Origin: an archaeon
Lineage (GTDB): Archaea > Iainarchaeota > Iainarchaeia > Iainarchaeales > CSSED10-239
Length of the DNA stretch: 32,000 nt
NCBI GenBank assembly: GCA_041657425.1
Contig: JBBABY010000002.1
Span: 110,602 to 142,601, forward strand
Direction: 5' to 3'
Shown: positions 1 to 32,000 of the stretch, in pieces
How positions within the stretch are numbered: the first letter of the stretch is position 1
Layout of the letters: every line of letters begins with the position of its first letter
Program-made: the position numbers and the translations under genes
The notes under the pieces: generated by a model
Seen by the model: only the letters and a program-made list of their open reading frames with translations
Databases searched by the model: none
Told to the model about the DNA's origin: nothing

Positions 1-62
1 ATTCCAGAATTAACAACTCTTCCGTCTTCAAAATATTTCTTTTCGGTTTTATTATATATCAT
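1..62 (-). CDS. 5' end of an unidentified CDS running off the left edge (MIYNKTEKKYFEDGRVVNSG...)
   Basis: ATG at 62..60 lies 12 nt after the stop of the upstream minus-strand gene. The frame is open to position 1. Only 20 codons are visible and there is no motif. Confidence 0.3.
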   Translation of the reverse strand, partial: MIYNKTEKKYFEDGRVVNSG

Positions 63-74
63 TTCAATCAAATA

Positions 75-920
75 TTATTTATCTAAAATCCAATAAGAAA
101 ATCTAGATTTCCAGTTCTTCCAATTGTCTGGATATGTTTTTCTTTCTTCTTTTTTAATTACTGATTTCTTTACAATTAAAGGTTTACTTATGTTTTCAAA
201 TTCAATAATGTAGGAATAAAGATGAGTATAACTTTCTTTTTCTAAACTTGACTTCCATTGCTTGATATTATATTTCTTAAAGTCTTTGAAAAATACTTCT
301 AAAGGTAGTGGCTTTGAATACATACTTGTTAGTTTAAAACGTCCTTTCTTAAAATTAGATTTAATATATTCTTCAAGTAAACTTGTTTTAGAATCACCAA
401 GAGATAAAGTGTACATATACATCTTACCATTTGGTTTTAGATGATTGTTAATAGAATCAAATATCTTTTTTACAAGATAGAAACCATCAATTCCACCATT
501 AGAATGTAATGCTGCTTTTATGTTTTTAGGAACTGGAACAAATGGAGGATTAGTTAATATGTAATCAAACTTTTCATTTTTAACAGTGTTAAACAAATCT
601 CCTTTTCTAAATTCAATATTTGTTAATCCATTTCTATAAGCGTTTCTTTTTGAAAAATCAATTGCTTTTGAAGAGATGTCTGAAAGTACTACTTTTGAAG
701 CATTATCAGAAGAATAAATTCCAAGAACTCCACTCCCTGAACATAAATCCAGAACAGTTGAATTCTTCTTAACCTTCATATGATCAATAAGATAATGAAT
801 ACCAGAACCTGCATAAATTGGAAGAACAGAATCAAATATTTTATTGTCTTTTCTATCTGTTTCAATAACTTTATTTTTGTAAATAAATAGTTCTGTGTCT
901 TTCTGAGTAATTATTTTCAT
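75..920 (-). CDS. class I SAM-dependent methyltransferase, HemK/PrmC-like small-domain type
   Basis: Motif I is VLDLCSGSGVLG and motif IV is ILTNPPFVP (NPPF). This layout is typical of N5-glutamine/N6-adenine type methyltransferases. Confidence 0.8.
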   Translation of the reverse strand: MKIITQKDTELFIYKNKVIETDRKDNKIFDSVLPIYAGSGIHYLIDHMKVKKNSTVLDLCSGSGVLGIYSSDNASKVVLSDISSKAIDFSKRNAYRNGLTNIEFRKGDLFNTVKNEKFDYILTNPPFVPVPKNIKAALHSNGGIDGFYLVKKIFDSINNHLKPNGKMYMYTLSLGDSKTSLLEEYIKSNFKKGRFKLTSMYSKPLPLEVFFKDFKKYNIKQWKSSLEKESYTHLYSYIIEFENISKPLIVKKSVIKKEERKTYPDNWKNWKSRFSYWILDK

Positions 921-938
921 AATTAATTCATCCCAAAA

Positions 939-2228
939 CTAGAAAATATCATTTCTTTTAATTTCTATTTTTCCAAACATATATTTATGTAAAACCTTTG
1001 GAATCTTTATTGTTCCGTCTTTTGTTTGATGATTTTCTAGAATTGCAACAAGAGCACGAGAGGTTGCAACAGCTGTGTCGTTAAGTGTGTGAACATAATA
1101 TTTCTCGCCTTGCTTTGTCTTTGCTTTAATATTCAAACGAACTGCTTGGGCTCCTGTAAGGTTACTACAAGAAGCAACTTCAATATACTTCTGGCTTCTT
1201 GGAGACCACACTTCAACGTCTGCACTTCTATACTTTAAGTCTCCTAAATCTCCAGTACAAATTTCAAGTGTTCTTGTTGGAAGTTCAAGAGATGTAAAAA
1301 TCTTAACTGTGTTTTTTAGAAGTTCATCATACATCTTTTCTGATTCTTCTGGTTTACAAATAACAATCTGCTCCACCTTATCAAATTGATGTAATCTAAA
1401 TAATCCTCTTTCATCAAGACCATGAGAACCAATTTCTTTTCTAAAACAAGAAGAATAACTAAACATCTTTATTGGTAATTTTTCTTCATCAATTGCTTTA
1501 TCAACAAACATAGAGATTAATGGATGCTCTGATGTTGCAATCATATAAAGGTCTTCACCTTCAATCTTGTAAGCCATATCTTTAAAGAAAGAAAAATCTA
1601 CAGAACCTTCACAAGCTCTTTTATTAATCATTAATGGTGGAAGAACATAAGTAAATCCTTTCTTATATAAAAAATCTTGAGCATAGTTGATTAGTGCTCT
1701 GTTTAATAGTGCTAGATCACCTTTAAGATAATAAAATCCTTTACCTGAAGTAGTTCTTGAAGCTTCAAAGTCTGCGATATTAAGTTTTTCTGCAATCTCT
1801 CCGTGGTTGATTACTTCAAAATCTTTCTTAACTGGCTCTCCAAATCTTTTAATTTCTTTATTTTCAGTATCGTCTTTACCGATTGGTGTTTTCTTAGAAA
1901 TGATGTTTGGTATCTTCTTTTGAATATCAATTATTTTTTCATAAAGTTCTTTTTGCTTATCATCTATTTCTTTAATCTTATCTGGTAACTCTCTTGCTTC
2001 TTTTAAAAGATCATCAACTGAAAGTCCTTTCTGTTTATTAATTGCAATATTATCAGTTACAGAATTTCTTTTATGCTTTAAATCGTTAGCAACCATTACT
2101 CCTTTTCTATAGTCTTCATCTAACAAAATTAGTTCATCAACTAAAGGAAGAAGAAAATCTTTTCCTTTCTTTCTAATATTTTCTTTAACTTTTTTTGTAT
2201 TTTCTCTTATAAATTTTAATTCTAACAT
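939..2228 (-). CDS. serS: seryl-tRNA synthetase
   Basis: 429 aa. It has the N-terminal coiled-coil arm (MLELKFIRENTKKVKENIRKKG...) and a class II catalytic core (FRKEIGSHGLDERGLFRLHQFDKVE, TLNDTAVATSRALVAILENHQ). Confidence 0.95.
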   Translation of the reverse strand: MLELKFIRENTKKVKENIRKKGKDFLLPLVDELILLDEDYRKGVMVANDLKHKRNSVTDNIAINKQKGLSVDDLLKEARELPDKIKEIDDKQKELYEKIIDIQKKIPNIISKKTPIGKDDTENKEIKRFGEPVKKDFEVINHGEIAEKLNIADFEASRTTSGKGFYYLKGDLALLNRALINYAQDFLYKKGFTYVLPPLMINKRACEGSVDFSFFKDMAYKIEGEDLYMIATSEHPLISMFVDKAIDEEKLPIKMFSYSSCFRKEIGSHGLDERGLFRLHQFDKVEQIVICKPEESEKMYDELLKNTVKIFTSLELPTRTLEICTGDLGDLKYRSADVEVWSPRSQKYIEVASCSNLTGAQAVRLNIKAKTKQGEKYYVHTLNDTAVATSRALVAILENHQTKDGTIKIPKVLHKYMFGKIEIKRNDIF

Positions 2229-2292
2229 AGATTAATCACATTTTAATTACTAATATACTATAAAACAATAGAATAAAAGAATATAAAAAGCT

Positions 2293-2955
2293 TTATTTTA
2301 TGAAACTTTTCTGTGCTTTTAAGGCCTTAGTAATTATTCTTCTTGCTAAGAAATTATTTAGAAAATTATTAAATAAAATATTATATCCCACAATATTACC
2401 TTGATGTTTAGATAACTCTAGTTTCCAAGCATTTGTTAAATCAACTAGATCTTTCTTATCAATTGTAATATAATGTGTGTCTTTAGAATCTACGCGCACA
2501 CTTGTAGATTTCTCCCCAATAAAATTATCAATATTTGTTCCTTTTAATCTAAGATTATCTGAAATTGTTATTGGTTGTTTGTCGCCTATATTTGAATTAA
2601 ATGAAACTGCAATTACTGGTTTATTTTTTTCATCATAACTAATTCTAGGCATGTGGTTTTTATCAAGAGTATATTCAAAATTACTATATCTAAATGCATA
2701 GCCCATAGCAACTATTATTGAATTTCCAATCCTAGAGATATATTTTCTAGTTGATTCTCTATTAAGAAAATTAGAATCTATTACTACAGAATTATGAAAA
2801 GGATTATAAAGTTCTTTTCTATGATCTGATTGTTTTTGATTAACTTCATGAAGTTCATTAGATCCTCTAACTGCAATACTCCCATAGTCCTTTAATTTTT
2901 TTCTAACTAATGGCAAAGTGGTTTTAGATCTTGTCGCTCTTCTTAATGCTACCAT
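2293..2955 (-). CDS. hypothetical protein
   Basis: Long ORF of 220 aa in a coding-dense context. I recognise no motif. Confidence 0.55.
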   Translation of the reverse strand: MVALRRATRSKTTLPLVRKKLKDYGSIAVRGSNELHEVNQKQSDHRKELYNPFHNSVVIDSNFLNRESTRKYISRIGNSIIVAMGYAFRYSNFEYTLDKNHMPRISYDEKNKPVIAVSFNSNIGDKQPITISDNLRLKGTNIDNFIGEKSTSVRVDSKDTHYITIDKKDLVDLTNAWKLELSKHQGNIVGYNILFNNFLNNFLARRIITKALKAQKSFIK

Positions 2956-3022
2956 AATAGAAATAGATAAACAAAGAATATTTAAATTTATTTAAAAAAT
3001 AGAAACTAAAAAGAAAGAGAAA

Positions 3023-3616
3023 CTATTTCTTCTCTTCTTCGTCTTCATCATCGTCGCAATCTTCACAATCGCACTCATCGTCTTCGCATTCGTGGTCGTC
3101 TTCTCCGCATTCACCGTGACAGCTTGAACAACTTCCTCCACAACTGTGTGCTTCAAGTTCTTCGTCCATCTTTGCTGCTTCTGCCTCTGAAAGTACTTCA
3201 ATTAACTTAACTTTAAATGTAAGATTCTTTCCTGCAAGTGGGTGATTTAATATTGCATCAATTGTTGTTTCATCAATCTTAACGATTTCAATAGCTAATG
3301 GACCCATTCCTGACATTACAACAATTTCTTTGCCTTCTTGTAAGTCACTTATGCTGTTTAATAGTTCCTTTGGAATCTTTGCAACTTCTGTGTTCTTAGG
3401 ACCGTATCCTTCTTCAGGAGTTACCTTAATATCTTTTTCTTCTCCTGATTTCATTCCGATTACTCCGTCTTCAAACCCTGGAATAACCATACCAATACCA
3501 ACTTTAAACTTTAATGGATCTCTACCTTTACTAGAATCAAACATTGTTCCATCATCTAATAAACCATCATATTCAACTACTATCCAATCATTCTCTTTAA
3601 CACTCATACGTATCAT
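3023..3616 (-). CDS. slyD: FKBP-type peptidyl-prolyl cis-trans isomerase, SlyD-like, with acidic Cys/His-rich C-terminal tail
   Basis: FKBP core (VEYDGLLDDGTMFDSS...PLKFKVGIGMVIPGFEDGV...LAGKNLTFKVKL) with an insert-in-flap region. The 41-aa tail is HSCGGSCSSCHGECGEDDHECEDDECDCEDCDDDEDEEEKK. AGGAG lies 5 nt upstream of the ATG at 3616. Confidence 0.9.
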   Translation of the reverse strand: MIRMSVKENDWIVVEYDGLLDDGTMFDSSKGRDPLKFKVGIGMVIPGFEDGVIGMKSGEEKDIKVTPEEGYGPKNTEVAKIPKELLNSISDLQEGKEIVVMSGMGPLAIEIVKIDETTIDAILNHPLAGKNLTFKVKLIEVLSEAEAAKMDEELEAHSCGGSCSSCHGECGEDDHECEDDECDCEDCDDDEDEEEKK

Positions 3617-3728
3617 TCAACTCCTTTTGTTTTTAAAAATAGAACTAATATATTTATGGTACAAACCTATTATAAAAGGTTTTATTTAATATAGAAAAAG
3701 ACCAACAAAACTTTGCTGGAAACTCTAC

Positions 3729-3938
3729 TTATTTTTTCATTTTATACACTAAAAGATATACAACTGCTGTAATGATACTGAAAAGAATTGCACAAATAAT
3801 CCAAATTGCTTTTGCACCATCTGATAATCCTTTATTATTTGTAAGAACATCATAGATTACCCATATTGCACAAATAAGAGCAAGTATTCCAACTACTGAA
3901 CCGAGTGCTCCAAAACCTGAACTAAATATTCCTGCCAT
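3729..3938 (-). CDS. small two-TM membrane protein, PLDc_N (phospholipase-D-nuclease N-terminal) like
   Basis: 69 aa with two hydrophobic helices. The pattern IWVIYDVL...KAIWIICAILFSIITAVVYLLVY resembles the PLDc_N small-protein family. Confidence 0.6.
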   Translation of the reverse strand: MAGIFSSGFGALGSVVGILALICAIWVIYDVLTNNKGLSDGAKAIWIICAILFSIITAVVYLLVYKMKK

Positions 3939-4011
3939 TTATTTTTCCCCCTAGTTTGATTATAAAACTATATATACACTTACGGCTCAGGAAGTTATAA
4001 AGTAGCTTATT

Positions 4012-4056
4012 TTACTCTAATTGAGTTCTACCATAGAATCCTTTTGGGAAGTAGAT
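4012..4056 (-). pseudogene. displaced duplicate of the livM 3' end (encodes IYFPKGFYGRTQLE-stop)
   Basis: The reverse complement reads ATC TAC TTC CCA AAA GGA TTC TAT GGT AGA ACT CAA TTA GAG TAA. These are the same 14 residues plus stop as the real livM end at 5364..5408. The first 32 nt are identical and the last four codons and the stop differ only synonymously. Confidence 0.85.
4025..4056. repeat. 32-bp perfect direct repeat, left copy (GTTCTACCATAGAATCCTTTTGGGAAGTAGAT)
   Basis: Exact match to 5377..5408, compared by eye base by base. Confidence 0.9.
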
Positions 4057-5123
4057 CAGTATTTATTTAAAATTATTTCTAAATGTTTTAAAAATTCTTT
4101 AGTATCTAAAAAATAATTGGGATATGCTTTTTTAAGATCTTGCATATTGTCAGCACTAACTAATACAACGTCATATTCGTTTCTATTATATATTTTCTTT
4201 TCTGCAGAAGAATATGCTAGGAGTGCTTCTTTTTCTTCTCTTTTAGTGAATGCAGAAATATTTAGTCTTTCAAGAACTGTATCTAATTCTAAAAGATAAA
4301 ATTGTATGTTTTTCTTTTTTTTAAAATTATCAAAGTATTTTACAGATTCAGTCCAGTGCTTCATTTTCTGTTTTACTTGTAACTTTTTTTCTAGTTCTTT
4401 AATTTGTAAATAAAGTTCTTTTTCATTCTGAGGTGTTTGAGAAATTATCGGAGTATTTTCTAGTCTTGCAAATGCGGAACTTACTAATTTAAAAAAAGCT
4501 TTCCAGTTTTCCTCTCCTTGATTAGATTTTATGGCTTGTCTTGTAAAAAAATCAACAGTTTCTACTGCTGTTGCCCAAAGGTGTTGTAATTTAGATCTTA
4601 TTTGCACTTCTACTAATAGACCATTATATTCTTTTTTTCCTTTATCGCTACTATATCTATATACTAAATGTATACTTCTATATCCATCTAATTTAGGGCT
4701 TGAAATATAATCTTTTACATTTACTTTTTTATGCTTTATATCCCCGTTATAATAATAGGTTTCATATAATTCTCTCACTTGTTTAATGTCCGACATCACA
4801 ACTCTACAACCAGCAATATCTTGCATTTGAGTTAATTTCATTGTAGGACAATTATCATTATATTTTCTATTTAGTTTTTTAAATATCGAAGAAATTCTTT
4901 TTAATCTTTGAGCAGAGAGTGCATTTTTGTCTATTTTTTCAGAAACTCTTTTTAATCTATTTTTAAATACTTGTAAGGGATAGTTATGCATTGTCTTCCA
5001 GCTATTCACAATTTCTAATGCTTCATCTATTTCTGCTGCAGAATGCTCTTTATTATCAGATAGAATTATAGCTGAATTATTTATTTTTGATTTTGAGATT
5101 TCGTTAATATCTAGTTGCTCCAT
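4056..5123 (-). CDS. RelA/SpoT-domain nucleotide pyrophosphokinase (small alarmone synthetase-like / possible toxSAS-like)
   Basis: RelA_SpoT synthetase motifs are present: MQDIAGCRVVM, DGYRSIHLVYRY, LLVEVQIRSKLQHLWATAVE. There is a ~100-aa N-terminal region and a ~130-aa predicted helical C-terminal region with no Cys. Confidence 0.85.
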   Translation of the reverse strand: MEQLDINEISKSKINNSAIILSDNKEHSAAEIDEALEIVNSWKTMHNYPLQVFKNRLKRVSEKIDKNALSAQRLKRISSIFKKLNRKYNDNCPTMKLTQMQDIAGCRVVMSDIKQVRELYETYYYNGDIKHKKVNVKDYISSPKLDGYRSIHLVYRYSSDKGKKEYNGLLVEVQIRSKLQHLWATAVETVDFFTRQAIKSNQGEENWKAFFKLVSSAFARLENTPIISQTPQNEKELYLQIKELEKKLQVKQKMKHWTESVKYFDNFKKKKNIQFYLLELDTVLERLNISAFTKREEKEALLAYSSAEKKIYNRNEYDVVLVSADNMQDLKKAYPNYFLDTKEFLKHLEIILNKY

Positions 5124-5376
5124 AATAATATATTATTGCATAACCTTTTTAAATATATCAAATTGCGCGGTTATCGTGTAAAAAAAGTGTCAAATTGCAA
5201 GGAGAATTAAAAAAATCTAATTTTCCTACTAACCTTTATATTTAAAGCATTACCAAACACAAGTACAAAAATCATTTTTAATTATTAAAAAATTTATGTC
5301 AAATTGCGCGTGCACTCCAAAAAAAAAATGCTGAATTGCGCAGACCCTAATTATCAACATTTACTATTCCAACTGC
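4057..5376. mobile_element. putative integrated single-gene cassette (RelA/SpoT-domain gene plus its 240-bp repeat-containing upstream region), no recombinase gene
   Basis: It is bounded by the 32-bp direct repeat that duplicates the 3' end of livM. The livM-proximal copy has GC-richer synonymous codons (ACG CAG TTG GAA TAG). The distal copy has AT-rich ones (ACT CAA TTA GAG TAA). Confidence 0.6.
5159..5343. promoter_or_regulatory. four direct copies of a CAAATTGCGCG-like 12-mer upstream of the RelA/SpoT gene
   Basis: The copies are CAAATTGCGCGG (5159), CAAATTGCAAGG (5191), CAAATTGCGCGT (5300) and TGAATTGCGCAG (5332). They form two pairs with 32-nt start-to-start spacing. The first copy abuts a TATA-like GATATATTTAAAAA (minus strand) about 25-40 nt before the ATG. 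Confidence 0.5.
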
Positions 5377-6236
5377 GTTCTACCATAGAATCCTTTTGGG
5401 AAGTAGATTAAGATTATCAAAAGCAAAAGAGCAAAAAGAATCTGTCTTCCTGGACCAACAATTGATGAAGGAAGACCAACAAATCTTAAAATTTCTGGAA
5501 TAAGTGTAAGAATGATTGTAGCTACTACTGTTCCTTCAATGGAAGCAAGTCCTCCAACAATAATTATTGAGATAACTGGGATAAGTGCCATGAAAGTAAA
5601 AGAAGAAGGGTCAATGAAAGTTATGAAGTGAACAAACAACGAACCTGCGATACCAGCAAAGACTGCAGAGATGATAAGCCCAATTGTTTTAATCTTAAAT
5701 GTATTTTTTCCAAGAGCCTTAACACAGTATTCATCATCTCTTGTTGCTTCAAGTAGTTTACCAAACTTAGAGTTTACTATTCTTTGAATAATAAAGTAAC
5801 AAGCAACAGTAACTATTACTGTAAATATTAGATAAGAAAGATTACTACGAAAAACTAAACCAAAGATGTCTGGTTTTGGTATTCCTGAAATCCCAAATGG
5901 CCCTCTTGTTAAGTCTATCCAGTTGATAAGAAGAGCATAGACAAGAAACGAAAACGCCATTGTCCCTAAGGCAAGATAATCTCCTTTAAGTTTATTTGTT
6001 GGTACTGAAAGGATTAGTGCTGCAACTCCTGCTATTATTCCTGCTAAGAGAAACGCAAGAAGGAAAGGGACACCATTCATCACAAGTATTGCTGAAGTGT
6101 AAGCTCCGATTCCAAAGAAAGCAATGTGACCAAAGTTAAGTAGTCCTGTGTAACCAATAGAAACTTGTAAAGCTAAACAAAGTATTAACTGTATTGCAAT
6201 AATAATTAACAAATGTATAAAATAATCAATAATCAT
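5364..6236 (-). CDS. livM: branched-chain amino acid ABC transporter permease, LivM-type
   Basis: Polytopic membrane protein with the LivM signature GYTGLLNFGHIAFFGIGAYTSAIL. Its start overlaps the livH stop by 4 nt. Confidence 0.9.
   Translation of the reverse strand: MIIDYFIHLLIIIAIQLILCLALQVSIGYTGLLNFGHIAFFGIGAYTSAILVMNGVPFLLAFLLAGIIAGVAALILSVPTNKLKGDYLALGTMAFSFLVYALLINWIDLTRGPFGISGIPKPDIFGLVFRSNLSYLIFTVIVTVACYFIIQRIVNSKFGKLLEATRDDEYCVKALGKNTFKIKTIGLIISAVFAGIAGSLFVHFITFIDPSSFTFMALIPVISIIIVGGLASIEGTVVATIILTLIPEILRFVGLPSSIVGPGRQILFALLLLIILIYFPKGFYGRTQLE
5377..5408. repeat. 32-bp perfect direct repeat, right copy (inside the livM 3' end)
   Basis: Exact match to 4025..4056. Confidence 0.9.
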
Positions 6237-7108
6237 TTATTATTCCACCCTTTGTTTTTTCCTAAGATTCCATTAGGCATAAATAATAAAAATATAAATA
6301 ATAACATAAATGCAATTGCATCTTTGTAACTAGATGGCAAGAACCATATTCCATAATTTTCTGTAATCCCTAAGAGAAACGAACCAATGATTGCTCCAGG
6401 AACAGAAGTTATCCCGCCAATGACTGCTCCAGTAAATCCTTTAATCATTAAATTACTTCCCATTGTTGGTTCAACATTTAGTTCTAGAGCAACTAGTACT
6501 CCTGCAACTGCTGCTAATACTGAACCAATAATGAAACTATATGCAAATAATTTCTTTGAAGAAATTCCCATCATTTCAATTAACTCTGGAGAATCAGCAA
6601 CTGCTCTAAATTCTTTTCCTAGTTTTGTTTTTTTCATGAAAAGTAATAGTCCAACTAACAAGGCAATAGAAGTTCCAATAATTATTAACTGAACAGGAGT
6701 GATTATTGCTCCCAGGAAATTAATACCATGTCTTTGGAAAGATTGTATAATTTTAACATCTGCTCCAAAGAAGATTAAGATTAATGATTCAATTAAAATT
6801 AACAAAGCAATACTTGCAATCAAGAGGATTGTTGGCGATGCCTTTCTGCTTCTTAGTTTATCATAAACTAGATAATTGATTAAAAAACCAAATCCACCGG
6901 CCACTATAAGAGTAACAATTATTGCAAGCCACAATGGTAAACCTAAAAGATTAAAAAAAGTAAATAACATATAACTAGAAACAACAATTACTGCTCCATG
7001 AGCAAAATGAACAAATTTGTTTGTAGAATAGATTAAAGAAAAACCACAAGCAACAAGAGCATATATTGCTCCAGCAATGAGTCCATTGATTAATAATTGT
7101 AAAAACAT
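6233..7108 (-). CDS. livH: branched-chain amino acid ABC transporter permease, LivH-type
   Basis: N-terminus MFLQLLINGLIAGAIYALVACGFSLIYSTNKFVHFAHGA is typical of LivH. Polytopic. Confidence 0.9.
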   Translation of the reverse strand: MFLQLLINGLIAGAIYALVACGFSLIYSTNKFVHFAHGAVIVVSSYMLFTFFNLLGLPLWLAIIVTLIVAGGFGFLINYLVYDKLRSRKASPTILLIASIALLILIESLILIFFGADVKIIQSFQRHGINFLGAIITPVQLIIIGTSIALLVGLLLFMKKTKLGKEFRAVADSPELIEMMGISSKKLFAYSFIIGSVLAAVAGVLVALELNVEPTMGSNLMIKGFTGAVIGGITSVPGAIIGSFLLGITENYGIWFLPSSYKDAIAFMLLFIFLLFMPNGILGKNKGWNNK

Positions 7109-7222
7109 TTGTTTTCTCTTCTTTCTTTAATCATCTTAATTTGATTAAAATATATATTAGAAAAAGATATATAAATGCTTGGAAAAAGAAAAAAGAAGAG
7201 CAAGGATTTGCTCTCTAAAAAT

Positions 7223-8368
7223 TTAGTTGTTTATGTATTTTATATTTCCATTTTCTATAGTTGCTTGAACTAATGGGAAACTAAACTCTCTTCCATTAAT
7301 ACTTGCGTCTCCATTGATTCCATTAAACTCTGTAATCTCTGAAAGCCCATCTTTTATTTCTGCTTTTGTATAGTTTGATTTTCCTATTGATTTTTTTATA
7401 AGATAAACTATATCATATCCTGTTGTAGCATAATGGTCTGCATCTTTATTGTATTTTGCTTTAAATTGTGTTTTAAAGTCTTCAGCTTTTGAGTCATCAT
7501 TTCTATATAATTCAGGAATTCCTGCATATGCTTTAACATTCATTTCATTTAATGCAGATCTAACATCCTTAAATGCTGCTGTTGATGGAATGAAAACTGC
7601 TACATTCATATCAAGTTCTTTACTTTGTTTTATTGAATTAATTATGTGACTACTAAAACCAACAAATAATATTGCATCTACATCTTGATATTTTAATTTA
7701 TTTAATTGAGTTCTAAAATCACTTGTAGATATTAAAAATGATTCGCCTACAACTTCTCCATTGTATTGTTCCTTTAATGTATTAAACATTGAAACTCCAA
7801 AATCATCATTTAAATATAAAACTCCTATTTTTTTTACACCTAAATCATTTGCGGCTTCTACAATTGGAGGAACTTCTTGTTTTGCTGTTGGAAAATATCT
7901 AAATGACCATTCATTTGTTGTTAAGTTTGGAACTGAAGCAATTGTTGCTATTACTGGTACTTGGTTTTGTTCTGCTAAAGGAACTACTGCCATTGCAACA
8001 GAACTCATTGCTGAAACAATAACTACTGGATCTTGAAGATTTGTCATATTATTGAAAGCTGCAACTCCTTCTTGAACATTTGATTTACTATCGCCTAGTA
8101 CTAAGACAACTTGTCTTCCGTTTATTCCACCTTTGGCATTAATTTCATCAACTGCCATAATCATGCCGTCTCTTATTTGTTCACCTGCAAAAGCTGTTGA
8201 ACCTGTAAGTGGTAAAACTGCACCCATCTTTATAATTTGTTCTTCTGGGGTCTTTAATACTAACAATCCTGTTATATTTGAATTAGATCCTATTATTGCA
8301 ACTAATAAAATTATAACTATTATTGCAATTGAAACTATTAACCAAATTTTATTTTTCATCGTTTTCAT
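7223..8368 (-). CDS. ABC substrate-binding protein 1, LivK-like (type I periplasmic-binding fold), N-terminal membrane anchor
   Basis: TM anchor IWLIVSIAIIVIILLVAIIG, then IKMGAVLPLTGSTAFAGEQIRDGMIMAVDEINAKGGINGRQV, typical of the Leu/Ile/Val-binding family. AAGGAG precedes the ATG. Confidence 0.85.
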   Translation of the reverse strand: MKTMKNKIWLIVSIAIIVIILLVAIIGSNSNITGLLVLKTPEEQIIKMGAVLPLTGSTAFAGEQIRDGMIMAVDEINAKGGINGRQVVLVLGDSKSNVQEGVAAFNNMTNLQDPVVIVSAMSSVAMAVVPLAEQNQVPVIATIASVPNLTTNEWSFRYFPTAKQEVPPIVEAANDLGVKKIGVLYLNDDFGVSMFNTLKEQYNGEVVGESFLISTSDFRTQLNKLKYQDVDAILFVGFSSHIINSIKQSKELDMNVAVFIPSTAAFKDVRSALNEMNVKAYAGIPELYRNDDSKAEDFKTQFKAKYNKDADHYATTGYDIVYLIKKSIGKSNYTKAEIKDGLSEITEFNGINGDASINGREFSFPLVQATIENGNIKYINN

Positions 8369-8435
8369 AAAAATCTCCTTTTTATTTTTTAACTGTGTAT
8401 AATTAACTTATGACTTTTCGGGTTATTATATTTGT

Positions 8436-8453
8436 GTAGTAAAAATTTACTAC
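8436..8453. promoter_or_regulatory. palindromic candidate operator GTAGTAA-N4-TTACTAC directly upstream of a TTTTTAAAG TATA-like box
   Basis: Perfect 7-bp inverted arms. It lies 32 nt before the TrmB start codon at 8485. The same arms recur at 10467..10485. Confidence 0.55.
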
Positions 8454-8484
8454 ATTTTTAAAGCTTTCTATATACTATATATTT

Positions 8485-9261
8485 ATGGAAAACATAGAAA
8501 CTAAGGGGATAACCACTTCAAACATAACTGCTAGTTACTTTGAAGATATTGGCTTTAAAAAAAAGTACGCTAATGTTTACTTAGCTCTTCTTAAGTTTGG
8601 GCATATGGGCATACCTGACATTGTTAAAAAAACTGGAGTTCAAAGAAGTTATCTTTACGACATTCTTGATGAATTGATTGAAAAAGGAATTGTTGGAAGT
8701 TATGTAAAAAATAACACTAAAATATTTTTTGCTGATGATCCAGAAAAAGTTCTAAAGATAATTAATAAGAAAGAAGAAAATATTAAGAATTTTAAAAAAG
8801 AATACACTGACATTCTTCCAACGTTAATTTCAATTAGTAGTAAAAATGAAAAAGATGAATTATTTTCATATGAAGGAAAAAAAGGAATTAAAAATATCTA
8901 TGATGACATTTTAAAAGAAGGGAAAGACTTTGTTTGTTTTGCAGGAACTGGATTTCCTGACGATTTTTACAAAGACTTTGTAAAAACATTTAATATTAGA
9001 TGTAAGAAAAAAGGAATTAAATACAAACTAATATTTTCGGACGCACTTAAATCTCGCGGTCCATTAGAAGTACACAAAGATGTTTGTGAAATTAAATATT
9101 TACCAAAAGAATATAATTATTCTTTTGCTATGCATGTTTATGGAGACAAAGTTTCAATCATTATTTGGCAATCACAAATGGGTATTGTAATAAAAAGTAA
9201 AAATGCTGCAAACGGATTTGCGGATTACTTTGAAATGATATGGAAGATTGCTAAAGAATAA
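8485..9261 (+). CDS. TrmB-family transcriptional regulator
   Basis: N-terminal winged HTH (FEDIGFKKKYANVYLALLKFGHMGIPDIVKKTGVQRSYLYDILDELIEKGIV) plus a C-terminal TrmB-type domain. Close paralog of 10507..11307 (both end YFEMIWKIAKE). Confidence 0.8.
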   Translation: MENIETKGITTSNITASYFEDIGFKKKYANVYLALLKFGHMGIPDIVKKTGVQRSYLYDILDELIEKGIVGSYVKNNTKIFFADDPEKVLKIINKKEENIKNFKKEYTDILPTLISISSKNEKDELFSYEGKKGIKNIYDDILKEGKDFVCFAGTGFPDDFYKDFVKTFNIRCKKKGIKYKLIFSDALKSRGPLEVHKDVCEIKYLPKEYNYSFAMHVYGDKVSIIIWQSQMGIVIKSKNAANGFADYFEMIWKIAKE

Positions 9262-9280
9262 AAAAGAAAAGATATCTTCT

Positions 9281-10396
9281 CTAAGATATCTTTAATGATA
9301 CTGCTTCTCCATTTTCAATAATGAAGTAATCTACTTGTGGATTTATTGCTCTTCCAATTGAAGAGTTATAATTTATTACTGTACCTGTTGCTTGATCATT
9401 TAACATTGCATCAGTAATACATACTTTATCTGCCTTTCCACATTTCTTTACTGCAGAATATAATTTAAATATTCCATCATAATCTGTTGGAGCATTTCCA
9501 GTTATTCCTGTTGTGTTACCATATTCTACATTGTAATCGCTTGTAAATGTGTCAGAATATTTTAATACACTAATAACTGTTCCATTTAAATTTTCTGTAC
9601 CAATTGTAGTTTTAATTTTGTCTGTAAATGTGTTTGATGCATCTCCAAATAACACTAAGTTATTTAACTCAAGATCTAACTTTGCAGTATATACTCCAAT
9701 TGTTGTACCTTCATAAGCACATGAAAATAATCCATAATATCCTTCATTGCTTAACTTAAGTAATACTGTTTTTAGGTCTTGTACCCCTACTAAACTTTCA
9801 ACTTTTATATTTTCTTGTGTGTAATAATTTAATGCACCTTTTTGACAATCAATTGGCATAGCCCCACCAACACCATCAAGTATTGCAATCTTTTCAATTC
9901 CTTGTGATTTTGCAATTTTTGCAAATGTTGTACATTCTGCTTCTGCATTTCTATATGTTTTTACTGAGTAATCATATTTTGTTAATGGATCTGTTGTGTA
10001 CGCACTATACAATACAAACATATTGTTATCTTTAGCAATTGGAACAACTGCACCTGATGGGCCAGTAAATTCTACAAATATTACATCAACATTATCTATT
10101 TGTACTAACTTGTTTGCTGCAACTGCAGCTTCTTTTGCATCTGATTTTGAATCTTCAACTATTACTTGTATTGAATCATCACCATACATTTCTTTTATTT
10201 TCTTTTCTGCTAACAATACTGCTCTTGAATCTGGCACTCCAAGATAACTTGTTGTTCCAGTTATTCCTGTAATAAAACCTATCTTTACTGTTTGTGGTTC
10301 TGATTTTTTAGTTGCTTGAATTGCAACAACAACTATTAAGGCAATAACTGCAATTGCTACAATAATTAAAATCCAATTTTTATTTTCTGTTTTCAT
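9281..10396 (-). CDS. ABC substrate-binding protein 2 (divergent LivK-like), membrane-anchored
   Basis: TM anchor WILIIVAIAVIALIVVVAIQ, then VKIGFITGITGTTSYLG. Start trimmed to the ATG at 10396, which has GGAGG 9 nt upstream. The ORF track begins at 10417. Confidence 0.75.
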   Translation of the reverse strand: MKTENKNWILIIVAIAVIALIVVVAIQATKKSEPQTVKIGFITGITGTTSYLGVPDSRAVLLAEKKIKEMYGDDSIQVIVEDSKSDAKEAAVAANKLVQIDNVDVIFVEFTGPSGAVVPIAKDNNMFVLYSAYTTDPLTKYDYSVKTYRNAEAECTTFAKIAKSQGIEKIAILDGVGGAMPIDCQKGALNYYTQENIKVESLVGVQDLKTVLLKLSNEGYYGLFSCAYEGTTIGVYTAKLDLELNNLVLFGDASNTFTDKIKTTIGTENLNGTVISVLKYSDTFTSDYNVEYGNTTGITGNAPTDYDGIFKLYSAVKKCGKADKVCITDAMLNDQATGTVINYNSSIGRAINPQVDYFIIENGEAVSLKIS

Positions 10397-10466
10397 AGTT
10401 TCTTTCCTCCAAATCATTTTATCAAGTTATTAAATAACTTATAATCGTTCTTGCTTATAAGTGAGT

Positions 10467-10485
10467 GTAGTAAATAACTTACTAC
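10467..10485. promoter_or_regulatory. palindromic candidate operator GTAGTAA-N5-TTACTAC followed by TTTTTAAAG
   Basis: Same 7-bp arms and same downstream TATA-like box as 8436..8453. It lies upstream of the paralogous TrmB gene. Confidence 0.55.
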
Positions 10486-10506
10486 TTTTTAAAGATTTCT
10501 GTATTT

Positions 10507-11307
10507 ATGCTATTTATGAAGGAAAAAACCTCAGAAGTAATGGCGATGCCTGACCTTAATCCAGCAGACTTATTTAGTTACTTTGAAGAAATAGGGTTTA
10601 AGAGAAACCATGCAAACACTTATCTTGCTTTGTTGAAATTTGGACAACTTGGAATGCGCGACATTGTTAAAAAAACAGGAATACAAAGAAGTTATGTTTA
10701 TGATATCTTAGATGAACTAACAGAAAAAGGACTTGTTGGATTTTTTACAAAAAACAAAAATAGAGTTTACTTTGCTGATGATCCAGAAAAGATTTTAGAA
10801 TTAATAAATAATAAAGAAGAAAAAATAAAAAACTTCAAACAAAAATACACAGCATTACTTCCTAGTTTAATTTCAGTAACCAATGTTGAAGGAAAAGATG
10901 GACTGTATGCTTATGAAGGAAGAAACGGTTTAAAGAATATATTTGAAGACATGATTAAAGAAGGAAAAGATTTTGTTTGTTTTGGAGGAGAAGGAGAATT
11001 CTCTAAATACTATCCAGAATATGCAAACACTTTTACTTTAAGATGTAAACAAAAAGGAATGGCACAAAAAATTGTTTATTCAAGTTCACTTAGAGGAAAG
11101 AGACCACTTCCAATACAGAAAATAATTAAATGTGAAATTAAGTTTTTACCTAAAGAATATTATTATCCATTTGCAATTTATGTTTATGGAGATAAAACCG
11201 CAATCATTATGTGGCAATCAATGCAAGGAATATTGATCAAAGGAGAAAGCACAGCAAAGGGATTTGAAGACTATTTTGAAATGATATGGAAAATTGCTAA
11301 AGAATAA
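10507..11307 (+). CDS. TrmB-family transcriptional regulator (paralog)
   Basis: wHTH FEEIGFKRNHANTYLALLKFGQLGMRDIVKKTGIQRSYVYDILDELTEKGLV. Collinear with 8485..9261 along its full length. Confidence 0.8.
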   Translation: MLFMKEKTSEVMAMPDLNPADLFSYFEEIGFKRNHANTYLALLKFGQLGMRDIVKKTGIQRSYVYDILDELTEKGLVGFFTKNKNRVYFADDPEKILELINNKEEKIKNFKQKYTALLPSLISVTNVEGKDGLYAYEGRNGLKNIFEDMIKEGKDFVCFGGEGEFSKYYPEYANTFTLRCKQKGMAQKIVYSSSLRGKRPLPIQKIIKCEIKFLPKEYYYPFAIYVYGDKTAIIMWQSMQGILIKGESTAKGFEDYFEMIWKIAKE

Positions 11308-11327
11308 ATAAAAAAAGAAAAAAGAAA

Positions 11328-12476
11328 TCAGTTGTAAATTACAACTGTTCCGTTTCTTATTGTGTTGAAGATGTAACTTGATTGTACGTCTCCGTATGAA
11401 TCGAAAGTTACTGTTCCTGATGTCATGTGCTTGTCTTTGATTGAGTAAAGATATGCTTTTGCACATTCTGTGTCTTCTTTACAATGATCTATTGCTTCAG
11501 CTATAACATATACTGAATCATAAGTGTATGCTGAGTAAGACAATGGTAATTGATTTGGGAAGTCTTGTCCGTATAATGATTTTAACTTGTTACTGTATTC
11601 TAAAGTAACTGGGTCTTTGTCATTAATGTTGTATTGAGGATAGATTGCTCCTTCAACTAACTCTGGATACTCGCTTACAATTTCAGGTAAAGCAATCATT
11701 TCGTTTGTAAATATCTTTGGTTTATAGTTGTTTGCTTGAAATTCATTTAAGATTAATCTTAATGTTGCCTTTCCTGTTGAGTTTGGTATTAAGTAAACTG
11801 CCTGTGGGTTACTTGCAATTACTTTTGTAACAATTGTTCTAAAATCATTTTCTGTTGACATATATCCTTCTTCTAAAACTATTTTGTTATTTGAGTCTTT
11901 TAGATATTCAGCTTTGAAAGTATCTGCAAGTGCTTTAGAGTATGCTTCGTTTTCATAAATGATTGCTACTTTTGTTATTTTTTGATTAACCATTTCTTCT
12001 GAAACCTTTTGTGCAAGATATGAGTCTGATGGTATTAATCTAAAAACGTAATCTCCTGCATTTGTTATTTCTTGACTTGATCCTGATGGTGATAACATTA
12101 TTACTTTTGAACTTTCTATTATTGGTGCTGCACCAAGAACTTCTGAACTACAGAATCCTCCAATTATATAATCTACTTTATCAATATTTACTAATTTACT
12201 TGCAGCATTAGCTGCTTCTTTAGAATCACATTTTCCATCTTCGTAAATGAATTCTATTTTATTTTGATCTTTGTTGATTTCACTCTTTGCTAACTCTAGT
12301 GATTTAGACAATTCATCTCCAAGACCAGCAGCGTCTCCTGATAGTGGCATAATTATTCCAATCTTTGTTACTGTTTGTTTTGAAGCAGGCGTGAATAAAC
12401 CACTAACTGTTGCTATTAAAACAAAACCAACTAATAACACTACTAAACTAACTAATAAAATATTTTTCTTTTGCAT
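11328..12476 (-). CDS. ABC substrate-binding protein 3, LivK-like, membrane-anchored
   Basis: TM anchor, then TKIGIIMPLSGDAAGLGDE...EDGKCDSKEAANAASKLVNIDKVDYIIGGFCSSE. Start trimmed to the ATG at 12476 with GGAGG 8 nt upstream. The ORF-track start at 12491 is a TTG. Confidence 0.8.
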   Translation of the reverse strand: MQKKNILLVSLVVLLVGFVLIATVSGLFTPASKQTVTKIGIIMPLSGDAAGLGDELSKSLELAKSEINKDQNKIEFIYEDGKCDSKEAANAASKLVNIDKVDYIIGGFCSSEVLGAAPIIESSKVIMLSPSGSSQEITNAGDYVFRLIPSDSYLAQKVSEEMVNQKITKVAIIYENEAYSKALADTFKAEYLKDSNNKIVLEEGYMSTENDFRTIVTKVIASNPQAVYLIPNSTGKATLRLILNEFQANNYKPKIFTNEMIALPEIVSEYPELVEGAIYPQYNINDKDPVTLEYSNKLKSLYGQDFPNQLPLSYSAYTYDSVYVIAEAIDHCKEDTECAKAYLYSIKDKHMTSGTVTFDSYGDVQSSYIFNTIRNGTVVIYN

Positions 12477-12572
12477 AATTTTTTCCTCCAATATGTTTTT
12501 TCTCTAATGCGTAAATGATATAATTAGAGCAGACCAAGTACTTAAGAAATACCAGAGAAAAACTAAACAAAC

Positions 12573-12598
12573 CAGTAGTATTTATAAATATATTACTG
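12573..12598. promoter_or_regulatory. near-palindrome CAGTAGTA-TTTATAAATA-TATTACTG spanning a TATA-like core
   Basis: 8-nt arms are 7/8 complementary. It shares the GTAGTA/TTACT half-site with the two TrmB operators. It lies 13 nt before the Lrp/AsnC gene start. Confidence 0.35.
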
Positions 12599-12610
12599 CT
12601 TTATTTAATT

Positions 12611-13591
12611 ATGGATGAAATAACCCAAATTGATAGAAAAATCATATATGAACTATCAATTAATTCTAGGTTAAGTTATAAGGAACTAGCAAAGAAAATT
12701 GACTCAAAGAAAGACACTGTTGCTTACCATGTTAATCAATTGATTGATAACAAAGTAATAACTAAGTTCTTGCCCGTGTTTTCTTTATCTAAACTTAATA
12801 TTCTAACATATAAGATTTATTTCAAACTACAAGGACTAACTCCTGACAAAGAAAAAGAACTTTATGATTATCTAGTAAATAGTCAAAAAATTGATTGGGT
12901 GGTTAAAGTCCTAGGGCAATGGGATTTGTTTATTGGACTATATTCTAAAACACCTCTTGAGTTTTCAAAAACAAAAGATGAATTACTTTCTAAATTTAAT
13001 GATATTATAACAAGCTATCAAGTTGTTCAAATGGCAGACCAAACAATTGCATTTGGAAGAGATTACTTGATTGATAAGCCAGATGTCATCTATAGAAAAG
13101 AATTTGTTTTTATTTCTCAGAATGAAAAGACTCAATTAGATTTAACTGATCTAAAAATAATTAATGAAATTAAAAATGATGGAAGATTCAAGTATCTTGA
13201 TGTTTCTAAAAAGATTGGGATTAATGAAAAGACAATTAGAGAAAGAATAAAGAAGATGAAAGAAAATAATTTCTTGCAAGGTTACACTATCTTTATTGAT
13301 CCTAAGAAGATTAATGGATTTACCTACAAGCTTTGTATCTACTTAAGTGACCATGATCAAAAAAGATTTAATGAACTAATTGATTACACAAAGCTTAACC
13401 CTAATGTTGTTCGCCTGATTAAATCAATTGGGCCATGGGAATTAGAGATTGAACTAGAAGCAAGTGATATTTTAAAGATATACGAATACACAAATCAACT
13501 AAAGAATAAATTCTCAACAACAATAAAGCAAATAGATATTTCAATTATGACAGATGAATTGAAATTGAATTACTTTCCTGGAAACTATTAA
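12611..13591 (+). CDS. tandem (double) Lrp/AsnC-family transcriptional regulator
   Basis: There are two HTH_AsnC-like modules: IDRKIIYELSINSRLSYKELAKKIDSKKDTVAYHVNQLIDNKVI and DLKIINEIKNDGRFKYLDVSKKIGINEKTIRERIKKMKENNFL. Each is followed by a RAM-like segment. Confidence 0.75.
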   Translation: MDEITQIDRKIIYELSINSRLSYKELAKKIDSKKDTVAYHVNQLIDNKVITKFLPVFSLSKLNILTYKIYFKLQGLTPDKEKELYDYLVNSQKIDWVVKVLGQWDLFIGLYSKTPLEFSKTKDELLSKFNDIITSYQVVQMADQTIAFGRDYLIDKPDVIYRKEFVFISQNEKTQLDLTDLKIINEIKNDGRFKYLDVSKKIGINEKTIRERIKKMKENNFLQGYTIFIDPKKINGFTYKLCIYLSDHDQKRFNELIDYTKLNPNVVRLIKSIGPWELEIELEASDILKIYEYTNQLKNKFSTTIKQIDISIMTDELKLNYFPGNY

Positions 13592-13610
13592 AAAAAGAAA
13601 AAGAAAAAAA

Positions 13611-14747
13611 CTACTTTAGTAAAGTAGCTTTCCCATCTCTTACTATGTTTAACTGGAAGTACATGTCTGGATCTCCATTCTTGTCAAAGCTTATTGTTCC
13701 TGAAGTTCCATCGTAATCCTTTACTGAGTATAAATAATCTTTTATACATTCTGTATCTTCTTGATCACATTTCTCTAGTGCTTGTGCTGTAATGTATACT
13801 GAATCATATACTCCTGCAACCATTTGTAAAGAATAGGTTGGATCTGTATTGTATGTTGTTCTGTAGTTGCTTAAGAATGCTACAAAGTCTTCTTTATCTT
13901 GATCAAACTTTATTTCTGAATAGATTACTCCTTCAAGTAAAGTTGGAACTGCATCTAAAACATCTTTGTTTACTAATGCTCTTGTTGAAAATAAGGCTGT
14001 ACCGTTTGCTAGAGTATCTAATTGTTTTAGAAATTCAATTGAGTTTACTCCTTTTAATGGCAAGAAAAGAACTGCATCAGTATTAGCTGATTTAATCTTT
14101 GTAATTTCTGTTCTGAAATCTATTTGATCTGTTGCATATTGTTCAGAGAAAGCAATTGTTCCTCCAAGTTCTTTAAACTTATTTTCAAAGTCTTTTTGTA
14201 CAGAAGCTGAAAAAGCATCTGGTGCTGTTAATATTGATACTTTTCTATAACCTTCTTCATACATATAGTTTGCTAACATCTCTGTACCTTTTGTATCATT
14301 AGGAGAAATTCTAAAAACATAATCTCCTGCTGAAGAGATTGCTGGACTTGCTGACATTACTCCAAATACTACAGTACTACTTTCGTTTGCAATCTTTGCA
14401 CTACTTAATGTTACTGTACTACATACTGTATAGATTAATGGAACGTGATCTATGTTAATTAACTTGTTTGTAGCATCACTTGCTAACTTTCCATCACATT
14501 GACCATCTTCTACAATTAATTCTAATTTATGACCTTTTACTCCACCTTTACTGTTTATTTCATTTACTGCTAATTGAGCTGCATTTAATGCTGGAATACC
14601 AAAAGAAGTTGTTCCTCCACTTAACCCTGAAATCATTCCTAACTTTATAGTGTCTTTAGGTTTACTTGCATTTACTAAATAAAATCCAAATAGTAAAATC
14701 CCCACCATCACTAACGCAATTACTAACATTTTTGTATTTTTTTTCAT
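13611..14747 (-). CDS. ABC substrate-binding protein 4, LivK-like, membrane-anchored
   Basis: TM anchor, then IKLGMISGLSGGTTSFGIPALNAAQLAVNEINSKGGVKGHKLELIVEDGQCD. Start trimmed to the ATG at 14747, preceded by AGGAGG. The ORF-track start at 14774 is a GTG. Confidence 0.8.
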   Translation of the reverse strand: MKKNTKMLVIALVMVGILLFGFYLVNASKPKDTIKLGMISGLSGGTTSFGIPALNAAQLAVNEINSKGGVKGHKLELIVEDGQCDGKLASDATNKLINIDHVPLIYTVCSTVTLSSAKIANESSTVVFGVMSASPAISSAGDYVFRISPNDTKGTEMLANYMYEEGYRKVSILTAPDAFSASVQKDFENKFKELGGTIAFSEQYATDQIDFRTEITKIKSANTDAVLFLPLKGVNSIEFLKQLDTLANGTALFSTRALVNKDVLDAVPTLLEGVIYSEIKFDQDKEDFVAFLSNYRTTYNTDPTYSLQMVAGVYDSVYITAQALEKCDQEDTECIKDYLYSVKDYDGTSGTISFDKNGDPDMYFQLNIVRDGKATLLK

Positions 14748-14817
14748 ATGATTTCCTCCTTTTAATTTGTTCACTTTATTAAATAACTTATCTTCAAAGG
14801 AGTATATCTAAATAAGG

Positions 14818-14832
14818 ACCCCCTAAGGGGGT
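14818..14832. promoter_or_regulatory. GC-rich perfect palindrome ACCCCCT-A-AGGGGGT in a divergent promoter region
   Basis: 7-bp arms with a 1-nt centre. It is an isolated GC island in AT-rich intergenic DNA between binding-protein gene 4 and a TrmB gene. Confidence 0.4.
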
Positions 14833-14875
14833 ATTAACAGAAAACTATATAAAAGTAATATTGCCTAATATTATT

Positions 14876-15613
14876 ATGGAAGAACTAGAGATTATTGGGT
14901 TTACTAAGAATGAAAGCAGAGTTTACTTAGAACTTCTTAAGCTTGGCAAATCAACTAAAACTCCAATTGCTTACAAATCAGGAGTATCTACTTCTAAAGT
15001 TTATGATATTTTAGAAAGATTAAGAAGCAAAGGACTTGTGTCAATTTCTACAATTAATAAGGTAAAATACTTTAAAGCAGCACCACCTAATCAACTAAAT
15101 CATTATCTTGAAAAAAAAGAAAGCGAATTAGCAAATCAGAAGAAAATGATTAGTAATATAATGCCAACACTAAACGAATACACAAACAAAAACGAAGAAA
15201 AATTTGTTACAAAATATTATACTGGCACAAATGGACTAAAAACAGCAATAAACGAAATATTAGATTTAGCAAAAGAAAACACAATCTATTATGGAATGGG
15301 AATAACTGAAAAGAAAAATGAGATGCTAAATATCAACTGGGTACATTGGCACAGAAAGAGGGCAAAAAAGAACATTACTTCTAAATTAATATTTGGAGAA
15401 ATAGATAATCAAAAATATTATAACAATCTCAAAAACATTAGTAAAACAGAAGTAAAAATAATGAATGCTCAAACTCCTTCTGCATTAGCAATACTAGACG
15501 GAAGAGTTTTAATTGTAAACTATACAGAAGTTCCTGTTGCAATAATTATTGAAGATAAAAATATTAGTGAAACATTTATAACTTTCTTTAATAATATTTG
15601 GAATATTATCTAA
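14876..15613 (+). CDS. TrmB-family transcriptional regulator
   Basis: MEELEIIGFTKNESRVYLELLKLGKSTKTPIAYKSGVSTSKVYDILERLRSKGLV is a typical TrmB N-terminus. Start trimmed from the TTG at 14861 to the first ATG. Confidence 0.8.
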   Translation: MEELEIIGFTKNESRVYLELLKLGKSTKTPIAYKSGVSTSKVYDILERLRSKGLVSISTINKVKYFKAAPPNQLNHYLEKKESELANQKKMISNIMPTLNEYTNKNEEKFVTKYYTGTNGLKTAINEILDLAKENTIYYGMGITEKKNEMLNINWVHWHRKRAKKNITSKLIFGEIDNQKYYNNLKNISKTEVKIMNAQTPSALAILDGRVLIVNYTEVPVAIIIEDKNISETFITFFNNIWNII

Positions 15614-15647
15614 TTTATCTTTTAAGATTTATTGAATTATGAAAAGT

Positions 15648-16358
15648 TTATCTGCCACCAAAGTAAATATTTTTTATTTTCGTATCGTTTAAGATTTCTT
15701 TTGTTCCTTCTAGGGCAACTTTTCCATCCTCGAAAATGTAAATCTTGTCTGAGATCTCTGCTGCTTGCTTTGCGTTCTGCTCTACTATAAGGATTGTTGT
15801 CTTATCCTTCTTGTTTATTTCTTTAACTATTCCAAAAATTTCTTTCATGGTCTTTGGATCAAGGCCAATTGATGGTTCATCAAGAAGAAGAACTTCTGGT
15901 TTAACAAGAAGAGCTCTAGCAATGGCAAGGATCTGTTGCTGGCCGCCTGAAAGAGTATATGCTGAATCATTTTCTTTCTCTTTTAACATTGGAAACCTCA
16001 TTAACATTTCTTGAATGAGTTGCTTCTTTTCTTTCTCTTTTAACTTGCTTGAGAAAAGACCAATCTCTAAGTTCTCATAGACTGTTAGATCATTAAATAT
16101 TCTTTTACCTTGTGGACAGTAATTGATTCCAAGATTGATTAATTTGTGAGTTTTTGTTTTCGTAATTTTATTTCCATTGTAGATAATGTCGCCGGAGTAT
16201 ATGTCACACTGATTGAAGATCGACTTAAGAAGAGTAGATTTTCCTGCACCATTTGGACCAATGATTGAAACTACTTTTCCTATTTCTATTCTCATAGATA
16301 TGTCCTTTAGTACTTGGCTATTATCATATCCTGCATTTAGTTTCTTTATTTCAATCAT
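15648..16358 (-). CDS. livF: branched-chain amino acid ABC transporter ATP-binding protein, LivF-type
   Basis: Walker A GPNGAGKST, signature LSGGQQQ, Walker B LLLDEPS. The size and N-terminus are LivF-like. Confidence 0.9.
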   Translation of the reverse strand: MIEIKKLNAGYDNSQVLKDISMRIEIGKVVSIIGPNGAGKSTLLKSIFNQCDIYSGDIIYNGNKITKTKTHKLINLGINYCPQGKRIFNDLTVYENLEIGLFSSKLKEKEKKQLIQEMLMRFPMLKEKENDSAYTLSGGQQQILAIARALLVKPEVLLLDEPSIGLDPKTMKEIFGIVKEINKKDKTTILIVEQNAKQAAEISDKIYIFEDGKVALEGTKEILNDTKIKNIYFGGR

Positions 16359-16361
16359 ACT

Positions 16362-17099
16362 TTATTCTCCAAGATAAGCTTCAAGTACTTTTTTATTGTT
16401 CTTTATTTGTTCTGGCGAACCTTTTGCTATAACTTTGCCATCATCCATAACTATTATTTCATCACAGATATTAAGAGTAAAGAACATGTCGTGCTCTATT
16501 AAAAGAATTGTTTCTCCACTACCCTTTAATAATTTTAAAACTTCCATAATTGTGTTTCTAATGCTTGGGTGAACTCCAGCTACTGGTTCATCAAGAATCA
16601 TAAGCTTATGCGGTTTAAGAATTGCTCTACACAACTCAACTAATCTTTTCTGACCATAGCTTAGTTCTTTACATTGTAAGTCTTTCACTTCATAGATCTT
16701 TAATAACTCTAGAACTTCTTTGATTCTTTTTTCTTGCTTTGTGTTTAATTTATTACTTGAAAAAAAAGACTTAAGAAACTTTGTATTCTCTTCCTCAATT
16801 GCTATTTCTAGATTTTCATAAACTGTTAAATTATTGAATAATCTAGATTTTTGAAAAACTCTTGAAATTCCTGAATTTGCAATACCTTCTGGAGTAAATT
16901 TAGAAATGTCTTTACCATTAAAGATAATTGTTCCAGAATCTTCTTTTTCAAAACCAGAAATTATATTAAAAACAGTTGACTTTCCTGCGCCATTTGGGCC
17001 AATAAGTCCTGTTATTTTATTTGGTTTAATTGTAAAATTACAATTGTCTGCAGCTTTAATTGCTCCGTAACTTTTATTTAAGTTTTTTATTTGTAACAT
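16362..17099 (-). CDS. livG: branched-chain amino acid ABC transporter ATP-binding protein, LivG-type
   Basis: Walker A GPNGAGKST, signature LSYGQKR, Walker B LMILDEPVAG. It lies 3 nt upstream of livF. Confidence 0.9.
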   Translation of the reverse strand: MLQIKNLNKSYGAIKAADNCNFTIKPNKITGLIGPNGAGKSTVFNIISGFEKEDSGTIIFNGKDISKFTPEGIANSGISRVFQKSRLFNNLTVYENLEIAIEEENTKFLKSFFSSNKLNTKQEKRIKEVLELLKIYEVKDLQCKELSYGQKRLVELCRAILKPHKLMILDEPVAGVHPSIRNTIMEVLKLLKGSGETILLIEHDMFFTLNICDEIIVMDDGKVIAKGSPEQIKNNKKVLEAYLGE

Positions 17100-17107
17100 A
17101 ATATTTT

Positions 17108-17764
17108 CTACTTTGCAACTGATCTTCTAATATTTTTTTCTTTACTATAAAGTTTATTTGCTTGATATCCAGTTCTATAATTAACTCTATTATCAAGGCC
17201 TCTCATTTCTTTATCTTGGTGGCCAACAAATGTAGATAATTTGTCAATTACTTCTGAATTTACTTTATATCCCCTTCTGTCAAGATTTAAAGAAACATAA
17301 TCTAACCATTCATTGCGACATTTTTGTGCATAATCTCCAAAAGCTACCACTTTTAGATTTTTACTTAGTTTTTTATAAATCTGTGGGCTAAACTCTTGTT
17401 CTGGAATATACCCCATAGGAATAAATCTTTTCTTAAGAGCAATATTGCAAAATTCAATAAATCTTCCAGCAATTTTATCAAACACAAGACGAGCCGCGCT
17501 ATTTTTGGGTACAGGGCAATATAATACAACTAAAGTATTTGGTTTTTTTGATAACTCTAAAATCTTTTCTCCATATGCTTGTAATGTTTGTTTAAGTTTA
17601 AATTTATTTTTCTTATCTTTAAGAATTAAATTTGTATACTTTAGAATTTCTTCAGAACTCATTTGAGTTTTTGAAGCAACCACTACTTCTTTTGGTATAT
17701 TTGATAATAATAAATTATATAATGGATGAACCACCATCACAATTTCATTATATTTTTCAGTCAT
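17108..17764 (-). CDS. hypothetical protein, apparently co-transcribed with livGF
   Basis: 218-aa ORF. It ends 8 nt before livG and starts 8 nt after the methyltransferase gene. I recognise no motif. Confidence 0.55.
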   Translation of the reverse strand: MTEKYNEIVMVVHPLYNLLLSNIPKEVVVASKTQMSSEEILKYTNLILKDKKNKFKLKQTLQAYGEKILELSKKPNTLVVLYCPVPKNSAARLVFDKIAGRFIEFCNIALKKRFIPMGYIPEQEFSPQIYKKLSKNLKVVAFGDYAQKCRNEWLDYVSLNLDRRGYKVNSEVIDKLSTFVGHQDKEMRGLDNRVNYRTGYQANKLYSKEKNIRRSVAK

Positions 17765-17772
17765 AATTTACT

Positions 17773-18534
17773 TTATTTAATTTTTCTCGCAACAATATGT
17801 ATTGATGGACTTTTTAATTTATTAAACTTTTTATTTGGTTCTCCATATATTTCTATGGGTTCAAATCCTGTTTGCTGTAGTAATTGCTTTAATCGGTCTA
17901 TTGTATATACCTTCATATCCCATTCGTGAGGAATCATCTTATATTGGCTTATTCCTTCTTGAATGTATATCTTTTCTTTAAAGTTAATAATCTCTTTTTT
18001 GAAATTAAATTTGTCTTCATTAAATCTTACAAAGAATTTGTTATCATATTCTTTTGCTGCATCAATGAATGAATTAACTGGATTTTGTTTCATGAAATCT
18101 GTATTAAAAATATCAAAAATATATAATTTTCCAATTTTCAGTTGAGAATTAATATTCTTTAATGTTTTAATAAAATCTTCTTCAGAAAGGTGACCAATTG
18201 CATTATACATTGAAATTACACAATCTGCTTTTGGAAACTTATAATTTCTCATATCTCCTTGTTTGAAATTAAGATTTACTTTTTGCTTCTTTGCTATTTT
18301 TCTGGCTATATCAAGCATGTCCTTTGAGAAATCACTTGCATAAACTTTATAACCTTTCTTTGAGAAATAGATAGCTTGAGCTCCTGTTCCGCAAGTTATA
18401 TCAGCGACACTCTTTACTTTATATTTCTTAAATATTTTCTCTAAGAATACATTTGTTGCCTTTTTGTGTTCATTATCGGTTTCTACAAGTTCATAGAATT
18501 CTGCTAGATCTTTATAGTTGTATTGTTTTACCAT
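17773..18534 (-). CDS. class I SAM-dependent methyltransferase (Methyltransf_11/25-like)
   Basis: Motif I VADITCGTGAQAIYFSKKGYKVYASDFS. Post-I and motif II pattern DCVISMYNAIGHL. Confidence 0.8.
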   Translation of the reverse strand: MVKQYNYKDLAEFYELVETDNEHKKATNVFLEKIFKKYKVKSVADITCGTGAQAIYFSKKGYKVYASDFSKDMLDIARKIAKKQKVNLNFKQGDMRNYKFPKADCVISMYNAIGHLSEEDFIKTLKNINSQLKIGKLYIFDIFNTDFMKQNPVNSFIDAAKEYDNKFFVRFNEDKFNFKKEIINFKEKIYIQEGISQYKMIPHEWDMKVYTIDRLKQLLQQTGFEPIEIYGEPNKKFNKLKSPSIHIVARKIK

Positions 18535-18543
18535 TGTTATTCA

Positions 18544-19275
18544 CTATTTAATTGTGTTCCAAAGATAATTAAAAAACTTCCTTTCTACGTTTGCAATTTG
18601 TTTTGATTTAATTAGTATTGCTTTTGGGGTATCTTCTTGCCAATCAATGAAACCAACATAATCTCCACAAATTACTTTATTAGACGGTATTGGAGTGTCT
18701 GTTATTTTTGTCTTTAGAAAATTTCTTTGAGAATATAGGTTTTTTTGCCCATTTGGAATAATTGCTTTTGCTAAAATGTTTTTTACTTTTCTTCTAATGT
18801 CAAATTTTTTGTAATATTTAACTATTTCTTTATTATTTTCTAGAATTGGAGTGTCTGCCGGATAAAATAGATATTCTTCTCCTTTTTCTGTATTTGCAAT
18901 TATTGTATTATTAAATGTTGTAATACCAGGAAAACCTACAAAAATTTCAAAAGAGTTTGAATATTCGTCAGATATCTTATTTTGTACTTTTTTTAGATTT
19001 TCAACAATTGCTGTTAACTTTACTTCTTTTTCTTTTATAAAACTTAAAATGTTATCTGGATCTTTTGCAAAATATATCTTCTTTCCTCCTTTCTGTGTGA
19101 AAGAAACAAATCCTTTGTTTATTAGTCTTGTGATATTGAAATGAAAAACAGAATTTTGGAGATTTTCTTTTGAGATTATTTGACCTGCTGATGATGGACC
19201 AGTCCTTAACAAAGACACATATACTTTAATCTCTCCTGCCGTAAAGCCAAGTTCTTCAAGTATCTGTAAATCCAT
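18544..19275 (-). CDS. TrmB-family transcriptional regulator
   Basis: MDLQILEELGFTAGEIKVYVSLLRTGPSSAGQII... is a typical TrmB N-terminus. The ORF-track start at 19362 is a GTG extension, so I trimmed it to the ATG at 19275. Confidence 0.75.
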   Translation of the reverse strand: MDLQILEELGFTAGEIKVYVSLLRTGPSSAGQIISKENLQNSVFHFNITRLINKGFVSFTQKGGKKIYFAKDPDNILSFIKEKEVKLTAIVENLKKVQNKISDEYSNSFEIFVGFPGITTFNNTIIANTEKGEEYLFYPADTPILENNKEIVKYYKKFDIRRKVKNILAKAIIPNGQKNLYSQRNFLKTKITDTPIPSNKVICGDYVGFIDWQEDTPKAILIKSKQIANVERKFFNYLWNTIK

Positions 19276-19412
19276 ATATATTACTAGGATAATTAAATAT
19301 ATATACCTATGTTTATGTCCTCCTAGTTTGGAGAACAGAAGTTTATATCTCTCTTTATCCACAAGTTATTTATTCACGATAATAAAGTAAAACTAAACGG
19401 AGAGATAAAAAT

Positions 19413-20573
19413 ATGAAAAATAAAACATGGTTAATAATTTCAATTGCAATAGTTGTTCTAGTTTTAGTAATTGCAATAATCGGATTTAATTCAGGCAGTA
19501 CTGGATTATTAACTTTAGGAAATACTAAAGAGCAAACAATCAAGATTGGAGTACTTGCAACACAAACAGGAAGTGGAACATACTTCGGGGCTCAAGAAAT
19601 TAAAGGGCTAAATGTGGCTTTAGATGAAATTAATGCCAATGGTGGAATCAATGGAAAGAAAGTTGAACTAATTATTGAAGACACCCAATCAGATTCAAAA
19701 CAAGCAATTAACGCTACAAATAAATTAATAAATATAGATAATGTAGAATACATTATTGGAGACTCATGGAATGATACAACACTTGCAATAGTTCCAGTTA
19801 CTAATGACAATAAAGTTATTGTAATTTCACCAGCAGCTAATCTTGAATCGTTATCAAAAAACGACTATATGTTTAGAACAACACCGACTATTAAAGACAT
19901 GATGATTGTTCTTGCAGATTATACATATAATGATTTAGGAATTAGAAGTGTTGGAATAGTCTTACCTGGAACTGCATTCAGTTTAGAACACGAACAATAC
20001 TTTAGAGAAGAATTCACTAAACTTGGAGGAACAGTATATACTGAACAATTCGCACCAGGAACAATTGATATTAAAACAGAATTAATGAAATTAAAAGCAA
20101 AAAATCCAGATGCATACTTTGATTTACAATTTTCAGGAACTCTTGGAACTGTTATGCAACAAGGAACTGATCTTGAATTAATGGATAAAGTTTGGTTAGC
20201 ACATTATGGCGCACAAAGCGACGCTATGGTAAATCAATACAAAGATTACACAGATGGATTAATTTACACATACACATATGATTCAAGTGCTCAATTAAAA
20301 TCAATGACTGAATTTAATCAAAAGTATCAAGCAAAATATAATTCATTACCAGATGGAACAGCAGCAAACTCTTATGATGCATTGATTATTCTTGCTAAAG
20401 CTATTGAACATTCAAGAAATGACACAGACAAGGCAAAAGAATACTTAAGTACAAAGATTAAAAATCAAAAAGGTGCAAGTGGAATTATTTCATTTGATGC
20501 TTACGGTAATGCAAAAAAAGATATAATTATTAAACAAATAAAAAACGGAAAATTTGTAAAGATATCTAATTAG
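19413..20573 (+). CDS. ABC substrate-binding protein 5, LivK-like, membrane-anchored
   Basis: The N-terminus MKNKTWLIISIAIVVLVLVIAIIGFNSGSTGLL is nearly the same as in binding protein 1. It is followed by IKIGVLATQTGSGTYFGAQEIKGLNVALDEINANGGINGKKVELI. Confidence 0.85.
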   Translation: MKNKTWLIISIAIVVLVLVIAIIGFNSGSTGLLTLGNTKEQTIKIGVLATQTGSGTYFGAQEIKGLNVALDEINANGGINGKKVELIIEDTQSDSKQAINATNKLINIDNVEYIIGDSWNDTTLAIVPVTNDNKVIVISPAANLESLSKNDYMFRTTPTIKDMMIVLADYTYNDLGIRSVGIVLPGTAFSLEHEQYFREEFTKLGGTVYTEQFAPGTIDIKTELMKLKAKNPDAYFDLQFSGTLGTVMQQGTDLELMDKVWLAHYGAQSDAMVNQYKDYTDGLIYTYTYDSSAQLKSMTEFNQKYQAKYNSLPDGTAANSYDALIILAKAIEHSRNDTDKAKEYLSTKIKNQKGASGIISFDAYGNAKKDIIIKQIKNGKFVKISN

Positions 20574-20588
20574 ATCTTTTCTCTTTTT

Positions 20589-21116
20589 TTATATTTTCAA
20601 TATATAATGATTTAACATTACTTTACTTGCTCTTCTTCTACTTTTCGCTTTTTTTGTAAATTTAAAACCACAAGCAATTATATTATTTTCTGAAATCTTA
20701 TTTTCTGGATTAACATCAGTTACTACGTATTTCTTTTTTATTTTCTTTAAATATTCTATTCTTTTCTCTATTAAAAATCTCTGCAACCCATAACCTCTAA
20801 ACTTTGGAGAAACTGCTGTAGCAACCATATCTCCTACTTGTGCCATTTGCTTTTCAGAAAGATTATAATCACTCGCCCAAGTTTTATCCATATCTAGAAC
20901 AATCCCTGCCCATGCAACTAATCTCTTACCATAGAAAACTAACCAAAGTTTTCTACCATTTGACATCATATTCTTAAGTTTTATTTTATTGTGTCTAAAA
21001 TAAAATCTATGATCTACTTGCTTGTAAATATTGATATCAAATCTATTAATTTTATCAATATCTTCTTCTTTAGCAAAACGATAAGTGAAGGTCTTATCTT
21101 TTAGTTTTACTTTCAT
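20589..21116 (-). CDS. GNAT-family N-acetyltransferase
   Basis: Acetyl-CoA binding pattern VATAVSPKFRGYGLQRFLIEKRIEYL. Start trimmed to the ATG at 21116 (MKVKLKDKTF...), which removes the overlap with the divergent NIF3 gene. Confidence 0.7.
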   Translation of the reverse strand: MKVKLKDKTFTYRFAKEEDIDKINRFDINIYKQVDHRFYFRHNKIKLKNMMSNGRKLWLVFYGKRLVAWAGIVLDMDKTWASDYNLSEKQMAQVGDMVATAVSPKFRGYGLQRFLIEKRIEYLKKIKKKYVVTDVNPENKISENNIIACGFKFTKKAKSRRRASKVMLNHYILKI

Positions 21117-21169
21117 TATATTATTAGAAATACAAAGAATTAAAAAAGAGATATTGTATATAGTGTAGT

Positions 21170-22015
21170 ATGATTGCACAAAATTTATATGATAAATTAG
21201 AAATTGACTTTATTGCTAGAAGAGGACTTAGCGATGAATGGACAGAAGTTGGTACTTCTGAATACTTATCTCCTAACTTTAAAAAAAGATCAATGGGTAT
21301 AGTTTATGATTTTTCTACAGAAATTAAGAAAGTATATACTGCTGTTTTCCCTGAAGACACTGTAATAAAGAAAATACTTGCAAAGAAGGAAACAGATATA
21401 CTTTTGTTTGTACATCATCCAATGACTTGGGATATTAAAGATTGTCCAAAGTGTTTTACTCCAATATCTGAGAAAACCTTAAAGATATTTAAAGAAAGAA
21501 GAATATCAATGTATAACCTTCATGTGCCACTTGATAACTTTGGGAAATACTCAACAACCAATACTTTAGCAAAAGAACTTGGAATCAAAGTAGAAACTCA
21601 ATTTGCTCCTTATTTTGGAGGGGTTTGCGGAGTAATTGGAACAATTGATATTGATGAAATTAAAAAAATAAAAACCATATTTGAAAAATCAATGGGCCAC
21701 AAAATAAAATTATACAAATATGGAGATGACCACATCAAAGACAAGAAAGTAGCTCTTGTTGCTGGTGGTGGAAATGATATTGAAATCGTAAAACTAATAC
21801 CTAAAAGTTGTAACTTATTTATAACTGGAATCACTGCAAAAAATGCACATTCTAAAAAAGCACATGATTACTTAGAAGAAAGAAAGATTAACCTTCTTGG
21901 TGGAACACATTACTCTACAGAAAAATTTGCATGTATTGCGATGGTAGAATATTTCAAGAAACAAGGATTGCCTAGTGAATTTATTGCAGGAGTTCCTGGT
22001 ATGGAAGATATTTAA
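21170..22015 (+). CDS. NIF3-family (DUF34) dinuclear-metal-centre protein
   Basis: Conserved metal-ligand blocks LLFVHHPMTWD, NLHVPLDN and GGTHYSTEKF. Confidence 0.8.
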   Translation: MIAQNLYDKLEIDFIARRGLSDEWTEVGTSEYLSPNFKKRSMGIVYDFSTEIKKVYTAVFPEDTVIKKILAKKETDILLFVHHPMTWDIKDCPKCFTPISEKTLKIFKERRISMYNLHVPLDNFGKYSTTNTLAKELGIKVETQFAPYFGGVCGVIGTIDIDEIKKIKTIFEKSMGHKIKLYKYGDDHIKDKKVALVAGGGNDIEIVKLIPKSCNLFITGITAKNAHSKKAHDYLEERKINLLGGTHYSTEKFACIAMVEYFKKQGLPSEFIAGVPGMEDI

Positions 22016-22016
22016 T

Positions 22017-22688
22017 TTACTTTAAATTTCTTCTTGGATTTTTTATTCTTCTATTTGGGATTACTAATTTCGGTTCTTTAAGATCTGGAAAATCCACAAA
22101 ATCTAATGTTAGCTTATTTTGGATTGCAGATTGTACCAATGGTTTCTCTATTTTTAATTTTCCTTCTTTATCAAATCCTCTTTCTCTAATATAAGCCAAT
22201 GGTTTCTCTAAAGAGGATAATTGTTTAATTCTTTTAATATCTGGATAAAAAATCTGATCTTTTACTTGATTATATGTACAGGACACTACTGTAGAAAGTA
22301 AATCTTCTCTAAACTTCTTTGCTCTAGAATTATCTATTTTAACATTTTTCTGCCCTTGTATATAATCAATAATTATAGAATTTGTTTTTCGATTATAAAT
22401 TAATCCGCAAGTACCAACCTTTACTAATCCAGATTCTGTAGGATAACTAATACTTAAAATTATTGTTGCACATGTATTTCTGTCTAATTTTCCATTAGGA
22501 ATTACAGTACTTGTCTTTTCATTAAGAAAATAAGTTTCTGAAGGTTCTATCTTTATTAAACAACTATTATTTTTATGTAAATAAGAACTAAAGATTATTA
22601 AATTATCAATTATCTTTGAAAGCCTTAGATCAAAATGATCTGCTTGTTCTTTTAAGAACTTATAGTCACTTTCAGATATTGGTTGCAT
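22017..22688 (-). CDS. hypothetical protein
   Basis: 223-aa ORF, tightly packed. It is 9 nt downstream of 22698..23171. Confidence 0.5.
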   Translation of the reverse strand: MQPISESDYKFLKEQADHFDLRLSKIIDNLIIFSSYLHKNNSCLIKIEPSETYFLNEKTSTVIPNGKLDRNTCATIILSISYPTESGLVKVGTCGLIYNRKTNSIIIDYIQGQKNVKIDNSRAKKFREDLLSTVVSCTYNQVKDQIFYPDIKRIKQLSSLEKPLAYIRERGFDKEGKLKIEKPLVQSAIQNKLTLDFVDFPDLKEPKLVIPNRRIKNPRRNLK

Positions 22689-22697
22689 ACTTTAAAA

Positions 22698-23171
22698 TCA
22701 TTTTGTTAATTCATATTTTTTTAAAACTTTCTTTATTAAATCTAATCTTAATATTCCTTTCCTTATTGCTTCTGATTCTAGAATCTCATGTTCTTTAAAT
22801 TGAGGAATATTTATATTTATTTGACTAGTAATTAATTTATCTTTAATTGCAAGACCTGTGCCTATATAATGATTTAAAAAATCAAATTCTAAATGGTCTT
22901 CTTCTGTCAACATTAAAATATTTTCTAGTCTTTTTAATTTATTTCTTGCAATTTTTATTTCTACATCTAATTTTAATTTAAGTCTTTCTCTTGCTTTTTC
23001 AGATAGTGGCTTTTTAAGTTTCTCTTTAAATTCAGAAGAATCACACACATCTTTTTCTAATGTGTGAATTTCATTAGCTACAGTTTTAAAAAACGTTTGA
23101 AATCTTTCGGTTTTTGGTCCAGTGTTATGTGTGATTTTGGAAACCTCAAACACTTTTACTTTTGGCGACAT
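22698..23171 (-). CDS. hypothetical protein, Lys/Glu-rich central region (possible coiled coil)
   Basis: 157-aa ORF. It contains the Lys/Glu-rich stretch KEKLKKPLSEKARERLKLKLDVEIKIARNKLKRLENIL. Confidence 0.5.
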   Translation of the reverse strand: MSPKVKVFEVSKITHNTGPKTERFQTFFKTVANEIHTLEKDVCDSSEFKEKLKKPLSEKARERLKLKLDVEIKIARNKLKRLENILMLTEEDHLEFDFLNHYIGTGLAIKDKLITSQININIPQFKEHEILESEAIRKGILRLDLIKKVLKKYELTK

Positions 23172-23211
23172 AAATATATCTAAACTTAGTTTATTTTATA
23201 TTTGTTTTCTT

Positions 23212-23715
23212 TTAATCAGACATTCTTAAAATTTTGCGTTTTTTAAAAATATTATCTATGATCGTTGTAGTAGATACATTAAAATCTTTTTTATCAGGAT
23301 AAACTATTAATTCCCAATAGGGCCTTAAAAATTCATTTTTCTTTTGTTTTTGTATTGTTGTAGATATCACTGTAACAATTGTGGGTTTAAAATATTCTAA
23401 AATTTTAATATAATCTTCAAGAGAATTTGATTTATCTAAATAAACGTAATCAACCCCTTTTATTCCATCAACAACTTGTGCTCTTTGCATCTGTGGATTA
23501 ATTGGTCTTAATTTTCCTTTTTTCTTTTTTGTAAATTTATCTGATTGAATTAAAATTACCACAATATCTGCTTTTTTACTAAATATGTCAAGTGCATAAA
23601 TGTGTCCAGGATGAATTATATCAAATACCCCTTTTTTTATTAAAACCGATTTCCCGTCTATTTTTGCAATATCAATTATTTTCTTTAATTTAGATTTGGA
23701 TTTTATAATAACCAT
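23212..23715 (-). CDS. cytidylyltransferase-family nucleotidyltransferase (RibL/TagD-like)
   Basis: HxGH motif in GVFDIIHPGHIYALDIFSKKADIVVILIQSD. The first ATG is at 23715, and the ORF-track start at 23724 is a GTG. Confidence 0.7.
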   Translation of the reverse strand: MVIIKSKSKLKKIIDIAKIDGKSVLIKKGVFDIIHPGHIYALDIFSKKADIVVILIQSDKFTKKKKGKLRPINPQMQRAQVVDGIKGVDYVYLDKSNSLEDYIKILEYFKPTIVTVISTTIQKQKKNEFLRPYWELIVYPDKKDFNVSTTTIIDNIFKKRKILRMSD

Positions 23716-23744
23716 ATTCCCCACATTATAAAGTAGTTACATAA

Positions 23745-23796
23745 ATTTATAAAATATTACAATAAAACATATTTATAAAATATTACAATAAAACAT
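23745..23796. repeat. perfect tandem duplication of a 26-nt unit ATTTATAAAATATTACAATAAAACAT containing a TATA-like box
   Basis: The two identical units are at 23745..23770 and 23771..23796. They lie in the divergent intergenic region between 23715(-) and 23822(+). Confidence 0.85.
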
Positions 23797-23821
23797 ATCT
23801 ATTAATATTTGAGGAATTACT

Positions 23822-24439
23822 ATGGCACCAAAAAGACCAGCAATAAGAATTAAGAAAAAGACTATTGTTAAAAAACAAGTACCAATTGTTCAACTTGAGA
23901 ACAATAGAAATATTGCCGGAAGAATAAGAGATTTAGTAAGCCGAAATCCAGACATTACAGTAATTGAATTTATTGCTAGGTCCAGATATAAAAATCCAGA
24001 AAATAAAAAAATTATTGATTTGTTAAAAAAAGAATTTGGAGATTTAAAGATTGCAGAATTAAAGACTCCACAGATAGATTATTTATTTGCAATGTATACT
24101 GAAGAACCCGCACTTAGAGAACAAGCACTTAAAAGAATGATGGCTGATAAGTTACAACTAAGTCACAGAATACCAAGACAAAGAATTGATTTTGTAAATA
24201 AATGTAAAAAAGACAAAGCATTTGGAGCAAGAACCGAATTATTATTACACTTTTTTAGTAAAAAAGCATTTAATAGAAAAACATTAAAAGAAGATGAAGC
24301 TGTTTTAAAAGTTTTTGGAAATATAAAATTAAAATATTATAATAATGAAATGAATCATTATTGGCATTTACAAAAAGAATTTCCAGATCTTACACTTAAT
24401 GAAATAAAAGAACTTACAAAATATACAAAAGAGAACTAA
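23822..24439 (+). CDS. hypothetical basic protein
   Basis: 205-aa ORF with a Lys/Arg-rich N-terminus (MAPKRPAIRIKKKTIVKKQ). GAGGA lies 8 nt upstream of the ATG. Confidence 0.55.
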   Translation: MAPKRPAIRIKKKTIVKKQVPIVQLENNRNIAGRIRDLVSRNPDITVIEFIARSRYKNPENKKIIDLLKKEFGDLKIAELKTPQIDYLFAMYTEEPALREQALKRMMADKLQLSHRIPRQRIDFVNKCKKDKAFGARTELLLHFFSKKAFNRKTLKEDEAVLKVFGNIKLKYYNNEMNHYWHLQKEFPDLTLNEIKELTKYTKEN

Positions 24440-24909
24440 AAATATTCCTTAAACTCTTCAATTACTTTTTTCATAAATTCAATTTGTATTGGAAATAAGA
24501 TAATTGATTCAAAATTATTTTTATTAAACCATTTAATTCCTGCAACTTCTTCTACTTGTAATTTAAATTCTTGATTTGGATTTTTTAATTTTAATACGAA
24601 AATAACTCTTTCTTGTCCATCGTACCAAACTCCTTTCTTTTCGAACTTCTTTTGACTTACTTCTTTAGGCCAAGTAAATTTATCTGTATATTTACTTTTT
24701 CCAATTATATCATAATCCAGTTCTGTAATTCCAATCTCTTCAAGCATTTCTCTTTTTAGAGCAGTTTCAAAATCTTCATTTCCTTCAACCCCACCAGCTG
24801 GGATCTTCCAATAGTCTGGTTCACTTCGATCTTTCTTAACTCCAAGAACCATTAAAAATTCTTTTTTATCATTTATTATAAAAGCCGAAGCTCCTTGTCT
24901 GTAGTTCAT
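24436..24909 (-). CDS. NUDIX hydrolase
   Basis: Nudix box GGVEGNEDFETALKREMLEEIGI. GGAGG precedes the ATG. Confidence 0.85.
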   Translation of the reverse strand: MNYRQGASAFIINDKKEFLMVLGVKKDRSEPDYWKIPAGGVEGNEDFETALKREMLEEIGITELDYDIIGKSKYTDKFTWPKEVSQKKFEKKGVWYDGQERVIFVLKLKNPNQEFKLQVEEVAGIKWFNKNNFESIILFPIQIEFMKKVIEEFKEYF

Positions 24910-24931
24910 ATTAGTTTCCTCCTTATTAATT

Positions 24932-25696
24932 CTAATTTTTTAATTTAATTGGAAGTAACAAATTTGTTTTTTTCTTGTATAACAAATATTCTTTATTATC
25001 CTTAAATTGAGCATCATACTTCTTTTCTAAAGTTGGTATCCCAGTTACAAACAATAACAAAAAGATAATAAACAAAGGACTAATTACTGAATAAATAAGA
25101 GTAATGGAATTAAGATAAAACGCAGTGTAAATAAAAATTCCTGCCCAACAAAGCATTTCTCCAAAATAGTTTGGATGTCTTGCGTATGTCCATAACCCTG
25201 AGTTAATCCATTTATCTTTATTATTTTGTTTAAAATTAAACTTTTGAATATCTGAAATTGCTTCTATTGATAATCCTAAAGCCCAGATTGCCACTCCAAT
25301 TAGACTTAGATAATTAAAATTGGAATTTGAGTTTGAACTAAAAATAAATAATGAATTAATCATTATTACAAAAACAGAAACTCCTTGTAAGAACCAAAAC
25401 ATAAAAAACTTAAAAAAATTATTTCTAATATCATCAAACCTTGTGTCTCTTCCAATCTTATTTATCCTATAAAATAAATAAGAGCCTAATCTTAAAGCCC
25501 AAAGAAGAATCATTAATAACAATATTATTCTTACTGCATCATGAGTTGAACTAAAAAATGCAAAAAAAGCAAGAATTACAAAAGACAAAGAATAACTTAA
25601 ATCTGTTAACTTGTCTGTTTTAAATAAGAAAGCTGGAATGAATAATATCATCTGAATTATTAATGAAATAACTAAATAATAAAATAATTCTAACAT
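24932..25696 (-). CDS. DUF1295 / steroid-5-alpha-reductase-like polytopic membrane protein
   Basis: The C-terminal block SGLWTYARHPNYFGEMLCWAGIF is characteristic of the family. Start set to the ATG at 25696 (MLELFYYLV...). The ORF-track extension to 25783 reads through the GC-rich repeat and starts on a TTG. Confidence 0.8.
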   Translation of the reverse strand: MLELFYYLVISLIIQMILFIPAFLFKTDKLTDLSYSLSFVILAFFAFFSSTHDAVRIILLLMILLWALRLGSYLFYRINKIGRDTRFDDIRNNFFKFFMFWFLQGVSVFVIMINSLFIFSSNSNSNFNYLSLIGVAIWALGLSIEAISDIQKFNFKQNNKDKWINSGLWTYARHPNYFGEMLCWAGIFIYTAFYLNSITLIYSVISPLFIIFLLLFVTGIPTLEKKYDAQFKDNKEYLLYKKKTNLLLPIKLKN

Positions 25697-25709
25697 TGTT
25701 TTTACCTTA

Positions 25710-25802
25710 AAGCTCCAGACGCGCTCAGTTAGGACCATACGCAATCTGGCTGGGCGCGAGCCGACCGCAACCGGCTCACCCAAAAATTAAAAGCGCACGA
25801 TT
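25710..25802. repeat. junction element A: tRNA-Thr 3'-end core AAGCTCCAGACG plus right arm interrupted by a 52-nt GC-rich insertion
   Basis: The core is at 25710..25721. The arm CGCTC...CCCAAAAATTAAAAGCGCACG matches B and C. The insertion at 25727..25778 contains hairpin GAGCCG-N8-CGGCTC. There is no left arm, and the element directly abuts the DUF1295 start. Confidence 0.8.
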
Positions 25803-25852
25803 TTATTCTAATAACCATTTCTATAAAGGCATATATTTAATAGCTTTATTAC

Positions 25853-27205
25853 TTATTTTTTCTTATTCGCACTTATTTCTTTTGTAATGTCTTTTGTAGA
25901 ATTGCCTAAGTTTTCAGATATTATCTTTGATTTTCTCTGTGATTCTGAAATATTTAAATAACGGCCTAATACTTTATCTACTTCTTTAAAACCATAAGCC
26001 TCTTCAAGCTCACTGAACATATAACATTTTAATGTGTATCTTGGTCCTAATTCATCTACTATTTCTTTAAGACTATATTCTTTTAAATACCCTAAATTAC
26101 CAACAACCGTGTCCCTATAGCCAGCACCTCCTACGCGTATTATTATATCCTGTGTTTTTAAAATTCCTCCGTGTGCTCTTGTAAACTCTCTAAGACCTAC
26201 TACCTTAAATATATATGGGCGGCCTCCACTCAACGAATTATGCTCGGATTCATACATTTTTTCCAATTTTTCCCAACCGCCAAACGCTTGTGCAATTTTA
26301 TCAAGACCAAATTTGCGGGTTGTTGCTTTAAGACCCCAATAATCTAGAGTATTTTTTACACCAAAAGCGTCTGCAAATTCTGTAATAATATATGGGCAAT
26401 CTTTCATTTCATAATCCCGAGGCGCTTCCGAAATTACATAGCTATACTTTAAAAAAGCATCTAGTATACGATCGTTTTTAAATAATTGTGCAGCAGCTTT
26501 AAGGCCACCTGCAGCTTCTATAGTTGGTTCTAATCCTATTTCTGCTACAAACTGACGAAAATTCGCAACTTTTGCTAGTTCTTTAATATTATACATTTTC
26601 ATAACTGGACTCACACCGGCTCCGTGAACTACCCAATCTAAACCAAATACATCTAACATATCTTTAATGCCATATTCTTTAATCATATATTTAATTAAAT
26701 CTTTTTCCGTATATCTTTCAGAACCACCAATTTTTTCACCATAATAATCTATTATACTTTCTAATTCACGATCATGGAATTTATCTCTTCCTGATTTTTT
26801 TTCATCAATTTTAAATAGTTTTACAGTTTCTTTTAAACCAAAAATATCCATAATAACATAAATTGGAATCCCTTTTGCTTTTAATTGTCTTGCATCAATT
26901 CCTTTTGAAAGCAAGAATTGGGCAGGATTTTTTAATTTTCTAGAATCTGAAAGTAAATGTTTTATTTTTAAAATAGATAATTTTTCAGAATATCGTTTTT
27001 TAGACTCTTCAATTAACGAGATAATTTTTTCTTGATCATATGTTTTTAATTCTTCTTTTATCTGTCGATTAGTTTTTTGTTTTGCAGTTCCTTTTGATTT
27101 TTCTAATGAAACAACGCCATTAGGCTTTTGTTTGCCTACAAAATTAGAATTAATCAATCTCCCTGTTTTTGTTTGTATCATTTTTGATTTTGGCGCCAAT
27201 GGCAT
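25853..27205 (-). CDS. hypothetical protein with basic N-terminus and recurrent [FY]G-x-K-x-x-[LV]-x-x-[FW]G-like motifs
   Basis: 450-aa ORF with GGAGAGG upstream of the ATG. The motif recurs as IFGLKETVKLF, EYGIKDMLDVFGL, AFGVKNTLDYWGLK, KFGLDKIAQAFGG and AYGFKEVDKVLG. Confidence 0.6.
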   Translation of the reverse strand: MPLAPKSKMIQTKTGRLINSNFVGKQKPNGVVSLEKSKGTAKQKTNRQIKEELKTYDQEKIISLIEESKKRYSEKLSILKIKHLLSDSRKLKNPAQFLLSKGIDARQLKAKGIPIYVIMDIFGLKETVKLFKIDEKKSGRDKFHDRELESIIDYYGEKIGGSERYTEKDLIKYMIKEYGIKDMLDVFGLDWVVHGAGVSPVMKMYNIKELAKVANFRQFVAEIGLEPTIEAAGGLKAAAQLFKNDRILDAFLKYSYVISEAPRDYEMKDCPYIITEFADAFGVKNTLDYWGLKATTRKFGLDKIAQAFGGWEKLEKMYESEHNSLSGGRPYIFKVVGLREFTRAHGGILKTQDIIIRVGGAGYRDTVVGNLGYLKEYSLKEIVDELGPRYTLKCYMFSELEEAYGFKEVDKVLGRYLNISESQRKSKIISENLGNSTKDITKEISANKKK

Positions 27206-27316
27206 TCTAAATCCTCTCCATTTAATGTATTAAATTTATAAAAATACATAAGTACATAACATTTAAATGTATTTGGATTATGAGGTGTTGAGATAAAACA
27301 GTCTATAGATTAAAAA

Positions 27317-27416
27317 CCAGGAGTTTGAACTAACAGTTAAAACCATTGCGCGCTAGCCGAGCGAAACCGGCTAAGCTCCAGACGCGCTCTTACCCAAAAG
27401 TTAAAAGCGCACGATT
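27317..27416. repeat. junction element B: left arm (T-loop-like CCAGGAGTTTGAAC, GCGCGC, hairpin TAGCCG-N8-CGGCTA) + core + right arm
   Basis: 27347..27384 is identical over 38 nt to 31933..31970. 27374..27413 is identical over 40 nt to 29555..29594. Confidence 0.85.
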
Positions 27417-27452
27417 AGTAATATTTAAATACATTTATAATCTATATAAATT

Positions 27453-28022
27453 ATGCAAATTACAATCATCCCTAAAAAAGATTTGAAATTAGCAGATGAT
27501 CTTCAACAACAAATTCTTAATCCCACCCATAAAAGAAGATATAGGACTTTCGGATGTATCCATAAAAACTATAACAAAGAACCTTCTTTATTTATTGGTG
27601 CATATGATAAAGGAAAATTAATAGGAATTGCCTTTGGTTTCATAAAAAAATCAAAAATATTACTGGGAGAAATGGCAATTTTAGAAAATTACAGAAATAA
27701 AGGTATTGGGCAGAAACTTCTATCTTTTTTTGAAAAACAAGCAAAAAAGTTAAATAAAAAGTATATAGAATTAGGTGCTTGGGGTTCTGCTGAAAAATTC
27801 TATTTAAAAAATAACTATAAACCCTTGATTTTCGTACAAATATATCATCAAGATGTTCCAAAGAACTATAAACAATTAGAATTTGAGATTATTAAAGAAA
27901 CTAACTATGCAGATTCAAAAAGACTTTGGATAAAAAAAAAATATAATCCTAAATTAAAAGAAATATTAAAGAAGAAATTTAATGCATATAATGTTATTTA
28001 TTTATTTAGAAAAGAATTCTGA
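27453..28022 (+). CDS. GNAT-family N-acetyltransferase
   Basis: MAILENYRNKGIGQKLLSFFEKQAKKLNKKYIELGA matches the acetyl-CoA binding motif A. Confidence 0.75.
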   Translation: MQITIIPKKDLKLADDLQQQILNPTHKRRYRTFGCIHKNYNKEPSLFIGAYDKGKLIGIAFGFIKKSKILLGEMAILENYRNKGIGQKLLSFFEKQAKKLNKKYIELGAWGSAEKFYLKNNYKPLIFVQIYHQDVPKNYKQLEFEIIKETNYADSKRLWIKKKYNPKLKEILKKKFNAYNVIYLFRKEF

Positions 28023-28235
28023 AGCAGAAATTATTTTTAATAAATCTCTTCTAATATCATCAGCAATTAAATAATTTTTAGATTTCTTATTTATTTTCAA
28101 GTTATTTTTTATAGCAATTATTGCAGAATATATTTGTTTACTATTTTTGTGATCATATTCTAAAATTATATTTTTATGTGTAATAATAAAATATATTTTT
28201 TTAATATCTTTTCGATATAATATTTTTACAGCCAT
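28002..28235 (-). CDS. small protein downstream of the radical SAM gene (possible PqqD/RRE-like partner, unproven)
   Basis: 77 aa from the ATG at 28235, which lies 2 nt after the radical SAM stop with GGTGA upstream. The ORF-track start at 28253 is a TTG. Its size and position fit a RiPP recognition partner, but I cannot see a diagnostic motif. Confidence 0.5.
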   Translation of the reverse strand: MAVKILYRKDIKKIYFIITHKNIILEYDHKNSKQIYSAIIAIKNNLKINKKSKNYLIADDIRRDLLKIISASEFFSK

Positions 28236-28237
28236 TC

Positions 28238-29272
28238 TTATTTCACCAAACAAAAATCAATATCTTCATATATTGATTTATCTAAAAGGTCTAATTGAAC
28301 TGGACATCTTGCACACTTATCTCTTAATTTACAATTAGGACAACCAATTATTTGTTGTTTTCTCCAATTTTTAAATTCTTTAGAATTCCATACTTTGATT
28401 ATGTTTTTTGGAAATTTAAGTTTTACTCCAAAATCATTTTTAAATTTAGTATATTCAATCAACGGACAAGGATAAGCTATCTTTTCAGGAGAAATGTGAT
28501 AATAATGAATTCCTGCACCGCATTCAAATACAAATTTTTTACCATCTATTAATTTAAAATCAGATATATCTAATTCTATGTCATATAAAACACATTGTTT
28601 CTTCAATTTATTTAAAAACGATTTATTCGCAAATAATTTATATATTTTATTAGTATCTATATCTAATTTGTTGGTTTCGCCCCTTCCTTTTTTCAATAAG
28701 GGGCCAATTACCCATTTTTTCACACCTAAATTAGATAAAAATTTAGGAAATCCCAATAATTGGTTATAATTCTTAGAGTGAACTAATGTACCTACCGTAA
28801 CAAATATACCTTCATCTGTAAATCGTTTTATTGTTCCTATAGTTTTTTTAAATACAAACTTATTCCTATTAATAGGATCTCTAATATATGTGTGCGAATT
28901 TGAAGTAATTCCATCTAAAGAAATCTTAATTGACAGAACCATATTAGACTGTTTTATCTTTTCAAACAAACTATCTGAAAAAATTCCATTAGTTGTTAAG
29001 CAGTATGGTAATTTTATCTTATCTAAATAATTTATTAAATTAATAAAATCAGAATATCTTGTGGGTTCTCCACCAGATAAATTAACATATAACACTTCAT
29101 CTTTTATAAGGTATAACATCTTTTTAAGAAAGTTAAATGGGATATCTGTTTTTTTAAATCCAAAACTGCCATAGCAATGAGAACAACGCAAATTACAATC
29201 TGTAGTTATAGATATATGGATATGAAGAGGATTGTCTTTAGGTAACTTTGCTTTAATTATTTCAGAATCCAT
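28238..29272 (-). CDS. radical SAM enzyme with C-terminal SPASM-type auxiliary cluster domain (peptide maturase-like)
   Basis: The CxxxCxxC motif lies in ITTDCNLRCSHCYG. The GGEP motif lies in NLSGGEPT. The C-terminal Cys set is FECGAG...YPC...GCPNCKLRDKCARCP...DFC. Confidence 0.85.
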   Translation of the reverse strand: MDSEIIKAKLPKDNPLHIHISITTDCNLRCSHCYGSFGFKKTDIPFNFLKKMLYLIKDEVLYVNLSGGEPTRYSDFINLINYLDKIKLPYCLTTNGIFSDSLFEKIKQSNMVLSIKISLDGITSNSHTYIRDPINRNKFVFKKTIGTIKRFTDEGIFVTVGTLVHSKNYNQLLGFPKFLSNLGVKKWVIGPLLKKGRGETNKLDIDTNKIYKLFANKSFLNKLKKQCVLYDIELDISDFKLIDGKKFVFECGAGIHYYHISPEKIAYPCPLIEYTKFKNDFGVKLKFPKNIIKVWNSKEFKNWRKQQIIGCPNCKLRDKCARCPVQLDLLDKSIYEDIDFCLVK

Positions 29273-29274
29273 AA

Positions 29275-29400
29275 TTAATATTGATTATGGCCGCATTCAT
29301 CTGAATCAAATTTAGAAAGCACCTTAAATTTAATCTCTTTTCCTTTTACTTTTATTTTTTTTGATTCTGTATTAACTGCAATTGCTGCTGTTGATATCAT
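29275..29400 (-). CDS. 41-aa candidate RiPP precursor peptide MISTAAIAVNTESKKIKVKGKEIKFKVLSKFDSDECGHNQY
   Basis: Not in the ORF track because it is under 60 aa. I translated it by hand. Its TAA stop lies 2 nt before the radical SAM ATG. TTTATAAATATTTTT (TATA-like) lies about 35-50 nt upstream. It has a Lys-rich leader and an acidic Cys/Tyr C-terminus. Confidence 0.6.
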   Translation of the reverse strand: MISTAAIAVNTESKKIKVKGKEIKFKVLSKFDSDECGHNQY

Positions 29401-29491
29401 AAAATTACCAAATTACTTTAAGATTAAAAATATTTATAAATAGTAACTATTTTACAAATTTTTGGAATTTACAAAAAAATTAAAAAAATAA

Positions 29492-29597
29492 GTGCCTGGA
29501 GCTTTGAACCGATATTTAATCAGTAAATATCTATAGTTACACGAAAAGAAATCAAGCTCCAGACGCGCTCTTACCCAAAAGTTAAAAGCGCACGGTT
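29492..29597. repeat. junction element C: left arm (GTGCCTGGAGCTTTGAAC...TTAATCAG...) + core + right arm, lacks the GCGCGC-hairpin module
   Basis: The core is at 29554..29565. The right arm is identical to B. By eye the left arm is largely identical to that of D over roughly 55 nt, with scattered substitutions. Confidence 0.85.
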
Positions 29598-29621
29598 TTT
29601 AAAAAACAATACACAATTAAC

Positions 29622-31760
29622 CTATCTTTCTATTGTATATTTATATCTACAATTTAGATTTGTTTCAGATATAAAATCTAACAAATCAGGATTAGAATCG
29701 TCACAATCTTTTCTTGCATTACAGAAAGCTGGGCAAGTACTTGGTTTCTCTTCAGAGGTTCCCCAGTTACAATAGCCATCGCCATCTTTATCTTCACAAT
29801 TAATGGCGTTATTAAAACCTGCTGGCCAATATGATTGATCCGTTGGTGGTGTTATCGATCCTTCAAAACTAGCAATACTAATAAATTCATCTGGAGCAAC
29901 ATCGATGTATGCGTACCCATTTTCCCCCCAATCAGTTCCCCAACTGTTTTTAAATATCCAGATAGTATTATTAGATGGATCATATTCTACAATATTATCT
30001 AAAGATTTATCACAAGTAATAAAACCAGGAAATAACGAACCATTAATACACTCTCCATTAATTGAAATATTATTTTGTAAGCAAGACGAATTATTAATTT
30101 CCACCCATTTTAAATTGTAAGGATCATTAATAAATATTCTTTCGCATTTAAGCGTTTTAATGCCGCTAATTGTTTCAGCAAAAATTATATTGGTATTATT
30201 AGTACTATTATTTATTATATTTACGTTGTATGATACATAAATTAAATTGTTTTCATCAGACATTTCACAATTTCCCCACTCAAAAGATGAATTAATACAT
30301 ATTTGATTATACCCTGAATTTTCTATAATTTGCCAATTTTGTTTGATATATCCAACTAATACCATTGCGTGATTCATAGGAGATATTTCTGAAAATAATG
30401 GCCCAAATTTTATTATTTTTTCTTTAATTTTTTCCTCATTTAAAGGAAATAGGCCTATAAGATCAGCATTATAATGACGCACATAACTATTTATTTCAGA
30501 ATTAAGCCAAACCCTGTCATTCCAATTACCACAAATATTATCGTATGAACAGTTTGCTGGATTAATTGAATCTCTTTCAACATATAAATCACAAGATTCA
30601 TCTGCCACGCCTTCATTGATTATTTTACAACTATGGGCGTGCCTTAGATTACAATCATCAAAACTGTAATTAGAATCTGGATAAGGATATATCCAACAAT
30701 CTGCAATCATTTGTTCAGATAAATCTAAACCTAAATACTGATTATAATATAAATTAACTTGCGATTCTAAGGTGCCAATTGCAGTAAAAAGCATACAAAG
30801 CCCCGCAAAAAATCCTTGATCCTTAACAGGCGTCATCCAGTTTTCTCCATGTCTATTTCTCCAGTCCCAAGAGTCTGGAAGTATGTAATTTGGCTCTGCT
30901 TCAGGGGGATTTACTGGCGGTTGTATTGCCGTATTATCTACATTTTTTGGACTATTATTTATTGTGTCTTCTAAAGTAAATATTCTGCCCTTATAATTTA
31001 AAAATCCTTGAAGGTTTGGTAGATATTCTGGTATTGTTCCGTCTTCGCTTCTAAATAATTTCTTTTTTTCTTCATAAGATAATTTAGAAACAGAAGTTTC
31101 TCCTGCAGTCCAACTACTTTGAGCAGAATTATAGTTTTTTATTTTTGCTTGATTTTGTGATTTTAGTGTTTGTTGTTTATAACTTTTTAGGTCTTTTACT
31201 TCTGTAAATGATTTGCTTTCTGAAAGAGTATTGATATTTGAAATTGTTAATGTAGCATCTTCTGTTTGGATTTTAATAAACTTAGGTGTTATTGGTTCTT
31301 CAAAAACACAAGTTTCTTCACAGATATCCTCAAAATCTATATTTTTACTATTGTTTGCTAAAAGATTATCCATTTCATAAACTAAATATTCTTTATTTTC
31401 AGAGTCTACAAGAATTATTCTTATAAGTCCTGCTTTTGATATTAAAGTCGCGTTACCAGTTACTGATAAAGCAATAATTGGGTTATCTAATTTTAATTCA
31501 AACTTTATATTTTCTTTAAAGGTTTGTGAAATTGAAGTGTTGTCTAATGGTTCTTTTGTTGGAATATTAAATTCAGTTAATTTTTGAGAACTTAATAAAT
31601 TATTTTCATTGGCTGGTTGTTCTAATTTTCCTTCTGAATTCATTATTCTTTTTGCATCACCAGTATTGCTTTTTATTAAAAAAACAGATAGTAAAATTGC
31701 AATTAGAAATATAAAAATTATTAAAATTATAAAATAGAGCTTTTTATTTTTTTTTGACAT
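29622..31760 (-). CDS. membrane-anchored papain-like (C1A) cysteine peptidase with large insertions and a Cys/Asp-rich C-terminal module
   Basis: The catalytic blocks are VKDQGFFAGLCMLF (Gln/Cys), NHAMVLVGY (His) and IFKNSWGTDWGENGYAYI (Asn). The N-terminal signal anchor is LYFIILIIFIFLIAILLSVFLI. The C-terminus is CEDKDGDGYCNW...CDDSNPDL. The first ATG is at 31760, and the ORF-track start at 31769 is a GTG. Confidence 0.85.
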   Translation of the reverse strand: MSKKNKKLYFIILIIFIFLIAILLSVFLIKSNTGDAKRIMNSEGKLEQPANENNLLSSQKLTEFNIPTKEPLDNTSISQTFKENIKFELKLDNPIIALSVTGNATLISKAGLIRIILVDSENKEYLVYEMDNLLANNSKNIDFEDICEETCVFEEPITPKFIKIQTEDATLTISNINTLSESKSFTEVKDLKSYKQQTLKSQNQAKIKNYNSAQSSWTAGETSVSKLSYEEKKKLFRSEDGTIPEYLPNLQGFLNYKGRIFTLEDTINNSPKNVDNTAIQPPVNPPEAEPNYILPDSWDWRNRHGENWMTPVKDQGFFAGLCMLFTAIGTLESQVNLYYNQYLGLDLSEQMIADCWIYPYPDSNYSFDDCNLRHAHSCKIINEGVADESCDLYVERDSINPANCSYDNICGNWNDRVWLNSEINSYVRHYNADLIGLFPLNEEKIKEKIIKFGPLFSEISPMNHAMVLVGYIKQNWQIIENSGYNQICINSSFEWGNCEMSDENNLIYVSYNVNIINNSTNNTNIIFAETISGIKTLKCERIFINDPYNLKWVEINNSSCLQNNISINGECINGSLFPGFITCDKSLDNIVEYDPSNNTIWIFKNSWGTDWGENGYAYIDVAPDEFISIASFEGSITPPTDQSYWPAGFNNAINCEDKDGDGYCNWGTSEEKPSTCPAFCNARKDCDDSNPDLLDFISETNLNCRYKYTIER

Positions 31761-31872
31761 AAATATCACAATCTATTTATGGTTTGAAACAATTTAAATA
31801 GCTTGCCAATTTTATTTATGTCAGGAACGGCAATAAAATAAAAGCAAAAGAAATTAAAAGTAATAAGAACAA

Positions 31873-31959
31873 GCACCTGGAGATTTGAACTGCTTTTTAA
31901 TCAGTATTTATCAGTAGTTACAATTAGAATTCTGCGCGCTAGCCGAGCGAAACCGGCTA
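31873..31959. repeat. junction element D left arm (GCACCTGGAGATTTGAAC...GCGCGC, hairpin TAGCCG-N8-CGGCTA) abutting the intact tRNA-Thr 3' end
   Basis: Homologous to the left arms of C (distal part) and B (proximal 26 nt identical). Confidence 0.8.
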
Positions 31960-32000
31960 AGCTCCAGACGAGATTTGAACTCGTGACCTCGTCCTTACCA
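31960..32000 (-). tRNA. tRNA-Thr (anticodon GGU), 3' portion only; the gene continues beyond the window
   Basis: The minus strand reads ..TGGTAA GGACG AGGTC ACGAG TTCAAAT CTCGT CTGGAGC T. These are, in order: anticodon loop with GGT, anticodon stem 3' strand, 5-nt variable loop, 5-bp T stem with a canonical 7-nt T loop, acceptor 3' strand and discriminator U. No CCA is encoded. Confidence 0.75.

Follow-up and report, generated by a model that had tools for sequence, protein, structure and literature searches.

A CapRel-type toxin-antitoxin cassette between two copies of a livM 3' end in an Iainarchaeota archaeon: a candidate insertion with long target duplication

Insertion with long target duplication was described by Nobusato et al. 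2000, as cited in Furuta, Abe and Kobayashi 2010 (PMC2853133). In the latter paper, restriction-modification genes are seen as insertions with target duplications of 45-423 bp, often spanning stop or start codons, and with no mobility genes. Such insertions resemble the locus described here in being selfish or defence units without a mobility gene, flanked by a unique target-derived direct repeat that is tens to hundreds of bp long, and in the statistical enrichment of such repeats for the gene class (PMC2853133). The cargo here differs, being a fused toxin-antitoxin of the CapRel type, and so do the hosts, DPANN archaea and CPR bacteria; no archaeal case came through Furuta's screen (PMC2853133). 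The repeat described below also divides into a perfect block of recipient type and a diverged block in which donor and recipient differ, for which no description was found in the passages of PMC2853133 examined.

In cargo, the locus is comparable to CapRel SJ46, a fused toxin-antitoxin and tRNA pyrophosphokinase from a Salmonella prophage (PDB 7ZTB, 9ERV), with which it shares full-length homology, fold and the organization as a single-gene system. The two proteins are only 31-32% identical, however, the gene described here comes from a clade of archaea and CPR bacteria that has a conserved operator of its own with four sites, and its cassette is chromosomal rather than prophage-borne; the likeness is known here from sequence and predicted structure. 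In location, it is comparable to integrative and cis-mobilizable elements at the 3' ends of protein genes, such as the ICESt1/CIME family at the 3' end of fda. These show gene-end direct repeats, an element copy that restores the gene and no internal recombinase, as here, but ICESt1/CIME-type elements have a conserved att core and a known integrase and derive from larger elements, whereas the repeats here differ by locus and in one case duplicate recipient sequence. In naturally transformable bacteria, the reported events of homology-facilitated illegitimate recombination mostly delete recipient DNA. Backward template switches produce duplications. Together with replication template switching (MMBIR; PMC2621351), this process provides one homologous anchor beside foreign DNA and a non-homologous join at the other end, as is proposed for the present locus.

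The window, meaning the whole stretch that was analyzed, comprises 32,000 nt of the archaeal (Iainarchaeota) assembly GCA_041657425.1, contig JBBABY010000002.1, positions 110,602-142,601, forward strand. Its relevant genes, livM, the RelA/SpoT-domain gene and the PLDc_N gene, are all on the minus strand, and the features are as follows.

3729-3938, minus strand: gene for a PLDc_N small membrane protein, the native downstream neighbour, outside the cassette
4012-4024, minus strand: downstream diverged block, (AC)T CAA TTA GAG TAA, the displaced tail, with the reading frame intact
4025-4056, minus strand: downstream perfect 32-nt block, beginning at the final base of the CapRel stop codon
4056-5123, minus strand: CapRel-type fused toxin-antitoxin gene, 355 aa, RelA/SpoT nucleotidyltransferase plus C-terminal domain
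5124-5341, minus strand: cassette promoter/operator region with four direct GCGCAAtt(t)ga-like motifs
5342-5363, minus strand: 22-nt spacer from the livM stop to the first operator motif, shared with one other locus only (L105, below)
5364-5376, minus strand: upstream diverged block, (AC)G CAG TTG GAA TAG, the working livM end, with rare codons and an analogue at a further locus (L008, below)
5377-5408, minus strand: upstream perfect 32-nt block, coding I-Y-F-P-K-G-F-Y-G-R-T(partial) of livM
5364-6236, minus strand: livM, the target gene, a branched-chain amino-acid ABC permease of 290 aa (Pfam BPD_transp_2, E = 2.5e-43)

The final 45 nt of livM constitute the upstream repeat copy, and the TGA stop of the CapRel-type gene shares 1 nt with the downstream copy. 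The insertion within the livM end leaves livM intact, a landing in a gene end without inactivation. No known RNA was found by an Rfam scan of 3600-5600, and no tRNA is present in the 32-kb window.

The cassette gene encodes a Pfam RelA_SpoT domain (PF04607, E = 1.9e-20, residues 72-185), with the catalytic motifs DIAGCR and EVQIRSxxQHxWA invariant in 36 homologues. The protein also matches PADLOC PDC-S33 (E = 2.9e-116, residues 7-352) and the PDB 7ZTB_A/9ERV_A profile (E = 2e-59, residues 7-351), and the top Foldseek match of its AlphaFold model is 7ztb (E = 1.7e-22, TM 0.67-0.69, alignment of 361 columns). Over its full length the gene is homologous to CapRel, and it is a fused toxin-antitoxin of PADLOC type PDC-S33; the coverage of the profile, Foldseek and PADLOC matches places the C-terminal regulatory (antitoxin/sensor) domain in the same polypeptide as the synthetase. 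By homology to CapRel it is predicted to be a tRNA pyrophosphokinase, and an anti-phage function of the cassette would be expected. Upstream, the motif copies at 5331-5341, 5299-5309, 5190-5200 and 5158-5168 form two modules, the last copy adjoining a TATA-like box ~25 nt upstream of the ATG, and this four-site operator/promoter region is conserved. Judged from its sequence, the cassette is self-contained, with one gene and its own putative promoter. A literature search on PDC-S33, and on CapRel with direct repeats or hotspots, found no earlier description; homologues in viral contigs are just 30-43% identical and those in plasmids 41% at most, and no vehicle was found among them.

The original prediction described a perfect 32-bp direct repeat bracketing 1320 bp, and this holds: the window has exactly two copies of the 32-mer GTTCTACCATAGAATCCTTTTGGGAAGTAGAT, 4025-4056 and 5377-5408, around a segment (4057-5376) of 1320 nt. 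No further copy exists in the window at up to 3 mismatches, and none in 100 shuffles, so the dispersed repeat named as that prediction's refuting case is not seen in the 32 kb. In a repeat search the pair can be followed over 51 nt (4013-4063 / 5365-5415), with 86% identity. Beyond the perfect block, the livM-fused tail reads ACG CAG TTG GAA TAG on the minus strand and the displaced tail ACT CAA TTA GAG TAA; as had been claimed, both encode T-Q-L-E-stop in different codons, and all five differences are synonymous, counting stop-to-stop. Of the 45 single changes that these codons allow, just 9 are synonymous, which puts the chance of five synonymous differences in five at ~3e-4. Three codons of the livM-fused tail are rare in the host genome (ACG 3%, CAG 14%, TTG 8%), those of the displaced tail are common, and the livM tail GRTQLE is unique among 120 homologues. 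Independent support against an assembly artefact comes from a second assembly (L001, ENA ERZ27247350 k141_619088), where the arrangement is the same; over 15,123 nt it matches the window at 99.97% identity, and the 4 mismatches, at 5632 and 7687-7689, all fall outside the cassette.

A second case involving the livM tail is L105, from another metagenome and another project, where the gene for a CapRel-type protein 90% identical to that of the window is flanked on either side by pieces of the livM tail and the liv locus has decayed. Upstream, the two loci share the livM-tail junction, and perfect and diverged blocks meet at the same point to within 1 nt. In both, the cassette end ...TACTGAT precedes the displaced tail, and an 18-nt core is common to them. 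Both L105 copies retain this core, AGGATTCTATGGTAGAAC, despite the dead livM of that locus; in metagenome contigs it was found only in L105's own contig, apart from chance matches, and in viral contigs only as chance matches with no relevant context. The common cassette end and core are also explicable by an element-borne attachment site. Although 37% of fourfold sites differ between the window and L105, the perfect blocks are identical within each. The L105 displaced tail has decayed (TQSW), and the neighbours beyond the displaced tail are different in the two loci, the small gene downstream in L105 resembling by eye, at its N-terminus, the gene after livM in the cassette-free relatives L085-87. 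The 22-nt spacer is probably donor sequence from downstream of livM.

Around homologues of the gene, flanking direct repeats are present at 10/75 loci compared to 1/196 mock positions, the control being mock cassettes shifted by 3-4.5 kb (n=196; Fisher p = 1.4e-5). With a cut-off of at least 40 bits, 9/74 evaluable loci qualify, the tenth being L024 with a 37-nt perfect pair. Each repeat has its own sequence and length (19-151 nt), taken from the adjoining gene end, gene start or intergenic DNA, and no common core exists among the ten loci; only the window and L105, with the same target, share one. Most repeats are perfect on the left and diverged on the right: in the window, L004, L008, L027 and L076, the left edge is formed by a perfect block (27-44 nt) with all mismatches to its right, and the chance of the longest mismatch-free stretch coming first in all five is ~3e-4 by hand calculation. 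In 8/10 cases the start of the repeat and the stop codon are less than or up to 60 nt apart, a tight 3' cassette boundary that random one-ended recombination does not predict. These analogous repeats come from several assemblers. An idea that coding repeats differ only synonymously failed at L008, where 3 differences are synonymous and 5 non-synonymous owing to decay of the displaced copy. Five cassettes (L002, L089, L105, L106, L123) are orthologous at one locus (FtsY ... small gene-SRP54) with common flanks, and are therefore vertically inherited over long periods.

The L008 cassette lies downstream of V-ATPase subunit D (atpD) and can be compared with L125, a related contig whose atpD protein is 99% identical and which diverges from L008 before the cassette and lacks it. 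At repeat positions 20, 41, 47 and 51 both L008 copies agree and L125 differs, whereas from position 57 the upstream copy equals L125 at 9/10 variable sites and the downstream copy differs. The two contigs show ~4% difference over the atpD body and perfect block but under 1-2% over 5486-5690, and the sequence past the L008 downstream copy is unrelated to that after atpD in L125. This comparison indicates that both L008 perfect blocks are recipient-type, while the upstream diverged block and a flank of ~160 nt of host DNA between repeat and cassette appear donor-type. In L008 the displaced tail shows decay, with one P to S and two R to M changes and no stop, while the donor-type segment remains nearly identical to L125, so a two-step history is possible. 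As a cassette-free comparison for L008, L125 is a partial fit to the target-duplication model.

For the window itself, the looked-up livM relatives L085-87 (~75% identical) have no CapRel-type gene after livM; a small gene follows instead, in a downstream context that differs from the window's. An exact look-up of the window livM protein returned no record. No relative was found at >76% but <100% identity, the nearest outside the population being 76% identical with another downstream neighbour, and there is therefore no strict empty site for the window; the predicted one is TTGATAATCTTA, the 32-mer and TCAATTAGAGTAA. Of the features by which Furuta's screen recognizes such insertions, the window has a direct repeat of >30 bp around an insert of <20 kb (32 nt perfect, 45 nt with the diverged block, 1320-nt insert) and a non-dispersed repeat without a mobility gene (2 copies in 32 kb); the relatives compared for an empty site, L085-87 at 75% identity, lack the cassette but have a downstream context unlike the window's.

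The explanation proposed here, which stands at about an even chance of being correct, is that 4057-5376 is a horizontally acquired defence cassette that entered the livM 3' end through host recombination and without an enzyme of its own, as an insertion with long target duplication. The donor DNA would have come from a related archaeon with the cassette already just after livM. The two-part repeat points to a homologous junction on one side: upstream, homologous recombination within the livM tail would have crossed over at the boundary between the 32-nt perfect and 13-nt diverged blocks, making the working livM end ACG CAG TTG GAA TAG donor sequence. On the downstream side, without homology, the cassette end at the CapRel stop would have been joined to recipient DNA at a point 32-45 nt further upstream than the crossover, duplicating recipient sequence and leaving the native tail ACT CAA TTA GAG TAA displaced beside the PLDc_N gene; alternatively, this join would have used a short displaced livM block already carried by the donor. 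The assignment of the upstream diverged block to the donor and the downstream one to the native gene is suggested by codon usage and by analogy with L008, and in this order of events the downstream join would be a template switch or one-ended recombination. Given the cassette end common to the window and L105, the join may be inherited from a donor already bearing the repeat rather than being an illegitimate join made purely de novo. Neither a recurrent backward join of 20-56 nt nor a join lying tightly at the cargo stop codon is known to have been described before. Two parts of the original prediction fare well: an inserted single-gene cassette at the livM 3' end is supported by L105 and by the cassette-free livM relatives, and the livM-proximal tail most likely came with the element, given its rare codons and the donor-type upstream diverged block of L008.

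The mechanism of that prediction, site-specific integration through an attachment site and a trans-acting recombinase, is not supported, as there is no shared core, the 32 kb contain no recombinase and the L008 perfect blocks are recipient-type. In its present form it would be a circular cassette with a 45-nt mimic of the livM end, inserted by a recombinase encoded elsewhere, with a predicted circle junction of ...AATAAATACTG, the 32-mer and GCAGTTGGAATAGTAAATG, that is CapRel stop, 32-mer, GCAGTTGGAATAG and cassette upstream region. This is unlikely. Elements that target gene ends typically rebuild them, as here, and the identical upstream junction of the window and L105 with block boundaries within 1 nt, the core retained in both L105 copies despite a dead livM, and the tight cassette ends all favour it; however, there is no integrase in 32 kb, repeats around homologues vary from 19-151 nt without a common core, the window/L105 core is absent from relevant viral contexts with its metagenome matches limited to L105's own contig, and L008 has ~160 nt of apparent donor host flank between repeat and cassette. 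Both L008 perfect blocks being recipient-type argues against a circular element and against attP x attB exchange, neither of which predicts it. Excision circles were sought among short contigs (~1.3-1.7 kb) with close homologues (L088, L089), which have host flanks and are therefore not circles. No recombinase or transposase domain was found in any large ORF of the 32-kb window, and no inverted repeats pair the cassette ends. A dedicated recombinase at an att site is probably not the mechanism for the window cassette, though one encoded outside the 32 kb may exist. Marks of a site-specific integrative element are lacking (no integrase in the cassette or 32 kb, no att core across ten loci), as are those of a transposon or MITE (no terminal inverted repeats, repeats variable at 19-151 nt) and of an integron cassette (repeat beginning at the stop codon, no structured 3' element, no integrase, own promoter).

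A Campbell-type insertion, in which a circular fragment of the cassette and a relative's livM end entered by a single crossover in the 32-nt identity, appears rather improbable. It explains a host-sequence direct repeat, a cassette-linked diverged tail and locus-specific repeats, and archaeal recombination works on very short homologies; but every donor/recipient difference should remain between the copies, and with 5/5 codons diverged in the 13-nt block the 32-nt block would be expected to differ too, which it does not. The L008/L125 comparison also argues against it, the downstream perfect block being recipient-type where donor-type is predicted, and the perfect block always lies at the left edge. 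An old insertion, inherited vertically from an ancestor of the window and L105 hosts, immobile now and with gene conversion keeping the 32-nt block identical, is improbable as well: the five orthologues at the FtsY ... small gene-SRP54 locus and the perfect blocks identical despite 37% fourfold-site difference are consistent with it, while the window's displaced tail still encodes T-Q-L-E-stop with synonymous changes only (~3e-4), where the L105 and L008 tails have decayed, and the downstream neighbours of the displaced tails differ between the window and L105. Very improbable are an artefact from strains mis-joined in assembly and a non-autonomous transposon whose target-site duplication would be the repeat. 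The contigs do come from metagenomes, but two assemblies have the same structure, L105 comes from another project and the analogous repeats from several assemblers; for a transposon, terminal inverted repeats are lacking, and the repeats are partly diverged and far longer and more variable than transposase duplications.

The locus shows the scar of insertion with long target duplication, known since 2000 for restriction-modification genes, around a different selfish gene class, in tiny-genome archaea and CPR bacteria. Defence and addiction genes in general spread between genomes more widely than known vehicles explain. The conservation of the four-site operator is suggestive of a promoter that is portable, regulates itself and works in archaeal and bacterial hosts. 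The two-part repeat, with its recipient-type perfect and donor-type diverged blocks, offers a concrete model, one homologous junction and one backward join. A broader and quite unlikely reading is that CapRel-type cassettes of DPANN and CPR genomes are discrete mobile units, from first operator motif to stop codon, moved by an unrecognised homology-guided insertion; the mover may then be a recombinase acting in trans, pairing a short flank and the target, or a replication- or cDNA-based copy-in. If true, a homology-guided mechanism would yield long, variable target duplications and rebuilt gene ends, and could explain the 25-year-old puzzle of restriction-modification insertion with long target duplication.

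The 1320-nt cassette (4057-5376), consisting of a RelA/SpoT-domain gene and its upstream region, lies between two copies of the 32-mer GTTCTACCATAGAATCCTTTTGGGAAGTAGAT (4025-4056 and 5377-5408), which occurs exactly twice in the window, with no near-matches there or in shuffled sequence. The pair can be extended to 51 nt at 86% identity, and the minus-strand gene order is as follows:

livH, 6233-7108, minus strand
livM, 5364-6236, minus strand
spacer between livM and the RelA/SpoT-domain gene, 240 nt
RelA/SpoT-domain gene (355 aa), 4056-5123, minus strand
second repeat copy, between the RelA/SpoT-domain gene and the PLDc_N gene
PLDc_N gene, 3729-3938, minus strand

On the minus strand, livM ends in ...ATC TAC TTC CCA AAA GGA TTC TAT GGT AGA ACG CAG TTG GAA TAG, and the displaced copy beside the PLDc_N gene has the identical 32 nt followed by (AC)T CAA TTA GAG TAA. 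All five differences between the fused and the displaced tail are synonymous (5/5); as only 9/45 of the possible single changes in the tail codons are synonymous, the chance of this is ~3e-4. The original prediction of a direct repeat formed by the coding end of livM, with synonymous tails, is confirmed by the window sequence and by a second assembly of identical structure (ENA ERZ27247350 k141_619088; 99.97% identity over 15 kb), and the search for further copies within the 32-kb window returned only the two. Also in the window, the FKBP-type peptidyl-prolyl isomerase encoded at 3023-3616 ends in a C-terminal stretch with many Cys, His, Asp and Glu residues (SCGGSCSSCHGECGEDDHECEDDECDCEDCDDDEDEEE) that resembles a SlyD-type metal-binding tail.

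PADLOC assigns the 355-aa gene to PDC-S33, a single-gene candidate defence family (E = 2.9e-116), Salmonella CapRel (PDB 7ZTB, 9ERV) is matched by a 36-homologue profile over residues 7-351 (E = 2e-59), and CapRel is the best structural match to the AlphaFold model of the product (pLDDT 82; TM 0.67-0.69); therefore, by homology, the product is a full-length CapRel-type fused toxin-antitoxin, with predicted biochemical activity and defence function. The family comprises 5290 proteins at E <= 1e-10. Identity remains at 50-90% between members from DPANN archaea, from CPR bacteria and from some further metagenome-assembled genomes, which is consistent with frequent horizontal transfer.

A GCGCAA-type motif recurs 2-4 times in direct orientation ahead of nearly every homologue, near positions -205, -173, -77 and -45 (at least two copies at 65/70 loci vs 11/368 control windows), kept in archaeal and CPR hosts alike (upstream regions of loci L002-L081). 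In the window, the exact 11-mer of the motif is confined to the region upstream of the CapRel gene, where four motifs (5124-5341) form two modules, each 32 nt wide; this region looks like a putative portable autoregulatory operator. Cassettes from differing contexts are homologous from the first motif through to the stop codon, thus the conserved unit is ~1.29 kb. A subgroup (L051, L058, L060, L081) has CCGCCCAAAAC in place of the motif, and at L011, L055 and L076 one module is a long perfect duplicate of the other. The ~100 nt between the modules (window 5201-5298) are unrelated in the window and its close relatives L105 and L089, despite modules ~90% identical, and this region may behave like an exchangeable slot. 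On the minus strand, at 5274-5302 and at 5132-5161, the window motifs also contain TTGACA/TTGATA hexamers followed after 17-18 nt by -10-like boxes, and there are archaeal TATA-like boxes as well. The promoter may function in archaea and bacteria alike.

Flanking repeats were surveyed by comparing 1 kb upstream with 0.6 kb downstream at 80 homologue loci and the window. At 9/74 evaluable loci the gene is flanked by direct repeats scoring at least 40 bits, with an additional 37-nt perfect pair at L024; among mock cassettes displaced by 3-4.5 kb the count is 1/196 (Fisher p = 1.4e-5). The repeat sequence is different at every locus, and the duplicated parts include:

L008: last 140 nt of V-ATPase subunit D
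L027 and L076: stop region of a gene
L004: first 20 codons of the downstream gene
L024: hairpin just 3' of a tRNA (tRNA-like by reading)

Five of the repeats (window, L004, L008, L027, L076) open at the left edge with 27-44 perfectly matched nt and have every mismatch to the right of this block, a pattern with a chance of ~3e-4 by hand calculation. The repeat starts within 60 nt of the cassette's stop codon in 8/10 cases and its left edge usually opens with A or AA; the window and L105 have a common cassette end, TACTGAT, and the rare-codon tail matches neither host genes nor the cassette gene. Together these features could reflect a defined mobile unit and an as yet unrecognised mechanism.

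The sole strong match among the 196 mock controls, a 29-nt perfect direct repeat bracketing ~1.3 kb, lies ~3 kb downstream of the CapRel gene in L078 and may mark another such cassette. At L024 and L032 the cassette is directly 3' of sequence that reads as a tRNA gene (L024 1-135), and the 37-nt hairpin repeat of L024 starts 2 nt past it. The element ATGGTGCGCG(A/G)G... is found upstream of the cassette in L019 (5698-5712) and L017 and downstream in L012 (7076-7090); L012 and L019 have 5 kb of upstream synteny in common, and the surroundings of the cassette are rearranged.

Donor and recipient can be compared at L008, as the related contig L125, which lacks the cassette and diverges from L008 before the cassette point, has an atpD 99% identical in protein. 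At repeat positions 20, 41, 47 and 51 the two L008 copies are alike and both unlike L125, and from position 57 onward the upstream copy equals L125 at 9/10 variable sites and the downstream copy differs. Divergence from L125 is ~4% over the atpD body and perfect block and <1-2% over the next 200 nt, and the DNA past the downstream copy is unrelated to that past atpD in L125. In the simplest reading of these sequences, the atpD body and both perfect blocks would have been kept from the recipient, the upstream diverged block, ~160 nt of flank and the cassette would derive from an L125-like donor, and the downstream diverged block would be the tail that the recipient had before. Insertion of a circle through a single crossover and an attP x attB exchange each predict one donor-type perfect block, and L008 shows none. 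As the displaced tail of L008 is decayed, a two-step history there is possible.

The repeat anatomy of the window is the same as in L008. By analogy, the livM body and both 32-nt blocks would be recipient-type, the fused tail, 22-nt spacer and cassette donor-type, and the displaced tail native. Codon use in the window genes agrees with these assignments, the fused tail having rare codons (ACG 3%, CAG 14% and TTG 8% of their families) and the displaced tail common ones (ACT 33%, CAA 86%, TTA 52%). The original prediction was right that the segment was inserted and that its livM-proximal end came in with it; site-specific integration by a dedicated att-site recombinase, which it also proposed, is less favoured than recombination, given the missing donor-type block in L008. 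Its statement that the element encodes no recombinase is borne out, as no recombinase, integrase or transposase domain occurs in any ORF of the 32-kb window; the cassette has no terminal inverted repeats, the window no tRNA, and 3600-5600 no Rfam match.

The nearest livM outside the window's population is 76% identical, and the tail GRTQLE is found in no other of 120 livM homologues, which places the origin of both tails in a single narrow lineage. In the relatives L085-87 the upstream synteny is preserved (TrmB, binding protein, livH, livM); a small gene comes directly after livM, then SRP54, and a RelA/SpoT gene is absent. In a relative ~75% identical this would amount to an empty livM end; as the downstream neighbour in the window is a different gene (PLDc_N), it is no strict empty site. 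The liv locus of the window itself (7223-20573) has five periplasmic binding-protein genes, four each paired with a divergent TrmB-family (or HTH_AsnC-type) regulator gene and the fifth (7223-8368) heading the livH-livM run, an unusually large set of paralogous sensor/regulator pairs for a single permease/ATPase set.

L105, a 3.1-kb JGI contig encoding a CapRel-type protein 90% identical to the window's, lacks livM itself, but a livM-tail fragment of at least 67 nt lies directly upstream of its cassette and a 31-nt fragment directly downstream. Its repeat has a 19-nt perfect block followed by a diverged block (TKPE-stop vs TQSW-stop), and the boundary coincides with the window's within 1 nt. 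The gene past the displaced tail has an N-terminus like, by eye, that of the small gene after livM in L085-87. Orthologous cassettes occupy the same locus in L002, L089, L106 and L123 without livM remnants, so association of the cassette with the livM end extends over more than one host background, and the cassette can also persist vertically. The window's own displaced tail is undecayed, which argues for a comparatively recent insertion. Between FtsY and the cassette, L105 (1214-1672) also holds, by our own translation, the 3' fragment of a periplasmic binding-protein gene in reverse orientation besides the 67-nt livM 3' remnant; the two would be what is left of a decayed liv cluster. Upstream of the cassette in L123, it is an ABC ATPase gene that remains instead.

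Restriction-modification genes have been described by Furuta, Abe and Kobayashi (after Nobusato et al. 2000) as inserted with 45-423 bp target duplications, unique in the genome and often across stop or start codons, without mobility genes and with flanking repeats significantly enriched for the gene class (PMC2853133). In that study no archaeal case passes the screen and the mechanism is left open (PMC2853133). Our literature search returned no prior description of such insertions for CapRel or PDC-S33. In comparison to the restriction-modification insertions, the present case adds a two-part repeat, suggesting that one of the two junctions was homologous; the window case would be the same phenomenon, insertion with long target duplication, extended to a new cargo class and new hosts.

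Follow-up and report, generated by a model that had tools for sequence, protein, structure and literature searches.

What stacked three small integrase-less modules between a DUF1295 gene and the 3′ end of a tRNA-Thr gene is the question raised by the right-hand end of the window, the 32,000-nt stretch of archaeal DNA analyzed here, whose host is a tiny Iainarchaeum-like DPANN archaeon. The main answer, to which we give a probability of roughly 0.55, is that the 6.3 kb from DUF1295 to tRNA-Thr(GGT) form a tRNA-anchored accretion array, with modules brought in by site-specific recombination and an integrase that probably acted in trans. The genes and modules concerned are as follows.

24932..25693, minus strand: DUF1295 gene (Pfam; orthologues in L094 and L095), B′ flank, ancestrally downstream of the tRNA-Thr attachment site
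25853..27205, minus strand: module 1, 450-aa ORFan
27453..29400, no strand: module 2, whole
27453-28022, plus strand: module 2, GNAT acetyltransferase
28002-28253, minus strand: module 2, 83-aa ORF (77 aa as called on L087)
28238-29272, minus strand: module 2, radical-SAM/SPASM maturase
29275-29400, minus strand: module 2, 41-aa peptide
29622..31760, minus strand: module 3, secreted papain-family (C1) cysteine protease, 712 aa from ATG (Pfam PF00112; gene call on L103)
31959..31970, minus strand: core copy D, within the tRNA (three last T-stem nucleotides, acceptor 3′ strand, discriminator and one trailer nucleotide)
31960..32000, minus strand: tRNA-Thr(GGT), 3′ 41 nt from anticodon loop to discriminator, gene truncated at the window end; sequence identical to the 3′ portion of the ARAGORN tRNA at 38-111 in L087 (same sequence, 70 nt longer) and identical in L103

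The core AAGCTCCAGACG occurs four times, always on the plus strand, with starts at 25710, 27373, 29554 and 31959, exactly where the earlier note had placed it; 0.02 occurrences are expected by chance, and none of 100 shuffles reached four. The distances from core to core are 1663, 2181 and 2405 bp, in agreement with the unit lengths given before. Read on the opposite strand, the core is the 3′ end of tRNA-Thr(GGT), as had been claimed, except that the T stem contributes three nucleotides rather than four. Extension past position 32,000, which had been proposed as a check, completes a normal tRNA, since ARAGORN calls a full 74-nt tRNA-Thr(GGT) on contigs that prolong the window end by 70 and 118 nt. 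At the other end, the orthologous loci L094 and L095 carry a tRNA-Thr 3′ remnant 13 nt upstream of the DUF1295 ATG, which bears out the description of DUF1295 as the flank; the gene is the original downstream neighbor of tRNA-Thr. In L095, 39 nt match the 3′ half of tRNA-Thr (in a T-arm variant), and a called upstream ORF reaches through them to the DUF1295 start. By our reading, this ORF is an int(N)-like integrase N-terminal fragment, and an SSV-type element has its classical right-hand junction (attR) here.

The junctions around the four cores, named A to D, are composed of the following pieces.

25706..25803, minus strand: junction A ("A-type"), with P-arm (25778-25800), GC hairpin GAGCCG-N8-CGGCTC (25758-25777), spacer and core (25710-25721); abuts the DUF1295 start
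27317-27331, minus strand: older scar B′, AGTTCAAACTCCTGG (p = 0.005)
27317..27372, minus strand: rest of junction B, with hp arm (27347-27372) followed by a box-like piece and older scar B′
27373..27416, minus strand: junction B, P-arm and core (27373-27384), 41 nt identical to junction C
29490..29510, minus strand: older scar C′, degenerate T-loop-to-end copy GGTTCAAAGCTCCAGGCACTT, also complementary to the core
29554..29597, minus strand: junction C, P-arm as the imperfect palindrome GCGCTTTTAAC-TTTTG-GGTAAGAGCGC, then core (29554-29565)
31871..31891, minus strand: older scar D′, degenerate tRNA-Thr T-loop-to-3′-end copy AGTTCAAATCTC--CAGGTGCTT (21/23 positions, 2-nt gap; 0/5000 shuffles score as well)
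31933..31958, minus strand: hp arm after the tRNA, with GC hairpin TAGCCG-N8-CGGCTA; identical to the arm at junction B (family D6)

The sharing of arms between B and C, B and D, and C and D was recovered in full: 41 nt are identical between B and C (27373-27413 = 29554-29594) and 38 nt between B and D (27347-27384 = 31933-31970, repeat family D6), while the left arms of C (29475-29541) and D (31856-31922) are 78% identical (repeat family D3). The P-arm is a 27-nt imperfect palindrome with arms complementary at 9 of 11 positions; it is not significantly tRNA-like (p = 0.19) and does not have the character of an integrase N-terminal coding end, both of which count against the accretion array. 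Junction A does hold the same arm as B and C, with "TT" replaced by 51 nt; the 52-nt split described before is no one-off event, as the arrangement of about 95 nt (arm, GC hairpin, spacer and core) is found again in three independent relatives; L060/L078/L081 and L079 all show it. The hairpin of the hp arm has 100% of cells paired across four variants, with compensatory pairs at 2 of 6. The degenerate T-loop/acceptor-like piece that had been noticed belongs to a set of significant direct copies of the tRNA from T-loop to 3′ end (p < 0.0002 for D′; p ≤ 0.01 for the others, C′ standing at p = 0.011), which are also partly complementary to the core; core and downstream piece form 8–11-bp inverted repeats 55–90 nt apart, and folded junction C gives z = −4.4. 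Because each junction also holds such an older copy, more than three events are indicated, and the earlier count of exactly three integrations gives way to at least seven scars.

Searches of the array with Pfam, NCBIfam and PHROGs detected no recombinase, the uncharacterized remainder being the 450-aa ORFan, and tblastn with the relatives' integrase against the window gave nothing at E ≤ 1 and no int N- or C-terminal remnant, in line with the earlier description of the units. The ORFan matches nothing in NCBIfam, in PHROGs, among PDB sequences or, above the cut-off, in Pfam; a set of 5.8 billion proteins contains only 2 homologues of it, and its AF2 model is poor and all-helical. Its gene is seen with three different pairs of ends, i.e., in variable contexts. 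The cassettes apparently bring their own promoters. In GC content, the modules match the remainder of the window, which speaks against the accretion array, as there is thus no compositional sign of recent import.

Further evidence comes from relatives, in which left flanks of three kinds and right flanks of at least five kinds occur in changing pairs, with the switch precisely at CGTCTGGAGCT; 21 distinct left/core/right combinations meet at this 11-nt core. For instance, the hp arm is found after the tRNA and after the P-arm; the GTCTT arm after the tRNA, a T-loop fragment and the A-spacer; the GATT arm after the P-arm, the A-spacer and a T-loop fragment; and an integrase C-terminal fragment, int(C), after the tRNA in L081 and L085 and after the P-arm in L084, whose contig has P-arm, core and int(C) in series. 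A reshuffling of flanks with this precision is the hallmark of site-specific recombination acting on the 3′ end of the tRNA. Related modules with NYN, AAA-ATPase and radical-SAM genes stand in different orders, and cassette presence and order, which had been suggested for comparison across relatives, proved polymorphic: ATPase precedes NYN in L079, against NYN, radical-SAM and ATPase in L078, the NYN modules being 97.8% identical over 829 nt and the ATPase modules 96% over 762 nt. Against the accretion array stand the 38–41 nt shared by junctions, which make re-ordering possible by homologous recombination alone, and a 5.3-kb block in L077 between the same scars with a class II aminoacyl-tRNA synthetase, RpiB and a PALP enzyme, which means that the scars do not always bracket accessory cargo; in addition, neither a circular form nor an empty site was observed.

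A candidate enzyme for such recombination is present in relatives, where an SSV-type "suicidal" integrase (PF16795, E = 3e-28) lies directly on the same tRNA-Thr. Its frame is open through the tRNA 3′ half, many gene calls of its homologues (77, some named Candidatus Iainarchaeum) begin with tRNA-derived peptides, and in L085 the integrase adjoining tRNA-Thr is followed by more than 10 kb of small uncharacterized genes. It has been reported that PF16795 integrases split their own gene upon integration, that excision requires an intact integrase in trans, and that tandem integrated elements exchange modules (PMC8371274). The att sites of the relatives' integrases are about 40–45 nt long, from the anticodon loop or stem to the tRNA 3′ end (L078, L086, L095), against 12 nt that the cassette junctions have in common with the tRNA and 17 nt among themselves, which again counts against the accretion array.

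Under the main reading, foreign DNA would have been joined repeatedly to the tRNA by site-specific recombination, with the exchange confined to 11–12 nt, CGTCTGGAGCT[T], at the 3′ end of the tRNA. With each event, earlier insertions would be pushed downstream and a scar left, in which the arm of the element itself (the 27-nt P-arm palindrome) precedes a copied tRNA end. The window retains four cores without mismatch and, as older pieces, three degenerate copies from T-loop to 3′ end, with three modules between them. The enzyme would most likely be supplied in trans by SSV-type PF16795 tyrosine integrases of co-resident elements, which in relatives occupy this same tRNA and are linked to the same core. 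As the core is retained in every scar, scars may act as secondary sites, and modules could therefore be inserted, lost and re-ordered. We infer that integrases of the PF16795 family use the short core with its arm as a substrate, and that active trans-mobilization of single cassettes still moves the modules as units. Decay of larger elements, together with recombination between scars, would give the same picture as trans-mobilization. The integrase-less modules are thus best read as inserted and shuffled by a trans-acting integrase or as decayed remnants later shuffled by recombination.

Decay alone ("gene capture") is an unlikely explanation that nevertheless deserves weight: the modules would be remnants of SSV-type or other elements that serially entered tRNA-Thr and lost the integrase and most genes, they would not be mobile, and strain differences in order would come from homologous recombination between 38–100-nt scars. 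It is consistent with split suicidal integrases that trap elements in the chromosome and with tandem elements that swap modules by homologous recombination (PMC8371274), with scar pairs 55–90 nt apart that have almost nothing between them and resemble near-complete deletions, with the housekeeping-type block bounded by scars in L077, and with the integrase element of L081, which ends inside a radical-SAM gene and so points to deletion after integration there; the hp arm, moreover, has GGTTTCGCTCG in common with the 5′ end of int(C) in L084 and may be an integrase remnant. What argues against decay alone is that P-arm-core-int(C) in L084 and tRNA-core-int(C) in L081 have only the 11-nt core in common left of the integrase, too short for ordinary homologous recombination, that the P-arm is 19/19 identical or nearly so across genomes with orthologous proteins only 65–85% identical, which suggests constraint on the arm, and that the window has no detectable int N- or C-terminal remnant. 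An improbable variant assigns the exchange to a host Xer-type or other chromosomal tyrosine recombinase acting on the P-arm palindrome, with modules like IMEX or Acinetobacter pdif modules and a tRNA-like core that is incidental. The two 11-nt inverted arms (9/11) around a 5–6-nt spacer, a downstream "box + T-loop" piece of the same geometry (8/11), and further breakpoints at the left edge of the P-arm and directly after GGGTRAG fit this idea; the segment common to all re-assorted junctions, however, is the core and not the palindrome, all arms have a single orientation, and the array is anchored on a tRNA, whereas Xer-dependent elements are not known to be.

The junctions could also be functional RNAs or regulatory signals, such as a terminator hairpin with a promoter or a processing signal that resembles a tRNA, spread with genes by duplication, without being recombination sites, which is slightly less credible still. 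GC-rich hairpins conspicuous in a 28% GC genome, the two compensatory pairs in the hp stem, the fold of junction C, conserved 5′ arms ending in TTTAAATA-type boxes ahead of the following gene, and a core-less P-arm-like box upstream of a GNAT gene in the more distant L089 would agree with this, but Rfam matches are absent at E ≤ 1, junctions A and B fold no better than shuffles on the tRNA-sense strand, wobble pairs favor opposite strands in different stems and so fit DNA inverted repeats better than one RNA, and exact flank re-assortment at the core is left unexplained. A dispersed MITE-like repeat that stems from tRNA-Thr and inserts between genes genome-wide is a very improbable reading of the junction: although core and downstream piece do make inverted repeats, short-read contigs break at junctions and copies also adjoin tRNA-Leu in L070 and L077, the junction motifs are confined to 25706-32000 and absent from the other 25.7 kb of the window, sub-modules occur separately rather than as a single unit, and real matches were found in 1 of 185,579 GTDB species representatives (3 contigs, all tRNA-linked arrays) and only 8 times in 241 million metagenome records. 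The livM cassette, which the earlier note had counted in the same family, has no junction motif in common with the array. Scarcely credible is a classical integron or integrase-less attC cluster (CALIN), despite a similar layout of small, mostly co-oriented cassettes between 60–130-nt imperfect inverted-repeat elements and the fact that integrons are known in archaeal MAGs, including DPANN lineages (PMC9668308). Neither the window nor any related locus has an IntI gene, TTTTAAC misses R″ (RYYYAAC) by 1 position and GTTCAAA misses R′ (GTTRRRY) by 2, the anchor is a tRNA 3′ end and not an attI site, and the cassettes appear to be transcribed from their own promoters. The array is a shuffled integration hot spot and not a new kind of integron.

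Among the closest known systems are the SSV-type integrated elements at archaeal tRNA genes, on which She et al. reportedly worked and to which the "gene capture" model belongs. As in the array, these elements target the 3′ part of a tRNA gene and lie between direct repeats of the tRNA end; in relatives, PF16795 int(C) is fused in frame to this very tRNA, and the L095 ORF read as int(N) runs through the tRNA-Thr 3′ half beside DUF1295. As hosts of the characterized suicidal integrases, the review PMC8371274 names Sulfolobales, Thermococcales, Archaeoglobales and Methanosarcinales, DPANN never being mentioned, and the present Iainarchaeum-like DPANN host falls outside its list. The window further differs in modules of 1.6–2.4 kb without integrase fragments, in a shared segment of 12 nt against about 45 nt, and in an element-side arm that is a conserved non-coding palindrome and not an integrase coding end. 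In Streptococcus, ICEs and integrase-less cis-mobilizable elements (CIMEs) accrete in tandem at tRNA or gene 3′ ends. CIMEs likewise are integrase-less segments between att-like sites, in tandem at one attachment site, which may in principle be mobilized by the integrase of a related element using the same site; the present case is archaeal, involves another integrase family, and has modules that re-assort in order between strains and whose mobilization is putative. Integrons and CALINs, including archaeal ones (PMC9668308), resemble the array in small cassettes with recombination elements between them, variable order and a recombinase that can be absent. The "integron-like" label of the earlier note holds as an analogy only, since the array has neither IntI nor the attC consensus, is tRNA-anchored, has cassettes seemingly with their own promoters, and uses a double-stranded tRNA-end core where integrons use a single-stranded, folded attC. 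Among Xer-dependent systems, IMEX elements and pdif modules are integrase-less and bounded by short imperfect palindromes of 11-5/6-11 geometry. The array resembles them in modules without an integrase and in this geometry, whereas its arms are in direct orientation only and its common exchange point is the tRNA-derived core beside the palindrome.

Recomputation placed the 12-mer AAGCTCCAGACG, hereafter the core, at 25710, 27373, 29554 and 31959 (junctions A to D), on the plus strand in all four cases, against a chance expectation of 0.02 occurrences. The core-to-core spacings are 1663, 2181 and 2405 bp; 41 nt are identical between junctions B and C and 38 nt between B and D, and the left arms of C and D share 78% identity, so that the four cores, common arms and spacings described in the earlier note are borne out. 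With the gene truncated at base 32000, neither ARAGORN nor Rfam reports a tRNA within the window. Two public contigs carrying the window's sequence, L087 (from the MAG GCA_041678985.1) and L103, reach 70 and 118 nt further, respectively, and on both of them the tRNA-Thr expected past 32000 is present as a normal, complete tRNA-Thr(GGT) of 74 nt. The core comprises the last 3 nt of the T stem, the 3' strand of the acceptor, the discriminator and one trailer base, and the tRNA lies on the minus strand, as does the majority of the region's genes. A split or permuted tRNA gene was ruled out, since the tRNA-Thr is contiguous and its 5' acceptor strand GCTTCTG does not match GCTCCAG in the downstream pieces; ARAGORN run on the junctions gave no match. 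Upstream of the tRNA, 37 nt (L087) and 85 nt (L103) of sequence were gained. These stretches (L087 1-37, L103 1-85) differ directly upstream of the tRNA and the contigs are identical downstream of it; L103 has a 121-aa ORF there as in the related loci L079 and L081, and L087 is like L085. The tRNA itself may be a breakpoint; alternatively, one of the two contigs may end in chimeric sequence.

Read in the orientation of the tRNA, the array is built from the core, from a P-arm preceding it (a 27-nt imperfect palindrome), from arms following it (hp, with a GC hairpin, or GATT) and from older, degenerate tRNA-end scars:

Structure of the array, minus strand, from the tRNA to DUF1295
First stretch (junction D): tRNA, core, hp arm with its GC hairpin, older scar D', then the C1 protease
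Second stretch (junction C): P-arm, core, GATT arm, older scar C', then the module 2 genes in the order 41-aa peptide, radical-SAM/SPASM maturase, 83-aa ORF, reversed GNAT gene
Third stretch (junction B): P-arm, core, hp arm, older scar B', then the 450-aa ORFan
Last stretch (junction A): P-arm, hairpin, spacer, core, 13 nt, DUF1295 ATG

The P-arm has the form GCGCTTTTAAC-TTTTG-GGTAAGAGCGC, with its arms complementary at 9/11 positions. In the hp stem, all pairs are formed in four variants, and compensatory pairs number two. The older scars are significant direct copies of the tRNA from the T loop to the 3' end; for instance, D' matches the tRNA at 21/23 positions, a score reached by 0/5000 shuffles. 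They are partly complementary to the core, which accounts for the strong fold of junction C (z=-4.4). The inserts downstream of the complete tRNA-Thr are bounded by repeats of its 3' part in direct orientation, namely four 12-nt cores and three degenerate copies of 21-23 nt. This brings the tRNA-end scars in the window to at least seven rather than four, and the three successive integrations proposed earlier are too few. Rfam gave no match over the whole window at E<=1. The P-arm was considered as a decayed anticodon arm of tRNA-Thr, for which the similarity is not significant (p=0.19). Its reading as the end of the coding sequence of an integrase N-terminal fragment is rejected because the P-arm contains a TAA in the integrase frame and the upstream sequence is unrelated in every copy. 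The start of DUF1295 is the ATG at 25693, in agreement with the public gene call; a mechanical 283-aa ORF with a TTG start (24932-25783), running DUF1295 through junction A, starts too far upstream. The module genes are preceded by conserved 5' arms that carry TTTAAATA-type boxes. In the more distant relative L089 (4669-4697), a P-arm-like box, GCACTTTTAACTTTTTGGAAAGAGAGCAC, stands upstream of a GNAT gene without any core, and the promoter regions flanking this box and belonging to the window's GNAT gene are homologous.

The downstream flank can be traced through DUF1295 orthologues. In L094 and L095, the closest of them (83% and 79% protein identity), a remnant of the tRNA-Thr 3' end lies 13 nt before the ATG, which identifies DUF1295 as the original downstream neighbour of tRNA-Thr and, in turn, all window DNA between the two as inserted. 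In L095, the remnant matches the tRNA-Thr 3' half over 39 nt, its T arm being a variant, and the ORF called upstream passes through it up to the DUF1295 start; this ORF can be read as an integrase N-terminal fragment, in which case the locus would show the classic right-hand end of an element of SSV type. L089 (DUF1295 74% identical) has no tRNA nearby, and synteny is therefore lost at that distance. No empty site was seen via the DUF1295 orthologues. In L080 (2640-2726), a remnant of 24-27 aa of an integrase C-terminus follows just after a NUDIX gene homologous to that of the window (24436-24909), and a 212-aa gene occupies the position of DUF1295.

The array carries no recombinase detectable by Pfam, NCBIfam or PHROGs, tblastn with the integrases of three relatives found none in the window (E<=1), and no integrase gene split into N- and C-terminal fragments is present at the window's junctions; as far as detectable, the earlier claim of a recombinase-less array stands. 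The 450-aa ORFan was tried as a hidden recombinase and gave no family or PDB match; it has only two homologues, and its AF2 model (pLDDT 60, all-helical) is too poor for structure search, with no recognisable fold. Across its occurrences, the 450-aa module has three different pairs of ends. A separate exact-protein look-up (715-aa start) gave no match. The GC content of the modules equals that of the genome. Within module 2 (28238-29400), the radical-SAM/SPASM maturase is directly preceded by a 41-aa ORF with the C-terminal sequence ...DSDECGHNQY, and the two likely form a small RiPP (ribosomal peptide) set.

Relatives were collected with a P-arm pattern search of 185,579 species representatives, metagenome contigs and viral contigs; two loci reached via integrase or DUF1295 genes were also included in the array comparison. 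Among the species representatives, the matches came from a single genome, Candidatus Iainarchaeum sp. STF1_294, in which they fell on three contigs; the metagenomes gave eight real contigs, and the viral contigs gave two chance matches, both inside coding sequence. The hairpin pattern gave 41 viral matches, probably unrelated, as the pattern is short and GC-rich. In several of the genome and metagenome loci, and in the two added ones, an array follows either the window's tRNA-Thr, in identical or almost identical form, or copies of the tRNA's 3' part:

Gene order at related loci
L079: tRNA-His, two small ORFs, tRNA-Thr, AAA_14/DUF4143 ATPase, A-type junction (P-arm, GC hairpin, spacer, core), NYN, P-arm-core
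L078: PF16795 integrase (reversed), tRNA-Thr 3' half from the anticodon loop onwards, NYN, A-type junction, radical-SAM (271 aa), junction, ATPase
L060: tRNA-Thr, hp arm, radical-SAM (424 aa), FtsJ/S4 methyltransferase, A-type junction, radical-SAM (271 aa), junction
L081 and L085: tRNA-Thr, 20 nt, PF16795 integrase C-terminal fragment, frame uninterrupted across the 3' half of the tRNA; the fragment in L085 is followed by small unknown genes over more than 10 kb
L084: P-arm, core, the same integrase fragment as in L081 and L085

Nucleotide comparison of L078 and L079 revealed the same modules in different orders, the NYN module at 97.8% identity over 829 nt and the ATPase module at 96% over 762 nt, and the order polymorphism anticipated among relatives is thereby found. 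Scars were also observed next to tRNA-Leu(AAG), which is complete in L070 (50-260 region) and whose 3' end is also present in L077 (1-5520); 14 nt on, a 24-nt tRNA-Thr fragment runs from the T loop to the end. In L077, the block behind tRNA-Leu (5.3 kb) encodes a class II aminoacyl-tRNA synthetase, a PALP enzyme, RpiB and a nucleotidyltransferase, ends in P-arm-core and is bounded by the same scars as the tRNA-Thr arrays, and L070, from another sample, has other genes behind the same tRNA-Leu.

The point of recombination was located by tabulating every copy of CGTCTGGAGCT, one mismatch allowed, with both flanks, which gave 21 distinct flank combinations. To the left of the core stand three kinds of flank (tRNA or T-loop, P-arm, A-type spacer); to its right stand the hp, GTCTT or GATT arm, DUF1295, the C-terminal fragment of the integrase or one of a few further sequences. 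Left and right kinds are freely mixed, and the switch of sequence falls exactly on the core edges. The core is the sole segment common to tRNA-core-integrase in L081 and P-arm-core-integrase in L084, which is too short for ordinary homologous recombination; the usual att site of the integrase is about 45 nt. Such free re-assortment is the trace expected of site-specific exchange at a tRNA 3' end.

It has been reported that PF16795 comprises 'suicidal' SSV-type integrases, with attP within their own gene, which is split on integration; that excision requires an intact integrase in trans; and that module exchange is known in tandem integrated elements (PMC8371274). The integrase is present in L078, L081, L084, L085 and L086, and the ORF in L081 is open through the tRNA. 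The neighbouring integrase that the earlier note proposed to look for is thus found in relatives, at the same tRNA-Thr in L081 and L085. The protein collection holds 77 homologues, some named Candidatus Iainarchaeum, and many of their gene calls start with tRNA-derived peptides. With the array lacking an integrase and PF16795 sitting at the relatives' tRNA, a trans-acting integrase is the most economical source of recombination. L086 encodes a full-length 335-aa integrase (5735-6742), and its tRNA-Thr 3'-half copy (8904-8942) lies 2.1 kb downstream, not inside the integrase ORF; this may be a non-suicidal arrangement within a 'suicidal' family.

Two other features lie elsewhere in the window. 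At the livM locus (4013-5415), a RelA_SpoT-domain gene (355 aa, 4056-5123, minus strand) lies between 51-nt direct repeats, 86% identical (4013-4063 and 5365-5415), the second of which is the 3' end of a livM-type permease gene (5364-6236). The arrangement suggests an insertion with duplication of a gene end; its proposed kinship with the array falls away, as the locus and the tRNA-Thr junctions have no motif in common. Between 8485 and 15613, a TrmB-family regulator is paired three times with a periplasmic-binding-protein gene in divergent placement; the pairs are paralogous, the first and second being 2043-2046 nt apart with 74-78% DNA identity and the third about 4.3 kb further on.

The interpretation in the earlier note is partly supported: the array of tRNA-anchored, integrase-less modules is real, with exchange at the tRNA-end core and order polymorphism, and it results from more than three events; active mobilisation in trans is a putative part of the reading. 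A wider proposal, to which we assign a probability of only about 0.3, is that DPANN archaea of the Iainarchaeum lineage keep a tRNA-anchored cassette platform from which a recombinase in trans captures, excises and re-orders modules. The modules would be small, promoter-bearing and integrase-free, ending in the conserved 27-nt palindrome and the last 11-12 nt of tRNA-Thr, and the recombinase would come either from a passing element, as its suicidal SSV-type integrase, or from the host, as a Xer-like enzyme. A serious rival is that the array consists of decay products only: the sites seen with the relatives' integrases are half-tRNAs of about 40-45 nt as against a 12-nt core, the P-arm is neither an integrase coding end nor significantly tRNA-like, neither a circle nor an empty site was seen, the L077 block is scar-bounded and module GC is genome-like, and it is on these grounds that decay keeps its weight. 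A Xer-type recombinase acting on the P-arm keeps a low probability on account of the dif-like geometry of two arms complementary at 9/11 positions around a spacer of 5-6 nt. A MITE-like dispersed repeat is very unlikely, since the window's other 25.7 kb contain no copy of the junction motifs; the few copies in the collections are all clustered, and sub-modules are found separately, not as one unit.

If modules do exchange at the tRNA-end core, this would indicate how genome-reduced, host-dependent DPANN archaea gain and shuffle accessory genes such as proteases, peptide-maturation sets, NYN nucleases and ATPases, with the modules spared the cost of a recombinase of their own; it would widen the range of the self-splitting SSV-type integrases to include DPANN archaea and a satellite-like role, and it makes a candidate exchange site concrete, namely P-arm plus 12-nt core. 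If the array is decay products only, it is still a clear case of integrase-mediated gene capture in a lineage whose integrated elements are hardly described.

In integrons, IntI is encoded next to attI and a Pc promoter, and attC sites carry R'' (RYYYAAC), R' (GTTRRRY) and paired L''/L'. The cassettes had been called integron-like, and membership of the integrons or CALINs is excluded because there is no IntI and, by eye, no attC consensus (the junction motifs are off by 1 and 2 positions from R''/R'), the array starts at a tRNA, and boxed 5' arms precede the module genes; no tyrosine recombinase of any family was detected in the window. The cassette platform, if true, would be a functional analogue of integrons made of tRNA-end att sites. 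Xer/dif modules (IMEX, pdif) have at their ends sites that resemble the host dif, organised 11-6-11; the P-arm was compared at the level of geometry, in which it is alike. SSV-type integrated elements are matched in tRNA insertion and in direct repeats of the tRNA 3' part, but they carry their own PF16795 gene, split at the ends, and the window array has neither. Integrase-less cis-mobilisable elements in tandem accretion are flanked by att-like sites of an integrase-bearing element at the same site, and in them excision or integration is driven in trans. The array is a variant of what is known at tRNA genes of archaea, where integrative elements stand in tandem and genes are captured.

Follow-up and report, generated by a model that had tools for sequence, protein, structure and literature searches.

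A 41-aa open reading frame that stops two nucleotides before a radical SAM gene raises the question of whether it encodes the substrate of the enzyme and, if so, what the enzyme makes of it. We addressed this question for a locus within a 32,000-nucleotide stretch of DNA (called here the window), whose host, described as archaeon-like from the letters alone, is archaeal and of the DPANN type. The observed part of the answer comprises gene order, conservation, motifs, protein fusions, the class of fold to which the enzyme belongs, and the boundaries and mobility of the cassette.

Organisation of the locus

Three minus-strand genes follow each other with the coordinates and the 2-nt gaps reported in the first-pass annotation: the peptide ORF (29400..29275; 41 aa, MISTAAIAVNTESKKIKVKGKEIKFKVLSKFDSDECGHNQY), a radical SAM/SPASM gene (29272..28238; 344 aa) encoding a predicted peptide maturase, and a partner ORF (28235..28002; 77 aa). 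The stop codon of the peptide ORF is TAA, followed by two nucleotides (TT) and the radical SAM ATG at 29272. The partner ATG at 28235 lies 2 nt past the radical SAM stop; some gene calls use an alternative TTG start at 28253, yielding a protein of 83 aa. On the plus strand, a gene encoding a GNAT acetyltransferase (27453..28022; 189 aa, Pfam GNAT match) converges with the partner gene and overlaps its 3' end by 21 nt.

Conservation of the peptide

The peptide is encoded in 25 of the 28 loci of the family, the other three contigs ending before the site, and the pairing of small ORF and enzyme was thus recovered at every related locus covering the region. These 25 loci yield 16 distinct precursor sequences from DPANN archaea and CPR bacteria (Iainarchaeota-like, Woese-, Pace- and Nanoarchaeota, and WS6/Dojkabacteria). 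The CPR loci retain the precursor too, but at the opposite end of the cluster, some 3 kb downstream of the enzyme gene, and a role as a cis-regulatory leader peptide was therefore rejected.

Alignment of the 16 precursors revealed the C-terminal core C-x-x-N-[Q/E]-[Y/F], in which Cys and Asn are invariant and which reads C36-G-H-N39-Q40-Y41-stop in the window. The motif did not occur in 154 unrelated radical SAM loci (1.05 Mb). The aromatic residue occupies the very last position in 15 of the 16 sequences, with Phe instead of Tyr in five of the 16; the exception is the peptide of an intact system (L012) that ends in ...NQYS, where Tyr is not terminal. Of the CG..Y terminus noticed at first, the Cys and an aromatic end (Y/F) thus held, together with the invariant Asn, but Gly and His proved variable. 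Since the His is replaced by Gln or Val in relatives, a His-based cross-link or a CxH metal site was discarded. The Glu six residues before the Tyr, which had suggested PQQ-like chemistry, is E, K or T even where the radical SAM proteins are 87-99% identical, and the PQQ-like Glu-Tyr crosslink was rejected because this residue is not conserved.

At the other end of the peptide, the window sequence S-T-A-A-I-A belongs to a T-A-G-I-A-type motif (general form T-A-[A/G]-I-[A/S]) that the 16 precursors have in common and that is a probable recognition sequence. Comparison of the window with the related locus L005 showed three synonymous and no non-synonymous differences in the last six codons; for the middle part of the peptide the numbers were two and 11, respectively. 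On these codon counts the peptide termini are under purifying selection, and a variable middle between constrained ends fits a leader/core layout. Upstream, TTTATAAA/TTTAAATA and TTTGGTGATTTT directly before the ATG are kept in the window and in L176, L173, L005 and L001. In the window the putative promoter/ribosome-binding region of the operon (29404..29440, minus strand) comprises the TATA-like TTTATAAATA at 29440..29431 and the SD-like GGTAAT at 29409..29404, which is GGTGAT in relatives; we take these elements to function as promoter and SD sequence on the basis of the archaeal consensus sequences. Because it is conserved at every related locus covering the region, is preceded by TATA-like and ribosome-binding elements and shows purifying selection on its termini, the peptide ORF is, judged by its sequence, a genuine conserved gene and not a chance ORF.

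The radical SAM/SPASM enzyme

The enzyme carries the cluster motif C26-x3-C30-x2-C33, whose three Cys are invariant, and matches the Pfam Radical_SAM model PF04055 with 66.8 bits (cutoff 29.5). The Pfam SPASM score of the window enzyme, 14.8 bits, falls under the cutoff of 21.5, and PF13186 was recorded for relatives. Seven C-terminal Cys (C251, C269, C311, C314, C320, C323 and C341), which include the SPASM motif CX2CX5CX2C, are invariant in 11 relatives down to 29% identity, C251 and C341 being only near-invariant (at least 90%) in an alignment of 80 sequences; an eighth Cys, C232, is not conserved. By this cysteine pattern the protein is a radical SAM enzyme with a 7-Cys SPASM domain, the type that holds two auxiliary 4Fe-4S clusters. 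It is 344 aa long and its radical SAM core begins at about residue 15, so that it has no N-terminal RRE domain of its own.

The comparison with SPASM subfamilies assigned the enzyme to none of those proposed, as no NCBIfam cutoff was reached. The best model, nearly full length, was MftC (TIGR03962), with 79.6 bits for the window enzyme and 102-106 bits for its relatives L016 and L015 (cutoff 265). PqqE (TIGR02109) scored 42.9 bits against a cutoff of 381. Among sacti- and ranthipeptide maturase models (PapB, AlbA, SkfB, StsB, SCIFF) none was above cutoff for the window enzyme: PapB gave 60.3 bits (cutoff 340; 68.4 bits for L016), AlbA 63.7 (850), SkfB 47 (300) and StsB 54.2 (625). The HMM scores slightly favour MftC, PqqE and AhbD over thioether synthases. 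The structural ranking places RiPP maturases first: the AF2 model (pLDDT 88.9) has SuiB as its best PDB match (TM 0.72-0.75, E about 1e-15), with SkfB, BlsE, CteB, PqqE and anSME as further fold matches, SuiB, SkfB and CteB being closest and PqqE coming after them. A scan of genome contigs with the alignment of the tight family recovered relatives at no more than 31% identity, including L013-L017. The RiPP-like unit of precursor, radical SAM/SPASM enzyme and small partner proposed at the outset is supported, and the pairing of peptide and enzyme is conserved in both archaea and bacteria.

Could the enzyme not modify peptides at all, being a SPASM protein that acts on small molecules or matures other proteins (AhbD/NirJ-type, anaerobic sulfatase maturase) or a viperin-like antiviral enzyme, with the small ORFs incidental? 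The AhbD, NirJ2 and viperin models do score in the same weak range as those of peptide maturases, the PADLOC pVip model gives 73 bits on the radical SAM core, and PADLOC detected the candidate defence ATPase PDC-S01 in neighbouring cassettes of other samples. However, the AhbD, NirJ2 and viperin scores are far under cutoff (NCBIfam viperin, 56.3 bits versus 180), the pVip match covers residues 18-225 only, and the enzyme has a full 7-Cys SPASM domain, which viperins lack; the viperin fold match (TM about 0.55-0.58) is also weaker than that of SuiB or anSME. For these reasons, the assignment as a prokaryotic viperin was rejected. Clustering with anaerobic sulfatase maturases was named in the first-pass annotation as evidence against a peptide substrate; non-peptide SPASM models score far below cutoff here, and no sulfatase or haem gene lies nearby among the Pfam-scanned window ORFs. 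Moreover, a tail-bearing peptide accompanies the enzyme at every informative archaeal or bacterial locus and is absent elsewhere. We therefore hold a function outside peptide modification to be very improbable.

The partner protein

A search with the single 77-aa sequence retrieved three close relatives only; profile searches recovered more, and the family comprises 75 representatives at 50% clustering. The partner is encoded directly after the radical SAM gene of the family in archaeal relatives and in the CPR loci L014 and L016. Elsewhere its domain is located at the C-terminus of a second radical SAM protein (L179/L180), in P0167/L179 a Clo7bot-like Cys-peptide maturase, or, in many lineages, is fused to a GNAT.

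The first-pass annotation suggested comparing this protein with PqqD/RRE profiles, and no sequence similarity was detected. Sequence and profile searches of Pfam, NCBIfam and the PDB gave no relevant match, none of 57 family members matched PF05402 (PqqD) even at E up to 10, and hhalign against the PqqD domains cut from related radical SAM proteins returned probabilities of 0.1-0.3%. On sequence, assignment to PqqD/RRE was thus rejected. The AF2 model (pLDDT 80.7) has a beta3-alpha3 topology (b1-b2-b3-a1-a2-a3), and its best small-domain match in Foldseek, the lasso RRE TbiB1 (E 0.27, TM 0.31), is not significant. Only the role of the partner looks RRE-like: we liken it to leader-binding domains because these, too, occur in fusions with different peptide-modifying enzymes, of which the partner has two. 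The partner represents a new domain family and is predicted to act as a leader-peptide-binding adaptor.

The GNAT and other tailoring genes

The same convergent GNAT gene is found in L001-L004, in L005 (where the contig end cuts the gene), and in L011, L173-L175 and L177. The window GNAT is an orthologue of the GNAT in a Woesearchaeota partner::GNAT fusion (L013), sharing 30% identity (E 8e-16) with the C-terminal half of that protein. As the small partner and this GNAT form a single protein in relatives, the acetyltransferase is, on the strength of these fusions, a fourth component, and the system has four genes. The minimal three-gene operon initially described stands as a unit of peptide, radical SAM enzyme and partner, but the convergent GNAT outside that span also belongs to the system. 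Among the core residues, no conserved amine was evident as a target for acetylation by the GNAT. Relatives add methyltransferase, glycosyltransferase and deacetylase genes, and the window cassette has no protease or exporter gene.

Proposed modification of the peptide tail

We propose, with a probability of about 0.6, that the locus encodes a four-gene peptide-modification system, producing a RiPP or a peptide-derived small molecule, in which the tail of the precursor is presented by the partner and the bond made by the radical SAM enzyme is, as a best guess, a thioether, the whole system lying on a mobile cassette of 2.2 kb in the genome of a DPANN archaeon. From the observations above we infer leader binding by the partner, the bond formed, the substrate of the GNAT and the role of the product. 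The 41-aa peptide would be the substrate. The partner, a new adaptor domain doing the job of an RRE or PqqD chaperone, would bind the N-terminal T-A-[A/G]-I-[A/S] segment and hand the radical SAM/SPASM enzyme, which lacks an RRE, the C-terminal hexapeptide C-x-x-N-[Q/E]-[Y/F]-COOH. With a 5'-deoxyadenosyl radical and two auxiliary Fe-S clusters, the enzyme would then form one intramolecular bond in the tail, a thioether joining the Cys sulfur to a carbon atom of one of three residues, Asn(+3), Gln/Glu(+4) or the Tyr/Phe(+5) at the end, and closing a small sacti- or ranthipeptide-like ring. The GNAT would be recruited through the same partner domain to which it is fused in relatives and would then acylate the peptide; other lineages would exchange or add methyl-, glycosyl- or deacetylase tailoring.

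A thioether from the invariant Cys is our best guess because this single invariant Cys lies 3-5 residues from the conserved Asn, Gln/Glu and Tyr/Phe, because auxiliary cluster I has an open site in a 7-Cys SPASM domain, as it does in CteB, and because the spacings have precedents: Cys-Asn in NxxC peptides, Cys-Asp/Glu at i+4 with PapB, Cys-Thr at i+5 in thermocellin, and Cys-Phe/Tyr in subtilosin and thuricin CD. The systems of the ranthi- and sactipeptides (PapB/freyrasin, CteB/thermocellin, NxxcB, AlbA, SkfB) likewise combine a Cys-containing core with a 7-Cys SPASM radical SAM enzyme, SkfB and CteB are among the structural neighbours of our model, and the Cys-acceptor spacings of +3, +4 and +5 are all represented among them. 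By contrast, their maturases usually bear the N-terminal RRE that the window enzyme lacks, their models score 47-64 bits here against cutoffs of 300-850, and the window peptide has one Cys, a C-terminal aromatic residue and a core that is near-invariant across two domains instead of diversified.

In a rather unlikely alternative, the same four genes would carry out MftC-like chemistry: the radical SAM enzyme, with its chaperone, would attack the C-terminal Tyr/Phe by abstracting a Cbeta hydrogen; this residue would then be oxidatively decarboxylated and/or joined by a C-C bond to the side chain of the neighbouring Gln/Glu or Asn. Cys and Asn would be recognition residues only, like the conserved IDGxCG of MftA, and the reaction would yield a small molecule resembling a cofactor, to which some lineages would later add sugar or methyl groups. 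Mycofactocin is itself glycosylated and methylated, and relatives of the window system have genes for sugar and methyl tailoring. MftC is also the top curated model for the window enzyme, MftC and PqqE are among the top ones for relatives, a near-identical core in two domains of life would suit a cofactor more than an antibiotic, and an aromatic C-terminus is a hallmark of MftA and not of sacti- or ranthipeptides. Both systems have a short precursor with a conserved C-terminal tail, and MftA, which ends in IDGXCGVY, has a Cys and a small residue shortly before its terminal Tyr (PMC5264612); both also associate an RRE-less SPASM enzyme with a discrete small partner, as MftB and PqqD are (PMC5682303).

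However, all three Mft models fail here: MftC stays far below its cutoff, MftA (TIGR03969) had no NCBIfam match among the window, CPR or Pacearchaeota precursors, and MftB gave none. The tail is C-x-x-N-[Q/E]-[Y/F] and not C-G-V-Y, its Tyr is not terminal in L012 and is replaced by Phe in the five precursors mentioned above, and the partner has no detectable likeness to PqqD. Analogues of MftD and MftE are absent, no creatininase or FMN-oxidase gene being present in the family loci examined, and the constant tailoring enzyme is the GNAT. The hosts, too, are DPANN archaea and CPR bacteria and not Actinobacteria, and the module is a mobile cassette. The PQQ system, whose precursor PqqA has an E-x3-Y core, offers a similar parallel, since PqqE is an RRE-less SPASM enzyme that works with a separate small chaperone, PqqD (PMC5682303), and is among the top models for L016 (104.9 bits); it differs in the low PqqE score of the window enzyme, the non-conserved Glu upstream of the Tyr, the lack of PqqD signal and the absence of pqqB/C/F genes here.

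We consider it improbable that the same system makes a C-C or C-O cross-link onto the ring of the terminal Tyr/Phe, for example from the Asn Cbeta two residues upstream, giving a streptide-, darobactin- or triceptide-type cyclophane. The closest solved structure, that of the streptide maturase SuiB, is a Lys-Trp C-C cyclase and, like the window enzyme, a SPASM protein of the RiPP maturase type; both the Asn (i) and the aromatic residue two positions after it (i+2) are conserved, and Asn often partners such cross-links. This reading, however, leaves the invariant Cys without explanation. In the three-residue cyclophanes known to us the aromatic residue is N-terminal to its partner, the opposite of the window peptide, where it is C-terminal to Asn, and cyclophane maturase models are absent from the best 25 NCBIfam families of the window enzyme. 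SuiB differs further in having its own N-terminal RRE and in its sequence (18% identity), and the window peptide has no Lys/Trp motif.

Since no curated family cutoff is reached by any component and no paper describes the system, it belongs to no described family. The novelty first claimed for a mobile three-gene archaeal version thus stands as regards mobility, archaeal host and lack of a described family, and has to be amended in that the system has four genes and also occurs in CPR bacteria.

A mobile cassette in a tRNA-anchored array

The operon had been regarded as the main cargo of a cassette, and the boundaries, the breakpoints and the order differing between samples all support this view. 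The 2.2-kb cassette is bounded by a perfect 40-nt direct repeat (CGTGCGCTTTTAACTTTTGGGTAAGAGCGCGTCTGGAGCT, minus strand) at 29555..29594 on the upstream side, in the sense of the operon, and by an identical copy at 27374..27413 (minus strand) on the downstream side, two perfect copies where none is expected by chance. The last 11 nt of the repeat are the same as those at the 3' end of tRNA-Thr(GGT). The gene for this tRNA, to which the array is anchored, has its 3' part at 31959..32000 on the minus strand and continues past the window end. Positions 60-101 of L176 are identical to window positions 32000-31959, ARAGORN places the tRNA-Thr(GGT) at L176 27-100, and L178 likewise shows the gene in full. 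In blastn comparisons with L173, L174, L175 and L177 the matches break off at 27372-27394, so that similarity to other samples stops at the downstream repeat. Contigs break at these repeats.

The variable array next to the tRNA-Thr consists of tandem, mostly single-operon cassettes of 1.6-2.4 kb separated by the shared repeat, with an order and content that vary between samples. In this it resembles integrons and tRNA-targeted islands, and archaeal integron cassettes typically carry acetyltransferases and defence genes (PMC9668308). It differs from integrons in that its repeats are direct repeats ending in the 3' 11 nt of tRNA-Thr, without attC-like hairpins: they fold no better than shuffled sequence (z -0.4 to -1.1), and the attC/integron reading of the repeats was rejected. 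No integrase family had a Pfam match in the 28 window ORFs scanned (a set that leaves out the ORFs at 10507-15613 and two near 23-24 kb), and the cassettes seem, from their sequence, to carry their own promoters. A viral origin was also rejected, as neither the enzyme nor the repeat matched viral contigs. A variable array beside candidate defence genes would be an odd site for a core cofactor, which argues against the MftC-like chemistry considered above.

Significance for DPANN archaea and CPR bacteria

The two radiations whose cells are ultra-small and depend on a host are the DPANN archaea and the CPR bacteria, and to our knowledge almost nothing is known of their specialised peptide chemistry. 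The system described here is a new family, distinct from curated families and found in both groups. As a tentative and speculative extension, DPANN and CPR might share a previously unrecognised peptide-derived small molecule, either cofactor-like or an effector or signal with a conserved target, made out of the CxxN[Q/E][Y/F] tail by enzymes of a new SPASM clade together with a new leader-binding domain that is not of the PqqD type. Horizontal transfer would spread the system, in the present case on a 2.2-kb cassette with its own promoter, within an array that is anchored at tRNA-Thr and works like an integron without attC hairpins. The compact, well-delimited set of peptide, enzyme, adaptor and GNAT, with its six-residue core, should be easy to reconstitute and could show a radical SAM reaction, or a domain for leader recognition, that is new; genome-mining tools based on RREs now miss the partner domain and would gain in reach by its inclusion. 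The shuffling of the cassette beside candidate defence genes provides a concrete case of trait movement in reduced genomes, and the occurrence of nearly the same core in archaea and bacteria suggests that the product has a conserved molecular target or serves as a cofactor, in connection with the episymbiotic lifestyle.

Organisation of the four-gene module

The precursor peptide gene (29400..29275; 41 aa, ending in DECGHNQY), the radical SAM (rSAM) gene (29272..28238; 344 aa) and the gene of the small partner (28235..28002; 77 aa counted from the ATG) are real ORFs on the minus strand, separated by 2 nt each, as described in the first-pass annotation. Some gene callers choose a TTG at 28253 as the partner start, which yields 83 aa. 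Conserved elements upstream of the peptide gene are a TATA-like box and a GGTGAT ribosome-binding site. The unit had been taken as three genes, whereas the system comprises four. The fourth is a GNAT acetyltransferase gene (27453..28022) that converges on the partner gene, the two overlapping at the 3' end of the latter; the related loci L001-L004, L011 and L173-L177 are organised in the same way, and partner and GNAT are fused in other relatives. Across the wider family, the next gene behind the enzyme codes for a ~250-aa protein. Its first 80 residues align with the partner, and its C-terminal part is a GNAT 30% identical to that of the window (E 8e-16).

The precursor peptide is conserved together with the enzyme

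Protein searches recovered relatives in two layers, a tight family of protein clusters P0001-P0008 (43-99% identity) and a more distant layer of ~60 clusters (identity roughly 30-35%) that carry Woesearchaeota, Pacearchaeota or Nanoarchaeota annotations. The order small ORF, rSAM, small ORF is kept on all tight-family contigs except L011, which begins within the rSAM gene and retains the partner and the GNAT, and in this family the ORF that precedes the enzyme is clearly orthologous to the window peptide. In the distant archaeal loci L013, L015, L017 and L093, a peptide with both of its characteristic ends likewise lies upstream, as it does, in two copies, in L181 and L182. CPR bacterial loci also encode the peptide, namely those of the WS6/Dojkabacteria MAGs L014 and L016, where it lies at the opposite end of the cluster, ~3 kb from the enzyme, and the bacterial L179/L180.

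Sixteen distinct precursor sequences were recovered and aligned (at least 16 exist in the family). Their N-terminal motif reads T-[A/M/S/V]-[A/G]-[I/L]-[A/S], represented by GPGTAGIAQ in most lineages and by STAAIA in the window, their middle is variable and their tail, C-x-x-N-[Q/E]-[Y/F], is invariant, with the stop codon directly after it in 15 of 16. The remaining precursor, from the otherwise intact L012 system (1-165), ends in ...CTQNQYS, one Ser beyond the aromatic residue, an observation relevant to a possible requirement for a free carboxylate on a terminal Tyr. A regular expression for the tail matched 25 of the 28 family loci, the three misses being contigs that start inside or past the enzyme gene, and none of 154 unrelated rSAM loci (1.05 Mb in total, six frames). 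Between the window and L005, the last six codons differ by three synonymous and no non-synonymous changes, and the middle of the peptide by two synonymous and 11 non-synonymous changes. The condition that the first-pass annotation named as refuting its reading, a small ORF not conserved next to homologous rSAM genes, thus does not hold.

The enzyme is a SPASM protein outside the curated subfamilies

The CxxxCxxC motif (C26-x3-C30-x2-C33) and the seven C-terminal cysteines attributed to the enzyme are present, the latter in a SPASM arrangement (C251, C269, C311-x2-C314-x5-C320-x2-C323 and C341). None of the seven varies in an 11-sequence alignment that extends down to 29% identity; in one of 80 sequences, extending to ~21% identity, the same is true of five, and C251 and C341 are kept in at least 90%. 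The Pfam Radical_SAM model scored 66.8 bits on the window enzyme and the SPASM model a sub-threshold 14.8 bits, PF13186 being present in relatives. The SPASM subfamilies considered in the first-pass annotation (MftC, PqqE, sactipeptide and ranthipeptide maturases) were compared with the enzyme by HMM, and no NCBIfam model reached its own cutoff: MftC scored 79.6 bits (cutoff 265), AlbA 63.7 (850), PapB 60.3 (340) and PqqE 42.9 (381). The CPR and Pacearchaeota versions likewise fell below every NCBIfam cutoff.

The AlphaFold model of the enzyme (pLDDT 88.9) resembles SPASM enzymes most closely, with SuiB as its best structural match (TM 0.72-0.75), followed by E-value by SkfB, BlsE, CteB and PqqE, with anSME lower (TM ~0.7). 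Viperins match the core alone, and a PADLOC pVip match is limited to residues 18-225. Unlike SuiB, CteB and AlbA, which carry an N-terminal leader-binding RRE domain, the window enzyme has none.

The partner domain and the candidate tailoring genes

The partner had no sequence match in Pfam, NCBIfam or PDB. As to the suggestion that it might belong to the PqqD/RRE group, none of 57 partner-family members matched PqqD, and profile-profile comparison with the PqqD domains of related rSAMs was negative. Its model (pLDDT 80.7, built on an alignment of mostly CPR sequences) has a beta3-alpha3 topology, and the best small-domain Foldseek match, the lasso-peptide RRE TbiB1, was not significant (E 0.27, TM 0.31). 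Since sequence, profile and fold comparisons all failed to give a significant match, they do not demonstrate that the partner belongs to the RRE family. The partner would nevertheless resemble RREs in its behaviour, as it adjoins or is fused to several different modifying enzymes of what appears to be one pathway. An exhaustive profile search yielded 75 representatives of its family at 50% clustering, either standing alone, fused to a GNAT (many cases) or appended C-terminally to a second enzyme, P0167, which is an rSAM maturase of Cys peptides, Clo7bot-like and encoded in L179. The precursor of this locus has additional cysteines.

Extra genes in other lineages encode a THUMP/FtsJ (RlmM-like) methyltransferase, a class I methyltransferase, a GT1 glycosyltransferase, a PIG-L (BshB-like) deacetylase and an archaeal-type signal peptidase I. 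The GT1, deacetylase and THUMP/FtsJ genes lie in L016 (5366-8280), L179 (1453-6839), L181 (6864-7838) and L006 (2127-3029). Glycosyltransferase and deacetylase alongside a GNAT recall the enzyme set of mycothiol/bacillithiol synthesis, and the RNA-type THUMP methyltransferase is an unexpected member of a peptide cluster. A C39-peptidase ABC exporter is encoded past the last cluster gene, at 2.6 kb in L180 and 2.8 kb in L179, with the genes for ribosomal protein S2 and EF-Ts in between.

Proposed modification of the tail

These data demonstrate a conserved precursor with leader- and core-like parts, a SPASM enzyme devoid of an RRE, an adaptor domain common to the enzyme set and a GNAT. In the mechanism that we propose, the partner would bind the N-terminal motif of the precursor, the rSAM would modify the invariant tail and the product would be tailored by the GNAT, or elsewhere by a methyltransferase or glycosyltransferase. 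A function of the system unrelated to a peptide seems very improbable.

We rank first, at a probability of roughly 0.4-0.45, a single thioether that would link the invariant Cys with Asn(+3), with Gln/Glu(+4) or with the aromatic residue at the end (+5). It would explain both the invariant Cys and its invariant neighbours, and each of the three spacings has precedents. An MftC-like reaction on the terminal aromatic residue comes second and is rather unlikely. In 15 of 16 precursors this residue is the last one, the mycofactocin precursor MftA ends in IDGXCGVY (PMC5264612), MftC and PqqE also require separate chaperones (PMC5682303), and the MftC/PqqE models slightly outscore those of thioether synthases; however, the L012 precursor ends in NQYS, Tyr is replaced by Phe in five of 16 precursors and every test for Mft membership was negative. 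A cross-link onto the aromatic ring is improbable. The Glu six residues before the Tyr, initially read as a PQQ-like feature, is not conserved: relatives with an rSAM of 87-99% identity have Lys or Thr in its place, and a Glu-Tyr crosslink was dropped for this reason. His-centred chemistry was likewise dropped, since Gln or Val takes the position of the His in relatives.

The module is carried by a tRNA-anchored cassette

The operon is, as first supposed, the cargo of a discrete mobile cassette, flanked by two perfect 40-nt direct repeats (27374-27413 and 29555-29594). Each repeat ends in 11 nt identical to the 3' terminus of a gene for tRNA-Thr(GGT), the 3' part of which lies at 31959-32000. 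At least three small tandem cassettes, each ending in a ~40-nt repeat, adjoin this tRNA gene between 25700 and 32000, with junctions at 25705-25810, 27300-27425, 29465-29610 and 31850-31970. Degenerate repeat copies flank the two neighbouring cassettes, which encode a 450-aa ORF (25853-27205) and a 712-aa papain-family (C1) cysteine peptidase (29622-31760, minus strand) that has a hydrophobic segment at its N-terminus and is rich in Cys at its C-terminus. The peptidase is probably independent cargo rather than a leader peptidase, because it is not conserved beside the rSAM module elsewhere.

Cassette order and content vary between metagenome samples. The L178 array agrees with the window, the rSAM cassette is joined straight to the tRNA in L176, and an AAA_14/DUF4143 ATPase cassette lies on either side of it in L174 (1385-2554) and L173 (3-983). 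This ATPase is a 242-bit match to PDC-S01, a candidate defence gene in PADLOC, so that the array mixes the peptide module with conflict-type genes. In L005, a module of 87% identity lies behind another tRNA, tRNA-Thr(TGT), and a 67%-identical one lies between TBP and AglB genes without a tRNA. The repeats are unlike attC sites, since they fold no better than shuffled sequence. No recombinase was seen at the array, where contigs end at repeats, and no viral contig carried the enzyme or the repeat.

A ~65-nt conserved element occurs at the promoter-proximal cassette ends (29475-29541, 31856-31922 and 27300-27346; two copies 78% identical). It contains GGTTCAAAGCTCCAGG, like the T-loop and acceptor end of another tRNA, had no Rfam match at gathering thresholds and could represent the remnant of an attachment site or else a small RNA. 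A G+C-rich 38-nt segment, identical at 27347-27384 and 31933-31970, follows the core repeat at two junctions and is absent at the third; it holds the hairpin TAGCCG-AGCGAAAC-CGGCTA, and a related hairpin lies at 25751-25788.

Host and distribution of the family

The host is archaeon-like, as first proposed: the window (28% G+C) encodes TrmB regulators, the contigs of relatives bear TBP, AglB and L21e, and one relative comes from a Candidatus Iainarchaeum MAG (DPANN). Pairs of TrmB-family regulator and Peripla_BP_6 solute-binding genes (8485-9261, 10507-11307 and 18544-19362, with neighbours at 7223-8368, 9281-10417 and 19413-20573) surround a branched-chain-amino-acid-type ABC transporter, and direct repeats at 8532-9272 and 10575-11318 are 74-78% identical. 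On a Pfam scan of ORFs outside 10507-15613, this suggests a paralogous expansion of the regulator and binding-protein module. The window of this DPANN-type genome also encodes a RelA/SpoT-domain protein resembling small alarmone synthetases (4056-5123, minus strand). A 51-nt repeat (4013-4063 and 5365-5415; 86% identity) connects the 3' flank of its gene with the neighbouring permease gene, at the 3' end of the latter.

All components of the system lie outside the curated families, and full-text literature searches found no description of it. A mobile version in an archaeon-like host had been expected to be new; the family also occurs in CPR bacteria. Taken together, the system is a new family inside the known class of rSAM-modified ribosomal peptides. 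Its unusual traits are a putative adaptor without a detectable RRE sequence signal, fusions of this adaptor to GNATs, a near-invariant core that DPANN archaea have in common with CPR bacteria, and its location on a tRNA-anchored cassette.
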